From a virus (Duplodnaviria > Caudoviricetes): a DNA stretch of 53,100 bases. A program made the translations under genes and the position numbers. The notes under the pieces were generated by a model. That model saw only the letters and a list, made by a program, of their open reading frames with translations, ran no database searches and was not told the origin of the DNA. Shown here piece by piece: positions 1 to 53,100 of the stretch. Positions within the stretch are counted from its first letter, which is position 1. Every line of letters starts with the position of its first letter. Location of the stretch: IMG/VR virus record IMGVR_UViG_3300027985_001356, positions 1-53,100 of that record. One strand, written 5' to 3'.

Positions 1-144
1 CTCGACCTGAATGCGAGACGCAAAAGCTTTTGAGGGATACCAGAACCCAATATGCGGGATTGCTGGCCGCATATCATGCGCTGGCTACACTGAGCGGCAA
101 GTGCGGTCCGACGCATGATGCACGTTGTTTAGCGTGCGTTCAGA
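1..144. repeat. Direct terminal repeat, left copy (circular assembly overlap)
   Basis: 1-144 identical to 52957-53100 (ctcgacctgaatgc...gcgttcaga). Confidence 0.97.
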
Positions 145-161
145 AGGAGGCGGGGGAGTAG

Positions 162-404
162 ATGACGAAATGCAATCCAGGAAGAATGGTCTGTGACAAC
201 TGCGGGGCTAAAGAGGGCGTCTTTAGGATCACGGAGTTGTTGTGGACCTGCATTGACTGCCAGGGCGGGCATTTTAATGAGTACAAGCCAGTGCGATGCA
301 GTGATCCGGACTGCTTGGCCCATAACAAGTTGCCTGAACGTTGGGCTCACACCCATAAAAGTCGCTGGAAGATGCCATCTGCTACGGGCAGGCTAGAAGA
401 ATGA
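162..404 (+). CDS. Small Cys-rich (Zn-binding) hypothetical protein
   Basis: CDNC, CIDC, CSDPDC motifs; G-rich SD; ATGA overlap with next gene. Confidence 0.7.
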   Translation: MTKCNPGRMVCDNCGAKEGVFRITELLWTCIDCQGGHFNEYKPVRCSDPDCLAHNKLPERWAHTHKSRWKMPSATGRLEE

Positions 405-844
405 GATACCACTGGTACTACTTTCCCGGATACCTCTGGGCTTTGCCCGCAACCATTGTTGGGCTCCTGTTGGTTCTCATCTACCGGCCTAAGGTATGGC
501 GCTGGTCCGACGGATGTCTCGAGGCAATCACAAACAAGCCCATGATAGGCAAGCCTGCAGCGCAAACGCACGGATGGCTGATCTATTACCGTGACGACGT
601 GGTTCGGAGTAATCCCGGCCTGCGTGTCCATGAGCGGATTCACGTTCTGCAAGGATTTGTAGGCGGCCCTCTCTTCATGCTGGCCTATGTTCTCCACTTT
701 CTATGGCTATTTGCCATGACAGGATTCGGGGATTGGAAAACAGCCTACATGCGCATTTGGGCTGAGAGACAAGCCTTTCGTGCACAGCGGGAATTCAATT
801 CCGGGTTACGGCCTGGGGCCTGGGGAGGCCAGAGGACACGCTAA
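401..844 (+). CDS. Membrane protein with HExxH zincin-like motif
   Basis: Two hydrophobic segments; VHERIHVLQ followed by distal E (WAERQA). Confidence 0.75.
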   Translation: MRYHWYYFPGYLWALPATIVGLLLVLIYRPKVWRWSDGCLEAITNKPMIGKPAAQTHGWLIYYRDDVVRSNPGLRVHERIHVLQGFVGGPLFMLAYVLHFLWLFAMTGFGDWKTAYMRIWAERQAFRAQREFNSGLRPGAWGGQRTR

Positions 845-1018
845 ATCATAGAGCATTGCCATCTGCTCCAAGAATACATCCTTGGGAACCGCAGTTTGTG
901 CAGAGATCCTTACGAGCTCTGCAGCTAATGCCGGGATGACATAGTCCGGAGATCTGCGTTCGATCGCCTGTTTGATTGCGGAGGATGCTAGCTCGACTCC
1001 TGTTGGCAAGATACTCAT
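806..1018 (-). CDS. Hypothetical protein
   Basis: TAATG coupling to upstream plug gene. Confidence 0.6.
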   Translation of the reverse strand: MSILPTGVELASSAIKQAIERRSPDYVIPALAAELVRISAQTAVPKDVFLEQMAMLYDLACPLASPGPRP

Positions 1019-2115
1019 TAGTATTTCACCAGCCCAGGATACAAAAACTTAATCCAGTCTAGCACTTGCTGGTGTTCTGCGGATGCGTCGGTAATATATG
1101 TATCGGTTACGAAAATCTGTTTGACGTTCCCTTCGAGTTCTTGAAAGGAACCAATGCGGCCTACCTCGTTCCAGTTATGGGCGCCTGGCGCCCATGCTGT
1201 CGAGAACGTATTTTCAGCGTTGCCATCTACCGCGACAGTTAATGTGTTTGCGACGTCGTTGGCACTAAACCTTAGGAGGGTCCATCCCAAGACGGCAGAT
1301 CCTCCGATCTGGTTCCAGACTCCGGAAAAAATCCCTGGCCTTTGGTTTCCACCAGGGGAGGCGTGCGGAAAGAATCCTATGTTCCCCGTGTCGCTCCAAA
1401 AGAGGTTTTTGATCCCGGTATTGTTCGGGATCTCCATAAAGATATACGCGGTGGTATTTGCACCTATCCCTTTGGCGCTGGTGAACTGTAGGGCGTCCGT
1501 TTCGGCGGGGTCGTAAAATACAGTAGCGGTGCCATCAACATCCGGATCGACATACTTAGGATCTAGAGCCGTGGGGACGCCGTTGGTCAAATCGTTATTG
1601 CTGGGGCTCCTGTCTTCCCAATCGGTGACTCGCCCAGATAAGACTGTGGTACCAAAACTGGCATCAAACCATGCTGTTAGATTGAGCCCGAATATGGCGG
1701 ACGGATCACCTGGCGGAGGAAGCGGGGCTCCCAGGGTGGCTCTCACCGAGGTATTTGCTTGCTGTACTACTATAGATGCCTTTAGGGCGGCGATCTCAGC
1801 AGCATCTACGTAATTTAACAGGACGTCGACACCAAGCTGATTAAGTGTCGGGGGCTCAGTAACAACCCCTTGGTTGATGCTGATGATATTGCCGGCGGGA
1901 CGTGATGCCTCTTGCCACAACCTTAACAGCGACCATTCCGTTACGACCCTGATACCTGCGCGCAGAATCGTGTCATCAGTATCGAGGACTGTCATGTACC
2001 ATGAGTTATCTCGATCGTTGTAACGAAACTCGAGTTTGAACTCGACGCCGTCCAATTCTACTTCAAAATCGTAAAACGGAACATCTATCGTAAGAGGTAG
2101 CCTGTCAATTGCCAT
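1018..2115 (-). CDS. Baseplate plug-like protein (Pam3 gp18-like N-terminus) fused to LamG/ConA-like domain
   Basis: N-term FEVELDGVEFKLEFRYNDRDNSWYMTV...GIRVV; Pro linker; C-term LTAWFDAS...RVTDWEDRS...YPGL; start at ATG 2115 (MAIDRL). Confidence 0.75.
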   Translation of the reverse strand: MAIDRLPLTIDVPFYDFEVELDGVEFKLEFRYNDRDNSWYMTVLDTDDTILRAGIRVVTEWSLLRLWQEASRPAGNIISINQGVVTEPPTLNQLGVDVLLNYVDAAEIAALKASIVVQQANTSVRATLGAPLPPPGDPSAIFGLNLTAWFDASFGTTVLSGRVTDWEDRSPSNNDLTNGVPTALDPKYVDPDVDGTATVFYDPAETDALQFTSAKGIGANTTAYIFMEIPNNTGIKNLFWSDTGNIGFFPHASPGGNQRPGIFSGVWNQIGGSAVLGWTLLRFSANDVANTLTVAVDGNAENTFSTAWAPGAHNWNEVGRIGSFQELEGNVKQIFVTDTYITDASAEHQQVLDWIKFLYPGLVKY

Positions 2116-2128
2116 ATATAGGCCTAAG

Positions 2129-2157
2129 AGCTTACACTTCGTCGAATCAGACAGCAA
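2129..2157 (-). promoter_or_regulatory. Putative sigma70-type promoter for plug-LamG gene
   Basis: TTGCTG-N17-TAAGCT on minus strand, 13 nt before ATG. Confidence 0.4.
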
Positions 2158-2163
2158 GAGAGA

Positions 2164-2235
2164 GGGGCAGGGCAGCAAAAAGGTATGAGCATAATCCGAC
2201 AGAATTGAACAGATTAAAGATTGCTGCTCCGCCCC
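2164..2235. terminator. Long GC-rich inverted repeat separating early operon from plug gene
   Basis: ggggcagggcagcaa / ttgctgctccgcccc, 13 of 15 Watson-Crick; no clear U tract. Confidence 0.4.
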
Positions 2236-2239
2236 CCCT

Positions 2240-2683
2240 TCATTCGATTGAATCGATGGAAAGATCGTCCATAAAGCCGTCGTAGACCATTTTGCCTAGT
2301 CCAAATATTCTAACCCATAGAAGGCATTCGCGCTCAGACGGGCTAAACTTGCTGTAGAGATTAATTCTCGATCCATCCCTCATTCGAGGAGATAGTATAT
2401 ACACGTACTCCTGAGAATCCCCACCAGCACCCAATGGTGGCTCTAGGTATATTCTCCCAGGCTCTGTTTTGAAACGAGCTACAAGGCTTGCGGCGCAACA
2501 TCTTGGCCCATTCCATATGTTCTTGTTGTCAGCCGCTGTCATGCCATTTGCGAAATATTTACCTCTCGCCCAGGCGCGAAGCTCCTTGCCATGGCCTGAT
2601 GGATACCCATCGTACTGTCGATATAGTGCGCAAATATTCTCTCCATCAAGGTCTTTAACGATAGTCAAACTTCTTGTTCCCAT
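2240..2683 (-). CDS. Conserved phage hypothetical protein (MGTRS...YxxxDGYP type)
   Basis: MGTRS, YRQYDGYPSGHG, EYVY motifs; AGGAG SD. Confidence 0.8.
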   Translation of the reverse strand: MGTRSLTIVKDLDGENICALYRQYDGYPSGHGKELRAWARGKYFANGMTAADNKNIWNGPRCCAASLVARFKTEPGRIYLEPPLGAGGDSQEYVYILSPRMRDGSRINLYSKFSPSERECLLWVRIFGLGKMVYDGFMDDLSIDSIE

Positions 2684-2766
2684 TTTGGCTCCTAATATCC
2701 TGCAACTTCTGGTACGATCTTTTGGCCATTCTGTCTCCTCTGGGCCAGGGGGGGGAGTGCTGGGAT

Positions 2767-3195
2767 TTACCCTCTGGCCCTAAGGTCTATCGGTACTCCA
2801 TCCCGCTGCAGATGCGTATCAATCGCATTCTCAAAAGCATCCGAGAACATCCGGCGGACCTTCTTGACCGCCTGCGGTGCATGGATCGGCAGATGCCATA
2901 TCGTGGCGATATCAACGCTAACGACGCTGTCGATATGAAGTTTAAGCCCAACATGAGCCTTTGCCTCGTTGTGCCAAGAGCAAATCGCCCATTCAAACCT
3001 CACCCAGTCTGGCATGGAAAATTCCCCGAGGAATTGTTCTAGCTCTCCCTCTGTGCGGATTTCATCGTTCGAAAGCATGATGCTTCTGACCACACCATCG
3101 GATTCTCGTTGAGCGATTTTTCCGTCCGCTCCGAAGTGATGGAGCTTTACGGTGTTGCGGAATCTGGAGACTATGTGTTTATTTGCTTGGGCCAT
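2767..3195 (-). CDS. Hypothetical protein
   Basis: 142-aa ORF, AGGAGAGG SD. Confidence 0.7.
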   Translation of the reverse strand: MAQANKHIVSRFRNTVKLHHFGADGKIAQRESDGVVRSIMLSNDEIRTEGELEQFLGEFSMPDWVRFEWAICSWHNEAKAHVGLKLHIDSVVSVDIATIWHLPIHAPQAVKKVRRMFSDAFENAIDTHLQRDGVPIDLRARG

Positions 3196-3225
3196 CCGGC
3201 CTCTCCTTTCTGGGTTGCTTATCTC

Positions 3226-3495
3226 TTAATAATCATTTGCCAATCGGTCCAAATGCTCTCGGAGCAAGTCCTGTTGCTCGATGTCGATCTTGTCTACCAG
3301 GAGATTGACATATCGTGACATAGCCCTAACCAGGGCGACAGTGTCGCTATGATAGTGTTCGGAGAATTCAGCGATGCTGCTAGCACAGTGGTAACAAACG
3401 TTACACACGGATAGTCCGCTTCGGATAGGAGAGACCGTGAGAGTATCGCTGTCACAGAACCCGCATTTCCTTTTTTCTTTGTTCGCTTGAGCCAT
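3226..3495 (-). CDS. Zn-ribbon hypothetical protein
   Basis: CGFC...CYHC; coupled to upstream gene. Confidence 0.7.
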   Translation of the reverse strand: MAQANKEKRKCGFCDSDTLTVSPIRSGLSVCNVCYHCASSIAEFSEHYHSDTVALVRAMSRYVNLLVDKIDIEQQDLLREHLDRLANDY

Positions 3496-3908
3496 CAGGA
3501 CACCTCCACATGAAGACCTACCCCAGGAGTGACAATCAAGTATGCGTCACTGCCCCGAATTATTCTCATCCAAGTTTCATAGTCTGCAGTGAAATTAGCA
3601 AATGTACTTGCTTTGTTTTCGACAAGCCATTTTGCTAACAACTCAGGCGTTTGACAAACTGGGGATATGGGCGTTCCTTCAGTGCATGTTTCATACATCT
3701 GCCAATGCGTGGCCTCTCCCTCGGGCCACTTAGGCATATAGTCCTCAGGGACTGGCTTTTTCGGCCAATCGTCTGGATTTTCTATCCAATCTTGGACATC
3801 GCCGTCAAACCATTCTGCACAATACAACGGTCTCTTGTGTCCATCCTCGTTCTTTGGATGCGTCCATGTTGGCGGTACTCTTCGAGCTTCTCTTCCCATA
3901 AGGTTCAC
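3495..3908 (-). CDS. Conserved phage hypothetical protein
   Basis: GREARRVP...WQMYETCTEGTPISPV...LAKWL pattern common in phage early regions. Confidence 0.8.
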   Translation of the reverse strand: MNLMGREARRVPPTWTHPKNEDGHKRPLYCAEWFDGDVQDWIENPDDWPKKPVPEDYMPKWPEGEATHWQMYETCTEGTPISPVCQTPELLAKWLVENKASTFANFTADYETWMRIIRGSDAYLIVTPGVGLHVEVS

Positions 3909-3920
3909 GCTCCCCCTTCT

Positions 3921-4085
3921 CTAGTCATCATCAACATCCGTTTGCAGGTGCAATACCTTCTCATCGTCATCTCTTCTAACAATTCTCATTCCGAGTAACA
4001 CGCCTGTTCCGTATTCTCCTTCGACACGGATCTCGATATCGGGCGCGAGGCACTTGAGTATCTTTCGAAGTTGCCCAACATTCAT
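3921..4085 (-). CDS. Small hypothetical protein
   Basis: MNVGQLRKILKCL..DIEI typical small phage protein start. Confidence 0.65.
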   Translation of the reverse strand: MNVGQLRKILKCLAPDIEIRVEGEYGTGVLLGMRIVRRDDDEKVLHLQTDVDDD

Positions 4086-4162
4086 GGGTTCTCTTTTTAG
4101 GCATGGGGAGACCATGCTACAGCCAAAACCTAAGGGGAGTCGGTTCTCTGCCCTGCGTGGCA

Positions 4163-4501
4163 TCAGAAACTCACGTCCATCGCTCGCAGGAGATTTTCTA
4201 TACGCTCGAGAACCCTGACCTTATCCGGCAGATCAGCACTTGCATCCCATTGATCTAGGTATTTCTTTATTTTAGGTATGTTCGAGAATTCTCGTGCTTT
4301 GACTAAGGCTTGATGACGCCGAAGTCTTTCTTCGTCGAGCTCATCTTGGCGATCCCATATGGCATCTAGCTCGCATTCTTCGATGCCAAGACATTCGCCC
4401 GGCCAGAGTTCGATTATCAGGGACTTGCGTTCCTCGGCTTTGGCATGACTTGAGAACGCTCCCCGTACTCGTTCGTAATCGGAGAGTATATAAATTTTCA
4501 T
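4163..4501 (-). CDS. Hypothetical protein
   Basis: MKIYIL...GAFSS..KAE...IEECELD pattern. Confidence 0.7.
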   Translation of the reverse strand: MKIYILSDYERVRGAFSSHAKAEERKSLIIELWPGECLGIEECELDAIWDRQDELDEERLRRHQALVKAREFSNIPKIKKYLDQWDASADLPDKVRVLERIENLLRAMDVSF

Positions 4502-4504
4502 CTC

Positions 4505-4750
4505 TTAGAGCCCCCTTTCAAAATCGTCCCATGCCTCTTTTAGGGATTCATCCACAACTTCGGATGCCTCATCTGCGAGTGCGTCGTATCGCGCCCGCTC
4601 GCCAGGGCGGATATCATCTCGACTCTGCAGAGCTGCCAGGGCGCCAGCCTCAAAGGCCTCAGCGAACATAGCTCGCAGTGACAAGGTCAAGTCTGCTCTT
4701 TGCTGCCCAATCAAGTTTGTGAGCTTGTCGAGTTGCTTGATCAGTATCAT
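4505..4750 (-). CDS. Hypothetical protein
   Basis: ATGA-coupled in leftward operon. Confidence 0.65.
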   Translation of the reverse strand: MILIKQLDKLTNLIGQQRADLTLSLRAMFAEAFEAGALAALQSRDDIRPGERARYDALADEASEVVDESLKEAWDDFERGL

Positions 4751-4908
4751 CTTCTTTCTCTCCTCTTTTCCGAGTGCAACTCTCTGATCGTGAGCTCGAC
4801 CCAGTCCGCGGCAGTCGCGGCGCTTTCAGATGCCTTCTTGACAGGAGTGCACGTGGCGAACTGCCTAAGCTGGGCTGCCACCCGTTTGAGTTCATCGCCT
4901 GGAGTCAT
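4747..4908 (-). CDS. Small hypothetical protein
   Basis: MTPGDELKRV...; ATGA overlaps at both ends. Confidence 0.6.
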   Translation of the reverse strand: MTPGDELKRVAAQLRQFATCTPVKKASESAATAADWVELTIRELHSEKRRERR

Positions 4909-5333
4909 GATCGCTTCTCCGTTGTTAGGTCTTTTAGTACGAGCTTGTGCTGGATCGCATGTGCGGTCTCTCTCAGCATTCCCGCAGAGACCTTTGATCC
5001 ACACAGCCATAACTCATCACACATCTCCAATACCCGCAGCCCTCTCTGTATCTGCTGCTCACGCTCGGCCACGTTGCCGTCATCCCAGTTCTCACAGGAG
5101 AGAATCCATGGGGCCACAAATGTGTGCTTGGGGTGCTCTTCCTCTAGCTTTCGGATGACACTCCGAGCTTTTGCGAGGTTTGCTGTCACGTCACCAGATA
5201 CGGGATGGGCCACAAAAACGATGGGGTTGATGGTCCTGCTCCTCTTGGTCGGATAAACATGCCCGCAGAGCGGACATGGACCACCATACTCCTCGAGCCC
5301 CATCTTGAGCTTAATCATCGGGTCCATCGGCAT
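4905..5333 (-). CDS. DUF4406/DUF7768-like (nucleoside deoxyribosyltransferase-like fold) protein with N-terminal CPLCG
   Basis: VFVAHPVSGD...N...FVAPW...CDELWLCG..SAGMxxE pattern; start uncertain. Confidence 0.7.
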   Translation of the reverse strand: MPMDPMIKLKMGLEEYGGPCPLCGHVYPTKRSRTINPIVFVAHPVSGDVTANLAKARSVIRKLEEEHPKHTFVAPWILSCENWDDGNVAEREQQIQRGLRVLEMCDELWLCGSKVSAGMLRETAHAIQHKLVLKDLTTEKRS

Positions 5334-5449
5334 GCGTATACGTATACGTGACCAGTAAGTCGCTGGGAAGAGCAAAACGAATGCTGTTCTGTTTTATTTG
5401 TAAACTAGCCAGGATTTCAAGGGGTTATTGTGCCAAGAAAAATCCGTCA

Positions 5450-5478
5450 TTGACCCGGAGTATACGTATCGCTATACT
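5450..5478 (+). promoter_or_regulatory. Sigma70-type promoter, probably leaderless transcript
   Basis: TTGACC-N17-TATACT, 6 nt before ATG 5485. Confidence 0.65.
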
Positions 5479-5484
5479 TCAATC

Positions 5485-5667
5485 ATGCACACGAACCCGT
5501 TCGATTTACTGCTAAAGGCCAAGCAACGCGAACAATACGGAGATTGTCACCTCCGCTGTCAACGCCCCTGTATGCGTCCGCATGTCGATAAGGACCAAGG
5601 GTTGGGATGGTTTGGATCTTGGCTTTTTGGGGCTTACTGCTGGCTATGCCGGAAGGGTGTACTCTAG
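5485..5667 (+). CDS. Small Cys-rich hypothetical protein
   Basis: ATG directly after promoter. Confidence 0.5.
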   Translation: MHTNPFDLLLKAKQREQYGDCHLRCQRPCMRPHVDKDQGLGWFGSWLFGAYCWLCRKGVL

Positions 5668-5703
5668 AGATAGTCTAGGGATTAGTGTACACTCCGGCTC
5701 CTG

Positions 5704-5892
5704 ATGGCTAAGAAGAAGACTACGATCCAGATCGCGCGCCCCAGGCAAATGAACCTTAGGCTTGCCGAGCATGAATATAGTTTGATTCAGGGCGCAGTTC
5801 TTCGTTCGCAGCGAAGTCAAAGTGAATGGGCGCGCGATATGCTGCTAGCTGCCGCCGGGGTATGCCCTGGTTGTCATCAAGAAGTCGAATGA
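5704..5892 (+). CDS. Ribbon-helix-helix DNA-binding protein
   Basis: RQMNLRL strand then EHEYSLIQGAV..SQSEWARDMLL helices. Confidence 0.75.
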   Translation: MAKKKTTIQIARPRQMNLRLAEHEYSLIQGAVLRSQRSQSEWARDMLLAAAGVCPGCHQEVE

Positions 5893-6107
5893 TAAGTATG
5901 GGACCCATCGAAATATCCTGCCCTTTCTGTTTGGCGCCTGCAGGAACCCCCTGTTTTATCGTAGCCAAACAGTCCCATTGTGCGGGTGAAATCCTCACTC
6001 ACCGTGTGCGTGAACTCAAAGCCATGAAACAGGAGAATATTTATGGGAATGAAATCACGAAAAGGCCTACCCACTCTAACCCAACAAGTCGTAATGGTTC
6101 AGGGTGA
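5889..6107 (+). CDS. Phage zinc-finger protein
   Basis: CPFCLAPAGTPC...HRVR; ATGA-coupled. Confidence 0.65.
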   Translation: MISMGPIEISCPFCLAPAGTPCFIVAKQSHCAGEILTHRVRELKAMKQENIYGNEITKRPTHSNPTSRNGSG

Positions 6108-6237
6108 CGGAAAAGCGGACGGCAAGGACGAGGTCGTTTTTGCCTACGATCCAGTAGGCGTTAGGGATTCTAAGGACAGCCTGGATATTGCAAGGTTTAG
6201 AATAATCACCAGGCAAAAAAACAATGTATCCAAATAA
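6043..6237 (+). CDS. Small hypothetical protein
   Basis: AGGAG SD; fills operon. Confidence 0.55.
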   Translation: MGMKSRKGLPTLTQQVVMVQGDGKADGKDEVVFAYDPVGVRDSKDSLDIARFRIITRQKNNVSK

Positions 6238-6811
6238 GATATCCCCATCCAAATACGTCCCCATCCTCCATCTCTATCAAGCTGCAGCGTTGGAGGTCTG
6301 CATGACAACCCAGCCATGGACTTGTTGCTTGCAAGCGACGCGCGTTGCGATCGACGTTCTTGACGCCTTTGGTCTGACAGTCACTCCGCAGCCTGTTTAC
6401 TGCTACGTGTTCAACAGATCTGCATGGAGATGGGAAACATCCGGCTCTAGCAGTAAGAGGCCTGATGACGCGTACACCTCCGGGACAGATCCAAGCAAAT
6501 GCCCAGAGGGGGCATGGCCCGCGTACTTGATTGGGATCCACGAAGAGGCCATCATTGACGGAGCGATGAATCAATTTGGAGACGACAAGAAAGGTCTCTA
6601 TGTCGATGACGTATCAGTTTTCCCTTTCGAGCAAAACGACTGGCCTGCCTGTATCATTAACTCAAAAGGGACGGTGACATTTTATATTAAGGCAGAAAAT
6701 TCTCCATCCTTCGAAGATCTTCCAGGATTTCAGAGGACTGAGGCTAGTCAAGCTCTGGCGAGGCGAGTTCTTCATACCATGAAGGAGATAAAGGAACGTC
6801 TCATCATATGA
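6224..6811 (+). CDS. Hypothetical protein, possible transglutaminase/papain-like fold
   Basis: CLQATRVAIDVL..FG...WPAYLIG...IIDGAMNQF. Confidence 0.6.
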   Translation: MYPNKISPSKYVPILHLYQAAALEVCMTTQPWTCCLQATRVAIDVLDAFGLTVTPQPVYCYVFNRSAWRWETSGSSSKRPDDAYTSGTDPSKCPEGAWPAYLIGIHEEAIIDGAMNQFGDDKKGLYVDDVSVFPFEQNDWPACIINSKGTVTFYIKAENSPSFEDLPGFQRTEASQALARRVLHTMKEIKERLII

Positions 6812-6820
6812 GAGATGTTT

Positions 6821-7201
6821 TTAATCCTCAGGTTTGATTCCCTCGAGCGTCTCGCGCATCCACCGGATATAATCCTCAGCCTTCCTCGCCTCTTTGGCCG
6901 GGTCATCTTTCTCGCCCATCCGGTACAGGTATTTGATCGCAGTTAAGCGGCAGTATGCCGCAAACTCTTGTGGCGTGCTGATGGCTCGCATAACGTCGAT
7001 ACATTCGATGCCTCCACGGATGTAATGATCGACGGGGGGTCTGCTGTATTTGGGATCATCGATCTTGTTCACATAGACCTCGTCCTCACCCTGTTTGCAA
7101 GGGCATCGCGTAAAAGTCTCAGCGAGTTCGGCGCAGTTTTTACACCTCGCGAGTGAGGAGGCTGCATTTACCTTGATGGGGCCCAGCTCCTCCGCCGTCA
7201 T
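6821..7201 (-). CDS. DUF3310 (T7 gp1.7-like) family protein
   Basis: HYIRGGIECID...AIKYLYRMGEK...KAEDY. Confidence 0.85.
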   Translation of the reverse strand: MTAEELGPIKVNAASSLARCKNCAELAETFTRCPCKQGEDEVYVNKIDDPKYSRPPVDHYIRGGIECIDVMRAISTPQEFAAYCRLTAIKYLYRMGEKDDPAKEARKAEDYIRWMRETLEGIKPED

Positions 7202-7626
7202 TTTGGCCTAACCTTTCTCCATTGTACTTTTGTCTCCGCTGAGACCCGCTGCAACGACTGCCATCCCCTGCCTCCGCTCAAGCGCACCATCGCGCTACCG
7301 TCTTTGTTCGCCCACGAGATTGTCGCTTTATAGCGATCGTCATCCTTTGTGTAGATCCAAACCTCGTCACCACCAAGGCAGTTTGCTACAGTCCCTACCC
7401 ATCCGACTTCGGCTCTTTTCCCTTCGGGCTTAGTTCTTCTATCAACCCAGAGCGCCCCCAATCTCTCCGCCTCGTCATCTGTTATAATAGTCACAGGGTG
7501 CTCCACAGTAGCGGGCCTGGGTGTAGATCTGATTGATTCTCGATGCCGACAGATTAAACCGTTCAGCAATCTCTCGCCTTGGCTTGCCCGCGGCAATTTC
7601 CTCGACGATCTTTCTGTCCCTTTCAA
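7198..7626 (-). CDS. Hypothetical protein
   Basis: ORF in leftward operon, ATGA overlap; start uncertain. Confidence 0.55.
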   Translation of the reverse strand: MKGTERSSRKLPRASQGERLLNGLICRHRESIRSTPRPATVEHPVTIITDDEAERLGALWVDRRTKPEGKRAEVGWVGTVANCLGGDEVWIYTKDDDRYKATISWANKDGSAMVRLSGGRGWQSLQRVSAETKVQWRKVRPK

Positions 7627-7641
7627 TGATGGATTCTCGTC

Positions 7642-8106
7642 TCATAATTTCCATACCTCAACAACGACCCCAGGCTCAGGGCCTCGACCCTCTGTATCCT
7701 GCTTGGCCGGTGTATACTCATATTGCTTCACAGCCTCTATGCGAATCAATTGGCTGTCGTCCTCCCACACGTCGGCATCGGTCAAACTATCCTCACATGC
7801 GCGGACAAGTTTGGACAAATCTGGCTTCGTGATTTTTCCCTCTGGATACATTGAGCGACGATGGCCATTTTTGCGCAAATGAGAGCCTGGGATCGGAAAC
7901 GTAAACACGAACGAAGCACCAAGAGGCCCCACGAGCATCGTGAGCCCTTCTTTTTGCATAGCATTCTTCGCCACCATCGTGACTGATTTGCGCCAGGCTG
8001 CATGGCCTTTGGTGGTCTCGTAAAGTTTATGGCGCCTGGGGTCATAGCGATGATTTCCCTGGGAAACGGGGCAGCCGGGCACAGAGAATCGTAAAACTGT
8101 TTTCAT
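7642..8106 (-). CDS. rusA: RusA-like Holliday junction resolvase
   Basis: FSVPGCPVSQG...KPDLSKLVRACEDSL...WEDDSQL. Confidence 0.9.
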   Translation of the reverse strand: MKTVLRFSVPGCPVSQGNHRYDPRRHKLYETTKGHAAWRKSVTMVAKNAMQKEGLTMLVGPLGASFVFTFPIPGSHLRKNGHRRSMYPEGKITKPDLSKLVRACEDSLTDADVWEDDSQLIRIEAVKQYEYTPAKQDTEGRGPEPGVVVEVWKL

Positions 8107-8360
8107 AGCAACCCTGCCAAAACAAAACCCATGACAACCCCGACTACAATATATCCTTTCGAAACACCCTCGGTGGATAATAACTGTCTCGTCCCGTTCC
8201 AGCATGCCCACTCGCTTAATTGCGCTCGTGTCATCCTCCAATGCTTGTTCGGATCAGGGCGCCATCCCCTATCTTTTGTTTTCCACGTGACCGGATTGAA
8301 TTTCGGCCGCAAGACAGTGGGCATAGACGCGGGTGTCAACAGCTTGAGGCTTGGTTGCAT
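8103..8360 (-). CDS. Small protein with C-terminal TM helix
   Basis: YIVVGVVMGFVLAGLL; AAGGAAGG SD. Confidence 0.6.
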   Translation of the reverse strand: MQPSLKLLTPASMPTVLRPKFNPVTWKTKDRGWRPDPNKHWRMTRAQLSEWACWNGTRQLLSTEGVSKGYIVVGVVMGFVLAGLL

Positions 8361-8377
8361 AAGATGTTCCTTCCTTA

Positions 8378-9034
8378 TCAGCTTGTCCGCAGGATGACGC
8401 AATCTGTCGGTGGTGTTGCTGGTTCTACGTTGGTCCAAAATACTGCGCTATTGCCTGGGCATTCAGCAGGCTCTCCGTGTTTCCGTTCCTTGGTTTTCAA
8501 CTTGCCTTTGCGCTTGCCTGTCTGGTGGTACTTCGCTGGGATTGTCTCGCCTCCCCAAATAAATGAGATCCGATCTCTAGGCCAAATTAGCCAGCCTGGA
8601 AGGTGTCCGGGATGAGGCCTCAGGTGGCGGATTGATTCGATGTTGAATTGACACCATACAAAACGCATTCGACCTGCATGACGCTCTTGTTCGGCAAGAT
8701 ACTTCGCCCACCACCTCCTCCCCGATCCTCGCGAACCTGGATGATTGCAATACGTCACAGTCTCCCAACAGCTCTCTAAACCGCACAATCTCTCGGGTGT
8801 CCAATCAGTCGGACAGGGATCATAAACCCCATCAATGGGTGAACCAAGCGTCCTAGCAACCCAGTCCATCCACTCAGGCGGGGTCCACCAATCCGCAGAA
8901 TAATTCTGGTGACGGATGCTGATGTTTTCGGGGCCGGTTTTCTTTGTCATGAGTTTTTGCATCTTTCCGGGCAACCGCATCCGCTTTCTCAAGGACTCCG
9001 TATCCAACGGCACCTTTCTCATCTCGACCATCAC
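8378..9034 (-). CDS. Phage Dam-like DNA N6-adenine methyltransferase homologue with atypical motif IV
   Basis: DWWTPP, YDPC, GL..W..YCNHPG, RISF; NPPY replaced by NHPG. Confidence 0.7.
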   Translation of the reverse strand: MMVEMRKVPLDTESLRKRMRLPGKMQKLMTKKTGPENISIRHQNYSADWWTPPEWMDWVARTLGSPIDGVYDPCPTDWTPERLCGLESCWETVTYCNHPGSRGSGRRWWAKYLAEQERHAGRMRFVWCQFNIESIRHLRPHPGHLPGWLIWPRDRISFIWGGETIPAKYHQTGKRKGKLKTKERKHGEPAECPGNSAVFWTNVEPATPPTDCVILRTS

Positions 9035-9702
9035 CCGCCCCTCCTATCGACATCGACAACAGATCTCCAGTTGGCCGATTCGCGAATCCTGGACAAGATG
9101 CGATGTCCATAGCGCTTACTGAACTCATCGGCATGCAGGTTCGTGGTTATAACTGTGCGCGCTTTCCTTCCTGCACAGAAATCAAATAACTCATCCAACC
9201 CAGAGATAAGCATCCCCTTTTTGTCCGCATACTCTGTCCCTAAATCATCCACGATAAGAGAGCTGGAGTTCTTCCATCTGCGTCGAAAGTCTTTATCGAA
9301 AGCCCCTGCGCCAAAAAATTCCGTCGCCCTCATAAAAAATGGAGACTTCCCCCCATGATCTCCTTGCCATCTCAAAGCTGCGAAAGTCTTCCCTGTCCCA
9401 GTTCCACCCGACAGGATTCTGATCTGTCTCTTGTCTTCCATGAACCCTTCCATCTGTTTCATGGCTTCACTGTTTGGATCGAAGGAATCCTCGTACACTC
9501 GCTCGCTGAGGAGGTCTGGCGCGTTTCCCTCTTGGAGGATGGTCGCACGCATCTCGTGTTCCCTTCTTGCCTGCTTTCGCGCTAACGCATCTCGCTGCGC
9601 TTGAACTTCCGCATCTCTAGCCTCCCACTCCTCATCTGTGAGTTGGGGGACAAGAACAGCTGGAAATAGCTGCTCCACACTGTCCGAAATAGGCTTACTC
9701 AT
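9031..9702 (-). CDS. DnaC/IstB-like AAA+ helicase loader
   Basis: Walker A GGTGTGKT, Walker B LIVDDLG, ITTN, RILSRI. Confidence 0.9.
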   Translation of the reverse strand: MSKPISDSVEQLFPAVLVPQLTDEEWEARDAEVQAQRDALARKQARREHEMRATILQEGNAPDLLSERVYEDSFDPNSEAMKQMEGFMEDKRQIRILSGGTGTGKTFAALRWQGDHGGKSPFFMRATEFFGAGAFDKDFRRRWKNSSSLIVDDLGTEYADKKGMLISGLDELFDFCAGRKARTVITTNLHADEFSKRYGHRILSRIRESANWRSVVDVDRRGG

Positions 9703-10562
9703 AGCTTTACCTCTCCTCGCGGGTAAGAGTCGTGCGGATGCGGTTCTACTCGGCCAAACCGTACGTCATCATCCGCAGTCCTTTTGCCTTTGCGCTGCGA
9801 GATAGATATCTGGTCCCAGTTCCTGCGGAGACCTGTCGGAGATGAAATCACCCCTGACCAGAAGGTGTCCTCCAAGGCCCACGCGATCATATCCTCTATT
9901 GCTTCCCAGGAATGCTTATCTTGCTCATGCGCAATCCGGAGTTCGTCCGCCCACTTCAGCTCCCGCTTCGCACGCACAGCTGGCGCAAGCTTCGCCAGCT
10001 TGCCACCAGGAGCATTCGCGACAACCATGTCAGCAAGCTTCTTCGACAACCGGTGCGCATTGGCTGAGATTTTCGCGGGATCAAGAGATTTCTTTGGTTC
10101 CAACGTAGCATTATCACTTTGGTTACTGCCCGTAGTCTCCGTTTTGTTCCCGTCTGTTCCTTCGTTCCCGGAACGTTCGGAACCGTTCCCGTTTGTTTCG
10201 TTTTTATTTCTTTCTCTCCACTTACGTGTCCTCGGGGTACTCAGGTCGGAGAGGCGGTCCCATGATTTATCCCACCCAACGATTTCAATACCTTTGGGTG
10301 CGTGCGCGATCAGCCCAGCAAGTTGCGCTTTAGCGAGCCCCTCGGACATCAAGCGCTCACCTATGTCGCTCGCCTCGGTCAACAGCGTATAGCGGGCTAG
10401 GTACCTAGCGGACGACAGCTCATGAGGAACGAGCCCTGCGCAATTATGCGCCTTATTCAGCAACAGCAGATGCAGATAGGCTGTCGTTCCCCAGAATCCC
10501 GCGGCATCACATCTGGGGTCCTTTGGTAAGAACGCATTAATTTTTGCCCAACACGCGATCAT
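9699..10562 (-). CDS. Replication initiator (lambda O-like organisation)
   Basis: Directly upstream of DnaC-like gene; RTRKWRER then low-complexity linker; C-term DTFWSGVISSP.GLRRNWDQ. Confidence 0.8.
   Translation of the reverse strand: MIACWAKINAFLPKDPRCDAAGFWGTTAYLHLLLLNKAHNCAGLVPHELSSARYLARYTLLTEASDIGERLMSEGLAKAQLAGLIAHAPKGIEIVGWDKSWDRLSDLSTPRTRKWRERNKNETNGNGSERSGNEGTDGNKTETTGSNQSDNATLEPKKSLDPAKISANAHRLSKKLADMVVANAPGGKLAKLAPAVRAKRELKWADELRIAHEQDKHSWEAIEDMIAWALEDTFWSGVISSPTGLRRNWDQISISQRKGKRTADDDVRFGRVEPHPHDSYPRGEVKL
10135..10220. other. Putative replication origin inside initiator gene
   Basis: Clustered GTTC(C)/GGAAC repeats then T-rich tract. Confidence 0.55.
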
Positions 10563-10804
10563 CTGGCCTCCCATGCCTTTTTCGTAAATGGGACTTTGCC
10601 TTTTGTCAGCTCAGCGATGGCCCAGCCTATTTTGATCCCAGGCCGAAAATCCCCAGTCGCGAGCGCATAGACCGTGGAGAGGCTGCATCCTAAGGCCTCG
10701 GCCACCTGAGCAGGGCTTTTGCTATGCTCCTGCATCCAGTTTCCAAAAGAAGTTTGCCAACTTCCCTCGCGGGGGTTGTAGCCTCTACGGTTTGATTTTT
10801 TCAT
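10559..10804 (-). CDS. Cro-like helix-turn-helix regulator
   Basis: SPAQVAEALGCSLSTVYALATG..RPG...IAELTKGKV. Confidence 0.85.
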   Translation of the reverse strand: MKKSNRRGYNPREGSWQTSFGNWMQEHSKSPAQVAEALGCSLSTVYALATGDFRPGIKIGWAIAELTKGKVPFTKKAWEAR

Positions 10805-10829
10805 CCTGCCCCCCCTTACTCACAAATCC

Positions 10830-10858
10830 CTGTATCACTGGAAATACAGTGCAGTCAA
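10830..10858 (-). promoter_or_regulatory. Putative operator/promoter upstream of Cro-like gene
   Basis: Overlapping inverted repeats ctgtat..atacag and cactg..cagtg next to a minus-strand TTGACT. Confidence 0.45.
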
Positions 10859-10946
10859 GAGTGGTTACAGGTAACAAAATATACTCAGTATAATTAAAAG
10901 GAAGTAGTCCTAACGATGTTCCACGTGCAACCAGAGCGCCTTGTTG

Positions 10947-11225
10947 TCAGAACGGCAAGTCATCAGTACTGGGGGGCACATCTGCTTTTTTCTCTGATGA
11001 AGGCTGAGAAGCCGACATCCCGGGGCAAGTTCCAAAATGGCAGTTATATCGGTCGCCCTCAGGTGAGTTTGGATAGGCCTTGTGCGCGATTGGGATGCCA
11101 TCTCCGAGATCTAGCCAGCAATCTCCATCCACTTTGGGGTCCTCATCCATTGCCATCCACTTATTATTTTTTGATTTTGCCCAGAAGATGGGCGCGGAGC
11201 ACTTGTTGCATGTTTTGATTTCCAT
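10947..11225 (-). CDS. Zn-binding small protein with SSB-like DDLPF C-terminus
   Basis: CNKC...HFGTC; disordered tail ending STDDLPF. Confidence 0.8.
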   Translation of the reverse strand: MEIKTCNKCSAPIFWAKSKNNKWMAMDEDPKVDGDCWLDLGDGIPIAHKAYPNSPEGDRYNCHFGTCPGMSASQPSSEKKADVPPSTDDLPF

Positions 11226-11344
11226 CAGATTCCTCTCTGTGGTTCACAAAGTAGCATTATTACTTGACTCCTCCGATATCGACAGTGCCTTTGATGGTGA
11301 ACCACGACCAACGCACTGGGATGGAGATGTTTACGTCTAAGCAT
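11225..11344 (-). CDS. 39-aa peptide (not in ORF track)
   Basis: MLRRKHLH...QRGI; overlaps upstream stop and TGATG-coupled downstream. Confidence 0.4.
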   Translation of the reverse strand: MLRRKHLHPSALVVVHHQRHCRYRRSQVIMLLCEPQRGI

Positions 11345-12299
11345 CTTTCACCTCCCCTGTCTCCGGATCGTGCCCAGGCTCCTTGTCCTTCTTGAGCTTA
11401 TCCTTGACGGCCTTAGTGCCTTTCGCGACGGGCTCAGATGGCGCCTTATCCTGATTCTTATGCTCAATCGTGGCCTGCCAGCTGGTCTCACCATCGCGGA
11501 TGGTCGTGTAGATTTGACGTAATTCTACAAGTTCACTGGGTGTAACCTTGCCCAAATCATGACCCAGGTACTCGGAGAGGTCCGCGGGGTTGATGTTTAA
11601 CTCTGCGAAGGCGTCCGCCAGGCGCCGCCTCTCGGCATCTGGGTCCTTAGCGGCCTGGTTACTGGCGGTCTTGCGAATCGCCTCCTCTGCTTCGTCTTGG
11701 AGCCACCCAGGGATCAGCCTGAGGCCATTGGTCCGGATTGCTTTAGAGACCAGCGCCCCCTGTTTGTTGAGAAGTTCATCGTCTGAGGCTCGGATGATGT
11801 AGACGGTTTGGCCATGGCTGCCTTTTCTCGTGCCCACGAGGTGTTGGCCCTGGCGGTGACTGTTTCGTTCTACGGTCTTTTGCACAGTGATTTGCGTCGT
11901 GTGGCTGGCGTTTCGCTGGTAGTCGGTGACTGTGACGGCGACGATCCGCTTTTCGTCATCGTCATAGACTGTGGTCTGGGACGATTTGATGTTTCCCATG
12001 ATCTGGATCGCTTGCTCGACGAACCGAATGGACAGGCCTTCGATGCCTTGCCCAATGGGCTTGCGATAGCGCGCGACTTTGGCGAAGGCTGGGCGTTTGC
12101 ATTCCCTGAGGAGCTCTGTGCGGACCTGGTCGAGGTTGCGCGGATTCTGCATGGCCATGAGGTAGCTGGCCTCTTCGGCCGCCTTAACGTGGGCTGCGAC
12201 GGCTGTGGCCGCGGTCTCGTGCATGGTGGTGATCTGCGAACCCTGAAATCCGTCTTGTTTGACGAGTGATACGGGTAGTGTTGAGTCGCTATTGTCCAT
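11337..12299 (-). CDS. Putative single-strand annealing recombinase
   Basis: Follows YqaJ nuclease; PRN..ECKRPAFA..Y.KP..IEGLSIRF core; DPETGEV tail typical of phage SSAPs. Confidence 0.7.
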   Translation of the reverse strand: MDNSDSTLPVSLVKQDGFQGSQITTMHETAATAVAAHVKAAEEASYLMAMQNPRNLDQVRTELLRECKRPAFAKVARYRKPIGQGIEGLSIRFVEQAIQIMGNIKSSQTTVYDDDEKRIVAVTVTDYQRNASHTTQITVQKTVERNSHRQGQHLVGTRKGSHGQTVYIIRASDDELLNKQGALVSKAIRTNGLRLIPGWLQDEAEEAIRKTASNQAAKDPDAERRRLADAFAELNINPADLSEYLGHDLGKVTPSELVELRQIYTTIRDGETSWQATIEHKNQDKAPSEPVAKGTKAVKDKLKKDKEPGHDPETGEVKDA

Positions 12300-12480
12300 T
12301 CTTCATTCTCCGTTTAGTTCGTTCGAAAAGGTGATCATCCGTCTCCATCCATAAACCTTGCCACTTGTTCCAGGCGCAATGGTCGTTAGGCGCCTGTGCA
12401 GGTGGCGGGTCTCCGCCGTAGATTTCTCTGCATATTTTAGATTCTTCAAACTCTTTAAAAGGGTCTATCATTTTCCCCAA
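12289..12480 (-). CDS. Small hypothetical protein
   Basis: Overlap-coupled, AGGAG SD. Confidence 0.55.
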   Translation of the reverse strand: MGKMIDPFKEFEESKICREIYGGDPPPAQAPNDHCAWNKWQGLWMETDDHLFERTKRRMKNGQ

Positions 12481-13544
12481 CTCCTAGGAACGTTGAAGGG
12501 ACGTGCGCCTGGCTTTGTTTTGGTGTGATCTTGTATTGCCTGATGCGCAACTCCCAAGAGCTGTCCAAACGCCGGGTCGTCTGCGACGCTGGCATTTAAT
12601 TCGATAGTATTCAAGAGCTCTTGATATGCTGCTTTCCAATCGATCTTCGTTGAATCCTTGTTCTTCTTCCAGGTGATGCGCTCAGGAACACCAGTCCCTG
12701 TTGGATTGATAATCCCCATTGCATCACCAATCGCTTCTTTGATTCGTTGTACTAGTCGTGCTTCTTTTTGCTCGAGCTCTTTCCGTTCCGATCTGGTTTC
12801 CCTGAGCACAGAGAGCACTTGGGATATCTCGGGTGTTGCCTCGATCATTCTCTGATCGTTTTTTGGGAACCGTCTGTTTAGGTAATCTCCATAGGAGTCC
12901 GAACCATCGGGCTCGAGCGGAATGCCTTCGATGATATGTTTCTGCCAAAAGGTTTTGGCTTTCTCGACCAACACTTCCTCAAGCTCTGGATCGCGCAGGA
13001 TGACATAGTCTGTTGGAACTCCATCGATGAACGCGGTCAAATCCCAACGAGTGATATCTGCATCGTAGTAGGCTCTGGCGACGTAGAGATTCCAGGCGCA
13101 TTGCGTAATCTCCCATGCGGGGACCTCATCCGTGCCAGGAGCGCCATAATGGTGTGAGAGCCATGATGCGTGGGTTTTGATTTCAAGACCGCTGACAGGA
13201 GGTGTTGAAGTTTCCACCGTTCCTTGCACGTGTATATTTTGCAGCATGAAGGGATAGGAAACTCCATCGGGGGTTGCTAGCGCCCATGGAATCTTTGGAT
13301 GCGACAAGGTCCCGGGGGTATCGATGGTGACTCCATGCCTTTGTGCGTAGTCATCCCTGATAGGGCCTTCCAGGAGATTGCCCCATTTGACCCGATCGGT
13401 TTCGACGAACGGCACACCTTCGCCCCTCTTATCTAATACGACATCGATAGCGCCCCCATAGGGACTCACGCCACAGATCTTCGCGATGTCGGTCGCAGTG
13501 ATGCCTTGTTGGCGTTGTTCGAGTTGCTTGTTGGTTAGTGCCAT
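12468..13544 (-). CDS. YqaJ-like (lambda exo family) exonuclease
   Basis: RQQGITATD, WGNLLE, ATPDG, LEIKT. Confidence 0.92.
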   Translation of the reverse strand: MALTNKQLEQRQQGITATDIAKICGVSPYGGAIDVVLDKRGEGVPFVETDRVKWGNLLEGPIRDDYAQRHGVTIDTPGTLSHPKIPWALATPDGVSYPFMLQNIHVQGTVETSTPPVSGLEIKTHASWLSHHYGAPGTDEVPAWEITQCAWNLYVARAYYDADITRWDLTAFIDGVPTDYVILRDPELEEVLVEKAKTFWQKHIIEGIPLEPDGSDSYGDYLNRRFPKNDQRMIEATPEISQVLSVLRETRSERKELEQKEARLVQRIKEAIGDAMGIINPTGTGVPERITWKKNKDSTKIDWKAAYQELLNTIELNASVADDPAFGQLLGVAHQAIQDHTKTKPGARPFNVPRSWGK

Positions 13545-13629
13545 CTATCCCTCCTGTTAGGTTTCACAAACGATTTCCATGCGGTGTGTTGGCCCGCAAC
13601 GATCACACTGGCAATAGAAACCTTCAAAG

Positions 13630-13926
13630 TCATCTGAGGCGTCCACGTCTGTGACTTCCTCGAATTCTGTTATCGCCGCTTCGCGATTTTTCCTGCCCAG
13701 TAGCAACAAGTACGAGTTCAATCTTGCGGGTTTTCTCAGCTTGAGGATCAAGTTCTACCCATACTGCGGGCATGGGACGGCCATCGGACATACCAGATGA
13801 GAAATCCCCAGCATCCATCCCTGCATGCACAAAACGGTGATGCTTTGGAAGGTGGATGACGCAAGAACTCACAGGCTGAGCAATGCGCCATTTCCAGATG
13901 ACGTTTTTTTCTCTCTCAGTTGGCAT
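13630..13926 (-). CDS. Hypothetical protein, possibly truncated
   Basis: IWKW...LP...VWVELDP...VATGQ; frame-switched tail. Confidence 0.55.
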   Translation of the reverse strand: MPTEREKNVIWKWRIAQPVSSCVIHLPKHHRFVHAGMDAGDFSSGMSDGRPMPAVWVELDPQAEKTRKIELVLVATGQEKSRSGDNRIRGSHRRGRLR

Positions 13927-14182
13927 CCGTCTGATGTCCTAACTCGATAACCCCTGCGCTGTAGTCGATATCGACGATCTGGAGCGGAGGTAGAAAATCC
14001 TTAACAGGAATACGATTCCCCCCAACGACACAATGAGGGGGCATCTCAAGGACCATGCCCACCTTCAAGAGTCTTATGAGTGCAGGTTCCTCGATTAGGA
14101 GTTCGATTGTCCCTCGGCACGTCATCCTCATCGCGAGAACCGCCACCGCCTCACTGGCATCAAACACGGGTATTTTTGTCAT
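13916..14182 (-). CDS. Hypothetical protein
   Basis: Coupled ORF in leftward operon. Confidence 0.65.
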   Translation of the reverse strand: MTKIPVFDASEAVAVLAMRMTCRGTIELLIEEPALIRLLKVGMVLEMPPHCVVGGNRIPVKDFLPPLQIVDIDYSAGVIELGHQTDAN

Positions 14183-14186
14183 CGCA

Positions 14187-14549
14187 TCACCCTCTTCTTT
14201 TTTTGTCGTGGTTTATTTGCCTTTGCAGCTGTCCGAGTCTGCGCTCATTTCGCTCGAATTCCCTTTCTTCTTCGGTCTTTGGCTTGCAGGTCTCCTGGTG
14301 ACACTGCAACCGGGGAATCTCTGGATCTTCTCCCTCATCCACCCTTGCGATAGGCGCATCCTTACCCCTGTACAAAACGTGTGTTCCCGCCTGGCTTGGT
14401 TTTGTGTCCATAGGCATCCAGTTCCCAAGCTTGGATCTAGCCCACAAAATCAGTGAGCCACAGCGCTTACAAAGCGTCCGACGGAGATCGCGGAGAGATT
14501 CAATCGGCACCCCCTGCACCTGCTCTAATCCTCCTTTTTTCGACGCCAT
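14187..14549 (-). CDS. Zn-binding protein, paralogue of 10947..11225
   Basis: CKRCGSLILWARSKLGNWMPMD...CHQETC. Confidence 0.75.
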   Translation of the reverse strand: MASKKGGLEQVQGVPIESLRDLRRTLCKRCGSLILWARSKLGNWMPMDTKPSQAGTHVLYRGKDAPIARVDEGEDPEIPRLQCHQETCKPKTEEEREFERNERRLGQLQRQINHDKKRRG

Positions 14550-15200
14550 CTTTGACCCCCTATTCCGTTTTCAAAAATACGCATTTTGATACCCCCACCC
14601 TCCTCGCAACATGCTGGAATAAATAGGGAATCACATTGAAAATGTCCGAGCTCACCACAATAATGTCCGATGAATCGCATTTCCGACGCTTGAACATCTC
14701 TCATAATCCTTCAACTTTTGTTGAAACCTGCTTTTTTCTGCTTGATATCATAGGTGTATTCCAAAAACCTACCACCTGCCCTTGACACGGATCGCGAGCC
14801 TTTTTACCCATTAAAAGCATGGTCTTCGACCATTGTTGCAAAAGCACTTGTTACAAAAACAATTTGCCAATCAGGGACTTTCAAAGTGTCACGTGGGGGG
14901 CCGGCTTCTTGGGCCACCACAGCCAGCCCGGCAACTGAGGGCGTGGTCTTTCCGAGCGCAGCGAAGGAAACGGGATGCCCGCAGGGCTTTCTTTTGCTTG
15001 TAAACACAAACCACAACTTCAAATCACGCTTGGCTGTTTTTGGCGACAAACTCGCCCATGCCATCAGCCCAAGGATACAGAGACTGCTCTCCTCCTTCTC
15101 GCTCCGCTCGATTTCGGACTCGCGTCTCATACTCCAAACGCTAGCACAAAGTTTGACTATTTCCCAGTGCTGCTGGAAAAACTGTGATAGGGTTTGACGT

Positions 15201-15530
15201 ATGAGTGGCAGGGATGAGTGGTCGCAGGAGATCGCAGCTGACGTCGACGCGAGGACAGTCGATGTCTCTAGCTGTTGTGACTGGCCAGCGGAGTCCAAGG
15301 CTTCCTGCATTGAGTATTTGATGCTCGTGCGAACGACCTATGAGAAAATATGCCTAACGCACGACGTTTTGGGAAGCCAGGGCATTTGCGAGAGCTGCGC
15401 GAGGGAGAAGCAGTTGTTGACTATCGCTTTCGCAAATCGCGATCTGAGGTACTGGGATATGGTTCTATGCGTACCCTGTGTTGGCGTCCTGTTTGACTCT
15501 AACAAGGGAGGGTCACATGACCCCACTTAA
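15201..15530 (+). CDS. Cys-rich hypothetical protein
   Basis: CESC...CVPC; weak SD. Confidence 0.5.
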   Translation: MSGRDEWSQEIAADVDARTVDVSSCCDWPAESKASCIEYLMLVRTTYEKICLTHDVLGSQGICESCAREKQLLTIAFANRDLRYWDMVLCVPCVGVLFDSNKGGSHDPT

Positions 15531-15559
15531 TGATATGCTCCCTGTGATCTCATGGGGGG

Positions 15560-15889
15560 ATGGCCACAATGAAGGTAAGCGCTCAGCGTCTATTCCAGAC
15601 ATTTGTGCATATGCTGCCCTACGAGCTCGATCAAAAACAGCTCGAGATTTTCAGCCTACTTTGCGAGGCGATCGAGCTAGAGATCGAGCAGGGTCACTTG
15701 CAAGAGCAACGTCGCAATCGCAAAGGAACTATTCATGATGCGACCATCCAAAAGGTGCTCGAGCTCGATCTGGACTCAGAGAGCATCCCTCAGCCTTTGT
15801 TTGAAGATGCAGACACCTCACCCATCTGCAGGCATTGTGGCAAGCCATGCGAAAGGCTGGGGGTGTGTGAGGATTGTGGGATTGGGTGA
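15560..15889 (+). CDS. Hypothetical protein with C-terminal Zn ribbon
   Basis: CRHC...CEDC; GGGGG SD. Confidence 0.65.
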   Translation: MATMKVSAQRLFQTFVHMLPYELDQKQLEIFSLLCEAIELEIEQGHLQEQRRNRKGTIHDATIQKVLELDLDSESIPQPLFEDADTSPICRHCGKPCERLGVCEDCGIG

Positions 15890-15892
15890 AGT

Positions 15893-16135
15893 ATGACCGA
15901 CGAATTTGAGGACGAATTTGAGAAGGCAGATCCATGCAAAAGATGCAACTCTACGAGCAAAGTATACGTTGCCAGCATGTCGTATTACGGAATCTGGGCG
16001 AAGTCGCCAGCGTATCTTGCGCCAGAGCCTGCTTTGGCGTGGGTCGAGCGGAAACAGTTTGATTCTCGTCCGGTCCGCCATTGCGTACAAGAACTCATTG
16101 TGCATGACAAAGACTGTCCGGGTGATACGGGATGA
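15893..16135 (+). CDS. Small hypothetical protein
   Basis: CKRC...HDKDC. Confidence 0.6.
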   Translation: MTDEFEDEFEKADPCKRCNSTSKVYVASMSYYGIWAKSPAYLAPEPALAWVERKQFDSRPVRHCVQELIVHDKDCPGDTG

Positions 16136-16211
16136 GCAAGCGCAGCGATTGTTAAAGGGGATACGTTGGTTCTGAAACAGGAGTTTCCAGGATTGCTGTG
16201 GACATTTTAGA

Positions 16212-16322
16212 CGGATAGGCAGCAGGTCTCTTTCCCATCGGGGCTACATGCAAGAGCACTACCCACGGAGAATGCCCTTACCACCCAACCAGTCATGATT
16301 CTGGCAGCCTGCCACCTATCCG
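16212..16322 (-). ncRNA. Candidate structured RNA (multibranch)
   Basis: 15-bp closing stem, fully paired with two G-U wobbles only on minus strand; internal stems. Confidence 0.4.
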
Positions 16323-16358
16323 GAGGCACTATTGCCCATGCGGATCGCCGCTGCAAGC

Positions 16359-16553
16359 TTAGACTTCCTCATCCTCCACATCCCTCAACGTCATCGAGAG
16401 CCTGATTTCAACGATGCCATCCAACCAGTCCCCGTTCTCATCCTTTGGGGTGAAAACATCAACATCTGCCGATAGATAGGAGTCGTTGAAGGCAGCGGCC
16501 ATCATCTTTTGGAGGTTGTACATGAAGTAGGAGGCTTCGCGTTTTTGTCTCAT
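16359..16553 (-). CDS. Small acidic hypothetical protein
   Basis: 64-aa ORF, protein-like composition. Confidence 0.55.
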   Translation of the reverse strand: MRQKREASYFMYNLQKMMAAAFNDSYLSADVDVFTPKDENGDWLDGIVEIRLSMTLRDVEDEEV

Positions 16554-16639
16554 ACTTAGTGCGCGCTACTTTTTTAGGGCGGATCGCTACCTCGGAGAGG
16601 TGATATGCTACGTTCCCGCTACCTAAAGGAGGTCCCTCA

Positions 16640-16879
16640 ATGATTCCGCACTACTTGCTGGTCAAGGCTGTCGATGGGGATGGTTACAGGACGATGCATG
16701 CCGAATTTTGCCCGTTCAAGATTCCGGAGAATATCTGCTTGGGCATGTATCCGAGTCTAGAACGGGCCATTCAAGAGGCGGAGCTGTTCCATGACAAAAT
16801 CAGGGTTTGCCATGTGTGCGCGTCGCTGAGGTCCCATTATGAGGACATGGACTACGAGACCTATGTTGAAGATTCCTAG
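16640..16879 (+). CDS. Small metal-binding hypothetical protein
   Basis: AAGGAGG SD; HAEFC...CHVC. Confidence 0.7.
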   Translation: MIPHYLLVKAVDGDGYRTMHAEFCPFKIPENICLGMYPSLERAIQEAELFHDKIRVCHVCASLRSHYEDMDYETYVEDS

Positions 16880-16893
16880 AAAAGGCCTATAAT
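16866..16893 (+). promoter_or_regulatory. Promoter for packaging/late operon
   Basis: TTGAAG-N16-TATAAT, 8 nt before ATG 16902, no SD. Confidence 0.55.
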
Positions 16894-16901
16894 TATTTGA
16901 C

Positions 16902-17297
16902 ATGTCGAGTGCTGATGGCAGCAAGAATCTCCAGCCGGAGAGGCCGAGAAAGAGAAAGCCAACGCCTGCGTCGTGGAAGAAAGGCCAGAGTGGCAATCCG
17001 GAAGGACGCAGGAAGGAGATTGGTCATGTCCGCGAGCTAGCTAGGCTCTATACCGAAGATGCTATGAGCGCTTTGGCGGAGATTGTTAGGGACAGCAGCG
17101 AGAACGCCTCAGCTCGCGTACGGGCTTGCGAGGTCCTTTTAGATAGGGGCTGGGGGCGCCCGCCGGCTGCCCTTGAGCTCACGGGGTTCGATGGCGGACC
17201 CATCCTTTTTGAGGAGGCTCAGAATGAACTCGAAAGCATCCTTGATAGCATCTCTGTCCGATGCCGAGAGGAAAGCCTGGGTATCGAGCCTCACTAA
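16902..17297 (+). CDS. terS: Terminase small subunit (DUF5681-like)
   Basis: WKKGQSGNPEGR...ARVRACEVLLDRGWGRP; precedes TerL. Confidence 0.8.
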   Translation: MSSADGSKNLQPERPRKRKPTPASWKKGQSGNPEGRRKEIGHVRELARLYTEDAMSALAEIVRDSSENASARVRACEVLLDRGWGRPPAALELTGFDGGPILFEEAQNELESILDSISVRCREESLGIEPH

Positions 17298-18549
17298 AGA
17301 GCAGGCGGCTGCGCTTCGATGGGAATGGGCGTTTTTTGCTAGGCCCGAACAGCTGGCGCCCGAAGGGAATTGGGACACTTGGTTAATTCTTTCCGGCAGG
17401 GGTTGGGGTAAGAGTCGGACGGGCGCGGAGTGGGTCCGCTCGCTTGCTGAGTCTGGCAAGGCAAAGCGGATTGCCTTAGTTGGTGCAACGGCTGCGGACG
17501 TTCGCGATGTGATGATCGAGGGCGAGAGTGGCATTATGTCGATATGTCCTCCTTGGGATCGGCCTCTCTATGAGCCCAGCAAAAGGCGTATCACCTGGCC
17601 TAATGGTGCGATGGCGACAGCGTACAGCGCAGATGAGCCAGACAGACTCCGTGGGCCTCAGCATGATGCGGCCTGGTGCGACGAAATTGCAGCATGGCGC
17701 TACGGGGAGGCCTGGGACCAATTGCGCTTCGGTCTACGCTTAGGCGATAGACCTCAAACCGTGGTCACGACAACTCCAAGACCAACGCAGATGATACGCG
17801 ATCTAATCAAGCACAAGACCACCGTTGTTACGAAGGGTTCTACCTATGACAACAGGATGAATCTTGCCCCGACATTCTTCAGCCAGATCATATCTAAGTA
17901 CGAAGGGACACGGATAGGAAGGCAGGAGCTTCATGCGGAGCTTTTGGATGATGTCCAAGGGGCACTGTGGCAGCACGCTGATATCGATAAGTGTAGAGTC
18001 TCTACTGTCCCCTTGCTACGCAGGGCCGTTGTGGCAATAGACCCTGCCGTAACAAGTGGTGAGCATTCGGACGAGACAGGAATTATCGTTGCTGGCATCG
18101 ACGAGAAACGCCAGGGTTACGTCATTGCCGATCTGAGTGGGCAGTATTCCCCCGGGGAATGGGCCAAGGTGGCGGTGGATGCGTATTATAAATACGATGC
18201 AGATCGGGTTGTTGCCGAGGTGAATAATGGCGGCGATCTGGTTGAATTCACCCTTCGGACGGTTGCTCAAAACGTTAGCTACAAAGATGTTCGTGCAACG
18301 CGCGGGAAGTTTACCAGGGCTGAGCCGATCGCCGCGCTATACGAACAGCATAAAATTCATCATGTTGGGATGTTTGCCAAGCTTGAAGACCAGATGTGCA
18401 CCTACGTTCCAGGGGGCAAGTCCCCCGATCGGATGGATGCTCTCGTGTGGGCATTCTTCGACCTCATCGTCAAGGAGGAGTCGTTTTCCATTGGCACATT
18501 TGGTAGCTCGGTGTTTTCCACGGGGTTACGTAATGGCAGACACGTGTGA
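17224..18549 (+). CDS. terL: Terminase large subunit
   Basis: GRGWGKS Walker A, LRGPQ, WCDE Walker B, TTTP, AIDPA..DETG, EVNNGG, DRMDALVW. Confidence 0.96.
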   Translation: MNSKASLIASLSDAERKAWVSSLTKEQAAALRWEWAFFARPEQLAPEGNWDTWLILSGRGWGKSRTGAEWVRSLAESGKAKRIALVGATAADVRDVMIEGESGIMSICPPWDRPLYEPSKRRITWPNGAMATAYSADEPDRLRGPQHDAAWCDEIAAWRYGEAWDQLRFGLRLGDRPQTVVTTTPRPTQMIRDLIKHKTTVVTKGSTYDNRMNLAPTFFSQIISKYEGTRIGRQELHAELLDDVQGALWQHADIDKCRVSTVPLLRRAVVAIDPAVTSGEHSDETGIIVAGIDEKRQGYVIADLSGQYSPGEWAKVAVDAYYKYDADRVVAEVNNGGDLVEFTLRTVAQNVSYKDVRATRGKFTRAEPIAALYEQHKIHHVGMFAKLEDQMCTYVPGGKSPDRMDALVWAFFDLIVKEESFSIGTFGSSVFSTGLRNGRHV

Positions 18550-18637
18550 ATAATGGCCTGATAACAGTGCCATAGACTGAGCAAGTTGGTAACGTAGGGG
18601 GGATGCTCGGGGATACAAGGAAAACTGGGGGTGCTTC

Positions 18638-20230
18638 GTGAGTCTTGCCAAGGTACACAAACAAGAGCCCAGCAAGGTTCGCCCCTTGGATGTTTTAGGA
18701 TCTACAGGGCTAAAGCACCACGCGGGAATCATAGACGAGGAGTTTCTTACTCGACTGCGTGGCGAGAACGCGATCAAGACCTATCGCGAGATGGTCCACA
18801 ACAGCCCCACGATTGCGGCTGCTCTCAATGCAATCAAGATGCTTATCGGGCAAGTCAAATGGCGGGTTGAGCCTGCTGATGAATCGGATGCTGCTATTGC
18901 AGAGGCGGAGGACACGGAATCAGCGCTCGAGGATATGAGCCACACCTTTTCGTCCTTCGTGAGCGAAGCACTCTCGATGATCTGGGCAGGATATGCGCCG
19001 TTTGAGATTATCTATAAGCTTCGTCGAGGGCCAGACCAAGACGATGCGTCACTCCGCAGTAAGTTCAATGATGGAAAGTGGGGCTGGCGCAAGGTTGAGA
19101 TCAGAGGGCAAGAGACACTCTCTAACTGGGTCTTTGATGATGAGGGTGGTCTTAACGGGATGGTGCAATGGGATACGCATGCACCCCAGACAGGGTCTGT
19201 CTTTATCCCCATTGATAAAATGCTCCTGTTTCGCACGAGCACGTTTAAAAATAACCCAGAGGGCCAATCCATGCTTAGGCCCGCGGTTATCCCGTATTGG
19301 TTTACCAAGCGTATCCAGGAGTTCGAGGCAATCGGGATTGAGCGCAACTTGGCCGGGATGCCCATCATGGAGGTTCCTCCCGAAATTCTAGTCGCAGATG
19401 CATCCGCAGAGCATAGGGCTACGCGCACCTTCCTTGAACAGTTCGTCACTCAGGTGAAGATGGATGAACGATGGGGTGGTCTTGTTCCCAGCGAGCTCAA
19501 GCCCGACGGCTCGCCTAGCGGATACAAGTTCAAACTGATGCAGTCCTCTGGGCGCAAGCTCGTGGACACAGACATCATCATCAAACGTTACCGCTCTGAG
19601 ATGCTGATGCTGTTCATGGCGCAGTTTTTGGTCATGGGGACCGAAAAGGTTGGGTCCTTCTCGCTGTCGAGCAACATGACCGCGATGTTTGGCACGGCGC
19701 TTGGGGCGATTATGGATAATATCGCCGATACCGCGAATCGGTTCCTGATCCCTAGAAGGCAGAGGCTCAACAAGAGACCTCAAGAGCTAGATCCTGTACT
19801 TGTCCATGGAGACATTGAAGGGCCTGAGCTCGACAAGGTCGCGGCCTATATCAACCAACTCGCGTCGGCAGGGATGATTGGTCCAAATCCTGCGCTCGAG
19901 CGAAAGCTGATGGAGATTGGCAACCTGCCCCAGCCCGAGGAAGATGAAGAGGTGCCCCCGGCCCTGTCTGAGAACACGATCAATTCGACGGGTCGCCAAT
20001 CCCTCTCTGCAGATCAGGTAAAGGCCATGATGGAAATCCTAAGGGCCCTTAAAGGGGGCTTGCTCGATAGGCCATCTGCCATCATGGCGCTATCAGCTGC
20101 GCTAGGGATTAGCGAAGAGCAGGCGGAGGGGTTTATTCCGGCAGAACCCGAAGATCCTCCTCAGCCTGAAACAATATTGCCCTCGCCTGAGGAGATTGCA
20201 GAGTTGGCCGTCGAGGATGAGAATGAGTAA
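18638..20230 (+). CDS. Portal protein (DUF935-like)
   Basis: Follows TerL; NNPEGQSMLR, GIERNLAGMP, GSFSLS. Confidence 0.9.
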   Translation: MSLAKVHKQEPSKVRPLDVLGSTGLKHHAGIIDEEFLTRLRGENAIKTYREMVHNSPTIAAALNAIKMLIGQVKWRVEPADESDAAIAEAEDTESALEDMSHTFSSFVSEALSMIWAGYAPFEIIYKLRRGPDQDDASLRSKFNDGKWGWRKVEIRGQETLSNWVFDDEGGLNGMVQWDTHAPQTGSVFIPIDKMLLFRTSTFKNNPEGQSMLRPAVIPYWFTKRIQEFEAIGIERNLAGMPIMEVPPEILVADASAEHRATRTFLEQFVTQVKMDERWGGLVPSELKPDGSPSGYKFKLMQSSGRKLVDTDIIIKRYRSEMLMLFMAQFLVMGTEKVGSFSLSSNMTAMFGTALGAIMDNIADTANRFLIPRRQRLNKRPQELDPVLVHGDIEGPELDKVAAYINQLASAGMIGPNPALERKLMEIGNLPQPEEDEEVPPALSENTINSTGRQSLSADQVKAMMEILRALKGGLLDRPSAIMALSAALGISEEQAEGFIPAEPEDPPQPETILPSPEEIAELAVEDENE

Positions 20231-20627
20231 AGCGCTGCCTCAGATGGACTTTGATACCATGGCTATTGCCGCCGAATATTGGGGGCTAAGCGTCTCATGG
20301 TATCAAAGGTTTTTTTGGACGAGAAAGCGACTTCGCAAGGCTATCGGGTCTGCGATTCGGTGCCATGGATCGTTAGTAGGAACTGACGAGCATATTGCCA
20401 ATGTGCTTAAACGTGCATGTGTCGGGATTCATAGTGTCATCGTAACAACGCCGGAGGCGGGCAAGGTTAGTGTTCATCTAAACCACAAATGGTGGGCATT
20501 CTTTTGGGCGCGCAAGAATAAGCGATTGGCCGCTTCGGCTGATATATATCCAGCAGGTATCAGAGTCCAGGTGACGAGCTGGAACCACGAACGGCCCTCC
20601 GAAGGAGCTAGCAGTGTCAACCCTTGA
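20223..20627 (+). CDS. Hypothetical protein, P2 gpI-like motif pattern
   Basis: AEYWG..W...RLRKAI..AIRCH..GT...I; PAGIRV. Confidence 0.55.
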   Translation: MSKALPQMDFDTMAIAAEYWGLSVSWYQRFFWTRKRLRKAIGSAIRCHGSLVGTDEHIANVLKRACVGIHSVIVTTPEAGKVSVHLNHKWWAFFWARKNKRLAASADIYPAGIRVQVTSWNHERPSEGASSVNP

Positions 20628-20787
20628 TGATACCAAGAAGCAGTTGGAAGAGGCGCGCGCGATAGCTGCTGTCCTTGCCCATTGTTATGACAATGACAAT
20701 CGGCCTCCGTTCCATATGCTTGAACGGGCTAGGCGGTGGCAACATAAGTCAAGGAGCAGCGACGATGGACACGAAAGCCTCCTCTAA
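20614..20787 (+). CDS. 57-aa hypothetical protein (not in ORF track)
   Basis: AAGGAG SD, GTG start, MSTLDDTKKQLEEAR... Confidence 0.55.
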   Translation: MSTLDDTKKQLEEARAIAAVLAHCYDNDNRPPFHMLERARRWQHKSRSSDDGHESLL

Positions 20788-20929
20788 CGTCGCCAAGGTC
20801 TGCTATTTCTGCCGCACGCAGTTCGATGCACTGGACAAGCATTGGTCAAACGCGCCAGTGAGCCCAACAGAGCGGGGCAATGTTTGTGTTAACTGTCACT
20901 ATAAGGTGACAGGCGGGGAGCTGCGGTGA
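20765..20929 (+). CDS. Small Zn-ribbon protein
   Basis: AAGGAG SD; CYFC...CVNC. Confidence 0.6.
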   Translation: MDTKASSNVAKVCYFCRTQFDALDKHWSNAPVSPTERGNVCVNCHYKVTGGELR

Positions 20930-21159
20930 AAATCTTCACAGGCAAAACCATTCTATATATTGGCGAAGATGACTCCTTCAGGGAGAAGCGTTGTCATATC
21001 TGCAAAGCGAGCAACCCCCTTCATGCCGTGGTTGGCGTCCGTAATACCCATGAGGATTCAGAACACTTTGGCAAATGGCACGTCTTCTGTGGTGATAAGA
21101 TTGTTTGGCTGAGCCAGGAGGAGATTGATCGGGACTTTGTTGAGGTGAATGGGGGATGA
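20926..21159 (+). CDS. Small hypothetical protein
   Basis: GTGA-coupled. Confidence 0.6.
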   Translation: MKIFTGKTILYIGEDDSFREKRCHICKASNPLHAVVGVRNTHEDSEHFGKWHVFCGDKIVWLSQEEIDRDFVEVNGG

Positions 21160-21162
21160 ACA

Positions 21163-21360
21163 GTGGCAACCAAGCCTAAAGAGTCGCACTGGGGCGAAGA
21201 TGTTCCCACGTTTGACGCGGCATTCTACAAAGAGTGGCTAAATAACGAATTCAAGCGTGGCATGCGCGACATGCTCGCCAATGCTTTATGGGAAGACGCA
21301 ATAGTTCAAGCAGACGTGGACAGATATTTGGACCAATGGCGCAAGGTTGAGGGAGAGTGA
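21163..21360 (+). CDS. Small hypothetical protein
   Basis: GGGGG SD, GTG start. Confidence 0.6.
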   Translation: MATKPKESHWGEDVPTFDAAFYKEWLNNEFKRGMRDMLANALWEDAIVQADVDRYLDQWRKVEGE

Positions 21361-21546
21361 ATGTTTTCTGAGAATTATTGCTTGTGCGTGAATCAGTGCG
21401 AACAATGCGGGGCCTGCTGCAGGTATGAGTGCGAGCATCGCGGCTCCCACATAAGGACGCTCTCGACAACATCCGACAGCATTGGTTGCGTGGTCGAGTC
21501 ACTAACATCAGACAGGTGCATCCTGGATGCATCGGGCTCCCAGTGA
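21361..21546 (+). CDS. Small Cys-rich hypothetical protein
   Basis: Abuts neighbours, GGAGAG SD. Confidence 0.4.
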   Translation: MFSENYCLCVNQCEQCGACCRYECEHRGSHIRTLSTTSDSIGCVVESLTSDRCILDASGSQ

Positions 21547-21547
21547 C

Positions 21548-22516
21548 ATGTCCCTGATCACCAAAGCGAACCGTCGCGTCAAACAGCCCGCATGGCAACG
21601 TGGTCTTAAAGTCCCCGACAAAGAGCAACGAGACGCATTGGCAATCACGGCCAATCACGAACAGAAGTTCTCGCGTGCGTTTCTGAAACTTCTCAGAGAT
21701 CTGCTCACCCCCGACATGCTTAGGCAGATTGGTAAACTGGTGAGATCTGATCTGAGGCCAAACGAGATCATCGATCAAATCCCCTTCTTCGACCCAGACA
21801 ATCCTAAGACCTTCGCCATCTGGCAGGGGTTCGCGCACAAAATGGAGGGGGTCTACACTAAGGTAATTGAAGAATCCGTCCAGAATGAAAATCGTAAGCG
21901 TGGCTGGAAAGTGGACGTGTTCAAGGTTGAGGCGCCAGAGCTGCCAGCGAATGCAACCCCTGCGGATTTCGTGCGAATCAGGTCGCTTACGCGCGTGGTC
22001 GATATTTCGGACAAGGAGAGGGAGCGAATTCGCGAAATCCTTATCAGGGGGCTCGAGCGTAGGGTGGTTCCATCGTCGATGATCGAGGAGATAGAGGACA
22101 CCGTGGGGCTTACTGTTCTACAGGCAGCCCGTGTGGAGCGTAGAGTTGCGGCTGCCGCGGCCGTAGGGGCCAAGGGCGACCAACTACGCAAGATACGACA
22201 GGACCTAGCCGCGGGGCTCAGGAGACAGCGAGCACGTACTATCGCTAGGACCGAGGCCAACGATGCAATATCCCGAGGTCTCACTGAATCGTGGAAGCGT
22301 GCGGCTGATGCAGGTCTGAGCCCGCCTGGAACAAAGAAGCGTTGGGTTGCCATGGCTGGAGATGATCGAATTAGCGAAATCTGCGAGGATCTGGATGGGC
22401 AAGAAGTGGGATTGAATGAGAATTTTTCATCAGGGGCAGGTGAAGGGTTCACGGGGGAAGGGCCTCCTGCTCATCCTAATTGCAGATCTACTATGGTGCT
22501 GGTGTTTCCATCATGA
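21548..22516 (+). CDS. Head morphogenesis / MuF (SPP1 gp7-like) protein
   Basis: RARTIARTE, KKRW, C..LDGQ, PPAHPNCRS. Confidence 0.9.
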   Translation: MSLITKANRRVKQPAWQRGLKVPDKEQRDALAITANHEQKFSRAFLKLLRDLLTPDMLRQIGKLVRSDLRPNEIIDQIPFFDPDNPKTFAIWQGFAHKMEGVYTKVIEESVQNENRKRGWKVDVFKVEAPELPANATPADFVRIRSLTRVVDISDKERERIREILIRGLERRVVPSSMIEEIEDTVGLTVLQAARVERRVAAAAAVGAKGDQLRKIRQDLAAGLRRQRARTIARTEANDAISRGLTESWKRAADAGLSPPGTKKRWVAMAGDDRISEICEDLDGQEVGLNENFSSGAGEGFTGEGPPAHPNCRSTMVLVFPS

Positions 22517-22629
22517 TGGTTTTCCTAAACCGCATCTGGTGTGCCCTTGTAGGCAGACACGTCTGGGCCTTGAATCTTGCCGAGAAGGAAGCGTGGTGTG
22601 AAAAGTGCCAAACGAGGATGAGATGGTGA
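22513..22629 (+). CDS. 38-aa Zn-ribbon peptide (not in ORF track)
   Basis: ATGA-coupled; WCALVGRHVW...CEKC. Confidence 0.5.
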   Translation: MMVFLNRIWCALVGRHVWALNLAEKEAWCEKCQTRMRW

Positions 22630-22633
22630 GAAG

Positions 22634-24997
22634 ATGCCACTAGTCGAAGCATGTTCTGTTGATGCGTTCCGCGAAAATATTCGCACTGAGATTAAAGCTG
22701 GAAAGAGTCCAAGCCAGGCCACTGCAATTGCCAGGCGAGTGCTTGATGATTCGTGCAAAAGGGAGGGGAAGCCAGTGCCTGATGAGATAGCCAAAGAGAA
22801 TAAGGCCAAGAAAGAAAATAAGCCCAATAGTCGAGAGTATTTGGAGGCTGCCCTTGAGCAAGCAAAGAAGCTTCTGCCTGGATGGATGTTCGCTGCGATT
22901 CATGCGGCGGCATTTCCCGCATCGGGTGGTAGGGCTGCCCGGAATCGCAGGCTTGAGGCAGCGGAAAAGCTATGGATCGAAAAAAAGGCAATCTCCTCAC
23001 TGTCCAATCAAGAGCTGAAGTCAATGCTTCACAAGCTCAACGTCACCTTTGCAGCGAACACAAGGCAGAAGAAAGACGTCAATGCTGTCCTGTCTCGGGT
23101 CAAGTCTGTTGTAGCCGAGATGAAAAAGCGAAAGATGGAAGTGAAGGGCAGAGCTGTTGACGCTATTGCCAAAGCAGAAACATCTGTTATTTCTGTCGAC
23201 GGTCCACAGGAATGGGGCGAGCTAAAGAAGGGTTTCCAGAATGGTGAGCCTGAGGGCGGAATGCATGCCCATGGTCTGGATAGGCAAAACTCCAAGACCC
23301 TGATGGACGGCGAGCACTTGCATCTCTTTGTGATCCCCGGCACCGGCGAGATGGTGTTAACCCTTGAAGACGGCGCCCATGCGCATGGTATTTCCAAGGA
23401 AGGCAACACAACCGAGTCTGATGGTACGCATTCGCACCGGGTTCCCATGATGGACGGGTCTGTACTTGAGACCACGCTCGGGGGTGCGCATGCGCACGAG
23501 CTAATGATCGAAACCAGTGGTTTTGGGGGATTGCACCAACATGTTTTGAAGTTGCAGGATGGGACGGAAATACCCTCTCTGTCACCAGCGGAGTTTGTCG
23601 CCAGGTTTGTCGATTTCTCCAGCATTGCTGCGCATCCGATCCACTCATCTCGAGATGTTGCCAATGCCCTGAATGAGGCGAGTGATTTGCGCGATCAGTT
23701 ATTCCCTTCAGCTGGGTTCCCTACCCCAGATCAACTCGTGGAAGATTTCGCCAAAGGCAAAGAGCGGCCCCCGCTACCCAACACCTGTTGGGAAGTAGTC
23801 CGGTTAGCCAAGGACGGGGCCTTTTGTGCGCTGTCTGATATGGACGACCCGGTTCTTGTACAGAATTCTATAGGGCTGGATTTGGCCGTTGGCGATGTGG
23901 TGGAGTTGGATGCGCATGCCCAAATTGTCGCGTATTCAAAGTCTTCCGAGCCTCACAGTTTCGAGGAAGCGAACACATTAGCCACCTATGTAAGCATAGT
24001 GGAGAAGTCGCTAGAGAACATCCCTTTTGCCGGCCCGCAAGGAGCGCCACTTGTATTTGTATCGGCGACACCGACAAATCTAGAGTTCGCGCGAAAGGAA
24101 GGTCTTGCGGGTCAAGATGGTGAGATTTTCCAGGAGAAATACCTGTCTCCTTTAGGGCTTACAAAGAAGGATGTTGGTATTGGGTTTGCGATCCCCGTGC
24201 GATGCCCTGAGCCTAACAATGATCATATCGATCTGTGGCGCGATTCGTTGTTGAAATCACTATCGATATACGACAGTGCAAAGGTTGTTGCTTTGGGGAG
24301 ATGGGCAAAGGAGGCGCTGGGGCCTATTGCTAGCTTTTCACTTCCCCATCCTGCTGCTGTTCGGCGCCATGGCGACAGAGGTGAAGTGCAACGCAAGCTC
24401 AAGTCCATCCGCAAAGTACTTGACAACAAAGATGTAACCATTGATTCTAAACCAAGTTCTAGCTCTTCGCCGATGCAAGGTGAATCTGGGGCGACCCTCG
24501 CTGATTCCATAAGTGAGCTGAGCCAAGGCGGAAGCCTTCGCGTGTCGGTAGCAAAGTCGTTACCCGAGAAGCAAATTGTTTATGGAGTCATCCTGGATCC
24601 GTATCAGGTTGATTTGCACAACGACTGGATACCGCCCGCGGAGATAGAGGCCACCGCTCATGACTTCCTTACGAAGTCGCGCGTTGTTGGCCTTCGCCAT
24701 GCTGGGAAGGCGGAAGCCGAAGTTGTGGAGAGCTGGGTTGAGGTATATCCGACAAAAGAAGACAGAGAGCTTGCTTTGCAGAATCTGCCCCACCGAGCGA
24801 ATCGGCGGGAATTCGGCGGTGACGTGCTTCACTCGGGGGCTTGGGTCGCGGGGGTTAAGCTAACAGATGAACTCTGGGAGCTGCATAAGCGCGGCGAGCT
24901 GGATGCTTTCAGCATTGGCGGTTTCAGCTTTAAGACGCAGGTCTCTACGGATGCGATGCCCGAAGTTGAGTTCATCGATCTCGCTCCGCAGGCATAA
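22634..24997 (+). CDS. Prohead protease (XkdF-like C-terminus) with N-terminal His-repeat and UDG-like domains
   Basis: C-term VYGVILDP..VDLHND..EIEATAHDF...H...ESW...GAW...GELDAFSIGG; located between MuF and scaffold. Confidence 0.88.
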   Translation: MPLVEACSVDAFRENIRTEIKAGKSPSQATAIARRVLDDSCKREGKPVPDEIAKENKAKKENKPNSREYLEAALEQAKKLLPGWMFAAIHAAAFPASGGRAARNRRLEAAEKLWIEKKAISSLSNQELKSMLHKLNVTFAANTRQKKDVNAVLSRVKSVVAEMKKRKMEVKGRAVDAIAKAETSVISVDGPQEWGELKKGFQNGEPEGGMHAHGLDRQNSKTLMDGEHLHLFVIPGTGEMVLTLEDGAHAHGISKEGNTTESDGTHSHRVPMMDGSVLETTLGGAHAHELMIETSGFGGLHQHVLKLQDGTEIPSLSPAEFVARFVDFSSIAAHPIHSSRDVANALNEASDLRDQLFPSAGFPTPDQLVEDFAKGKERPPLPNTCWEVVRLAKDGAFCALSDMDDPVLVQNSIGLDLAVGDVVELDAHAQIVAYSKSSEPHSFEEANTLATYVSIVEKSLENIPFAGPQGAPLVFVSATPTNLEFARKEGLAGQDGEIFQEKYLSPLGLTKKDVGIGFAIPVRCPEPNNDHIDLWRDSLLKSLSIYDSAKVVALGRWAKEALGPIASFSLPHPAAVRRHGDRGEVQRKLKSIRKVLDNKDVTIDSKPSSSSSPMQGESGATLADSISELSQGGSLRVSVAKSLPEKQIVYGVILDPYQVDLHNDWIPPAEIEATAHDFLTKSRVVGLRHAGKAEAEVVESWVEVYPTKEDRELALQNLPHRANRREFGGDVLHSGAWVAGVKLTDELWELHKRGELDAFSIGGFSFKTQVSTDAMPEVEFIDLAPQA

Positions 24998-25021
24998 CCC
25001 AAACATAGATAGGGGGCATGA

Positions 25022-25912
25022 ATGCCCACAGTCGTGAACATGCTCACCGCCGTTCAAACGGCAGAGGTGAGTCTCGTTAAGCGTGGCGCTAACAATAAGC
25101 GCTTCGCCCTAACCAAATCCAAGGAGCAGCAGATGCCAATTCAGGAGCTAGCCAAGACGGTTATCGAAACTGAAGCGGAAGGCGAAGGCAAGCTGATTGA
25201 GACTCTCAAGGCCGCTGGAGCGGATGAGGAAACAATCGGTATCTCGGTCGCAAATTTCCGACTTCAGAGCGGGTTCAAGGACAAACTGAGCAAGGAAGCG
25301 TTTCGCGCTGTCGCAGAGGCTTCAGGGTTTGAGGTCGCGAAGGCCAAAAAAACCGAAGATGAGGAAGATGAAGAGGAGGGCAATCCGTTCGCCTCTAAGA
25401 AAAAAACGACCAAAGAGGAGGGGGAACCCATGACAGAAGAAATGCGAAAAGCATTTGACGAGCAACAGGCGGAGCTAGTCGAGTTACGAAAAGCCGCTGC
25501 GGAAAAGGACGCTCGTATCGAGAGGATCGAAAAAGCGGCTCAACTTAAAGAATACGTTGCCAAGTGCGCGTCTGACTATGCCCATGTTCCTGGCTCTAGC
25601 GCCGAGGAAATGGGAGAGATGCTGCAGAAGGCATATTCTGTCGATGAAGATCTGGGCAAGAGGTTGGAAAAACAGTGGGCGGAAGCTTCCGAGGCAATCA
25701 AAAAGTCCGAGCTTATCCGTTCTCGCGGCATCAATGCTGTAAGCGATGGTAGCGGAACTGCTTGGGGCAAAATGGAGGCATTCGCCAAAGAGCTCACGGT
25801 GAAGAACGAGGGTCTTTCCGAAGGCAAGGCGATGAGGCTTGTCATGGAACAGCACCCGGAACTGTACCAAGAATACCTCAACGAGAATCCAGCGCAGCTG
25901 GGTCGTCGATAG
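25022..25912 (+). CDS. Capsid scaffolding protein
   Basis: EVSLVKRGAN..F N-term, charged coiled coil, HPELYQEY end. Confidence 0.8.
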   Translation: MPTVVNMLTAVQTAEVSLVKRGANNKRFALTKSKEQQMPIQELAKTVIETEAEGEGKLIETLKAAGADEETIGISVANFRLQSGFKDKLSKEAFRAVAEASGFEVAKAKKTEDEEDEEEGNPFASKKKTTKEEGEPMTEEMRKAFDEQQAELVELRKAAAEKDARIERIEKAAQLKEYVAKCASDYAHVPGSSAEEMGEMLQKAYSVDEDLGKRLEKQWAEASEAIKKSELIRSRGINAVSDGSGTAWGKMEAFAKELTVKNEGLSEGKAMRLVMEQHPELYQEYLNENPAQLGRR

Positions 25913-25926
25913 AAAGGAATTGAATC

Positions 25927-26301
25927 ATGGCATATGATAATGCGAGATATACCCTGCCCGGGATTAGCGCGGGTGCGGATCTGACAGCAGCGCAGCATAG
26001 GTTTGTGTCTATTGATGCAACCGGACGCGCTGTTCTTACGGCAGCAGGCGCGCGTGTTGATGGCGTCGTGGACAACAAGCCCAATCTTGATGAAGCAGCC
26101 GCTGTCCTTGGATACGGATCCGTTGCGAAGGTAGAAGCGAGTGCCGCAATTGCTGCGGGTGCTTCTGTTGCGTCTGCTGCAAACGGTCAGGCTGTTACAG
26201 CAACTCTTAATGCTTTCATTGCTGGTGTATGCGTCGAGGCCGCAGGCGCCGCGGGTGAGCTTTGTTCCATCTACCTAGCCTCTCATGGACAGTCGCCGTA
26301 A
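25927..26301 (+). CDS. Capsid cement/decoration protein (DUF2190-like)
   Basis: Ala/Gly-rich, AGADL..HRFV, directly before MCP. Confidence 0.8.
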   Translation: MAYDNARYTLPGISAGADLTAAQHRFVSIDATGRAVLTAAGARVDGVVDNKPNLDEAAAVLGYGSVAKVEASAAIAAGASVASAANGQAVTATLNAFIAGVCVEAAGAAGELCSIYLASHGQSP

Positions 26302-26340
26302 TTCTTGGCTTCTGAACAACTAAAGAAAGGATAGAGAACA

Positions 26341-27309
26341 ATGCCTCAACCAACAGCATCAGATGTACATGTTAACAGACCGCTCACCAATGTCAGCGAA
26401 GCGTTCTTGCAAGATCTTACCGGCTTCGTTGCTCGTAAAGTGTTCCCTGTTGTTCCTGTTTCCAAGCAGAGCGACCGCTATTTTAAGTATGACAAGAAAC
26501 AGTGGTTTCGAACCGACGCCAAAGTTCGTGCACCGTCGACGGAATCCGCTGGGTCCGGGTTCACGATCGACAACACTCCTACGTATTTTGCGAAAGTCGT
26601 CGCTCTGCATAAGGATGTTGACGATCAGATCCGAGCCAACTCGGATGCACCAATCAACCCCGACAATGACGCGACGGAGTTTGTCACTCGTCAGCTAATG
26701 CTCCAACAGGAGCAGGATTGGGCTGCGAAGTATTTCACCACAGGCGTATGGACTGGGTCGACCACCGGGACCGACGTAACCCCAGGTGTTCTCTGGGATG
26801 TTCCGGCAACCTCGAATCCTATCGAAGATTTGCGGGCGCAAATTACCGCAGTAGGCAGGAATTCGGGACTCGAAGCAAACACGCTGGTTCTAGGGAAAGA
26901 AGTTTGGGACGTTCTTCAGGATCATCCCGACTTTCTCGAGCGCATTAAGTTCACCCAGACAGCGATCGTTGCACCCGATCTACTGGCTGCAGTTCTGGGC
27001 CTTGATAGAGTGCTTGTGGCGAAGGCTGTCCAAGACACTGCTGCAGAGGGTGCGGCTGCGAGCCATGCGTTTGTGCATGGCAAGAACGCTCTCGTCACCT
27101 ATTCAGCTCCGCGCCCAAGCCTGATGAAGCCAAGCGGGGGGTATACCTTCGCGTGGACGGGTCTTCTTGGAGCCAACAGCTCAGGGATGCGCATTAAGCG
27201 ATTCCGGATGGTTGAGTTGTCGTCTGACCGTATCGAGGGTGAGAGTGCATATGACCACAAGGTCGTGTCGCCCGAGGCCGGCGCTTTCTTGAGCGCTGTT
27301 ATTTCGTAA
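26341..27309 (+). CDS. Major capsid protein (lambda E-like)
   Basis: LTNVS, VFPVVPV.KQS..Y, SNPIED, NTLVLG, HPD..ERIK. Confidence 0.92.
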   Translation: MPQPTASDVHVNRPLTNVSEAFLQDLTGFVARKVFPVVPVSKQSDRYFKYDKKQWFRTDAKVRAPSTESAGSGFTIDNTPTYFAKVVALHKDVDDQIRANSDAPINPDNDATEFVTRQLMLQQEQDWAAKYFTTGVWTGSTTGTDVTPGVLWDVPATSNPIEDLRAQITAVGRNSGLEANTLVLGKEVWDVLQDHPDFLERIKFTQTAIVAPDLLAAVLGLDRVLVAKAVQDTAAEGAAASHAFVHGKNALVTYSAPRPSLMKPSGGYTFAWTGLLGANSSGMRIKRFRMVELSSDRIEGESAYDHKVVSPEAGAFLSAVIS

Positions 27310-27317
27310 TTGGTTCG

Positions 27318-27363
27318 TATGGGGGCGTGAGCCATTTTCGTTCAGCTCACGTCCCCATATTTT
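27318..27363 (+). terminator. Rho-independent terminator after MCP
   Basis: tatgggggcgtgagc / gctcacgtccccata stem then TTTT. Confidence 0.7.
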
Positions 27364-27377
27364 CAAGGAGATGACCC

Positions 27378-27818
27378 ATGTACAAAGCACTCCGTCCCTT
27401 TAAATATCAGACCGCCAGCGGCGAAATTAAGATAACGGTCCCGGGGCAGTCTATCCCCGAGGCTAGCGGCTGGAAGAATCTCAAGATATTTCTTGAGCGT
27501 AGGTGGATTTGTAAAGAAGGTGAAGAACCGAACAGGCGGCATTATTCAGCAAAGGTTCCCAAGACGGCACCGACAGTTAAAGCTGTGCCGAAAACGAGCC
27601 CCGTCAAGGTTGCCACTAAGGTTGCAACTAAGGTTTCCACCGAGCCTGTTGTTAGAAAGAAGGACAAAGAGACCAGGGAGGCGACTCCTCGAAAGCATAC
27701 TTCCCGAGATCTTGAGTCCATGTCGAAAAAAGAACTCCAGAGTCTCGCCAAGTCTCTGGATGTGGATCCGCATCAGCCTAAAGCCGACCTTGTAGCATCT
27801 GTCTTGGCTGCCCAATGA
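27378..27818 (+). CDS. Basic virion-associated protein with Rho-N/HeH-like C-terminus
   Basis: LESMSKKELQSLAKSLDV...KADLV; KVAT repeats. Confidence 0.7.
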   Translation: MYKALRPFKYQTASGEIKITVPGQSIPEASGWKNLKIFLERRWICKEGEEPNRRHYSAKVPKTAPTVKAVPKTSPVKVATKVATKVSTEPVVRKKDKETREATPRKHTSRDLESMSKKELQSLAKSLDVDPHQPKADLVASVLAAQ

Positions 27819-28282
27819 GCGGACTCCGCCAAAGATTCACGTATTCGGGTGACCCGGCGAATTCTCCAAGGGACGCAGTGCGTTTCTTGGTTGGCGATAC
27901 GAATTTGTTGCGGCCTTTATTGGATGATCGTGAGATCGACTACGCGATTGCCCAGAACCCGAACCCGAATCTTGCGGCGGCGCTTTTATCAGAACATCTG
28001 TTTGGCAAGTTTGCTGCGCAGGCAGATATTACAGTGGGGCCAGTCTCAAAGTCTTTCAGCAAGGCTGCGGAACTGATGAAGGCTAAGGCGGATCAGCTGC
28101 GTGCTGAGGCATGCCGGAACGCCCGCCCGTCTTTCCCTGCGATAGCAGTATCGAGCAAAAGAGTGCTGGAAGAGAATACAGACCTTACGAAGCCATCATT
28201 TGTTATAGGGCTAGCAGACAACCCTTTCGCCGTCCAACTCAACCACAGTTTAGATAACGCTAAATTCCATGGCTTTAGTTGA
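27815..28282 (+). CDS. Head-tail adaptor
   Basis: FTYSGDP..DAVRFLVGDT...LLDDREI. Confidence 0.8.
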   Translation: MSGLRQRFTYSGDPANSPRDAVRFLVGDTNLLRPLLDDREIDYAIAQNPNPNLAAALLSEHLFGKFAAQADITVGPVSKSFSKAAELMKAKADQLRAEACRNARPSFPAIAVSSKRVLEENTDLTKPSFVIGLADNPFAVQLNHSLDNAKFHGFS

Positions 28283-28721
28283 TAAGGATACCGGCTGGAA
28301 GAAGTTCAAGAAATCCCTCCGAAGAATGGGAGGGCTTGAAGTAGTCGTGGGAATTCCCGGGGAGATTGATTTTTCTCGACCGACGACGGCTGCCATTGGT
28401 GCGGTGCATGAGTTTGGATCGACGGATGGGACAATCCCGGAGCGGTCGTTTATCCGGTCTACCTTTGACCAGAATGAGCGCAAATACGACAGGGCGCTAC
28501 AGAAAGAGATAACGAGGGCGATCAAGACTCGCAGTGGCAGCGAGGGGGCCTTGTTTGTTGTTGGAGAGCAAGCCCGTGCTGATGTTATCAACCGGATTGT
28601 AAGCCGAGAAATTAAGCAAGACTTGAAGCCCGCGACGATTGCCCGTAAAGGATCTGATACAGCGCTTGTCGATACTGGCAACCTGGTTGGCTCAATCGAG
28701 GCAAAGGTACGTAAGCGATGA
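28269..28721 (+). CDS. Neck/tail completion protein (virion morphogenesis family)
   Basis: VHEFGS..IPERSFIRST...TIARKGS..LVDTG. Confidence 0.85.
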   Translation: MALVDKDTGWKKFKKSLRRMGGLEVVVGIPGEIDFSRPTTAAIGAVHEFGSTDGTIPERSFIRSTFDQNERKYDRALQKEITRAIKTRSGSEGALFVVGEQARADVINRIVSREIKQDLKPATIARKGSDTALVDTGNLVGSIEAKVRKR

Positions 28722-29080
28722 TCGTCGGCGACCTGTCAGGGGCAGTCTTGGATTGCTCTGTCGAGGCGTTACTAATTCGCCATCTCGCTGTTAATTACGA
28801 AAAGGGGCGAAAGCAGGAGGCCTTGACAGAAGAGTGCGAGATTCACGCCAGCATTTCGCCTATGACCGCAAGAGACTTAAAGAGATTCCCCGAGGGCCAA
28901 TTGGCAGAGGGGACAGTTTTAATCATCACGCCTACCGAGTTGTTCACCGTGAGAACCAGCACCTGTCAGATAGCGGATGTTGTTCGCTACAAGGGTATTG
29001 ATTACCAGATCTCCACCGTCAACGACTGGTTTGATCTGGGTGGGTTTTATGAGGCGGTAGGAACGAGGTTGCCAAGATGA
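28718..29080 (+). CDS. Head-tail stopper
   Basis: Position; PEG, ADVVRYKG.DY, W..GGFY. Confidence 0.7.
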   Translation: MIVGDLSGAVLDCSVEALLIRHLAVNYEKGRKQEALTEECEIHASISPMTARDLKRFPEGQLAEGTVLIITPTELFTVRTSTCQIADVVRYKGIDYQISTVNDWFDLGGFYEAVGTRLPR

Positions 29081-29688
29081 TTGACTGGGCCGCCATAGAG
29101 TGCGCTCTGTTTGATTGGGTAAACCTATCGTTTGATGGAAGCACGAATGATGTATCGCTCGATACGGGCCAGATTGTCTGGAAAGACCAGAATATTCCAC
29201 AGCCAGTGTATCCATATATTGCGCTAAAGAAGAATTCGGTGATCCGTGTTGGCGGAAAGGATGAGATTAGAACATCTACCGATCTGACCAAGCCGCAAGG
29301 TCAGGAGATTGCGCTTACTACAAATGGAGTCCGCGAGTTTACGTTGGGGATTGAAGCCTTTGTTGATGAACAAGCGGGGGCGAATAAACCCAATTGCGAT
29401 GCGATGTATATGCTCAGTATCTTGCAGGGAAGTTTGAGCCAGCAGACGACTCAGGAGACTTTTTGTCTCGCTGGTCTCTCTGTTATCGAAGAATTGGCCG
29501 TTGTCGATTTGAGTGAAGTAGTCAACGGTCGGTTTATCAGTCGGGCGTCGATGGACGTTCGTTTCCGCACCACCTTCAGCTGTATTGAGCGTACTGGGTA
29601 TATCGATACGGTCAGGATTAAATCAGTGCCCTGCGATCCAAGCGGGCCTAACGATGTTTCCGGCGTGGATATCACGGTGGGGACGTAA
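29077..29688 (+). CDS. Tail terminator protein
   Basis: Before sheath; QNIPQP.YPY, RASMDVRF. Confidence 0.75.
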   Translation: MIDWAAIECALFDWVNLSFDGSTNDVSLDTGQIVWKDQNIPQPVYPYIALKKNSVIRVGGKDEIRTSTDLTKPQGQEIALTTNGVREFTLGIEAFVDEQAGANKPNCDAMYMLSILQGSLSQQTTQETFCLAGLSVIEELAVVDLSEVVNGRFISRASMDVRFRTTFSCIERTGYIDTVRIKSVPCDPSGPNDVSGVDITVGT

Positions 29689-29705
29689 AGAAAGAGGGGA
29701 ATGCT

Positions 29706-31085
29706 ATGAGTCTCCAGGATATTGTCAATGTGCAGATCAGCAAGCAGACTGCCACAGTTTCACGGGTGGGATTCGGCGTTCCGCTGATCCTCACGTATCA
29801 CACAAAGGATGCCGGAAGGGTCCTGGAATTTACCAGCGCATCCAGTATGCTCGTTGCCGCGGGAGGCCCGTTTGCAACGACCGATATGGCGTACGTATTG
29901 GCGAATGCGGCTTTTTCTCAAGACCCAAGACCGGACAGGGTCCTGATTGGGCGTCGAGTAAACCCAACAATCAGAACAGTCACTATCACGCCCCGATCTG
30001 GGGTGATTTCGGGGGAGACGTATCCGCTGAACAATACAGCGTATACCGTTACGATCAATGGGACGCCGTTTACATTCACAACGGATGCAACCGCTACGGT
30101 TGCAGAGATTACGTTGGGTCTAACTGGGCTTATCAACGGCGGGACGGAAAACGTCTTAGCGACGGATAATACAACGAGTATTACAATCGCAAAGGCCGCA
30201 ACACCTGGTGGTATCGCAACTGCGGGCGTGCCCTTTACGATCGCCCAAGATCGTAGACTGATGGAAATTGAAGATGTAACCCCAGCGGCAGCAGGTGGGG
30301 ACCTGGCGTCCGAAATAGCGGCAATTCAAGCCGTGAACGATGACTGGTACGGAATCGCTGGAGACTGGTGGGGAACCGTGGAGAATACCGCCGTTGCCAA
30401 TGCCATCGAGGGATTGCCAAAGCTTCACATTGCGGCGACACCGGATGACAATACATACGATGTGGCGGTTACAACGGATATCGGTTCAGACTTGCAAGCC
30501 CTGGCGTTAGCGCGCACCGCTATCTATCATCATCCTCAGCCAGAGCTGGGAATTGCTGCCGCTGTTCTAGGTAAGAACCTTCCTAAAGATCCAGGAAGTA
30601 TCACCTGGAAGTTTAAGACCTTAGCCGGCATTCCGGTTACCGAATACACCGCGGGCGAAAAGACGACATTGGGTAACAAGAATATCGAACGATATATCAG
30701 GATCGCCGGTGTCAATATCACTTGCGATGGTAAGACAAGCTCTGGCGAGTTTATTGATGTTACTCGTTTTATAGACTGGCTGACCGCTCGGATGCAGGAG
30801 AACGTATTTTTCCGTTTGGCAAATTCTGACAAAATCCCATACACGAATCCGGGGATCGGGGTTGCCGAGAACGAGGTGCGGGGGACGTTGAATCTTGGGA
30901 TTAGTGTTGGCGGCTTGGCGGCAGATCCTCCGCCGATTGTGACAGTTCCTAACGCAATTGTCGGATCTCCCAACGGAGTCTCTGCAGTAGACAAAGCGAA
31001 TCGCCTCCTGTCGAGCATTGAGTTCTGTGCAACCTTGGCAGGCGCCATTCATGCTGTCGAAATCAACGGCAAGGTAACAGTCTAA
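29706..31085 (+). CDS. Tail sheath protein (DUF3383-like)
   Basis: IVNVQIS..GFG, FSQDPRP, PGSITWKFKTLAG, FIDV..DWL, KIPYT, LAGAIH. Confidence 0.92.
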   Translation: MSLQDIVNVQISKQTATVSRVGFGVPLILTYHTKDAGRVLEFTSASSMLVAAGGPFATTDMAYVLANAAFSQDPRPDRVLIGRRVNPTIRTVTITPRSGVISGETYPLNNTAYTVTINGTPFTFTTDATATVAEITLGLTGLINGGTENVLATDNTTSITIAKAATPGGIATAGVPFTIAQDRRLMEIEDVTPAAAGGDLASEIAAIQAVNDDWYGIAGDWWGTVENTAVANAIEGLPKLHIAATPDDNTYDVAVTTDIGSDLQALALARTAIYHHPQPELGIAAAVLGKNLPKDPGSITWKFKTLAGIPVTEYTAGEKTTLGNKNIERYIRIAGVNITCDGKTSSGEFIDVTRFIDWLTARMQENVFFRLANSDKIPYTNPGIGVAENEVRGTLNLGISVGGLAADPPPIVTVPNAIVGSPNGVSAVDKANRLLSSIEFCATLAGAIHAVEINGKVTV

Positions 31086-31100
31086 GAAAGGGAATGAATC

Positions 31101-31523
31101 ATGAGCGTAAAAACATATGATCCTGGTTCTGTTTCGATCGTGTTCGCAGGCATTCCCTTCGAAGGATTCGCTGATGGCACGTTTGTAACAGTGGGAAGAG
31201 ATAACCCATCATTCAACTCGATCGTTGGCAGTGATGGTGAGGGCGCCCGGGCGAAATCGAACGATCAGTCGGGCACTGCAACCGTCACGCTGATGCAGTC
31301 ATCCGTGACGAACGATTTGCTCTCTGAGGTGGTGAGGCAGGACGAGTTGACAGGGGATGGGGTTCACCCTCTGCTAATCAAGGACAATTCCGGGGCGTCG
31401 ATCTACCAAGCGGAGACCGCCTGGCTGGAGAAGCCCGCGGATGGCGAATTTGCTCGGGAAATCACAAATCGCGAGTGGGTGATTAAGACGGACAAGCTCC
31501 TTGTCCTAACTGGTGGCAATTAG
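31101..31523 (+). CDS. Tail tube protein (DUF3277-like)
   Basis: TYDP..GFADG..VGSDGE..TLMQSS.TN..REW. Confidence 0.9.
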   Translation: MSVKTYDPGSVSIVFAGIPFEGFADGTFVTVGRDNPSFNSIVGSDGEGARAKSNDQSGTATVTLMQSSVTNDLLSEVVRQDELTGDGVHPLLIKDNSGASIYQAETAWLEKPADGEFAREITNREWVIKTDKLLVLTGGN

Positions 31524-31543
31524 CACGCGCCCCTGCGTGTTTG

Positions 31544-31577
31544 GGGATCTGGGTGGCTCCGCGGCTGCCCAGGTCCC
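31544..31577 (+). terminator. GC-rich hairpin after tube gene (terminator or stabiliser)
   Basis: gggatctgggtggc / gctgcccaggtccc stem with G-U pairs. Confidence 0.5.
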
Positions 31578-31621
31578 TGGTTTGCTTGACGTGTGTCATA
31601 GAAGGCGAGTAAAACCTACTT

Positions 31622-32119
31622 ATGCAAACAGATGGCGTGGTGTCCGAGGATATCGATGGGTTCAAATATCGCGTATATATGCTGGACCCCCTCACTGCTG
31701 CCGATATCTTGGCTGATTTAGGGCAGTTACTAGGCCCATCGTTAGGTTCATTAGGCGGTGTCTTGGCGACCCAAAAGGGCGGCACGATTGAGAATCTGAT
31801 GGAAGGATTCGAAGAAGGCGAGGGTGATTCTGTCGCCTCTGCCTTGGAGAAGGCAATTAAAGAGTTCTTCAGCCGTTTCTCCAAGGAGAAGCAACGAGAA
31901 CTCATTGGGGCAATGATGAAAAAGACCATGATCGTCATGCCTGACGGAAAAGAACCGCCATTGACCGGCCTGTTCAATACGCACTTTCAGGGTAGGACAA
32001 AAGCCATGTACCAGTGGTTCTTTTTCGCCCTAAAGGTCCAGTTCAAGGATTTTTTTTCTGGTCTGGACGGCGGTATAGGCCGCGTGATCGGCCAAGCAGT
32101 GGGGCGAGTAGCCGGGTAG
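31622..32119 (+). CDS. Tail assembly chaperone (G)
   Basis: Between tube and tape measure; FNTHFQG...FKDFF. Confidence 0.85.
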   Translation: MQTDGVVSEDIDGFKYRVYMLDPLTAADILADLGQLLGPSLGSLGGVLATQKGGTIENLMEGFEEGEGDSVASALEKAIKEFFSRFSKEKQRELIGAMMKKTMIVMPDGKEPPLTGLFNTHFQGRTKAMYQWFFFALKVQFKDFFSGLDGGIGRVIGQAVGRVAG

Positions 32120-32319
32120 TAATCCCAGAGCATCTTCTGAAATACTCGTGTGTCTGGAGATTGGTGAATCGCGGGATAGCCGAGTATAGTGATATCATGC
32201 AGCATTGGGATATCAACGAGGTGATGACGGCCAATGAATGGCTCGATATCCGCGATGATATGGAATGGCTCGATGCTGAAGAGCAGAGACAGCAGATGAA
32301 GAAGGCCTCGCGGAGGTAG
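32050..32319 (+). CDS. Tail assembly chaperone -1 frameshift extension (GT)
   Basis: T TTT TTT at 32050-32056; -1 frame open to 32319. Confidence 0.75.
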   Translation, partial: FFFWSGRRYRPRDRPSSGASSRVVIPEHLLKYSCVWRLVNRGIAEYSDIMQHWDINEVMTANEWLDIRDDMEWLDAEEQRQQMKKASRR

Positions 32320-32322
32320 TTT

Positions 32323-33846
32323 ATGGCACTGCGCGAACTGCTATTAAAGCTTGGTATAGATGTTGATAAGGGTGGTGTAAGAAACGCCGATGCCGCGCTC
32401 GGCAGCCTCAAAAAGGCCGCGGTTGCAGCAGGTGCTGCTTTTGTAGCATTCAAAGCGATCAGTGCCATCAAGGGTGTTGTTGACGATGTTCGCGCGATGG
32501 GCGACGAGATCGATAAGACCTCTCGCCAAATAGGGATTGGCGCCGAAGCCCTGCAGGAATTGCGATTTGCTGGTGGCCTTGCCGGTGCAAGCAGTGCCGA
32601 AGTCTCCACCTCCCTCAAGAAGCTTCAGAAGAACGCCTTTGAAGCAGCCCGTGGCACCAAGACCATGGTCGATGACTTCGCCAAGCTTGGCATTAACGTC
32701 AAGGATGCCAATGGGAACCTGAAGTCTGGCGAGCAGCTGATCAACGAAGTTGCAGACGGTATGCAGGGGCTCAGCAATGATACGGAGCGTGCTGCATTAG
32801 CTCAGACTGTCATGGGTCGCGCCGGGGCTAAGCTGGTACCCCTTCTCGTCCAAGGTTCTGAGGGAATCAATAAGATGCGTCTTGAGGCGCGCGAGCTCGG
32901 CGGCGTGATGGATCAGGAGCTCATTGATGCCACAGCAAAGCTTACCGATGACCAGGCCAGGCTAGGGCAGGCTTGGCAGGGGCTCAAGAATGGAATTGCC
33001 AAAGAGGTAATCCCCATCTTTCTGAAGGTTGTCAATGCGATGATCAAGATCGCAAAGGTAATTCGTGGCCCCGTCATCGCTGCCATAAGTGTGATTTCCA
33101 ATATCGTCGGTGGATTTATTGAGGCGATGGAGTTTCTCAATGAGAAATTCGGAGGGTTAGGTACTGTAATTGGCATCGTCACGACAGGGTTGGGTGCTCT
33201 TGGTGCTGCGATGCTCTTGTTTGGTCGTAAGGCTGTGTTTGCAGCGATACGTGTGGCAGCAGCATGGGCGTTGGCAAATCTCCCATTAGTCTTGATGATT
33301 GGCATCATTGGACTGATCTTGCTGATCATTGACGACGTCGTTACGTTTTTTCGTGGTGGTGACTCGCTGATAGGCAGGTTTATCGACAAGATAAGAGGCT
33401 GGGTCAAGGAGGTTGGGGGATTCACCAACTTTGTAAGCGAGCTGTTTAGGAAGTTTTTGACAAAGGTCCTTGGATTCTCGGATGCAACGGCCACCAAGAT
33501 TACAGACGTATTCGAAGTGGTTGTGGAAACAATATCCGACATTATCAGCTCCGTCGGAAAGGCTATAGGTCTTGTACAGGAGTTACTTGGTCTCACGGAT
33601 GATAACGAGGGGCGCGTAGGCGCCGTATCAAGACAGAGAGAATTACGTCGTAGGCGCGCATTCAATGCTGCCGCGGCCACAAGGCAAACGACGCAGAATC
33701 AATCAAATAATACTTCGATCAACGTGAGTGTTGATGCTCGAGGGCAAACGAACCCAGCGGCGATCGCAAATACTGTCTCCAATAAAATATCACGCGCCCA
33801 ATCAAACCGGCAGTCTGCCCAACCCTTTGCTACGGCCCCAAGATAA
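32323..33846 (+). CDS. Tape measure protein
   Basis: 507 aa, helical Ala/Gly-rich, hydrophobic segments. Confidence 0.9.
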   Translation: MALRELLLKLGIDVDKGGVRNADAALGSLKKAAVAAGAAFVAFKAISAIKGVVDDVRAMGDEIDKTSRQIGIGAEALQELRFAGGLAGASSAEVSTSLKKLQKNAFEAARGTKTMVDDFAKLGINVKDANGNLKSGEQLINEVADGMQGLSNDTERAALAQTVMGRAGAKLVPLLVQGSEGINKMRLEARELGGVMDQELIDATAKLTDDQARLGQAWQGLKNGIAKEVIPIFLKVVNAMIKIAKVIRGPVIAAISVISNIVGGFIEAMEFLNEKFGGLGTVIGIVTTGLGALGAAMLLFGRKAVFAAIRVAAAWALANLPLVLMIGIIGLILLIIDDVVTFFRGGDSLIGRFIDKIRGWVKEVGGFTNFVSELFRKFLTKVLGFSDATATKITDVFEVVVETISDIISSVGKAIGLVQELLGLTDDNEGRVGAVSRQRELRRRRAFNAAAATRQTTQNQSNNTSINVSVDARGQTNPAAIANTVSNKISRAQSNRQSAQPFATAPR

Positions 33847-34472
33847 TGGCGACTTTCGTAGATAGAATTAATAACCAAAGGCGGCGTGTTATTGTGAGCT
33901 GGGAAGACAACCCTAGCCAGGTTGTCGAATTCGACGCGGTCACAAGAGAAGGTCATAGTAACCCCGCCGGAACAACAGATCATCCAGTTGAAGGGGGCGT
34001 TGATTTCACAGATCATTATCGTCGTCTTCAAGATGAGCTGACGATATCCGGCGTCGTTACCGACACTCCTATCGTTGTGGATGCATCGACCAATGCAGGA
34101 GCGCCAAATACTGGGGGAGATACGAAAGAGAGGGCCATTAGCGCTTACAATTTCCTCCTTCAAACTCGAGATCAGGCAAAGCTCGTCACAGTGATGACGT
34201 CATTGCGGGAATACCGCAATATGGTGATCACGCAACTCAATGTTTCAAGGGACGCTGAAACATCAAGGATATTGCAAGCCGAGATTAGCTTTCGGGAAAT
34301 CATCATCGCAGTAACCGAGCAAGTCGAGGCCCCCACCCCTGCTGTAACTGCCGCTCCTGCACGAAACAAAAAGCGCCCACAAGGGAAGCGCACTAAGCAA
34401 GCGGAGACTGAGGCAAACAAAGAAAAGAGCAGCAAAAGTGTCCTAGCTGGCCTTGCCGATAGCATCTTTTAA
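33846..34472 (+). CDS. Tail tube initiator / Dit-like baseplate protein
   Basis: FDAV..E.H...TDHPVEGG..TDH, LTISGVV, YRNMVI. Confidence 0.85.
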   Translation: MATFVDRINNQRRRVIVSWEDNPSQVVEFDAVTREGHSNPAGTTDHPVEGGVDFTDHYRRLQDELTISGVVTDTPIVVDASTNAGAPNTGGDTKERAISAYNFLLQTRDQAKLVTVMTSLREYRNMVITQLNVSRDAETSRILQAEISFREIIIAVTEQVEAPTPAVTAAPARNKKRPQGKRTKQAETEANKEKSSKSVLAGLADSIF

Positions 34473-34490
34473 GCGACGAAAGAGGGGGTT

Positions 34491-35378
34491 TTGGCCGATA
34501 AAGTTTTCAAGCGAGATGTAGTTATCACAGTAGGCACTCTTCGCATTGCCTCGAGGTTGCTGGATACGACTCGCGAACAGTTAGGGATATCCACCGAGGA
34601 GATCACCAATATCCTCAAGGCAGAATTCAACATTACCAAGACGCTCAAAAAGGAGCCTAATAAGTGTGAGCTGTCTATCTACAATCTGAAAAAGTCGAGC
34701 CGAATCGCGTTCCAGGCGCGAAAGCAACAGGTTGTTGTTGAGGCCGGTTATCTCGATAATACATCCCAGTTGTTCTCGGGAACACTCGAATATGCCTCGA
34801 GTGTCCATGATGGCCTCGACTGGATTACGACGCTACAAGCCTCAGATGGCACGAAGCAGATGAAGTCTGCCCGTATCAACACTTCGATCAAAGGGCCTGC
34901 GAAAGTCAAAGACGTCCTTAGCACGGCTGCTGCTGCGATGGGGTTGAATCCAGGGAACCTTGCCCGCACGGTGGCAAAAGGTGCCCTGCGTGGGAATCTT
35001 ACAGAGTTTACCAATGGGATTGTCCTGTCTGGCAAAGCTGAGAAAGTATTGGGCGGTATAGCTGAGTCGATGGGTTACTCGTTCTCCGTTCAGGACGGCC
35101 AGCTAATATTCCTCGGCAAGAACGACTCCCTGGGAACCACGGTTCCTGTCATATCACCGTCTACGGGGATGGTAGGCTCCCCGGAGCCAGGAGAGGACGG
35201 CTTTATCAATGTGCGAACGATGATCCAGCCAAATCTTTTGCCAGGTCATAGGATCCGGATAGAATCAGCCTCGGTGCAGGGGTTCTATCGAATAGAACAA
35301 ACTGATTTCTCAGGAGATACCTGGGGGCAAAACTGGTATGCAGATCTAGAATGTCGCCCGCTAGGAGGCGCTTCGTGA
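34491..35378 (+). CDS. Baseplate hub protein
   Basis: FNITKT..PNKC..IYNL, EAGY, SVQDG, TGMVGSP, GDTWG..W. Confidence 0.85.
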   Translation: MADKVFKRDVVITVGTLRIASRLLDTTREQLGISTEEITNILKAEFNITKTLKKEPNKCELSIYNLKKSSRIAFQARKQQVVVEAGYLDNTSQLFSGTLEYASSVHDGLDWITTLQASDGTKQMKSARINTSIKGPAKVKDVLSTAAAAMGLNPGNLARTVAKGALRGNLTEFTNGIVLSGKAEKVLGGIAESMGYSFSVQDGQLIFLGKNDSLGTTVPVISPSTGMVGSPEPGEDGFINVRTMIQPNLLPGHRIRIESASVQGFYRIEQTDFSGDTWGQNWYADLECRPLGGAS

Positions 35379-36073
35379 GTGCCGTTTCCAGAAGCCCTGA
35401 GCTCGAAGAGCTTTTGACCCTGGCAATCAATTCGTTCCTCGAGGATGTTCATACCGGCCTACCGGGGAGAGTGGATGAGTACTTCCCGGAAACCCAGAAG
35501 GCGAACATCAAGCCTCTCATCAAGCGCAGGATTATTCACGAGGACGGATCTGAGCTCCTAGAAGAGTTGCCCGTTATCCCCGACGTTCCGATTGCTTTTG
35601 ATAGAACTGGAAAGTTTTTCATCACCTTCCCTGTGGCGAAGGGGGATCTGGTTAGGCTTCATTTCCTCGAGCGCAGCATAGATAATTATCTTTCTGGAAT
35701 AGGCGATGATACAGATCCAGACGAGTTCAGGCGGCATGACCTGTCTGATGCAATTGCTGTTCCTGGGCTCTATCCATTCAGGAGGTCGATCAAAGACATC
35801 AATTCCGTCAATCTCGTCATGGGTCACGATGAAGGCGGGATCCAGATACATTTGACACCAAACGGAACCATGGAGGTGAAGGTTACGGGGGAATCCGAGG
35901 AGGCCGTTGCTTTGGGGAATGCTCTCCAGTCATTCTGGAATAACTCATTCAAACCAACATTTGACGCGCACATCCATCCAACAGGAGTAGGCCCATCAGG
36001 TCCGCCCGCGTCTCCAGCCCCGGCCTTTGATGCAAAAATCATCTCCAAGGTTCTTTTGGTCAAGGGGCCGTGA
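35375..36073 (+). CDS. Baseplate spike (Gp138-like)
   Basis: HTGLPG, FPVAKGD, R.HDLSDA..PG, C-terminal HIH. Confidence 0.88.
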   Translation: MSAVSRSPELEELLTLAINSFLEDVHTGLPGRVDEYFPETQKANIKPLIKRRIIHEDGSELLEELPVIPDVPIAFDRTGKFFITFPVAKGDLVRLHFLERSIDNYLSGIGDDTDPDEFRRHDLSDAIAVPGLYPFRRSIKDINSVNLVMGHDEGGIQIHLTPNGTMEVKVTGESEEAVALGNALQSFWNNSFKPTFDAHIHPTGVGPSGPPASPAPAFDAKIISKVLLVKGP

Positions 36074-36576
36074 TGGCGTTTAACGTGACAAAGCTAACCG
36101 CCATGTTCGCGGGCCCTCCTACGGTTATCGAATCCGAGGTTATTGATTTCATGGCCACGAAATGGCTCGATTTCTTCTCCGATTCCACTGTTGCAGGATT
36201 CTCGGCGAACGTAGGTGCGTTGAGTGCGGCGGATGCAGCATTCCGAGCGGCGGCCGTAGGGATTTCGGCCTCTGGTCAAGGGGCCACGAAGATGCAAGAT
36301 GCGATGACGGCGTTCTGGGTCGCCGCAATGTCGGCTGCTCCTACTGTTTGGGTTACCGCTCCGGCGATCGTCCCCGGAACAGGCGTTATCCCGTCCGGGC
36401 TGAGCGGGATGGCGTCGTCCTTGTCCCCAGTGTTCGCGTCCAACGTCGCCAGCTCGGCAAGTTTGGCGGCGGCATCTGCCGCGTTAGGGCCCGCAATTAT
36501 TGGCGCCCAATCCGGGGCGACAGTCACTTTAGGACCACCGCCGCCTGGCGGAACTCCATTGGTACCAGTACTCTAA
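36070..36576 (+). CDS. Ala-rich baseplate-region protein
   Basis: Coupled between spike and wedge genes. Confidence 0.7.
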   Translation: MMAFNVTKLTAMFAGPPTVIESEVIDFMATKWLDFFSDSTVAGFSANVGALSAADAAFRAAAVGISASGQGATKMQDAMTAFWVAAMSAAPTVWVTAPAIVPGTGVIPSGLSGMASSLSPVFASNVASSASLAAASAALGPAIIGAQSGATVTLGPPPPGGTPLVPVL

Positions 36577-36592
36577 GAATAAAGGGGGGGGT

Positions 36593-36958
36593 GTGTCAGA
36601 TTTTGCGCTTGATAGCGAAGGAGACCTAGACCTAACGGGCAACCAACTCAACATCGTCATAGACGATGCGGCTATCGTTCAGCATTTAGAGATACGGTTT
36701 AAGTTCATCTTAGGGGAATGGTTTCTCGACACCAGGGTGGGGATCCATTATTTTGGTGAGATCCTGATCAAGAACCCGGATTTAACCCGAGTGCGTAGCC
36801 TTTTCCGGCAGACAATCTTGACCACCCCAGGCATCGCCCAGCTAGAGCAATTCAGTCTTGACTTCGACGGTGCTACAAGAAAGTTATCCCATAATTTCCT
36901 TGCTCGAAAGACCGATGGGGAGCTTCTCGAGTTTAATAAGGAGTTCATTATCCAATGA
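36593..36958 (+). CDS. Baseplate wedge / sheath initiator (gp25-like)
   Basis: GEWFLDTRVG..Y, ILTTPG. Confidence 0.85.
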   Translation: MSDFALDSEGDLDLTGNQLNIVIDDAAIVQHLEIRFKFILGEWFLDTRVGIHYFGEILIKNPDLTRVRSLFRQTILTTPGIAQLEQFSLDFDGATRKLSHNFLARKTDGELLEFNKEFIIQ

Positions 36959-39177
36959 CCTTTGGAGTTACACCGCAAGGTTTTAATATCAAGACTCTCG
37001 AGGTCATCCTCGACGAAATCCAGCAATCGCAGAGATCCGCCTTCGGCCCTGCATTTAACACTCAGGCAGACAGTGCGGCTGGGCAGTTAAATGGGATATT
37101 TGGCGACAAGCTAGCAGAGGCGTGGGAAGTACTGCTAGCGGTCTATCGTGCACTGCATGTCGATTCGGCAACCGGAGAGTCTCAGGATGCTGTCGCCGCA
37201 CTGACAGGGGCAACCCGCCTAGGTGCTGCACCGAGCACTGTTACGCTTAAACTAAATTTAGACCCCGCAACGACGGTCCCCATCCTAAGTGTTGTAAGCA
37301 TTGGCCCCGGTGGTGCCAGATGGGTAACCCAGGCAGCCGCAACGAACGCCGGATCCGATCAGGCAACGATCGAAGTGGAGGCCAACTCAGAGGATTCCGC
37401 CCCTATCGTCGGCAATGCGTATTCTATCGATACCATTGCGACGCCCATATCTGGATGGTCCGCAAAGGCAGCTGTCACAAACCTGAATGCAGAGCCTTTC
37501 GCGCTCGTTGATCTTCAGACACTCCTGATCCAGGTTGATGAAGGAGCCACGCAGACTGTTGTATTCAATACTGCCGATTTCGTTTCCATCGGTGCGGCAA
37601 CAGCCCAAGAGGTGATTGATGCAATCAAGGCAGACACCACAGGGATCGACGGGCTTGATGTCACAGGGTTTATTCGGCTCTTCAGTGAGCTTGATGGTAG
37701 CGGCAGCGCGTTACGCATTGTCGGCGGGACGGCTTTTGAGGCGTTGGGTTTTTCTCAAGAGCTCATCAAAGGATTTAATCCGTCAACAGCTGCAAAGATA
37801 ATTAACGCGACCAATGAAACCTACAACATGAGCGGCAGTCCAACGCTGTTTGTGGCAGTAGACGGGACCAGCTCTCAAACAATCACGTTCGTCGATGCAG
37901 ACTTTGGCACCGCAGCGACAGGGAGTATCCAGGCCATTGCCGCGAGCCTTTTGGCTGTCGGGGTGGATACAGATGGCTTTGTCTTAGACGATGGTGTCAA
38001 TCCGGCAGTAACGTTTACGTTCGACGATGACGCCAGCGTAGTAGAGACAGCGACGCTGCGCGCAATTGCTCATAACGGTACACAGGCCGCAAGTCAGATG
38101 CGGACTCTGATTGTCACAGCGATCAATGCAGCGCCAACATTGGCGATTACTGCAAGCCCTGGAATATCGAACTCGGTCATAGATCTTGTAAACGATGCCA
38201 CTGGGGTGGCTGGCAATGTGGCGATCACTGAAACTGTAGCGGATGTTACTTTTACGGTGACAGGAATGGCCGGGGGCGTGAACGATACGCCAGCGACAGC
38301 AACAGCAATCCAGGTAGCGAGGGCTATTACCAACAATCTAGTCGGAGGAGTCGCTTACGAAGTTGGCGGGAAAGTCCAGATAGAATCCCTGGTTGTAGGC
38401 GCCAACAGTCTCATCGAGGTCACAGGAGGCTCTGCTAATACGGTGCTTGGTTATACCGTTAACGACCTGCAGGGTGGGACGATTGGCGATGCCGAGCTGG
38501 GACGGAACATAGAGACTCATGCAGAATTCCGAATCCGAAGAGAGCAGCTACTTAGACTTGCAGGCGCCGGTACGCTAGAGGCAACGCGTTCCGCAGTCTT
38601 GAACGTGTCCAATGTCGTTCAGGCGTTCGTCTTCGAGAATTTCACAAATTTCGTAGATGCCTTTGGGCGTCCCGGTAAGTCATTTGAGGTTGTGGTGCAG
38701 GGTGGCGATGATACCGAAATCGCCCAGACCATTTTCGACAAAAAGCCTCTTGGCATTGAGTCATACAAGGTTCCAGGCCCCAATGGGGTCACAGTTGCGA
38801 TCATAGATTCGCAAGGGGTGTCTGTCGATATCAATTTCAGCCGGCCTGATACAATACAAATGCACGTCATCGCTGATATTGTAGTATCTGCCGCTGAGTT
38901 TGGCGGGGGCAGTCAGGTGGACGGCGAACAGCAAGTCCGCGAGGCGATTTTGGCAGTGGGTGACAGTCTCCAGATTGGGCAAGATATTGTGATCCTGTCC
39001 TTTCGGTGTGCTCCGCTTGCATCTGCGGTGGGCGGAGTCGCGGGTGTTCTGGATGTTACATCAATGTTAATTGAGAATGTAGATCCTCCTACGAATGCTG
39101 ATAATATCGGAATCTCTGATAGGTCGTTGGCAACGTTTGCAATTGCCGACATCGACCTCAACGTGACCTTTGTCTAA
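36955..39177 (+). CDS. Baseplate J-like protein with large internal insertion
   Basis: FGVTPQGF, ATGESQD, GRNIET..EFR.R, EVVVQGG..IAQTIF.KKPLGI. Confidence 0.88.
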   Translation: MTFGVTPQGFNIKTLEVILDEIQQSQRSAFGPAFNTQADSAAGQLNGIFGDKLAEAWEVLLAVYRALHVDSATGESQDAVAALTGATRLGAAPSTVTLKLNLDPATTVPILSVVSIGPGGARWVTQAAATNAGSDQATIEVEANSEDSAPIVGNAYSIDTIATPISGWSAKAAVTNLNAEPFALVDLQTLLIQVDEGATQTVVFNTADFVSIGAATAQEVIDAIKADTTGIDGLDVTGFIRLFSELDGSGSALRIVGGTAFEALGFSQELIKGFNPSTAAKIINATNETYNMSGSPTLFVAVDGTSSQTITFVDADFGTAATGSIQAIAASLLAVGVDTDGFVLDDGVNPAVTFTFDDDASVVETATLRAIAHNGTQAASQMRTLIVTAINAAPTLAITASPGISNSVIDLVNDATGVAGNVAITETVADVTFTVTGMAGGVNDTPATATAIQVARAITNNLVGGVAYEVGGKVQIESLVVGANSLIEVTGGSANTVLGYTVNDLQGGTIGDAELGRNIETHAEFRIRREQLLRLAGAGTLEATRSAVLNVSNVVQAFVFENFTNFVDAFGRPGKSFEVVVQGGDDTEIAQTIFDKKPLGIESYKVPGPNGVTVAIIDSQGVSVDINFSRPDTIQMHVIADIVVSAAEFGGGSQVDGEQQVREAILAVGDSLQIGQDIVILSFRCAPLASAVGGVAGVLDVTSMLIENVDPPTNADNIGISDRSLATFAIADIDLNVTFV

Positions 39178-39743
39178 TGGCCTATTCGAAAAAAGATACG
39201 CACGTTGAAGAGGGTCTGGCGAACCTGATTTCGCAATTCGAAGACAAGAAAAAGATCCGCGATCTGCTCACGGGGTACTTGTCTCAAATCCAAAACATAG
39301 AAGACGCCGCTTCTGGCGTTATACGCATCCTGGACAAAGACAGCGCGGTAGGAAAGCAGCTAGACCTCATAGGTGCTCTGGTTGGCGAGCCCAGATCTGG
39401 CCGGACCGATGCCAACTATCTTGTGGCGATCAACGCTCGTATCGCCCTGAATAATTCCGAAGCAACCCGGAATGAGGTTATTAATATTGCCATCCTTGTG
39501 GCTGGCTCCCCCATTACTGTTACTGTCACGGAACAGTATCCAGCTGCTTTTGATATGGTCATCGACGGAGACATTGACCCATCTCTGGTTAAAACCACCA
39601 GGATGGCAGCTTTTATCTCGAGCGCTAGAGGTGAGGGGATAAAAGGGGTGCTGATCTTCCAGGTGGCGGGTTCTTTTCAGTATGATGGTGTTGGTTCTGT
39701 CGGGTTTGATGATGGAAAATACGCGATGGCTTTGGACGCATAG
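39177..39743 (+). CDS. Baseplate wedge protein (DUF2612-like)
   Basis: LISQF, AVGKQLDLIG..VG..R. Confidence 0.85.
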   Translation: MAYSKKDTHVEEGLANLISQFEDKKKIRDLLTGYLSQIQNIEDAASGVIRILDKDSAVGKQLDLIGALVGEPRSGRTDANYLVAINARIALNNSEATRNEVINIAILVAGSPITVTVTEQYPAAFDMVIDGDIDPSLVKTTRMAAFISSARGEGIKGVLIFQVAGSFQYDGVGSVGFDDGKYAMALDA

Positions 39744-39751
39744 GACTTTTT

Positions 39752-40897
39752 ATGGCGACTTTTACAAAACCAATCAAAATACCAAGATGGGCTGATACAG
39801 GTACTATTGTCGAGCCCTCTGAGCCTCAGAAGGATTCCGGTTGGACCTTCCAACAGGTCCCCCCATCGTCCATGGAAAACTGGAAGGAGAATCTGACAGG
39901 GCAATGGTTCAAATGGATTGACGAAAGAATGAACGATGGCGGAACAGCTGATACGTTCGTTCTCAGAAACCCAGCGGCGGCGAATGACTTCTTTGCTGTT
40001 TCGAGAACTGCGGATGTCATCTCGATTAACTTCTCCGGCTCCAATGATTTGGTGTTTGATGTTACGGCTGCTTCGGAGTTTTTTGATATCCGTGTAGCTG
40101 GGGCTACCGCATCCACTCGTCATAGGTCAGATCGGGTGAATGTCCCAGGAGCTTTAGTTGTAGGAAGCGCTGATGGCGCTGGGATCGCGGCAGGTGTGAT
40201 ATCCGCATCGGTAGGATTTAATCTTGGCGGGACAGTTACCCCTAGGGCTGGAGTAGGGATAGCGACTGAGGCGCTCGTTGTGGGGACTGATCTGGATTAC
40301 CCCGATCTCTTCGATAGCGATGAGGGTATTATCATCAATGATATTAATTTCCGAATCCACGGAGGAGGAACGACCTTTCCAACTTTTGCCTTTGATAGCC
40401 TAGATTCGCTTACGTACGATCGCAATAACGATCGACTAATATTATCCATTGCTAGTAACACTTGGGGGTTTGATAGTACGTCTATCACACCTTTTTCCAT
40501 CGGAACCAGAGATCTAGGTACCCCCACTTTCTATCTCAACGAACTGAATGCCGAACGGTTCACCCCGCGAGGAAGCACCGTTGAAGATCCGGTAAATACT
40601 AGGTTTGAATATGGCAAAGCTAATCTTCCAACGCTCCTAGCTAAGCTGAACAGCACCACAGCTGCCGTGATCGGGACGAGCTGGAATGTTGCGAGCACGT
40701 CAAAGCCCGCTACAGGCAGATACGTTATCACTCCAACCGAAGCTGTTAGCAGTGACTCGGTAATTGTATCAGCGGTAACTCTGGGTATCGGACGATGGGC
40801 AACCGCATTCGTGACTGGCGGGACCGTCGAGATCAATGTATGGCTAGACAATGCTACCTTGTCTGATTCTCCACCGTCAGTTGTAGTCTACGGATAG
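39752..40897 (+). CDS. Tail fibre protein
   Basis: WA..G..VEP...GW...PP...NW N-terminal anchor after wedge gene. Confidence 0.8.
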   Translation: MATFTKPIKIPRWADTGTIVEPSEPQKDSGWTFQQVPPSSMENWKENLTGQWFKWIDERMNDGGTADTFVLRNPAAANDFFAVSRTADVISINFSGSNDLVFDVTAASEFFDIRVAGATASTRHRSDRVNVPGALVVGSADGAGIAAGVISASVGFNLGGTVTPRAGVGIATEALVVGTDLDYPDLFDSDEGIIINDINFRIHGGGTTFPTFAFDSLDSLTYDRNNDRLILSIASNTWGFDSTSITPFSIGTRDLGTPTFYLNELNAERFTPRGSTVEDPVNTRFEYGKANLPTLLAKLNSTTAAVIGTSWNVASTSKPATGRYVITPTEAVSSDSVIVSAVTLGIGRWATAFVTGGTVEINVWLDNATLSDSPPSVVVYG

Positions 40898-40919
40898 AAG
40901 AAAGGGACCCATCCCCCAC

Positions 40920-41252
40920 ATGTCAAATCTTTTAATTATATCGATGAGCAGCAATCAGATAATGACCTACTTTCGTCCTGATCAGAACTATTCTAATTTG
41001 GCGGAGATTGCGGAGGCTTGCAGGGTGCAGCACTTTCCTCTCGAGTCTGTCTCTAAGTATGCTCTGTGCGATACGGAAGAGACTGAAAGGGTGGTTGATG
41101 GCGGCAAAAATCTGCTTACGGGTAGCGTTTCCGGCGGGGGCGACTTCTCCATAAAATTAAAAAGCGCCGTAACAACTGAGACCATTATCCCGCCGTCTGG
41201 CGTATCTGTCGCAGATATCCCCAGTACTGACAATGTCGTTTGTTACACCTAA
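40920..41252 (+). CDS. Hypothetical protein (possible fibre chaperone)
   Basis: Follows fibre gene. Confidence 0.6.
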   Translation: MSNLLIISMSSNQIMTYFRPDQNYSNLAEIAEACRVQHFPLESVSKYALCDTEETERVVDGGKNLLTGSVSGGGDFSIKLKSAVTTETIIPPSGVSVADIPSTDNVVCYT

Positions 41253-41264
41253 GAAGGAGACGCT

Positions 41265-41537
41265 ATGCAGCCAGCCCCTCAAATAGCCCCTACGTTAGAC
41301 CCAGATAAGATTGTAGCGGAGTTGCTCGAAGGCAAGTTGACAACAAAGAGCGAAATACTGAATTACTTCGTGGGCCAGGTTAGATCTTTACTTGAGGATG
41401 GAGCGAAAGCGCAATCCGAATACAACACGGTATTGCAACGAAAGACAGAGCTCGAGGAAAAGGCAACGGGCATTAGAGCGTCTCTTCGCAAGTACCGCGA
41501 TGACATCAAAAACCATCTAGACCAGCTGGAAAAATGA
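41265..41537 (+). CDS. Coiled-coil protein (possible fibre chaperone)
   Basis: AAGGAG SD; heptad pattern. Confidence 0.65.
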   Translation: MQPAPQIAPTLDPDKIVAELLEGKLTTKSEILNYFVGQVRSLLEDGAKAQSEYNTVLQRKTELEEKATGIRASLRKYRDDIKNHLDQLEK

Positions 41538-41845
41538 GCGCACTCCCCAAATTCCCTGTTTGTTTCGTCGAGAATGACGAGAAGCCTGCGCTTGTCGCGA
41601 CATTGGTGGGGCAAGATCTAACAGGGTATACGATTACGCTGCATGTCCTTAGGCCTGATGGCACGGTCCTGATTAAGAGCGCCACGCCAATCGACCTAGT
41701 TCAAGGACACTTTCAGTTTGTATGGATCGCTGGCGATCTACAGGCAGGCTTCAATCAGGAGGTTGAAATCCAGTTTGTAGATCTGAGTTCCAAGCCACTT
41801 ACGAGCGGCCTGTTTCTCATAGACGTGAGGAAGGAAATCGCGTAA
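41534..41845 (+). CDS. BppU-like adaptor protein, copy 1
   Basis: ENDEKP..DLTGYTI...G.FQFVW.AGDL.AG...EI. Confidence 0.7.
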   Translation: MSALPKFPVCFVENDEKPALVATLVGQDLTGYTITLHVLRPDGTVLIKSATPIDLVQGHFQFVWIAGDLQAGFNQEVEIQFVDLSSKPLTSGLFLIDVRKEIA

Positions 41846-42480
41846 TGGCCGATGGTCTCATAGATTTGATTCTTACAGCAGATGACACCGCTTTGAATCT
41901 AAGCGCAGAGACACAGCAGCTGGTCATATCCATCCCCTCCCCTCTGGCCGCTGGAGAAATCAATACGGGCGCCAACGTTGGAGGCGGGGCCGAGGTCTTC
42001 AGGGACAAGGTAGGAAATGTCTTAAACCTGCGGACCCTGATAGGGAACTCCCCCATTTCGGTCGCTCAGGTTGGGGATACGGTTGAGATCAGTACCAGTG
42101 TTGGATCGAGCCAGGTCACCGTTGACACGGTTGATCCAACAGTTAATGACGATGCTTTGAATGGGTTCTCTGTTGGGAACTTTTGGGTCAATACCACGAC
42201 AGATTTCGTTTTTGTCTTGGTCGATGCGACCACAGGGGCAGCGATCTGGGATCAATTCGCAGGTCCTGTCTGGCAAGAGGATGAGTTCATCGCTACTGCA
42301 GCTCAGATTACATTCATCCTGAGCCAGGCCCCCAGGGATCCGGAATCCTTTGGCCTCTATGTAAATGGAGTACTGATCAACGATGTTGTAAACTACACCC
42401 TCTCCGGGGTGACGGTGACATGGTTAAATATCCTTTTTGTCATGGGGGCAGGGGACGAGGTAATCGCAAAGTATCGGTAA
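41845..42480 (+). CDS. Fibre/appendage protein
   Basis: DPTVNDD..GFSVG.FWVN..DAT.GAAIW; C-term YVNGV..NYTLSG. Confidence 0.75.
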   Translation: MADGLIDLILTADDTALNLSAETQQLVISIPSPLAAGEINTGANVGGGAEVFRDKVGNVLNLRTLIGNSPISVAQVGDTVEISTSVGSSQVTVDTVDPTVNDDALNGFSVGNFWVNTTTDFVFVLVDATTGAAIWDQFAGPVWQEDEFIATAAQITFILSQAPRDPESFGLYVNGVLINDVVNYTLSGVTVTWLNILFVMGAGDEVIAKYR

Positions 42481-42512
42481 GTCTATTCCGATCGAATAAG
42501 GAGTTTTGAAAA

Positions 42513-43874
42513 ATGGCCAGAATCAGAGGTAAACAGCTAGAGAACGCTACTGTAACAGCCACACAGGTAGACGTTACCAATGGGACTATTTCCACGATAA
42601 ACGCCGGGGATGCCGCTGTCGAGGGTGCTGGCTCCGGACTGTCCAGGCGTGATCATCAACATGCCGTCGCAACTGGGGCTGCCACCGCTCAGATTGACAT
42701 CGGCGATGCAGCGGCAGAGGGGTCGAGCGCAAACCTGGCGCGCGAAGACCATCAGCACGCTCTCCCCGCACCTGCCGCCCCTGCGGACGTCACAAAATCA
42801 GCTGCAGCAGCCGGTGCCGCTACTACCGTAGCCAGAGCAGACCATAAACACGACGTCTCAACAGCGGCAGCGATTGAGCTCACGGATTCGACGAACGCAG
42901 AGGGTACAGCGACCTCTCTGGCCAGATCTGATCATACGCATGCGCATGGAGTCAGGGGCGGGGGAACCCTCCACGCTGTTGCTACCGGCGGTTCCGCCGG
43001 GTTTATGTCGGCAGCAGACAAAACCAAGCTCGATAGCCTTGAAGAGCTGAGCGCCATTGATGCGAAAGAGTCGGTGCGTATCAAAACACAGGTGAACGAC
43101 TCTTTGTCTGGACTTGCAGCCAGAGATGGGATCACCCCAGTAGCTGGAGACAGGGTGTTAGTACCAGAGCAGACGACCGCGTCCGAAGACGGTATCTACA
43201 TTGCCGCGGCTGGCGCCTGGTCACGCTCTGCTGACATGCCGACAGGGACCGAAGCTCGTGGTGTAAGGGTATGGGTCGAAGAGGGGACCGTAGATGGACA
43301 GAGGCTGTATGCATGTGACAATGTCGACGGGTCGGATGTCGTCGGCACGGATGGGTTGACGTTTGCGTTGATCGGAGCCGGGTCACCACGCGGAGCCGGG
43401 GCTGGTCTCATTCTCAACGGCAATAATCTCGACGTGGTTGCGGCCAACGGATCAATCACTGTAAACGCTGATGATATCACCGTTGGTGTTCTTCAGAACG
43501 ACGCGATGCACGGAAACCTGGGTGGCGGCGCGCTCCACGCTGATGCCACCACCTCTGTCGACGGTTTCATGTCTGCGGCGGATAAGACGAAGCTCGACGG
43601 GGTTGCTACTGGCGCAGAAGTCAATACTACTCCAAATCAGGAATCTGTTACCACACAGGTGATAACTGGTACCGATACAGCAATTACCGATACGCTAAAC
43701 GCAACGCCAAGTAGCAATGCCGAAGTGAAATTATTTTTGAACCAAGTCTTTCAAGAGCAAGGGGCTGGGCGGGACTATACGATTTCTGGGACAACGATCA
43801 CTTGGCTCGCCAGCACTGGAACCGCGGTAGATATGGATACGAGTGATAGGTTGGTTGCTGTCTATAGAAGCTAA
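42513..43874 (+). CDS. Fibre protein with RxDHxH repeats
   Basis: Four RxDHxH; two GFMSAADKTKLD; GDRVLV..Q..EDGIY domain. Confidence 0.8.
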   Translation: MARIRGKQLENATVTATQVDVTNGTISTINAGDAAVEGAGSGLSRRDHQHAVATGAATAQIDIGDAAAEGSSANLAREDHQHALPAPAAPADVTKSAAAAGAATTVARADHKHDVSTAAAIELTDSTNAEGTATSLARSDHTHAHGVRGGGTLHAVATGGSAGFMSAADKTKLDSLEELSAIDAKESVRIKTQVNDSLSGLAARDGITPVAGDRVLVPEQTTASEDGIYIAAAGAWSRSADMPTGTEARGVRVWVEEGTVDGQRLYACDNVDGSDVVGTDGLTFALIGAGSPRGAGAGLILNGNNLDVVAANGSITVNADDITVGVLQNDAMHGNLGGGALHADATTSVDGFMSAADKTKLDGVATGAEVNTTPNQESVTTQVITGTDTAITDTLNATPSSNAEVKLFLNQVFQEQGAGRDYTISGTTITWLASTGTAVDMDTSDRLVAVYRS

Positions 43875-44389
43875 TGGCCAAAATTAGACTAAAACAGCTT
43901 GACCAAGACGGGGCCACCAACGGCCAGGTCGTCGCCTGGAACAATACAAATGGAGTATGGGAGCCTACCACTGGTGGTGGTGGTGGGCTCAACAATGTTG
44001 TGGAGGACACGACACCCCAGCTCGGGGGGACACTGGATTGCCAGAGTAACGAGATCGACAACGTTGAACTCATCACCTACGAGGCCGAGCATGATAATGG
44101 CGACAGCGGGACAGCGGACACGATCGACTGGAACAATGGACAGAAGCAGCGGAGTAGGCTTACGGGGAATGTGACATACACATTTACAGCACCGCCTGGC
44201 CCTGGTAACTTTATTCTAAAGACTACCCAGGATACCACCGGAGGAAGGACTATAACCTGGCCAGGGACGGTGCTATGGCCAGGAGGTACGGCACCTGTTG
44301 GCACAAGTCCGGCGAACTCTGTAGACATTTGGTCTTTTTATTACGACGGGACAAACTATTACGCCGTGATGTCTGCAAATTACTCATAA
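43874..44389 (+). CDS. Fibre/appendage protein
   Basis: EDTTPQLGG.LD; IDWNNG..Q; QD.TGGRTITWP..V.WPGG. Confidence 0.78.
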   Translation: MAKIRLKQLDQDGATNGQVVAWNNTNGVWEPTTGGGGGLNNVVEDTTPQLGGTLDCQSNEIDNVELITYEAEHDNGDSGTADTIDWNNGQKQRSRLTGNVTYTFTAPPGPGNFILKTTQDTTGGRTITWPGTVLWPGGTAPVGTSPANSVDIWSFYYDGTNYYAVMSANYS

Positions 44390-44409
44390 GAGATGGAGGG
44401 ATAATTGTT

Positions 44410-44871
44410 ATGGCAAACGAAATCTTCGTGGTGTTCGTAAACAGTGACAGCTCGCTAAGCCCTGTCCGCGTCCTGGCAACAAACTTTGCATCTCTGGCAG
44501 ATCCTAGGCCTATGATCATGGCGAAATTTCGCAGGCCCAACACGAGCGGCGCTGGATATTTTGAAGATGAATATTCGGGGTGGCCCTGCTTTGCGATCAA
44601 ACGATACCAGGCGAAGGCGGGAACCAGTGGTGGACATACCATTACTCGCTGCCGGGAAAAGGAAGGCCCAACTCCATCTGAGGCACGCGAAGTCCATTAC
44701 GACGACGATGAATCAAACGGAAGGCAAGTAGTCTGGCCAAATAGCATCCCGCAGGCCGCAGTGGGTGGGACCGGAGTCCTCCTGCTAGGTTACGATTTGG
44801 ACGCACCAGACTGGTCATCGTTACTGGAAACAGCTAGAGCACTTAACGCAGACGACACCCCGCTAACGTGA
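44410..44871 (+). CDS. Hypothetical protein (fibre region)
   Basis: GGAGG SD, ATG 44410. Confidence 0.65.
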   Translation: MANEIFVVFVNSDSSLSPVRVLATNFASLADPRPMIMAKFRRPNTSGAGYFEDEYSGWPCFAIKRYQAKAGTSGGHTITRCREKEGPTPSEAREVHYDDDESNGRQVVWPNSIPQAAVGGTGVLLLGYDLDAPDWSSLLETARALNADDTPLT

Positions 44872-44874
44872 ACC

Positions 44875-46053
44875 ATGAGGGTCTTGGTTCAATGGGCTAG
44901 GTCCGTGGCGGCGGACTGGGAAGTGATGGATTCTGCGGACTGGGTAAACCTTCCAAAAAAATCACTCCCAACCAACGCGGGCAGCCAATCTGTTGATTCC
45001 GCCGCCGGATGGATTAATGCTGTAAATATCCAGGGGGTAATTTTTGCCGCCGACATGGTCTCCGTAGAACATCGCGCAGATGGCGGTGTGCGCGTGATCA
45101 TGGTTAATGATGATTTGAGATTCTGGGCCGGGATGCGATATGCGCGCGTGGTCGACATCCCGCCGCTGGGTGTGGATGTCAACCTCGGAGGTGCGATCAA
45201 CACGCTGTCAACGCAAACAGCGTACGGCGAACAGGGTTTCCTGGATATCGCTCTAGCCAATCCATCTACTAGGACACAGTACAAGCCATGGAAAGATTTT
45301 GAATATCCGCCGGAGGCTCTCCGGAGATATGGCGTCATGCTGCCAGACGAACTTTATAATAGCCATATCGACGCCCAGTCATTGCACGGATGGAGGGAGT
45401 GGGTCGAACACCTTCCAGATTCGGAAATTGAAAACGGCAGGTTAAAGTCCCAGCGAGATCAGGGGCGCTACGTCAAAGCGATAGGCACAAGAACATTTTA
45501 TCACAATGTTGCTGCCGCCACCATTGGTGCATATACCGCCACCAACGAAAATGACCTGGGTACTAGCGCGGCAGGAACTACAGACCAAGCTAGCGGTAAT
45601 ATCGGACTAACCGGACTTCTAGTATGGGCGTCGGCTACGGCATCCCCATCTGGCCCGGATGCACAGCACTGGCCATCGGGTAATTATCGCCATCAGATAG
45701 ACTGCACAGTGACAACCCCTGATTTAAACTTCGGGTGTCTCGATCAGGACTCAGCAACAGGCGGGTTCGCCAGGATTAACAGCGCAAGAACTGCCGAGCT
45801 TGAGCGGAAACAACAGCAGGAATCTGCGTTCTCGCTTACGGGATTACACTTGGCGACCACCGGAAGCGTAGGATGGGAGGCAGGTGCTACCAGTAACCAG
45901 GTGGCCATATTGATTACTGGAAAAAAGGTTGCAGGCCACGGAAACGATTCGATGACATTGCAGCTTGGGGAGACTGATGATTTTATTGATGGACCATGGG
46001 ACCCGATCGATCGCATTCATCCACTGAACGCTTTTGCGGGAATAAACAGTTAG
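44875..46053 (+). CDS. Hypothetical virion-region protein
   Basis: 392-aa ORF in late operon. Confidence 0.7.
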   Translation: MRVLVQWARSVAADWEVMDSADWVNLPKKSLPTNAGSQSVDSAAGWINAVNIQGVIFAADMVSVEHRADGGVRVIMVNDDLRFWAGMRYARVVDIPPLGVDVNLGGAINTLSTQTAYGEQGFLDIALANPSTRTQYKPWKDFEYPPEALRRYGVMLPDELYNSHIDAQSLHGWREWVEHLPDSEIENGRLKSQRDQGRYVKAIGTRTFYHNVAAATIGAYTATNENDLGTSAAGTTDQASGNIGLTGLLVWASATASPSGPDAQHWPSGNYRHQIDCTVTTPDLNFGCLDQDSATGGFARINSARTAELERKQQQESAFSLTGLHLATTGSVGWEAGATSNQVAILITGKKVAGHGNDSMTLQLGETDDFIDGPWDPIDRIHPLNAFAGINS

Positions 46054-46062
46054 GACCAACGA

Positions 46063-46386
46063 ATGGCAAAAGGATCTTCTGTACTAGAATTTGTCGAAAA
46101 TGACCTCCTCCCCTTCCTCGATGTTGAGTGGGAAGACCAGGATATTACAGGGTTTGACATCAAGCTCCATATCCGTAAGCCCAATGGTCTGACAGTCACA
46201 AAGACGGCTGTGATCGACGATGCAAATGCTGGCAACGTGGTTGGGGTTGCGAGATTTCATTTTGAATGGACGGCAGGAGACCTGATTGCTGGTGAGAGCT
46301 CTGCTGAGATCGAAGTTTTCGATGCTCTTCTCAAGAATGAGACGTTCCAAGGATTGGTTTTAAAAGTCTCAAAGGAAATCGCATGA
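46063..46386 (+). CDS. BppU-like adaptor protein, copy 2
   Basis: ENDLLP..QDITGFDI...FHFEWTAGDLIAG..EIE..KEIA; paralogue of 41534..41845. Confidence 0.7.
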   Translation: MAKGSSVLEFVENDLLPFLDVEWEDQDITGFDIKLHIRKPNGLTVTKTAVIDDANAGNVVGVARFHFEWTAGDLIAGESSAEIEVFDALLKNETFQGLVLKVSKEIA

Positions 46387-47738
46387 GCAAAACAGTACGC
46401 CTTACCAAAGGCACAAAGACCCTGGTTATCAAAACTGTGCGCTCTGGTGGGGCGGGTGCCGGTGCAGCCTCTAATGCCTTTATCTATCAGCCAGGAGGAG
46501 GTGGTATTGGTCCATCTGTCTTTGGGGATTGGGCGACTCTAATGTTGGCACTGGATGCCGCAAGGACGGCGGGGGGGCTTCCGCCTGGAGGAAAATTCCA
46601 AATATTATTTGATAATAGCATCACGTCTCCTGCGGTTATTCCAGCCGGGACGTACGACATGACAAACGTAGAATGGAGAGGCACGGGCGGGGCCACTTTC
46701 TTCGTATCAGTTAGCATCCCGGAGGGGGCTATATTCACTGGGCTAAGAGAAATTCGTCATTTTTTGGCTATCGACTTCACCGGGACCACACCCCCTGTCT
46801 CTGATTTCTCAAATTTTGAGAGCTTTTTTATAGAGGACGAGGTCAAGCTATCCTGTTCAGGCGCGGGCCCTTTCTGCCGCATTACTTCGGCGATTACGGT
46901 TTTCTTCTTTATTAATGAGAATTTCGCCGGGCTTGGTACGGGTGGTCCGTGCATTGATGCATCGGTTTCGGGTTCTACGATCAGCGTATTTAGTGCGGGC
47001 GGGTCCATCGTAGCGGACACTTTCTCGGGCGTAGCTGGTTCCACCCTTTCGATCACTCCGCGCGATACCAATGCGATTGTCTCATCTGTTCATCCTCAGT
47101 TCCTCGGGTCCTTTACAACAAACTACGAAGGGATTCTGAGGCAGCATGTTCGTCCGCCTCGGACTACGGCAGTATCTACCCCTACTTCTGGGCAACTGTA
47201 TCTGATGGACACTACATCAGCCGCCATCTCCCAAACGCTACCAGCGGTTACAACATTCTTTCCTGGCGACATGCTTACTTTTATAAAGACCGCAGGCGCC
47301 AACCCTATAACCATTTCCCCGGGCGGCAGCGATACTATCAGCGGTGGCACTGCCCCTGTGGTGCTGTCGGACCCGGTGGACTCGGTCGTATTCATTCGCG
47401 GCCATCTCACGACTGCGGATTGGCACGTCTTAAAACAGCCGATTGGCCCAAGGTGGAATGTTACTGCTGTCGCGACATCAGTCGTAACGGCTCAGCTTGG
47501 TGATTTGCAGCGATGTGACCCGTCCGGTGGTGCATTTGCCGTCAATTTGCCAGCTGTTACCGCAGGGAATGAGGGTGCCGAGATCATTGTTAAGAACGTG
47601 ACTGCATCAGTAAACGCAATCACGATCACCCCAGCTGGCGCAGATACGATTGACGGTGCTGCTACACTCGTTATTAACACGGCACGTGGTGTGGCACGGA
47701 TTGTGTCCAACGGTGTGAGCGATTGGATGATCGCATGA
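46383..47738 (+). CDS. Fibre/receptor-binding protein
   Basis: Two C-terminal D.S.GA...LPA...G...IK...N.ITI.P.G.DTI.G repeats. Confidence 0.78.
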   Translation: MSKTVRLTKGTKTLVIKTVRSGGAGAGAASNAFIYQPGGGGIGPSVFGDWATLMLALDAARTAGGLPPGGKFQILFDNSITSPAVIPAGTYDMTNVEWRGTGGATFFVSVSIPEGAIFTGLREIRHFLAIDFTGTTPPVSDFSNFESFFIEDEVKLSCSGAGPFCRITSAITVFFFINENFAGLGTGGPCIDASVSGSTISVFSAGGSIVADTFSGVAGSTLSITPRDTNAIVSSVHPQFLGSFTTNYEGILRQHVRPPRTTAVSTPTSGQLYLMDTTSAAISQTLPAVTTFFPGDMLTFIKTAGANPITISPGGSDTISGGTAPVVLSDPVDSVVFIRGHLTTADWHVLKQPIGPRWNVTAVATSVVTAQLGDLQRCDPSGGAFAVNLPAVTAGNEGAEIIVKNVTASVNAITITPAGADTIDGAATLVINTARGVARIVSNGVSDWMIA

Positions 47739-48100
47739 CCTCCGGCGGACCTCCTCCGCGGGGAGGGAGAATGCCCACTGATCCTGGGTATAACTCTCCA
47801 GAGCTCAATGCATTACGCATTGATCAGCTCCAGCATGAGAGCGACAATTTACGACGGAAAGACTCCGAGGTTGCGATTAAGCTAGAGGAGATTGGCAAGC
47901 AACTTACGAGCCACATGGAAAGAATCAAACAACTCAAAGAGTCAAGAGATAAGATAGGCGCTCGAGTCGGTTGTATAGAGGGCTCGGTCTCCGATCTGAT
48001 AGGATGGAAGAAACTGCTTTTGTTTATTGGGGGGGTTGGGTCTCTAGGGTTAGGGGCGCTCATAAAATCTCTCATTGATTCGCTCGCTAACGGAGGATGA
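47735..48100 (+). CDS. Coiled coil plus C-terminal TM (holin/antiholin-like)
   Basis: Heptads then LLLFIGGVGSLGLGALI. Confidence 0.65.
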   Translation: MTSGGPPPRGGRMPTDPGYNSPELNALRIDQLQHESDNLRRKDSEVAIKLEEIGKQLTSHMERIKQLKESRDKIGARVGCIEGSVSDLIGWKKLLLFIGGVGSLGLGALIKSLIDSLANGG

Positions 48101-48104
48101 AGAA

Positions 48105-48335
48105 ATGGACAAGATGAAACCTGGATGGAAGACCACGGAATTTTGGCTGCTTGTTGTTGTGATGTTCATCACTACATTGACGGCCGCTGGCGTGATCGGC
48201 GAAGGGACGAAAATTGAAGCAATCGTGGCACTTGCAGGCCAGGTGCTAGGCGGGCTTGGGTATGGGCAATTCCGGGCTTCGGTCAAAAAGGAGTTTGAGA
48301 AACGCCTAGGCGGCAACCTTCTTAATAAGGAGTAA
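48105..48335 (+). CDS. Putative holin
   Basis: KPGWKTTEFW, two TM helices, basic tail. Confidence 0.7.
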   Translation: MDKMKPGWKTTEFWLLVVVMFITTLTAAGVIGEGTKIEAIVALAGQVLGGLGYGQFRASVKKEFEKRLGGNLLNKE

Positions 48336-48337
48336 AA

Positions 48338-48562
48338 ATGTGGCCAGCAATTGCCATTGCTCTTAGCGCCATCATTGGCGCCGGGATGGTGCTTCTGTTT
48401 TATCGTGTCCGTTCACAGCGTATTGTTGCCGATGATATCAAGCGTGACATTGAAACAAAAATGAGTGGGTGGATTGCTCGCGAGCTGCAACGTCATAGTG
48501 ATCAGAAAGACCAGGAAGCATTTAGCGACTTTGATGACTTCTTTGGGAAGGATGGCAAGTGA
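48338..48562 (+). CDS. N-terminal TM protein (spanin-like)
   Basis: N-terminal TM then charged helix. Confidence 0.6.
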   Translation: MWPAIAIALSAIIGAGMVLLFYRVRSQRIVADDIKRDIETKMSGWIARELQRHSDQKDQEAFSDFDDFFGKDGK

Positions 48563-48921
48563 GGAGTATTGTTGCTATTATCGTCGTCCTTTGTCTTTTG
48601 GGGGGAGCAGCAGTTGCGGATGACGCTCGGATACTCCCAAAGGGGACATCTGTTGTAGTCAAGCATCCGTCTGAGACAGCACCTCACGAATTTGTCATTC
48701 GGGACCAGACGCATTTTATCATTTCCAGGATGCAACTCGACAAGGCGAACGCCGTCGCGAGTGCGAGCAAGAAGCTCCAACAGTCATTGGTTGACTGCCA
48801 GAAAGATCTGGTTGCAGAAAGAAATAAAGATCGGGGCAGAACCTGGGTATCTGCGGTAAAATGGACGAGTATAGGGCTAGTGATTGCCGGGGCTTTTTAT
48901 CTTGGGACTAGAGTGCGATGA
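48559..48921 (+). CDS. Signal peptide plus C-terminal TM protein (spanin-like)
   Basis: AVA-DD cleavage-like site, coiled coil, TSIGLVIAGAFYLG. Confidence 0.6.
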   Translation: MRSIVAIIVVLCLLGGAAVADDARILPKGTSVVVKHPSETAPHEFVIRDQTHFIISRMQLDKANAVASASKKLQQSLVDCQKDLVAERNKDRGRTWVSAVKWTSIGLVIAGAFYLGTRVR

Positions 48922-49098
48922 AAATTCTGAGCTGCAGAGAGCTCAAGCTGAAATCCGATGGCTCCGGGACGAATTCCGGAGCTTGCAGTATATCGTGTGC
49001 ACTCAGAGTCGCAGCTTCGAGGTGTGGAAGGCTGTCATTCGCGAGGCTCTTCGCAAATCAGAGATAAGATACCCAATCCCTCGTACAGGTGGAGACCC

Positions 49099-49782
49099 AT
49101 GGAGTGGCTAGCTAGATTTGTGCATTGGTTGATCGCAAAGCGCGACAAGACAATTGCTCCGCCGCCAGAGCCAAAGGTGGACCCATCTGAGACAACGCTA
49201 GTGGATGCGCCGGCGATCATAAGAGCGCTGGAATGGAAGCCATTCGTAGGGCCCTTGGACGCCTTGCCAAGGAATCGGAGAGAGGTTTATGAAATCTTTG
49301 GTAACCCAGGCTCGGGCACAGTCGATAAGAAGTGGAAGAAGGAAAATATCAGGACATATCGGGACCTGCCTGGAATCCCGCGAAAATGGTACTTTCAGTT
49401 TCACAGGCTGGCAGAGCCAAACCTGAGAGAGGGGTTGCGACGAGCCCGGATTGCCGCGCCAGATTACGAGATTACGAGGGCAGGTGGGTTTGTGTTTCGC
49501 CATATCAGACATGACTCGTCCCGGCCTCTATCGAAACACAGCTGGGGAATCGCCATCGACATCAACCCAAAGCAAAACTCTGCAAAGTATTTCAGGCCGC
49601 GTGGTACAGCACCTGAAATGTGGAGTGAAGAGTGGTTGAAGATCTGGCCCAACGGTGTTCCAAAAGCATGGGTAGAAGCTATGCAGAGCGCCGGATTTGT
49701 CTGGGGCGGAAACTGGGATAGTGACGAAACGTCTACCGATCATACCTTCATTGACAACATGCATTGCGAGATTTCCGGGTAG
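49099..49782 (+). CDS. Endolysin, M15 Zn peptidase
   Basis: GGFVFR, SKHSWGIAIDIN, GFVWGGNW, DNMHCE. Confidence 0.88.
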   Translation: MEWLARFVHWLIAKRDKTIAPPPEPKVDPSETTLVDAPAIIRALEWKPFVGPLDALPRNRREVYEIFGNPGSGTVDKKWKKENIRTYRDLPGIPRKWYFQFHRLAEPNLREGLRRARIAAPDYEITRAGGFVFRHIRHDSSRPLSKHSWGIAIDINPKQNSAKYFRPRGTAPEMWSEEWLKIWPNGVPKAWVEAMQSAGFVWGGNWDSDETSTDHTFIDNMHCEISG

Positions 49783-49833
49783 CGTATAAGTTTGGTTTAC
49801 GCCCTTAAGATCAGCGCCTGGACGGTCGTACCC

Positions 49834-49853
49834 TTGGGGGGCGCAAGCCCCCT
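49834..49853 (+). terminator. GC hairpin with GCAA tetraloop after endolysin
   Basis: gggggc-gcaa-gccccc. Confidence 0.45.
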
Positions 49854-49883
49854 TGGGGGGGCTACCTCGTGGTATACTCTCCC

Positions 49884-49952
49884 TGAGTCGTCACCCTCTT
49901 TCCTGTGGGCGAATATCGTAGGGGATCATAATCTGCCGAGGGTGGCGGCTCA
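49884..49952 (+). ncRNA. Candidate ~70-nt small RNA
   Basis: Extended -10 TGGTATACT at 49870-49878; 15-bp terminal stem with G-U pairs. Confidence 0.4.
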
Positions 49953-50316
49953 CCAAACCTTATGAACCTACTCATCTTCTTATTCTGCGGCCTGCTTGCG
50001 TCCTGGATGTTCTGGACAAGCCTGCGTGGCTAATGTCCTGGACAACCTAGATTCTCGCCTTGTCGTCTATCACCCATGCGCAATGTGTGGGCTTATGACC
50101 AATTTTAAGCACTTAGCTGCAAGCAGATGGCCTAAACAGCAAGGCCCCTTGTGGCTCTGCACTGATTGCTGGATCTATTTCCGAAACTTGTAATCTGTGA
50201 TATTGGCACGCATACTGCATTGTTTGGGTGTCATGATGATCTGCGATGAATTACAGAAGAGATGGAAAGCGCATCAGCGAGATGCTGTTGAACACCGGTT
50301 GCAGCAGCGTGACGAG

Positions 50317-50667
50317 CTAATCCGCTTGCGGCCAGTAAATCCAGATGACATCGCGGAGAGGAGGGCGACAATCATAGGTTCTGTCTCTGTCGTCCGAGTA
50401 TTCCCCGACATGGCAAGACAGGCCCAGATCTCGGATAGCCCTCACGAGTCTTGTCGCTTCCTCTGGGAAGATCTTTAGAGTGGGGTGGAAGACGTCACCA
50501 TCATCAGTCAATATGCGTGTATAAAGCTGATCGTTATCGATTAGATCGTTTTTTATCTTGTCCATGATGTCTGTCAGCCGTTTTCTGAATACCGCTTCAC
50601 GTGACAGATTGCTTTCTATTCTGGCTCTAATGATATTTCTTAAGGCCATCTTATTTGTATTTGCCAT
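50317..50667 (-). CDS. Hypothetical protein
   Basis: AAGGAGG SD; last gene of leftward early operon. Confidence 0.7.
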   Translation of the reverse strand: MANTNKMALRNIIRARIESNLSREAVFRKRLTDIMDKIKNDLIDNDQLYTRILTDDGDVFHPTLKIFPEEATRLVRAIRDLGLSCHVGEYSDDRDRTYDCRPPLRDVIWIYWPQAD

Positions 50668-50678
50668 TTCTATCCTCC

Positions 50679-51362
50679 TTAGAGTCCCGCAGGTTCGATA
50701 ACTATAGCCTGGCGATAGCCAGCAAGCGTTTTGTACTTTGTGGTCCCTGAGATCGTGAAGTACGAAGCTGTCATTGCTGTAATTCCCGCCCCTTGGATGA
50801 CTGTCTCGGTATGCTTGGGCAGTATGAGCACCACGCCATTTAAGTGAGGACTCCTAAATAATGCGAAATCTCCGTCGACTACTTGAAACGCGATGATTTC
50901 CTTGTCGTATTCGTAATCGAGCTGGACCAAATAATCCTTGAGGTTTTCGAGTGTCTCGGATCCGTCCATGACTGCGCGAATGTTGAAGGTTAGGCCTGCG
51001 TCAAAGATTACCCCCTTGTATCCAAGCTTCTTCGCACGAGCTACGAGCTCTGCTTTTTCTTTGTCCCTTCTGGCTTTCAGCTGCGCAAGTGCTGCGGCCT
51101 GTGCCGCTCGCAGCTCAAGCCTTTTCTTCTCATTGGCCTCGGCGATTTGCTCACGTCGGGCCTTCTCGTCATCGAATCGTGACTCTCTATCCATTTGGCG
51201 TTGTTCTCTGGCACGACGCTCCGCCTCTCTGTTCTGTGCGGCCTGTGCCTCTAGGGCCTCGTAGTCACGCAGGGCTCTATCGTGCTTGCGTTGCTTTTGC
51301 ATCCCGATGCACGATGTGGTGAGAGTGACAGCAATGGCTGTGATTATTGATTTGTTGAACAT
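50679..51362 (-). CDS. Lipoprotein with coiled coil
   Basis: MFNKSIITAIAVTLTTSC lipobox-like signal; long charged helix; beta-rich C-terminus. Confidence 0.75.
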   Translation of the reverse strand: MFNKSIITAIAVTLTTSCIGMQKQRKHDRALRDYEALEAQAAQNREAERRAREQRQMDRESRFDDEKARREQIAEANEKKRLELRAAQAAALAQLKARRDKEKAELVARAKKLGYKGVIFDAGLTFNIRAVMDGSETLENLKDYLVQLDYEYDKEIIAFQVVDGDFALFRSPHLNGVVLILPKHTETVIQGAGITAMTASYFTISGTTKYKTLAGYRQAIVIEPAGL

Positions 51363-51646
51363 GTCTGTTCGTTCCTTTCTTGATGTTGATACGTCATGTC
51401 TTGGCCGTTGAACGATCTATCAGTCCTTGCGATTACCGATACGAATTGAAGCCAGCGGCATTGAGTTGCTCTGGATTCGAGAGGGATGTTTAGCGCCTCA
51501 TCGGAGATGACAAGCACGATATCCCTGTTTTCTCGCAGGATTTGGTAAGCCTCATTTTCATCGATGGCCGTGAGAACATCGTGGGTTTTGAACGAGGGAT
51601 GGCGGTGAAGATTAGAGGCTTGGGCATTTACGAGTAGGATTTTCAT
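51344..51646 (-). CDS. Truncated/degenerate response-regulator receiver domain
   Basis: MKILLVN...DVLTA.D..EA.QILR...IVLVISD. Confidence 0.6.
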   Translation of the reverse strand: MKILLVNAQASNLHRHPSFKTHDVLTAIDENEAYQILRENRDIVLVISDEALNIPLESRATQCRWLQFVSVIARTDRSFNGQDMTYQHQERNEQTCSTNQ

Positions 51647-51700
51647 TTTTGGGGGGCTCCTGTGGTTTTTTGTAAGGGGACTAAGCTGCGCGCTCACCTG

Positions 51701-51931
51701 CTAAACACCGGCGTCTATTTTGGCAACAAGTTCATCGAGCTCAGACTGCGACAACCAGTGGCCGTGGTGGGGCGTCCTACCAACCCATACGGCGCCGTCT
51801 TCGGCGATTTCGACGTGCGCGCAGTTGGTTGCTTGCACAATCCAGTCCTCAAGAGTTTCGTCGGGGCTTTCATTGCAGCGGCAATCGGTAATCCAGTCGC
51901 TATCTAAGGTGCCTGCGTTTTCGTGATTCAT
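51701..51931 (-). CDS. Small acidic protein
   Basis: AAGGAG SD; D/E-rich 76 aa. Confidence 0.7.
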   Translation of the reverse strand: MNHENAGTLDSDWITDCRCNESPDETLEDWIVQATNCAHVEIAEDGAVWVGRTPHHGHWLSQSELDELVAKIDAGV

Positions 51932-51956
51932 CGGTTTCTCCTTGGTTTTTCGGGGA

Positions 51957-52328
51957 TTAAGCTGCACGCTTGTTGATCTGTAGGTCACTGCTAGAAAACG
52001 AGACGTCATCGCTCCACTCGCAGGCAGCGTCTGCCCAGAAGTCCGCTGAATCCACGCTAACGGGCTGAGGAAGCTGAGGAGCAGAGCGGCGGGTAATAAC
52101 TACAGTCGGCTCTGCTGGGACGCTGTCGCTCTCTGGGGCCTTGGCGCTGCGCCATCCCTCGCCCCATTCATCCTGTGCGTCGTTCCAGAAAGCATTTTCT
52201 GCGCGAATCTCGGCAATGGCTGCTGCGGAGGTGGCGGGGAGCTGGAAGTAGCGCGACCGGTATCCTACCTGTGTGCTGTGTGCGGGCTTTCTTCCGAAGG
52301 GTGAGCATCCTGTTTTCGTTGTGTCCAT
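51957..52328 (-). CDS. First early protein with duplicated FWxDAxxEW motif
   Basis: Leaderless start; internal repeat. Confidence 0.7.
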   Translation of the reverse strand: MDTTKTGCSPFGRKPAHSTQVGYRSRYFQLPATSAAAIAEIRAENAFWNDAQDEWGEGWRSAKAPESDSVPAEPTVVITRRSAPQLPQPVSVDSADFWADAACEWSDDVSFSSSDLQINKRAA

Positions 52329-52334
52329 GATTCC

Positions 52335-52363
52335 AATCTACATCGTTTGGTAACCAAGGTCAA
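52335..52363 (-). promoter_or_regulatory. Sigma70-type early promoter with palindromic operator
   Basis: TTGACC-N17-TAGATT, 6 nt before ATG; TTGGTAACCAA in spacer. Confidence 0.7.
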
Positions 52364-52411
52364 CAAGAAATGAACCAAGAGGTGACCGATTGGTCCTACA
52401 TGGTACCTTTT

Positions 52412-52420
52412 TGGTATACT
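52412..52420 (+). promoter_or_regulatory. Extended -10 promoter for RHH operon
   Basis: TGGTATACT about 20 nt upstream of RHH start. Confidence 0.5.
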
Positions 52421-52441
52421 TTGCAATCAGGATGTGTCATG

Positions 52442-52612
52442 ATGGATACCATGGATAAAGACAAAGAAGAAAGACGGATCAATATCCGGATCTTGCAGAG
52501 GGACTACGATCTAATCAGGGATGCCGCGCGCCTCAAGGGGCTATCTGCGAGTGCCTATGCTCGGATGGTTATTATAGAGGTTGCGAGGCAGGCTCTCGGG
52601 GAGGCAGCGTGA
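52442..52612 (+). CDS. Ribbon-helix-helix regulator (DUF1778-like)
   Basis: RRINIRI..RDYDLIRDAARLKGLSASAYARMVII. Confidence 0.8.
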   Translation: MDTMDKDKEERRINIRILQRDYDLIRDAARLKGLSASAYARMVIIEVARQALGEAA

Positions 52613-52905
52613 GCGATCGGTTGCAGTTGTGGTGGCTCTCTTTTGTTGGAGATGGTTTTTTGGGCGTATCTATCGTCCTGGCTGTCGATTTCATCACCGC
52701 AGTGACTACTGCACATATGCTCGGCATCAATCCGGGGGGCGAAGTTAAGGGGCACCCTTGGAGTGGTGAGAAGTCTGTCCCAGACAGCTATGTAGGACGT
52801 CTTTTGAGCACCGCTGAGCTCGATGAGTTAATGGAGGTTATCGGATCGCGGAGGTGCACCCCGGAGGAAGTTGATCAGGTTTTCGGCAAAGGCGAGGAGA
52901 TATAA
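52609..52905 (+). CDS. Hypothetical protein
   Basis: GTGA-coupled; WWLSF..FLGV...GINPGGEV...GRLLS. Confidence 0.75.
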   Translation: MSDRLQLWWLSFVGDGFLGVSIVLAVDFITAVTTAHMLGINPGGEVKGHPWSGEKSVPDSYVGRLLSTAELDELMEVIGSRRCTPEEVDQVFGKGEEI

Positions 52906-53100
52906 TGGCCTGTCCATGCTGCCAGCGATACGCTCCCAAACGTCGTGACGGCGCGCCTCGACCTGAATGCGAGACGCAAAAGCTTTTGAGGGATACCAGA
53001 ACCCAATATGCGGGATTGCTGGCCGCATATCATGCGCTGGCTACACTGAGCGGCAAGTGCGGTCCGACGCATGATGCACGTTGTTTAGCGTGCGTTCAGA
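52905..53100 (+). CDS. 70-aa Cys-rich protein spanning the circular junction (ends at TAG 159-161)
   Basis: ATG overlaps TAA of upstream ORF; reads MACPCCQRY...RCLACVQKEAGE through the repeat; stop abuts ATG at 162. Confidence 0.75.
   Translation, partial: MACPCCQRYAPKRRDGAPRPECETQKLLRDTRTQYAGLLAAYHALATLSGKCGPTHDARCLACVQ
52957..53100. repeat. Direct terminal repeat, right copy
   Basis: Identical to 1-144. Confidence 0.97.

Follow-up and report, generated by a model that had tools for sequence, protein, structure and literature searches.

The window, that is, the whole stretch of 53,100 bases analysed here, corresponds to an entire virus record with a 144-base direct repeat at each end and an estimated completeness of 100%. 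The phage is contractile-tailed and uncultured, is known from metagenome assembly alone, and has only distant named relatives (its sheath is 37% identical to that of Pseudomonas PAK_P1-type phages). The plus strand from ~14.7 to 49.8 kb begins with terminase, portal, head proteins and neck, continues with the tail genes listed in table 1, and past the spike encodes gp25-like and gp6-like wedge proteins, DUF2612, several fibre-like proteins and an M15 peptidase, whereas a minus-strand block at 806–14549 encodes RecE-like, DnaD/DnaC-like and RusA-like proteins, a kinase and numerous small genes of unknown function. The far end of this block, on the strand opposite to all structural genes and ~32 kb from the tube initiator (Dit) and hub genes, holds a gene that joins a baseplate plug domain to a lectin-like domain; the first-pass annotation had likewise placed it on the opposite strand among early genes, and the end of the replication/accessory block is indeed where it sits.

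The fusion frame is open for 386 aa (1018..2178, minus strand), and the ATG at 2115, which gives a 365-aa protein, agrees with the start in a viral relative (herein G001) and with the N-termini of free plugs. Such plugs finish around residue 105–115, where the model of the fusion protein places a helix and, behind it, a hinge that had been described as a PPPP linker and in fact reads PLPPPG, with three consecutive prolines rather than four. The small ORF whose start overlaps the fusion gene's stop is conserved in G001 (42% over 74% of its length) and, to judge from the overlap, may belong to the same unit.

Table 1. Features discussed in the text, in window coordinates
Feature	Position	Strand	Remarks
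70-aa ORF, no family	806..1018	-	ATG overlaps stop of fusion gene (TAATG)
Plug-lectin fusion gene (P0001), 365 aa	1018..2115	-	same 365-aa architecture in G001
ConA/LamG-type jelly-roll (lectin-like) domain, aa 141-365	1021..1695	-	structure matches, profile link
Pro-rich hinge GAPLPPPGDPS, aa 129-140	1696..1731	-	sequence, alignment, low pLDDT
Predicted helix, aa 105-128	1732..1803	-	model; prolongs short C-terminal cap helix of free plugs
Pam3_gp18-type Ig-like plug domain, aa 1-104	1804..2115	-	PF22479, 7e-17; Z 14.2 to 7yfz_h
Hairpin in 124-bp spacer upstream of fusion gene	2159..2241	-	long, G+C-rich
Sheath	29706-31085	+	followed by tube
Tape measure	32323-33846	+	preceded by chaperone
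Dit-like tube initiator	33846..34472	+	PF21821, 1.4e-32; expected docking partner of plug
Junction holding the plug gene in relatives	34473..34490	.	18 bp between tube initiator and hub
Baseplate hub	34491..35378	+	PF22759, 6e-13; phrog_196, 1.5e-62
Spike	35351-36073	+	

The plug domain and the vacant junction

Comparison with Pam3 gp18 bears out the plug-like N-terminus that the first-pass annotation had read from the translation, in sequence as well as in fold. Residues 4–104 match PF22479 (Pam3_gp18) along the full length of the profile (positions 2–100 of 101; E 7e-17, 62.2 bits vs. a cut-off of 24.2), the plug part matches phrog_349 at 3e-16, and the fusion protein keeps every one of the four invariant and 12 nearly invariant columns seen when 20 free plugs are aligned. 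In an AlphaFold2 model of the fusion protein (46 aligned sequences, mean pLDDT 71), the plug part (pLDDT 84–95) forms a two-sheet Ig-like sandwich, with strands between residues 14 and 103, and a C-terminal helix begins at residue 105. This model superimposes on Pam3 gp18 (7yfz_h) with Z 14.2 and an rmsd of 1.8 Å over 105 of 106 residues (Foldseek TM 0.80); Z is 13.9 for the Bas63 spacer and 12.8 for the PhiTE chain (Foldseek TM 0.78–0.80), and 10.4 and 9.8 for the baseplate chains of XM1 and Pa193. A complex prediction of two tube initiators with plug residues 1–130, run with alignments, gave a score of 0.01 (mark 0.32) and counts neither way.

The domain thus belongs to the same family as Pam3 gp18 (PDB 7yfz), phi92 gp136 and the Bas63 gp19 "spacer," all with an Ig-like fold and a C-terminal helix; the Bas63 paper describes an Ig-like spacer with a short C-terminal helix cap. 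According to the Pam3 and phi92 papers, six plug copies lie between hub or tube initiator and wedge, and the genes for tube initiator, plug and hub are numbered consecutively (gp17-18-19 in Pam3, gp135-136-137 in phi92); the docking-partner role that we assign to the tube initiator is likewise taken from the Pam3 paper. The partner set of the Pam3 type (tape measure, Dit-like tube initiator, hub, spike, gp25-like and gp6-like proteins) is also encoded here. However, plugs of the Pam3 gp18 type, including the PhiTE, XM1 and Pa193 chains, are free proteins of 106–139 aa, and the family's usual (not formal) small single-domain size is ~100–140 aa, whereas the protein described here has 365 aa and an added domain, and its gene lies away from the family's position between tube initiator and hub.

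That position is vacant: the tube initiator and hub genes are 18 bp apart, as the first-pass annotation had stated, and nothing lies between them. A six-frame search of the genome with PF22479 at E ≤ 10 returned one match, the fusion gene (64.6 bits), and when 222 ORFs of at least 70 aa were compared with the plug profile, only the fusion matched (hmmsearch 8e-46, hhalign 100%; next best 4.7%). A 168-aa ORF in the interval between spike and gp25-like genes (36070–36576), the only other unassigned late ORF that was modelled, was rejected as a hidden plug, being an all-helical bundle (pLDDT 81) with an hhalign value of 0.05%. The first-pass annotation had allowed that another late gene might supply the plug; neither the profile scan nor this helical ORF provides one, and the fusion protein is the genome's only plug.

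Gene order in relatives and origin of the fusion

To place this arrangement among related phages, 80 viral loci were gathered with the plug alignment and their neighbouring genes identified by phmmer. The plugs of these loci have 77–151 aa and none of the 80 is fused. Dit lies directly before and the hub directly after the plug in 67 of the 80, so that the initiator-plug-hub order presumed in the first-pass annotation, with a free plug of ~110 aa in the slot, holds across relatives. The hub flank only was recognised at seven loci (three with the plug at the start of the locus, four with Dit undetected by phmmer) and the Dit flank only at three (a contig end, a 750-bp insertion between plug and hub, and a 366-aa next ORF unrecognised by phmmer).

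Neither flank was present at the three remaining loci (L013, L014 and L016), which are near-identical fragments and form a separate branch of the plug tree. One of them shows Dit (327 aa, PF21821) abutting the hub (PF22759), and fragments of this type carry a 113-aa plug (PF22479, 4e-22) after a 412-aa ORF and a Peptidase_M15 gene. This plug gene and a 197-aa ORF share one base, at the stop of the former and the start of the latter; the 197-aa ORF had no match in Pfam and PDB sequence searches and falls in the ESM Atlas among viral clusters with a SPRY domain (features 0.98; structure TM 0.79–0.88). This SPRY-like ORF was rejected as a homologue of the window's C-terminal domain (hhalign 0.1%). 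SPRY and Laminin_G_3 share a Pfam clan, and both are ConA-type jelly rolls. The second lineage therefore resembles the window in that Dit abuts the hub and the plug lies outside the core tail module, linked to a gene for a ConA-type jelly roll, but differs in that plug and jelly roll are two overlapping genes, on the same strand as the tail genes and after Peptidase_M15.

Fusion proteins with both parts are rare in the databases searched. A full HMMER search of 1.84 billion representatives gave 1,406 proteins at E ≤ 0.001, and the figures that follow refer to the 150 matches listed. The plug part only is covered by 132 of these, nearly all of 104–130 aa, and the C-terminal domain only by 18, most of them free proteins of 209–255 aa; none of the 150 matches listed of the 1,406 has both parts in one protein. 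Four of the 132 plug-type matches listed exceed 150 aa (P0018, 839 aa; P0068, 260 aa; P0102, 254 aa; P0042, 153 aa), which suggests that the plug tolerates C-terminal additions. P0018, P0068 and P0102 share with the fusion protein an N-terminal PF22479 plug with extra sequence behind it, but their added parts have no similarity to the window's C-terminal domain (hhalign ≤0.2%), and the loci of P0068 and P0018 were not found in viral contigs. A word-based search added a single further two-part protein, P0002, which is 73% identical and comes from G001; a word-based search for longer plug-domain proteins returned the query alone, which is weak evidence. In scans for loci of the free homologues of the C-terminal domain, viral contigs gave only the known relative (alignment A1), metagenomes one weak 2.4-kb contig (L084; alignment A3) and genome contigs nothing; tblastn of the whole protein against phage records gave one distant plug match only. 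Two carriers are thus known, both metagenomic genomes. In literature searches that went mainly by article listings, no account turned up of a plug joined to a lectin-type domain, or of one whose gene lies away from the tail module.

G001, a 51.5-kb viral record, is collinear with the window throughout. Its one plug match falls within a 365-aa fusion that occupies the same place, and its Dit and hub genes are separated by 5 bp. Between the two genomes the plug is 61% identical, the helix and hinge (aa 105–140) 50% and the lectin part 83%, compared with 90% for the capsid protein, 83% for the sheath, 72% for the hub and 59% for Dit. G001 lacks counterparts of most small early-block genes at 2240–6574 but has them for the fusion gene and for the neighbouring genes at 401–844, 806–1018 and 2767–3195. 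Synonymous sites of the two fusion genes are saturated (pS 0.82), and pN lies far below pS in both parts (0.23/0.89 in the plug, 0.11/0.80 in the lectin part); both are therefore under purifying selection, and the open frame is not an accident of assembly. Indeed, an artefact, whether from chimeric assembly or from a stop or frameshift overlooked at the boundary of two genes, is barely conceivable as the source of the fusion: the small number of carriers would fit it, but the 365-codon frame is uninterrupted in two independently assembled records and aligns without a gap, and gene and genome have similar G+C contents (0.51 and 0.52).

The five loci nearest to the window by plug identity (L004–L008) rank first in Dit, hub and tube similarity as well, and each of them shows the canonical order; for L004, identity with the window is 66% for the plug (local), 53% for Dit, 51% for the hub and 79% for the tube. 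In a quick maximum-likelihood plug tree of 81 rows (L022 excluded because of its length, overlong ORFs trimmed to the C-terminal 112 residues, a more careful search being unfinished), the window, G001, L004 and L005 group together (SH-aLRT 88) inside a seven-row clade (95). Divergence of the plug tracks that of the hub (Spearman 0.69, n = 65) and, less closely, that of Dit (0.35, n = 59). As the nearest relatives of the tail module are canonical, the lineage's own plug gene moved and was not imported from afar.

We propose that in an ancestor of the window and G001 the phage's own plug gene left the slot between tube initiator and hub, and that the relocated plug was joined in frame to a ConA/LamG-type gene, through the leader of that gene, which elsewhere occurs on its own. 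The hinge (aa 129–140) is homologous to the N-terminal leader of free C-terminal-domain proteins, and five of these (P0003–P0007; 233–255 aa, 40–51% identity) align from the leader onwards with residues ~129–365, an alignment consistent with a plug gene joined in frame to the beginning of a LamG-type gene that already existed. The departure of the plug from the tail operon and its fusion to a lectin-like domain, the core of the first-pass annotation, accordingly stand: the slot is vacant, the sole plug is encoded on the minus strand by the fusion gene, and G001 shows the same.

The C-terminal jelly-roll domain

The C-terminal domain is beta-rich and, at ~236 residues with a ConA/LamG-type fold, agrees with the ~240-aa LamG-like domain of the first-pass annotation. 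Modules of the ConA type match it with Z 12–13.8 over 150–205 residues, the neighbours by Z being a GH54 arabinofuranosidase, a cyanopodophage tailspike, a streptococcal pilin lectin module (from the pilin PilC), CBM40, AbnA domain 4 and pentraxins. Foldseek searches (pdb, BFVD) returned trans-sialidase lectin domains and viral proteins labelled "Concanavalin A-like lectin/glucanases superfamily," and the ESM Atlas clusters named Laminin_G_3 (TM 0.82–0.83). Pfam at E ≤ 0.1 gave no family for residues 130–365 or for the free homologues P0003 and P0005; a profile link is provided by P0055 (PF13385, 5e-12), which matches the query at 2.2e-14 and the alignment of the C-terminal domain at an hhalign value of 95.8% over 211 columns. 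Residues 154–215, a third of the domain, are modelled poorly (low confidence). The predicted fold is nevertheless clearly a ConA/LamG-type jelly roll despite the lack of a direct Pfam match.

With P0003–P0007 the domain shares homology over residues ~129–365, including the leader and a C-terminal Y-P-x-L-V motif; unlike the fusion, the free phage LamG/ConA-like proteins (Laminin_G_3, PF13385) have no plug domain. Among the matches listed, one protein (P0009, 360 aa) carries the C-terminal domain behind a different N-terminus. Over large distances the domain therefore appears modular, occurring as free proteins of 233–255 aa and once behind another N-terminus. However, the first-pass description of the lectin part as "swappable" does not hold as it was worded, since between the two carriers the lectin part is conserved best (83% identity, with 61% in the plug and 46–55% in fibre-like proteins). 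The best structural neighbours are carbohydrate-binding modules, from which we infer that the domain may bind sugar; the label "receptor-binding," also given in the first-pass annotation, is suggested by the modelled fold.

Regulation and possible roles on the baseplate

The first-pass annotation credited the gene with its own hairpin and promoter and called it independently regulated. The hairpin does exist (−48.8 kcal/mol, z −2.07), but it is weak, with eight of 200 shuffles folding as well, and it is missing from G001, in which the spacer measures 46 bp and the upstream region barely aligns with that of the window. A scan of 600..2800 found no sigma-70-like promoter on the minus strand (two sites, both on the plus strand; 2.5 in shuffles), and consensus scans for promoters and terminators on the gene's strand outside the coding region found none in the window or in G001. 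A 9-mer comparison of the spacer with other intergenic regions gave scattered matches only, and no Shine-Dalgarno sequence precedes the fusion ATG, unlike many genes of this genome. The promoter and the independent regulation consequently find no counterpart in the sequence: no promoter-like site lies on the gene's strand, the hairpin is weak and unconserved, and a Shine-Dalgarno sequence is lacking.

One would hardly expect a stoichiometric late structural protein to be encoded at the end of an early block, by a gene in which no promoter, terminator or Shine-Dalgarno sequence of its own can be recognised. Could the plug-like domain have been co-opted into an early, non-structural protein, leaving a baseplate that is plugless or has an unrecognisable plug? 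The surroundings of early and accessory genes, and a strand opposite to that of the structural genes, would agree with this, as would the merger of plug and tube-initiator functions into one protein that the phi92 paper reports for some myophages (Mu gp34, Milano gp25). However, the tube initiator of the window is of ordinary length (208 aa vs. 169–263 aa in most plug-bearing loci), all 16 conserved plug positions are kept, the plug domain has co-diverged with the hub and Dit (Spearman 0.69 and 0.35), and no other ORF is plug-like by profile, the 168-aa late ORF being helical. We therefore regard a non-virion role as very unlikely. The fusion resembles Mu gp34 and Milano gp25, as the phi92 paper describes them, in that the plug function resides in a multidomain protein; the partner in those proteins is another core part of the baseplate, whereas the plug of this phage carries a lectin-type addition and its tube initiator is still a separate gene.

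We consider it likely that the fusion protein serves as the phage's sole plug, its own gene relocated and fused to a jelly roll that is displayed on the baseplate and probably binds host glycan. The N-terminal Ig-like domain would act as Pam3 gp18, phi92 gp136 and the Bas63 spacer do. The plug sits deep between hub and wedge, and in Pam3, E217 and phi92 it leaves the tail tip when the wedge opens; the helix of ~24 residues and the Pro-rich hinge would lead the lectin-like domain out of this cleft. Up to six jelly-roll domains would thereby be exposed on the baseplate; most likely they would bind host surface polysaccharide or another glycan and so aid adsorption. Presence in virions, copy number, exposure of the C-terminal domain and timing of expression are what we infer for the fusion protein on this proposal.

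The conservation of the C-terminal domain relative to the fibres (83% vs. 46–55%) points to a conserved ligand or a structural role more than to a determinant of host range. A serious rival, which we nonetheless think unlikely, accepts the fusion as the plug and takes the jelly roll for a structural or assembly adaptor (to a fibre, a wedge part or another protein) or for a decoration that does not bind the host. Consistent with an adaptor, the domain is as conserved as the sheath (83% each) and the fibre-like genes are less so (55% for 39752–40897, 51% for 44875–46053 and 46% for 46383–47738), folds of the ConA type also bind proteins (pentraxin and SPRY are among the structural matches), and the phage already has several fibre-like genes. 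The best structural neighbours, however, are carbohydrate-binding (CBM40, sialidase lectin domains, AbnA domain 4, PilC, tailspike), which favours the glycan-binding plug that we propose.

The second lineage offers a further lead on function. The plug has left its slot twice independently, and in both cases it is linked to a ConA-type jelly roll, in one as a neighbouring gene and in the other within the same chain. If this pairing in two independently relocated plugs is read as a hint and not as chance, the plug might be a general docking handle for ConA-type sensors, and in the window's phage glycan binding under the baseplate would directly extract the plug and unlock the hub, bypassing the fibres; such a trigger seems to us quite unlikely.

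The relocated, lectin-fused plug is a rare variant of a well-known virus part. It throws into relief how stable the core baseplate gene order is, as only one other lineage among the 80 loci breaks the plug's position, and it suggests that an internal locking subunit can anchor the display of a binding domain, which makes the plug a possible attachment site for foreign domains on the baseplate. Annotators should not take a vacant junction between tube initiator and hub as a sign that a phage has no plug. Should the lectin part indeed bind the host, the phage would have six binding sites beside a baseplate part that must separate for firing, and would offer a simple system in which to test how receptor binding is coupled to triggering.

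Genome ends and a variable region

An exact 144-base terminal repeat closes the window, and its ends can be compared with those of G001, a collinear 51.5-kb viral relative that carries the same 365-aa plug-lectin fusion. The break in this independently assembled genome falls at most about 1 kb from that in the window: G001's first bases match the window at ~52.4 kb and its last bases at ~52.3 kb. The two may therefore end at true termini of the genome and not where a circle was cut arbitrarily. The small ORFs that separate the fusion gene from the replication genes, except for 2767-3195, lack a counterpart in G001 and form a hypervariable accessory region.

Positions of features in the window and in related viral loci
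Feature	Sequence	Position	Strand	Remark
Terminal repeat	window	1-144 and 52957-53100
147-aa ORF	window	401-844	+	hydrophobic stretches; contains HERIH
70-aa ORF	window	806-1018	-	coupled to fusion gene by TAATG overlap
AGGCCTATAT	window	2116-2135		directly adjoins fusion gene ATG
Variable region	window	2240-6574	-
GGCCTATAAT	window	16880-16904		9 bases ahead of ATG at 16902
168-aa gene	window	36070-36576	+	Ala-rich; separates spike from gp25-like gene
TGGTATAAT	G001 (locus L002)	9985-10003		ends 8 bases upstream of fusion gene ATG
Two ORFs	L009	1544-2240		179 aa and 54 aa; between plug and hub
Second lineage with relocated plug	L014; L091	3968-4902; 994-2861		plug away from Dit-hub slot

Neighbours of the fusion gene, and translation starts

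The 70-aa and 147-aa ORFs beside the fusion gene are convergent, overlapping by 39 bases, and neither has a family match; both are kept in G001 (42% and 63%, respectively). A Shine-Dalgarno sequence is absent at all three starts listed with TGGTATAAT, GGCCTATAAT and AGGCCTATAT, which may be short-leader or leaderless, or may reflect chance.

Plug placement and extra ORFs in tail modules

In a second lineage, represented by three near-identical viral fragments (L013, L014 and L016), the plug likewise sits outside the slot between the Dit-like tube initiator and the hub. Here a Peptidase_M15 gene is followed by a free plug of 113 aa, whose stop overlaps by 1 base the start of a 197-aa SPRY-like ORF (P0163), and the hub immediately adjoins Dit in the same record. 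In L009, another plug-bearing viral locus, two ORFs are inserted and the rest of the tail module is canonical.

The window has an extra gene: whereas the gp25-like gene comes straight after the spike in most relatives, the two are separated here by the 168-aa gene. Its product is without match to any Pfam or PHROG family and has ten homologues, 155-168 aa long; the predicted structure is an all-helical bundle (pLDDT 81).

Laminin_G_3 domains on other tail-machine parts

An ESM Atlas search with fusion residues 130-365 returned a Chloroflexota cluster that combines a Pvc16_N domain with a Laminin_G_3 domain sharing the fold of those residues (TM 0.83). Pvc16_N belongs to contractile injection systems, and this bacterial cluster is a further example of such a domain borne by a tail-machine part.

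Follow-up and report, generated by a model that had tools for sequence, protein, structure and literature searches.

A phage zinc-ribbon protein with an SSB-type C-terminal tip, encoded beside a recombination exonuclease and a probable annealing protein

[quoted passage not shown] The gene lies in a window of 53,100 bp, the whole stretch of DNA that was analysed, which is a complete virus record with direct terminal repeats. The protein belongs to an unannotated family, phrog_5984, whose genes are linked to those of recombination exonucleases and in some cases fused to them. Comparison of protein endings across this family indicates that the tip is selected but optional, and the tip itself is very probably functional. 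Because of the recurrence of the tip and the coupling of the family to exonuclease and annealing genes, we favour, at somewhat less than an even chance, a reading in which the protein is an adaptor of the recombination module, offering a mimic of the SSB C-terminus (SSB-Ct) to host partners of SSB or to the phage annealing protein.

The gene and its product

The gene (Table 1) starts with ATG, preceded at a distance of 5-6 nt by the ribosome-binding site GAGAGGA, and terminates with TGA after 92 codons. Judged by homology, it is a real gene and not a chance frame, since its best relative is 51% identical (E 3.4e-21). The protein reads C6-N-K-C9 ... H63-F-G-T-C67, and its last residues are S-T-D-D-L-P-F. 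In an alignment of 30 family members H63 and C67 are invariant, while C6, C9, W15, D27, P30, G34, Y60 and T66 are at least 90% conserved, and because of this conservation the CCHC ligands and the conserved aromatics can be regarded as real. An earlier note on this DNA, made from the letters alone, had described a 92-aa protein with a CNKC...HFGTC core and conserved aromatics, and the open reading frame and the alignment bear out that description.

An AlphaFold2 model calculated with the 30-member alignment places residues 1-70 in an all-beta core (pLDDT 86-94) composed of five to six short strands, with two short helices or helical turns at the HxxxC motif. Residues 71-92 have no secondary structure in the model, and since their pLDDT reaches only 56-68, the linker is probably flexible, in agreement with the flexible linker ending in DDLPF that had been noticed previously. 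Both parts of the protein are acidic, with a net charge of −2 for the core and −2 for the tail. A six-frame scan of the window for an acidic residue followed by [IL]-P-F at the end of an open frame returned this gene as the sole example. We infer from the sequence that the CCHC core binds zinc, and what we propose below for the ligand of the core, for binding by the tip and for the identity of its partner is likewise a reading of sequence.

Table 1. Features of the window discussed in the text, with the evidence for each
Feature	Position	Strand	Basis
CCHC zinc-ribbon protein gene with SSB-type tip	10947..11225	−	ORF list; phrog_5984, E 7.8e-9; stop at 10947-10949
Putative CCHC zinc-ribbon core, residues 1-70 (C6, C9, H63, C67)	11016..11225	−	Alignment ligands; AlphaFold2
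Flexible P/S-rich linker, residues 71-87	10965..11015	−	pLDDT 56-68, without secondary structure
SSB-Ct-type tip D-D-L-P-F, residues 88-92, free C-terminus	10950..10964	−	Sequence
Probable single-strand annealing protein, 320 aa	11337-12299	−	phrog_3657 (unannotated function), E 3.9e-54
YqaJ/RecE-type recombination exonuclease	12468..13544	−	PF09588, E 8.9e-21; phrog_434, E 6.3e-59
Second zinc-ribbon copy, 120 aa, charged/basic tail	14187..14549	−	phrog_5984, E 2.3e-7
HTH protein	10559-10804	−	Pfam and PHROG
DnaD/O-like initiator	9699-10574	−	Pfam and PHROG
DnaC-like loader	9031-9702	−	Pfam and PHROG

The zinc-ribbon family

The phrog_5984 profile, for which no function is annotated, matches residues 3-69 of the protein. 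At E<=0.1 Pfam contains no family for it, and NCBIfam none except for a chance 12-bit RiPP match; at the same threshold the protein was without a match to the DUF669 and Gp2.5 profiles (Pfam and NCBIfam) and to the PF00436 SSB profile (Pfam). Weak matches to DUF6083 were seen in three of the 30 alignment members (Pfam, best E 0.013). Structural comparison gave a similar picture: Foldseek found no solved fold for the core at E<=1e-3, VIA-align against 48,161 chains reached a best Z of 2.9 with no OB-like or ssDNA-binding fold matched, and the BFVD matches were uncharacterised phage proteins only, for example from Mycobacterium phage 40AC.

An exhaustive search of 1.84 billion representatives yielded 280 homologous representatives at E<=1e-3. 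A word-index search with the single protein returned only the protein itself, and tblastn against 50,697 phage records gave no match. P0066, a typical member of the family, matches 148 cultured-phage records, 138 of which are Gordonia phages; among the 40 of these 148 matches listed, one is annotated 'exonuclease' and the others 'hypothetical protein'. After the domain, the net charge is positive in 135 of 164 members (median +2, typically HRK-type), and only 8% of members are net negative there. When the endings are compared, the SSB-type tip of the query replaces this usual basic tail.

Occurrence of the SSB-type tip

The SSB C-terminus is DDDIPF in E. coli and DDDLPF in B. subtilis SsbA; the capsid of the phage studied here finds its best matches in Roseobacter and Pseudomonas phages, at 43-44% identity. 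Like bacterial SSB, the zinc-ribbon protein presents D-D-[IL]-P-F at a free C-terminus after a P/S-rich disordered linker, but the carrier is a putative zinc ribbon of 70 residues with no match to an OB fold, and the linker comprises about 20 residues as opposed to about 60.

The endings of 187 family proteins were read for the motif [DENG][ILV]PF. Only six carry it, where 0.014 would be expected from the family's own composition, an enrichment over chance of about 400-fold; in the control, none of 120 homologues of the neighbouring gene ends in this way. The six are the query itself (DDLPF), P0002 (NDIPF), P0003 (GELPF; an N-terminally cut fragment), P0036 (DGIPF; 168 aa), P0067 (DDIPF; 121 aa, with an N-terminal helical extension) and P0134 (DDIPF), and looser acidic endings on Phe occur in P0180 and P0183. 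The linkers of the six tipped members are 10-20 residues long, rich in P, A and S, and mutually unalignable. P0001, P0002 and P0003 nevertheless retain the tip at 50-63% identity despite their diverged linkers, and the tip is also found in three members less than 40% identical to the query. It is the excess of six observed over 0.014 expected that leads us to regard the tip as selected, though optional. The proposal that the protein mimics the SSB tail is supported as far as sequence goes, by a D-D-[IL]-P-F ending on a disordered linker and by its recurrence far above chance in divergent members. The expectation that homologues keep DDxPF stands in part, in that the ending recurs above chance but is confined to a small minority of the family.

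The history of the tip was approached through a tree of 175 core domains, poor in resolution, which included five full-length tipped rows. In the free tree these five rows require four changes, while uniting the tipped members gives a tree that the test does not reject and that outscores the free one (p-AU 0.54). Repeated independent gain of the tip was dropped for this reason, and a single origin with later losses explains the tree as well as several gains do. The nearest tree neighbour of the query and P0002 is a tail-less protein, P0004.

Further searches added few tipped loci. P0001, P0134 and P0036, used as single queries, found no locus in viral contigs; two loci were found there with alignment A2 and six with P0067. 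A metagenome scan produced 13 loci, of which only the P0002-type ones (L012 and L013) have the tip, and a genome scan for related loci returned one 15-residue match only, which is uninformative.

Genomic context

In the early minus-strand operon of this phage the second zinc-ribbon copy is followed by three small ORFs, the exonuclease, a 63-aa ORF, the 320-aa protein and the tipped gene; a 142-bp gap, the HTH, DnaD/O-like and DnaC-like genes and, further on, RusA follow. The gene had been placed just downstream of exonuclease and annealing genes, and this position is confirmed, with a YqaJ/RecE-type exonuclease and a probable annealing protein upstream on the same strand. The two zinc-ribbon copies flank the exonuclease/annealing module: the second copy, upstream of the exonuclease, is 40% identical to the query over 62 aa of the core (E 6e-14) and is without the tip. 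The 63-aa ORF between the exonuclease and the 320-aa gene (12289-12480, minus strand) overlaps both and has no family match; in Gordonia phage Rofo and in phages Lilbeanie and RoadKill small genes occupy the corresponding slot between exonuclease and annealing gene.

The family keeps similar company elsewhere. Eight of the 148 matched cultured-phage records, from phages of Actinomycetota and Bacillota, were inspected, and in seven of the eight an exonuclease/annealing pair lies within 3 kb of the zinc-ribbon gene; the sample consists mostly of Gordonia phages that are related to one another, and the seven cases are therefore not independent. The closest association is that of Rofo gene 48 (L026, 8001-9347), in which the zinc ribbon (residues 1-73) is fused N-terminally to an exonuclease that matches the Pfam YqaJ family at residues 102-238 and is annotated 'exonuclease' only. 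In Geobacillus phage phiOH2 a 61-aa zinc-ribbon gene is flanked by those for a YqaJ exonuclease and RecT. The zinc-ribbon gene of Tardus, JuJu, Lilbeanie and RoadKill precedes exonuclease and RecT by one to five small genes, and in Rhodococcus phage Mbo4 it is found 2.6 kb downstream of the exonuclease. In Gordonia phage Finkle it follows RusA, with a RecA-like recombinase and an ssDNA-binding protein nearby. At the four metagenomic viral loci with tail-less members, by comparison, no exonuclease or annealing gene was present within 7 kb.

The contexts of two tipped members were read, that of this phage and that of L001, a 7.5-kb fragment encoding P0002. In L001 the tipped gene follows RusA and a 122-aa ORF and does not follow an annealing gene. 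The closest whole-genome relative, phage record G001 (51.5 kb, 97% complete), carries two zinc-ribbon copies. One, the orthologue of the second copy, is 168 aa long, and two bases separate its stop from the start of the exonuclease; the other is the tail-less P0004, located after the RusA region and 49% identical to the query over the core. The description of the gene as standing at the usual ssb position accordingly fits this genome only, the orthologue being placed after the RusA region in both L001 and G001. In other respects G001 looks equivalent to the phage studied here, and it has neither a PF00436 SSB nor the tip.

A beta-rich 142-aa ORF of this phage (7198-7626, minus strand) has no family match, with a weak DUF3104 lead from the Atlas. 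Its counterparts in L001 (883-1251) and L009 (about 9734-9990) lie directly upstream of the zinc-ribbon gene; in this phage the ORF is still found after RusA, and it is the zinc-ribbon gene that has moved.

The complete 53,100-bp genome gave no match to the PF00436 SSB profile, which was positive in 10 of 14 control genomes, and the PHROG and Pfam scans (10 + 58 and 10 + 45 ORFs) detected no family of the SSB, Gp2.5 or DUF669 type, so the earlier note's remark that no OB-fold SSB was seen in the genome is upheld. The phage may still encode an SSB of unrecognised fold. The same scans found no polymerase, helicase or primase family. With only an initiator and a loader and none of these proteins, replication must lean on the host.

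The neighbouring 320-aa protein

The 320-aa protein has a large family, with 2016 proteins at E<=1e-5 and no name. Its AlphaFold2 model (pLDDT 88.5) consists of an alpha/beta RAD52-like N-terminal domain, a three-helix C-terminal domain and a disordered tail that contains HDPETGEV. The top Foldseek matches of the N-terminal domain were RAD52 (E 0.04) and Sak of 80-alpha (E 0.09), neither of which is significant. In VIA alignments RAD52 matched with a Z of 5.0 over 133 residues, and residues 209-276 matched the C-terminal domain (CTD) of Red-beta in complex with an SSB peptide (8tfu_A) with a Z of 5.5 and an rmsd of 4.3 (61 of 70 residues); these annealing and Red-beta-like matches fall within Z 4.5-5.5, which for this tool is a middling zone, and the best row of all (Z 6.5) was an unrelated LptE sheet. 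On the basis of the fold matches and its position beside the exonuclease, the protein is probably an annealing protein. A complex prediction for its residues 198-320 with the zinc-ribbon protein, run without controls, gave a score of 0.00 (mark 0.32) and bears on binding in neither direction.

Homologues of the 320-aa protein (P0191-P0233) conserve HDPxTGEV in the disordered tail, and many of the longer ones add (D/E)EPDWM(K/R)G and terminate in PPxGE(G/E/A)F-COOH, an acidic tail of their own ending on Phe. The protein of the window ends directly after HDPETGEVKDA (C-terminus at 11337-11400).

Proposed role and alternatives

In the reading that we favour, the gene product would be an accessory subunit of the phage exonuclease/annealing recombination module. 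The zinc ribbon would anchor the protein at the recombination machinery or at its DNA substrate, and the tethered tip would dock on a partner, its Pro-Phe-COOH and acidic residues seated in that protein's SSB-tip pocket. A candidate partner is a host enzyme that interacts with SSB, such as a replication-restart, exonuclease or helicase protein; an alternative is the phage annealing protein, whose predicted C-terminal domain resembles the SSB-tip-binding domain of Red-beta. In either case the partner would be brought to recombination intermediates without a phage-encoded SSB. Several observations count against this reading. With only six of 187 members tipped, the core function does not need the tip, and the tail-less P0004 serves in a phage that is otherwise equivalent. 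The position after RusA in L001 and the four metagenomic loci devoid of module genes weaken the link to recombination, and the Z values that connect the neighbour to annealing and Red-beta-like proteins are middling.

A more specific form of the adaptor, to which we give rather low probability, is a matchmaker, an 'SSB tip on a stick'. Here the ribbon would hold the exonuclease or the DNA end while the tip loads annealing or host restart proteins, rendering the module independent of the host SSB tail. If this were so, the phrog_5984 zinc ribbon would be an unrecognised third component of many phage exonuclease/annealing systems, and its tails, whether basic, coiled-coil or SSB-type, would be interchangeable.

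Next after the adaptor ranks a decoy, which we consider unlikely. As a free protein it would flood the cell with SSB tips and titrate host SSB-interacting enzymes off SSB-coated DNA. Its targets might be exonuclease I, RecJ, RecQ or RecO, or defence systems responding to SSB-type proteins, and the effect might be to shield phage recombination intermediates or to blunt the host response; the zinc ribbon would then do no more than carry the tip stably or allow oligomerisation. Small size, acidity in both core and tail, and the loss of the basic tail common to most of the family make the protein a poor candidate for anchoring on DNA, and phage SSB-type tips have been linked to host exonuclease I and to a defence system (bioRxiv 10.64898/2026.04.29.721553). 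However, a protein with one tip would compete poorly with tetrameric SSB without high expression or oligomerisation, and the steady coupling of the family to exonuclease and annealing genes, including the fusion, speaks for a function within the module.

The earlier note had also offered a true substitute for SSB without an OB fold, in which the core would bind ssDNA, perhaps cooperatively, and the tip would recruit host enzymes as that of SSB does. The architecture of a globular domain, a disordered linker and an acidic tip copies that of SSB, the nearly invariant aromatics W15 and Y60 lie in the core, and non-canonical ssDNA binders with DDDIPF tips have been published (PMC13687109). Most carriers of the zinc ribbon, tipped or not, are moreover without an SSB: among 14 records with a family member, PF00436 was found in one, Finkle, and in none of the other 13; with related phages in the sample and no base rate, these counts are not evidence of anticorrelation with ssb. 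Finkle, on the other hand, has both, and a zinc-ribbon protein and an SSB can therefore coexist. G001, having neither SSB nor tip, suggests a lineage that manages on host SSB; the tip is absent from most of the family; and the core of the query copy is acidic and its usual basic tail is missing. The consistent partner of the family is the exonuclease/annealing module, to the point of gene fusion. We therefore regard this suggestion, in contrast to that of a tail mimic, as disfavoured and distinctly improbable.

Least probable of all, and in our view very unlikely, is a tip without function, an accident or a relic such as the 3' end of an ssb gene that illegitimate recombination joined to a protein working like its tail-less relatives. 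In favour of this reading, the nearest of these relatives and the second copy in the same genome both lack the tip, and the tree is compatible with one origin for all the tipped proteins. Against it stand the retention of the tip in P0001, P0002 and P0003 while linkers diverged, its presence in three distant members and its enrichment over chance.

Relation to known systems

The tip of SSB is a hub for at least 17 partner proteins (PMC10018359), and its use by mobile elements has precedents. Prophage DUF669 proteins carry DDDIPF tips (PMC13687109), Bas52_0087 combines two OB folds with FDDDIPF (bioRxiv 10.64898/2026.04.29.721553), and tipped mobile-element proteins of this kind have been proposed to plug into host nucleic-acid metabolism (PMC13687109; bioRxiv 10.64898/2026.04.29.721553). 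The zinc-ribbon protein resembles them in being encoded by a mobile element, in lying outside PF00436 and in having a host-type SSB tip. Unlike them, with their recognised ssDNA-binding folds, it has a carrier with no match to a Pfam family (E<=0.1) or to a solved fold. Among the papers searched, supplements aside, no zinc-ribbon carrier of an SSB tip is described, and a link between phrog_5984 and recombination genes is likewise absent from them. The zinc ribbon would add a probable non-OB carrier to the known mimicry of SSB tips by mobile elements.

Closest to the protein itself are the 'hypothetical proteins' of phrog_5984 in Gordonia, Rhodococcus and Geobacillus phages, which have the same CxxC...HxxxC domain and the same neighbourhood of exonuclease and annealing genes. 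The members inspected in cultured phages differ from the query in their short basic tails (HRK-type), and none of them is SSB-tipped. Fused to recombination genes or wedged between them, the phrog_5984 zinc ribbon may be an overlooked third component of exonuclease/annealing systems.

The lambda Red system offers a parallel for the adaptor. The CTD of Red-beta binds a 9-residue SSB peptide and can contact both lambda Exo and the SSB tip (PMC6393309). Lambda Red and this phage share an exonuclease and annealing pair, and in both a small module would mediate the SSB-tip contacts; the tip belongs to host SSB in lambda, whereas here a phage protein would supply it, and the fold match between the neighbour and Red-beta is only middling. 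Recognition of host SSB by RecT proteins is through its last 7 residues (10.1101/2020.04.14.041095), and for phage annealing proteins generally the recognised segment is given as the last 7-9 residues (10.1101/2020.04.14.041095; PMC6393309; PMC13490951). Compatibility between the annealing protein and the end of host SSB reportedly limits the portability of recombineering between bacteria (10.1101/2020.04.14.041095; PMC13490951). If a phage protein does supply an SSB-type tip inside the module, it would represent a natural solution to this portability problem and a candidate helper for recombineering.

Other genes of the window

Two further loci of the window deserve mention. Among small genes of early type on the minus strand, 1018-2178 encodes 386 aa that include a Pam3_gp18 baseplate-plug domain (E 8.1e-17); the structural module is distant and on the plus strand. 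Near the end of the genome, at 52370-52905 on the plus strand, a gene whose 80-aa product gives weak ribbon-helix-helix matches of the NikA/TacA type is followed by an overlapping gene for a 98-aa protein (phrog_13485), a pair that could be toxin-antitoxin-like.

Follow-up and report, generated by a model that had tools for sequence, protein, structure and literature searches.

The window analysed here, that is, the whole stretch of 53,100 nucleotides, belongs to a 53.1-kb myovirus whose complete head module holds in its protease slot a gene for a polypeptide of 787 aa (P0001). We propose that P0001 is a head-maturation protease made as a modular precursor, which would carry DNA-binding and metal-binding modules into the procapsid, and we put the probability of this reading at roughly 0.55. 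P0001 is arranged, from its N-terminus, as N-terminal motifs, basic helices, six HxH repeats, an OB-like barrel, a UDG fold, a disordered linker and the protease (Table 1). Is such a long fusion a real gene? Its GC content is steady at 0.52-0.54, 80 homologues were found, about 60 of them full length, and of 144 unique relatives, drawn from JGI, ENA, Logan and NCBI, 42 have all modules in the same order. The ORF is thus taken as real, and not as the assembly chimera that the original prediction had allowed for. A tblastn search against 50,697 phage records matched six of them, each only over the XkdF part (aa ~639-770) and under genes annotated as prohead protease, and gave no cultured relative. 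Among species-representative genomes only three loci were found, all on MAG contigs, which are labelled Deltaproteobacteria, Thiohalocapsa and Dehalococcoidales.

Table 1. Features of P0001 and of the neighbouring head genes, in coordinates of the window
Feature	Position	Strand	Evidence
Mu-type portal protein	18638..20230	+	Pfam Portal_Mu, E 1.9e-33
MuF-like head morphogenesis protein, adjoining P0001 upstream	21527..22516	+	Pfam Phage_Mu_F, E 2.4e-13; phrog_3517, E 1.3e-32
P0001, whole 787-aa polyprotein gene	22634..24997	+	Single ORF without internal stop
Optional N-terminal module, aa 1-48 (MPL..CS..NI..EI.AGK..QA.AIA)	22634..22777	+	phrog_2423; two helices, pLDDT 87-94
Conserved N-terminal motif, aa 62-112 (REYLEAAL..A.K.LPGW.FA.I..AA.P.SGG)	22817..22969	+	Kept in relatives
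Basic helical region, aa 113-183	22970..23182	+	Helices H125-183
Disordered linker 1, aa 184-208	23183..23257	+	pLDDT below 50; column conservation 0.16
His-repeat module, aa 209-318, six G-x-HxH...T repeats	23258..23587	+	12 His invariant; YmaF match below cut-off
OB-like five-strand beta barrel, aa 375-440 (~381-460 for the OB-like remnant)	23756..23953	+	pLDDT above 90; OB matches
UDG-fold domain, aa 441-598, without family-4 catalytic features	23954..24427	+	Pfam UDG, Foldseek, VIA, profile alignment to 4zbx
Disordered linker 2, aa 599-637, motif PS.G..GATLAD.ISEL	24428..24544	+	pLDDT 30-35; motif in consensus
XkdF-type (Peptidase_S78_2) putative protease domain, aa 638-787	24545..24997	+	Pfam E 3.5e-18; phrog_3017 head maturation protease, E 1.4e-17
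Scaffold-like protein	25022..25912	+	phrog_17741 and N-terminal part of phrog_3017
Scaffold N-terminal motif, aa 1-36, predicted protease docking site	25022-25129	+	Complex prediction
Major capsid protein	26341..27309	+	phrog_1005, E 2e-84

Protease domain and its predicted scaffold partner

The last ~150 aa of P0001 had been regarded as an XkdF-like protease, and this assignment holds: PF14550 matches aa 639-766 with 66.3 bits against a cut-off of 24, the same family matches all 37 aligned homologues, and XkdF is present in all of the 144 unique relatives. H689, H720, S700, S734 and S760 are among the residues invariant in the 37 sequences, and the domain is called here a putative head-maturation protease. 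A sequence search found no solved XkdF structure. As for the location that goes with PF14550, the gene lies between portal/MuF and scaffold/capsid genes, in the order TerL, portal, MuF, P0001, scaffold, cement and capsid. The prohead-protease slot is confirmed by related loci, 55 out of 59 of which have a scaffold gene directly downstream, and the other four stop within ~750 bases past the P0001 homologue. Pfam gave no further head-protease family among the 29 ORFs of the genome that were scanned, and in a PHROGs scan of 56 ORFs the sole head-maturation-protease match besides P0001 was to the first 58 aa of the scaffold-like protein (phrog_3017, E 6.1e-5), which has no XkdF domain in Pfam. P0001 is the only candidate head-maturation protease found in the genome.

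Canonical XkdF proteins (PF14550; phrog_3017; proteases of the Haloarcula virus HHTV-2 and the Bacillus phages B83 and BMBtp14) have in common with P0001 the C-terminal domain and the place in the head module. In the layout of the phrog_3017 profile, they carry an EVSLV.RGAN motif ahead of the protease, which is followed by a scaffold-like tail, while in P0001 the protease comes last, ~640 aa of other modules stand ahead of it, and the motif is on the separate scaffold protein. This motif is visible in 52 of 55 scaffold ORFs from related loci. When the complex of the protease domain and the scaffold N-terminus was predicted, ipSAE was 0.69 (0.69, 0.62 and 0.85 in separate runs) while the best of three controls was 0.00; it is to be noted that the ipSAE mark was attained by 58 of 80 solved complexes and by 2 of 110 mismatched pairs. 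The runs have at least 68% of contacts in common, with the pLDDT of the partner at 47-50 and below 50 in two of the three. V16-V19 of the scaffold are predicted to pair with F759, S760 and I761 and to touch G686; that is, the protease domain is predicted to bind the conserved N-terminal strand of the scaffold near invariant S760, G686 and H689. Such docking would thus give P0001 a route into the procapsid. The signal may also echo intrachain contacts of the canonical XkdF proteins, which have the same motif in cis (phrog_3017). A repeat of the scaffold motif in the linker of the polyprotein is unproven: a motif HMM gave no significant match among the 144 relatives (best E 1.1), and hhalign paired just RFALTKS with RVSVAKS over 12 columns (E 0.086).

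A UDG fold that stays with the protease

Ahead of the protease, a family-4 UDG-like domain had been predicted. The UDG alpha/beta fold stands, while the residues that define family 4 are gone. PF03167 matches aa 467-582 with E 5.3e-6 and 27.0 bits, narrowly over its cut-off of 24.3; Foldseek gives 1ui0 (E 5.5e-8, TM by target 0.62); VIA-align gives UdgX 6ail (Z 15.7, rmsd 1.9, 140 residues aligned) and family-4 UDG 1l9g (Z 15.5); and the profile aligns to 4zbx with E 2.5e-8. Together with the barrel, this segment forms one confident unit in the model (aa 365-598, pLDDT above 90). NCBIfam family-4 models stay far under their cut-offs, with 21.4 bits versus 125.3 for TIGR00758 and 23.6 versus 250 for NF040953. 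Three residues which we take to have roles in family-4 UDG are the Glu of motif A (GE[AG]PG), the pocket Asn (ITN) and the stacking Phe (PFVG). In P0001, S477-A478-T479-P480-T481 (SATPT) aligns to GEAPG of 4zbx, the pocket Asn is F518, and the Phe is L492; the motif-A Glu is found in only 3 of 129 members of the clade, the Asn in 21 and the Phe in 30. Family-4 UDG also has four Cys that bind a 4Fe-4S cluster, and this four-Cys cluster is absent here (median 1 and maximum 3 Cys per domain in 141 domains). Compared with family-4 UDG and UdgX, then, the motif-A Glu, the pocket Asn and the four-Cys cluster are lost, while the fold and the motif-B His are common: H572 lies in LPHPAA of P0001, and 135 of 140 domains have this His. 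R487 (123/129), Y503 and H572 are near-invariant. Phage family-A DNA polymerases also hold a UDG fold as one, N-terminal, domain (9qhs, phiLo polymerase, Z 12.7 with 131 residues aligned; PolA matches in BFVD by entry titles), so that the partner of the fold is a polymerase in 9qhs-type proteins and a head protease in P0001.

Is this domain a working DNA glycosylase? It might act by an unusual mechanism or specificity on phage DNA at packaging, in the head or just after injection, and could work with the ligase and end-cleaning domains that relatives carry as a packaged kit for base excision or end joining. Family-5 UDGb lacks a polar motif-A residue and relies on the motif-B His, the domain of P0001 matches family-5 UDGB 2d3y (Z 14.4), and conservation of the motif-B His and of R487 is in line with such activity. 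Ligase-bearing relatives keep the pocket Asn (21/129) and, more often, the Phe (30/129), and they hold an ATP DNA ligase and a weak LigD 3'-phosphoesterase-like stretch. However, three of the four canonical features of the uracil site are altered in P0001 (SATPT for GE[AG]PG, Leu for Phe and Phe for Asn), the family-4 models give only 21-24 bits against cut-offs of 125 and 250, P0001 has no ligase or nuclease partner, and the genome ORFs scanned include no recognised gene for DNA with uracil or modified bases. We consider active repair by P0001 quite unlikely. Uracil-containing or modified phage DNA as the target of the UDG fold was likewise dropped, with no polymerase, dUTPase or base-modification gene in 50 + 29 ORFs.

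The UDG-like domain is present in 141 of the 144 unique relatives. A search of 1.84 billion representatives with this domain alone yielded no more than 285 proteins at E <= 1e-3, and XkdF is on 140 of the best 150 of them. Because XkdF and the UDG-like domain are paired in these 140 representatives and 141 relatives, the clade occurs almost solely fused to XkdF, as a near-constant partner of the protease and not as swappable cargo. The shortest relatives consist only of UDG and XkdF (e.g., 284 aa in L059; minimal forms are 284-350 aa), and therefore this core has a role without any cargo. It may be asked whether the whole of P0001 serves assembly only, its N-terminal modules being an exapted structural core, a spacer or a protease-inhibiting regulator that is degraded or expelled at maturation, with nothing delivered to the host. 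Constancy of the UDG fold even in the minimal forms fits a role in the protease's own working. The fold has also lost the family-4 catalytic Glu, pocket Asn and Fe-S cysteines, the other modules of P0001 match no enzyme family, and in phages generally the prohead protease and the scaffold tend to be broken down and to exit from the head. A spacer, however, does not account for the ligase, 2H phosphoesterase, methyltransferase and kinase domains of relatives, and near-invariant R487, Y503 and H572 argue for a kept ligand or DNA site over mere bulk, and we find this explanation rather unlikely.

Modules ahead of the core

What had been described as a possible OB-like remnant is a five-strand barrel in the model, and its identity as an OB fold reaches only ambiguous scores. 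VIA-align matched it to capping enzymes (3s24, Z 7.8 with 77 residues aligned; 1ckm, Z 7.5), proteasomal ATPases (3fp9, Z 7.2) and DNA ligase (4d05, Z 6.0), over alignments of 53-77 residues whose Z scores all lie in the ambiguous zone under the VIA safe zone of Z 8. G420 and D421 are invariant, and hhalign of the barrel with the segment between ligase and UDG in relatives gave E 0.0036 at a probability of 9%. The assignment of aa ~381-460 to the OB fold is supported but not proven. It is based on VIA-align, and Foldseek matches to proteasome Rpt subunits (E ~4e-4, rmsd 24-27 A) were rejected as such.

The six GxHxH repeats that had been read from the sequence are borne out. Their motifs start at H211, 228, 249, 266, 286 and 301, with a spacing of 15-21 residues, none of the 12 His varies among the 37 aligned homologues, and six HxH anywhere in the protein arose in just 5 of 20,000 composition shuffles. 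Which known domain is it related to? YmaF (PF12788), a spore-associated family of Bacillota for which we know of no function, has G-x-HxH...T repeats like these, and scores were all below the Pfam cut-off: E 0.071 and 14.1 bits versus 27 for P0001, E <= 0.1 in 11 of 37 members, and 9.3e-4 at best. In ESM Atlas, a YmaF cluster is the second neighbour of the module (score 0.75). A distant relationship to YmaF is possible. Modelled alone with AF2, the module forms a beta meander (pLDDT 62.5, pTM 0.54); VIA-align compared this monomer model with 48,161 chains, none of which reached Z >= 5 (highest Z 4.1), phmmer against PDB gave no match at E <= 10, and a search for shorter stand-alone forms gave one fragment. 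We infer a new conserved histidine-repeat domain that is putatively metal-binding.

Further toward the N-terminus, two modules of the original prediction are found as described: aa 1-34 of the MPL... module match phrog_2423 (E 5.9e-11), and aa 49-183, including the basic region, are helical in the model, with a pI of 10.1. The N-terminal module is optional, with aa 1-48 found in 66 of 144 relatives, while the REYLE motif, in which L70, G98 and G99 are invariant, is found in 119 of 144 relatives and in 185 of 270 in a larger set, ligase- and 2H-bearing forms included. This motif may serve as a capsid-targeting or anchoring element. Disorder at linker 2 extends over aa 600-643 in the model, an HMM of this linker matched 62 of 144 relatives, and the linker is a candidate cleavage site.

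The idea that XkdF proteases might bear interchangeable cargo holds for the slot upstream of the UDG fold and not of the UDG-like domain itself, which is constant as described above. Ahead of UDG and XkdF, relatives have His repeats, ATP DNA ligase, 2H phosphoesterase, SAM methyltransferase or kinase. Pfam found 13 ATP DNA ligases, two SAM methyltransferases and one AAA_33 in 41 locus ORFs, and 13 2'-5' RNA ligase/2H domains, 10 DNA ligases, three methyltransferases and one AAA_33 in 73 representatives, well over the cut-offs (e.g., 90.7 bits versus 26.2 for ligase). In a tree of the UDG+XkdF core built with FastTree (210 rows), at least 23 changes are counted for the His module, at least nine for the ligase and at least 18 for 2H, counts which are inflated by truncated ORFs and FastTree errors. 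LigD 3'-phosphoesterase and Pol-beta-type nucleotidyltransferase, spotted by eye in ligase-bearing relatives, are leads only: the former is weak and below cut-off (E 0.02-0.03 in two of four proteins), and the latter gave E 0.18 in one of four (Pfam). The N-terminal modules of P0001 itself matched no known enzyme family in Pfam, NCBIfam, PDB phmmer and VIA searches, and therefore the notion of a cargo acting in the host rests on domains of its relatives.

Fusion might also mean co-expression only. The precursor would then cleave itself in the cytoplasm, its modules would work, ahead of packaging, on DNA that is still replicating or concatemeric, and the protease alone would enter the head. The modules are indeed set apart by disordered linkers, and the genome carries recombination and resolution genes (RecE/YqaJ-like, RusA) while no polymerase or ligase of its own was recognised among its ORFs in PHROGs and Pfam scans. 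Yet mere co-expression leaves unexplained why the REYLE motif is kept while the enzymes differ, and a late head operon at the stoichiometry of structural proteins would be an odd place for a replication-stage enzyme. We regard this course of events as very improbable.

Proposed cargo loading in comparison with known systems

Phages bring proteins into cells together with their DNA, such as the internal proteins of T4, Dar proteins of P1, MuF-fused toxins and polyvalent proteins. To our knowledge, the way in which such cargo is directed into the capsid has been worked out for a handful of systems only. In T4, the internal proteins and Alt are loaded by an N-terminal capsid-targeting sequence, which gp21 protease removes, and are ejected with the DNA. 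P0001 as proposed here is alike in that cargo would be loaded into the prohead via the scaffold/protease system, while cargo and protease are separate proteins in T4 and covalently joined in P0001. Under the proposed precursor reading, scaffold docking would draw the entire precursor into the assembling procapsid, where the protease would next digest the scaffold and cleave its own disordered linkers. The OB+UDG unit and the His module would be too big for the capsid pores and would remain with the DNA, the OB+UDG pair, which would no longer excise uracil, possibly being a DNA anchor that holds the cargo on the genome, and the cargo would go into the host alongside the DNA. In relatives, cargo might serve to repair, ligate or methylate the genome as it comes in, or to oppose defence based on RNA or nucleotides. 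Against cargo, it is to be noted that internal folded proteins would need passage through the tail tube.

These findings suggest a modular addressing, in which the head protease, itself held by the scaffold, has the cargo fused to it. If so, a portable tag would become available to load chosen proteins into capsids, packaged ligase or end-repair enzymes could rescue or circularise incoming genomes, and it would be explained why hundreds of phage head genes, annotated as 'uracil-DNA glycosylase', keep a UDG fold devoid of catalytic residues. A new and conserved domain of histidine repeats, putatively metal-binding, would also be defined.

Polyvalent proteins (Iyer, Burroughs, Anand, de Souza, Aravind 2017, PMC5512222) are a near parallel: many unrelated domains stand in one polypeptide, next to portal and MuF, nucleic-acid-targeting enzymes such as 2H phosphoesterase are among them, and an assemblin-like peptidase is, according to that paper, always C-terminal. 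P0001 likewise has several disparate domains in one polypeptide of a phage with portal and TerL, and its packaging and injection as a polyvalent protein would be consistent with its position in the head module and the predicted docking. Within the main text of the paper, XkdF, UDG, glycosylase, YmaF and DNA ligase do not appear, nor does a fixed UDG-fold/XkdF core, a His-repeat module or scaffold docking. In other papers, Peptidase_S78_2 appears only in a domain table (PMC7326821), or XkdF is named only as a presumed head protease (PMC7824862, PMC5964084), and in the part of the literature searched for UDG with prohead protease, Peptidase_S78_2 or XkdF protease, no such fusion is described. 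The reading that we favour is a capsid cargo system of the polyvalent type in which the protease bears the cargo, as a variant form of cargo loading already known.

HxH motifs are also known from the iron sites at the tip of T4 gp37 and the apex of P2 gpV, where they are reported to be repeated ~15-22 residues apart on beta strands, as in the His module (PMC11705849; 10.1101/2023.02.25.529910); those of fibres are ~22 residues apart in the former. T4 gp37 and P2 gpV are tail proteins that form trimers, with each iron bound by six His from the three chains, while the His module is part of a head gene and has no sequence match in the PDB. A bolder generalisation is tentative: the XkdF protease with an obligate OB/UDG-fold DNA anchor might be a general capsid-loading chassis, pulled in by the scaffold strand and leaving its payload on DNA by self-cleavage, into which varied enzymes for the first minute (ligase, end-cleaning, methylase, 2H phosphoesterase or kinase) are plugged. 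The payload of P0001 would then be an iron- or zinc-binding six-HxH domain, maybe a thin trimeric metal-stapled needle like the tip of T4 gp37, able to travel the tail tube.

Elsewhere in the genome, an M15 peptidase domain, which is no head protease family, is present at 48958-49779, and a PHROG match to 'nucleoside 2-deoxyribosyltransferase' at 4905-5375 corresponds to DUF7768 in Pfam.

The polyprotein in its head module

At 53,100 bases and with direct terminal repeats, the window represents a complete viral record, and its gene content is that of a contractile-tailed phage. The early region, on the minus strand, encodes DnaC/DnaD-like loaders, a YqaJ/RecE-type exonuclease and RusA, and no DNA polymerase was recognised among the genes of this region. 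The polyprotein P0001 is encoded in the head module by a 787-residue ORF that runs without interruption and with even GC along its length. The original prediction had divided it into a short MPL... module, a basic helical region, six GxHxH repeats, a possible OB-like remnant, a UDG-like domain and a terminal XkdF-like protease. In Pfam, residues 639-766 match the XkdF putative prohead protease (E 3.5e-18) and residues 467-582 the UDG superfamily (E 5.3e-6, just over the cut-off), phrog_2423 of PHROGs matches residues 1-34 and its head maturation protease families match the C-terminus, and an AlphaFold2 model on 37 homologues has a mean pLDDT of 76. Therefore, these segments are real and lie where they had been placed, the OB part standing more weakly than the others. 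Within the disordered second linker there is a conserved motif, PS.G..GATLAD.ISEL. Two BFVD entries, A0A516MCN4 (892 aa, E 3.7e-23) and A0A516KYX7 (789 aa, E 8.5e-19), each share an alignment of some 500 columns with the model; thus the architecture is already in UniProt, unnamed and uncharacterised.

Head genes of the window and parts of P0001 in the AlphaFold2 model
Feature	Window position	P0001 residues	Remark
Terminase	17173-18549
Mu-type portal	18638-20230
MuF	21527-22516
P0001	22634-24997
Scaffold-like protein	25022-25912
Cement protein	25927-26301
Major capsid protein	26341-27309
Neck, sheath, tube, tape measure and baseplate genes	downstream of major capsid protein gene
Helices		9-183
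Disordered linker 1		184-208
Beta-rich His module		209-318	pLDDT 55-80
Helices after His module		up to ~373
Single very confident unit		365-598	pLDDT >90; barrel, helix and UDG fold
Five-strand barrel		384-434	part of unit
Helix		443-460	part of unit
Disordered linker 2		600-643
Protease domain		C-terminal, after linker 2

The six G-x-HxH motifs of the His module begin at H211, 228, 249, 266, 286 and 301, with a spacing of 15-21 residues. As had been read from the sequence, the repeats are there; their twelve His are invariant in all 37 sequences, and six HxH are reached in only 5 of 20,000 shuffles of P0001. A model of the module alone, from 66 sequences, takes the form of a beta meander, with intermediate confidence (pLDDT 62.5, pTM 0.54). 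An HxH iron site in a phage tail spike is reportedly described in a preprint on P2 gpV. According to PMC11705849, tail fibres and spikes have periodic HxH motifs, and each iron is held by six His from three chains; the His module of P0001, which in contrast belongs to a head gene, might do the same as a trimer. Pfam YmaF matches residues 248-314 at E 0.071, and 11 of the 37 family members at E <= 0.1 (best 9.3e-4), every score being under the cut-off, and a YmaF cluster is the second neighbour in the ESM Atlas (score 0.75, rated as a lead only). Two papers (PMC13339774, PMC3789822) describe YmaF proteins as spore-associated, with no known function.

What is the barrel in front of the UDG fold? 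When the whole model was searched with VIA, residues ~381-460 matched OB domains of mRNA capping enzymes (3s24, Z 7.8, 77 aligned; 1ckm, Z 7.5), proteasomal ATPases (3fp9, Z 7.2; 2wg5, Z 7.0), ribosomal OB proteins and the ATP-dependent DNA ligase 4d05 (Z 6.0), all under Z 8, the safe zone of VIA. Among 29 ligase-bearing relatives, 117-140 residues separate the ligase adenylation domain from the UDG fold, and this segment aligns weakly with the barrel by hhalign (48 columns including the invariant G420-D421, E 0.0036, probability 9%). Because of these OB matches and the ligase-segment alignment, the OB-like reading of the original prediction is plausible: a barrel is indeed modelled, with an OB identity that at Z 6.0-7.8 falls short of proof. 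The barrel may be left over from a ligase whose OB half it once was.

A UDG fold as fixed partner of the protease

The UDG-like domain had been called from the sequence, and its fold is borne out by Foldseek and VIA-align as well as by Pfam. Family-4 UDGs and UdgX rank first in both structural searches; VIA-align gives Z 15.7 for the UdgX structure 6ail (rmsd 1.9, 140 aligned), 15.5 for 1l9g, 14.4 for family-5 2d3y and 12.7 for the UDG-like domain that the polymerase of phage phiLo contains (9qhs). GEAPG, PFVG, ITN and the His of the second motif are the signature elements of family 4. When the family profile is aligned with the Sulfolobus family-4 enzyme 4zbx (E 2.5e-8), P0001 has S-A-T-P-T at GEAPG, Leu at the Phe of PFVG and Phe at the Asn of ITN, and retains the second-motif His (H572). 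A census of 141 related UDG-like domains, with the segment aligned in 129, found the motif-A Glu in 3/129, the pocket Asn in 21/129, the Phe of PFVG in 30/129, the motif-B His in 135/140 and R487 in 123/129; Cys residues have a median of 1 per domain and are never four. NCBIfam family-4 models give 21-24 bits and do not reach their cut-offs of 125 and 250. We conclude from these motifs that the domain has a UDG fold but lies outside family 4 and is unlikely to be a uracil glycosylase. That it is an unusual glycosylase, still active inside a packaged repair kit, seems improbable to us.

The fold had also been proposed to be interchangeable cargo. Residues 440-600 alone, searched against 1.84 billion representative proteins, gave only 285 matches at E <= 1e-3, 226 of them at E <= 1e-10, and therefore the clade is small and well apart from ordinary UDGs. 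XkdF, detected with a family HMM built in this analysis, lies downstream of the UDG fold in 140 of the best 150 matches; about half of the other 10 stop just past the UDG fold, probably truncated by the end of a contig. Among 144 unique relatives, XkdF is present in all and a UDG-like domain in 141, and the minimal forms consist of these two alone (e.g. the related viral ORF L059, 284 aa). Since the UDG fold is nearly always joined to XkdF, it is part of the chassis and not interchangeable cargo.

Exchange of the upstream modules

It is upstream of this core that modules are swapped, the kind of exchange for which the original prediction proposed to survey XkdF proteases: ligase, 2H, methyltransferase and kinase domains were seen across three surveys. 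XkdF is the last domain every time in the first, where the family HMM also recognises most of the ORFs that lack a Pfam UDG.

Domains among relatives of P0001, and changes on a FastTree of the UDG+XkdF core (210 rows; 60 rows with one domain absent or incomplete left out). Survey 1, Pfam, 41 ORFs from 59 related viral loci; survey 2, Pfam, 73 of 127 further representatives from the residue 440-600 search; HMM survey, 270 unique proteins, HMMs built in this analysis
Domain	Survey 1	Survey 2	HMM survey	Minimum changes	Mean of 200 label shuffles
XkdF	41/41	66/73	259/270
UDG or UDG-like	28/41		266/270
REYLE motif			185/270
His module			89/270	23	67
DNA ligase	13/41 (ATP DNA ligase)	10/73	33/270	9	21
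2'-5' RNA ligase/2H		13/73	27/270	18	24
Methyltransferase	2/41 (SAM)	3/73	8/270
Kinase (AAA_33 in Pfam)	1/41	1/73	4/270	3	4
DUF5824	3/41
DUF5661		2/73
DUF3721		1/73

The change counts, though biased upward by truncated ORFs and tree error, show for these sequences that upstream modules were gained or lost repeatedly. Three parts are constant: the protease, the UDG fold and, at the N-terminus, the REYLE motif. In public annotation the proteins go under 'uracil-DNA glycosylase' or '2'-5' RNA ligase', and such names obscure their location in the head module.

Several homologues carry other additions. In ligase-bearing forms (P0071, P0072, P0074, P0077) and in 39/140 representatives, an extra insert of ~250 aa separates the UDG fold from XkdF; matches to LigD 3'-phosphoesterase are weak (E 0.02-0.03, in 2 of the 4 proteins). 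P0037, P0061 and P0079 have an inserted module with the motif LPDSAF...GG...R..P......DLPH.RNA.AR, and P0039, P0042, P0045, P0048, P0052, P0054 and P0059 a ~70-aa insert, F.K..FKTR..A..W...HDF....ET...R..Q. A P-loop kinase-like domain (AAA_33) stands ahead of the MPL... module in P0043, P0050 and the ORF L010, where the internal Met-Pro-Leu is retained; it looks like an upstream gene recently fused.

Predicted scaffold docking and a possible route into the host

A scaffold gene lies immediately downstream in 55 of 59 loci, and its product begins with the motif L..L...EVSLV.RGAN.K(K)RF...K in 52 of 55 ORFs, the called start of the other 3 being too far upstream for the motif to fall in the first 60 residues. 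The same motif precedes the protease domain in canonical XkdF proteins, and the phrog_3017 profile matches the scaffold of the window with positions 5-52 and P0001 with 41-157. When residues 630-787 of P0001 and 1-60 of the scaffold were modelled as a complex, each as an alignment, ipSAE was 0.69 (runs 0.69, 0.62 and 0.85) and 0.00 for the best of three controls; 58 of 80 solved complexes come up to the mark for this score, as do 2 of 110 mismatched pairs. At least 68% of contacts are common to the runs, with a partner pLDDT of 47-50. Scaffold residues 1-22 are predicted to lie on residues 653-697 and 739-775 of P0001, V16-V19 pairing with F759, S760 and I761 and touching G686. As other XkdF proteins carry the motif in cis, this pass may come from learned intrachain contacts; what the prediction shows is likeness to a split protein. 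The predicted docking fits recruitment of the precursor by the scaffold, or a scaffold that is its first substrate. A role in assembly only we consider unlikely.

How might the modules then travel? The precursor, docked on the scaffold, would be incorporated into the procapsid, where the protease would digest the scaffold and cut its own linkers. The folded modules would remain with the DNA, held by the OB and UDG pair as an anchor, and would enter the host together with it. A late role in the cytoplasm, with self-cleavage occurring early, seems very unlikely beside this route. The enzymes of the relatives would be best explained by a task at the very start of infection, the same logic as that of the polyvalent proteins, which have a head-type peptidase at the C-terminus according to the text of Iyer et al. 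(2017; PMC5512222). Capsid-packaged multi-domain effector proteins are already known as a concept. In the literature searched, including the text of PMC5512222, whose supplements and figures could list such architectures, no description was found of an XkdF-borne form whose obligate partner is a UDG fold, of the six-HxH domain or of the scaffold-strand docking.

Other genes of the window deserve mention. Between the capsid and neck genes, 27378-27818 (+) encodes a 146-aa candidate DNA-binding protein of the head or neck. It combines a Lys/Thr/Val-rich repeat (KVATKVATKVST) with a SAP-like C-terminus, a part that matches Pfam SAP below the cut-off (E 4e-4) and phrog_3281 'endonuclease VII' at E 2.7e-6. 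Several small ORFs stand in a row between portal and MuF (20614-21360, +), and two of them, 20675-20929 and 20926-21159, are Cys-rich with paired CxxC motifs and a zinc-ribbon-like look; a Pfam scan of 20926-21159 was without match. PHROGs names 4905-5375 (-) 'nucleoside 2-deoxyribosyltransferase' (E 5.9e-13) and 6821-7201 (-) 'nucleotide kinase' (E 4.9e-16). Pfam gives only DUF7768 and DUF3310, respectively, and the PHROGs names are not to be read as evidence for DNA modification. A 385-aa protein with the baseplate-plug domain of cyanophage Pam3 gp18 (Pfam E 8e-17) is encoded at 1018-2178 (-), in the early region and distant from the tail module.
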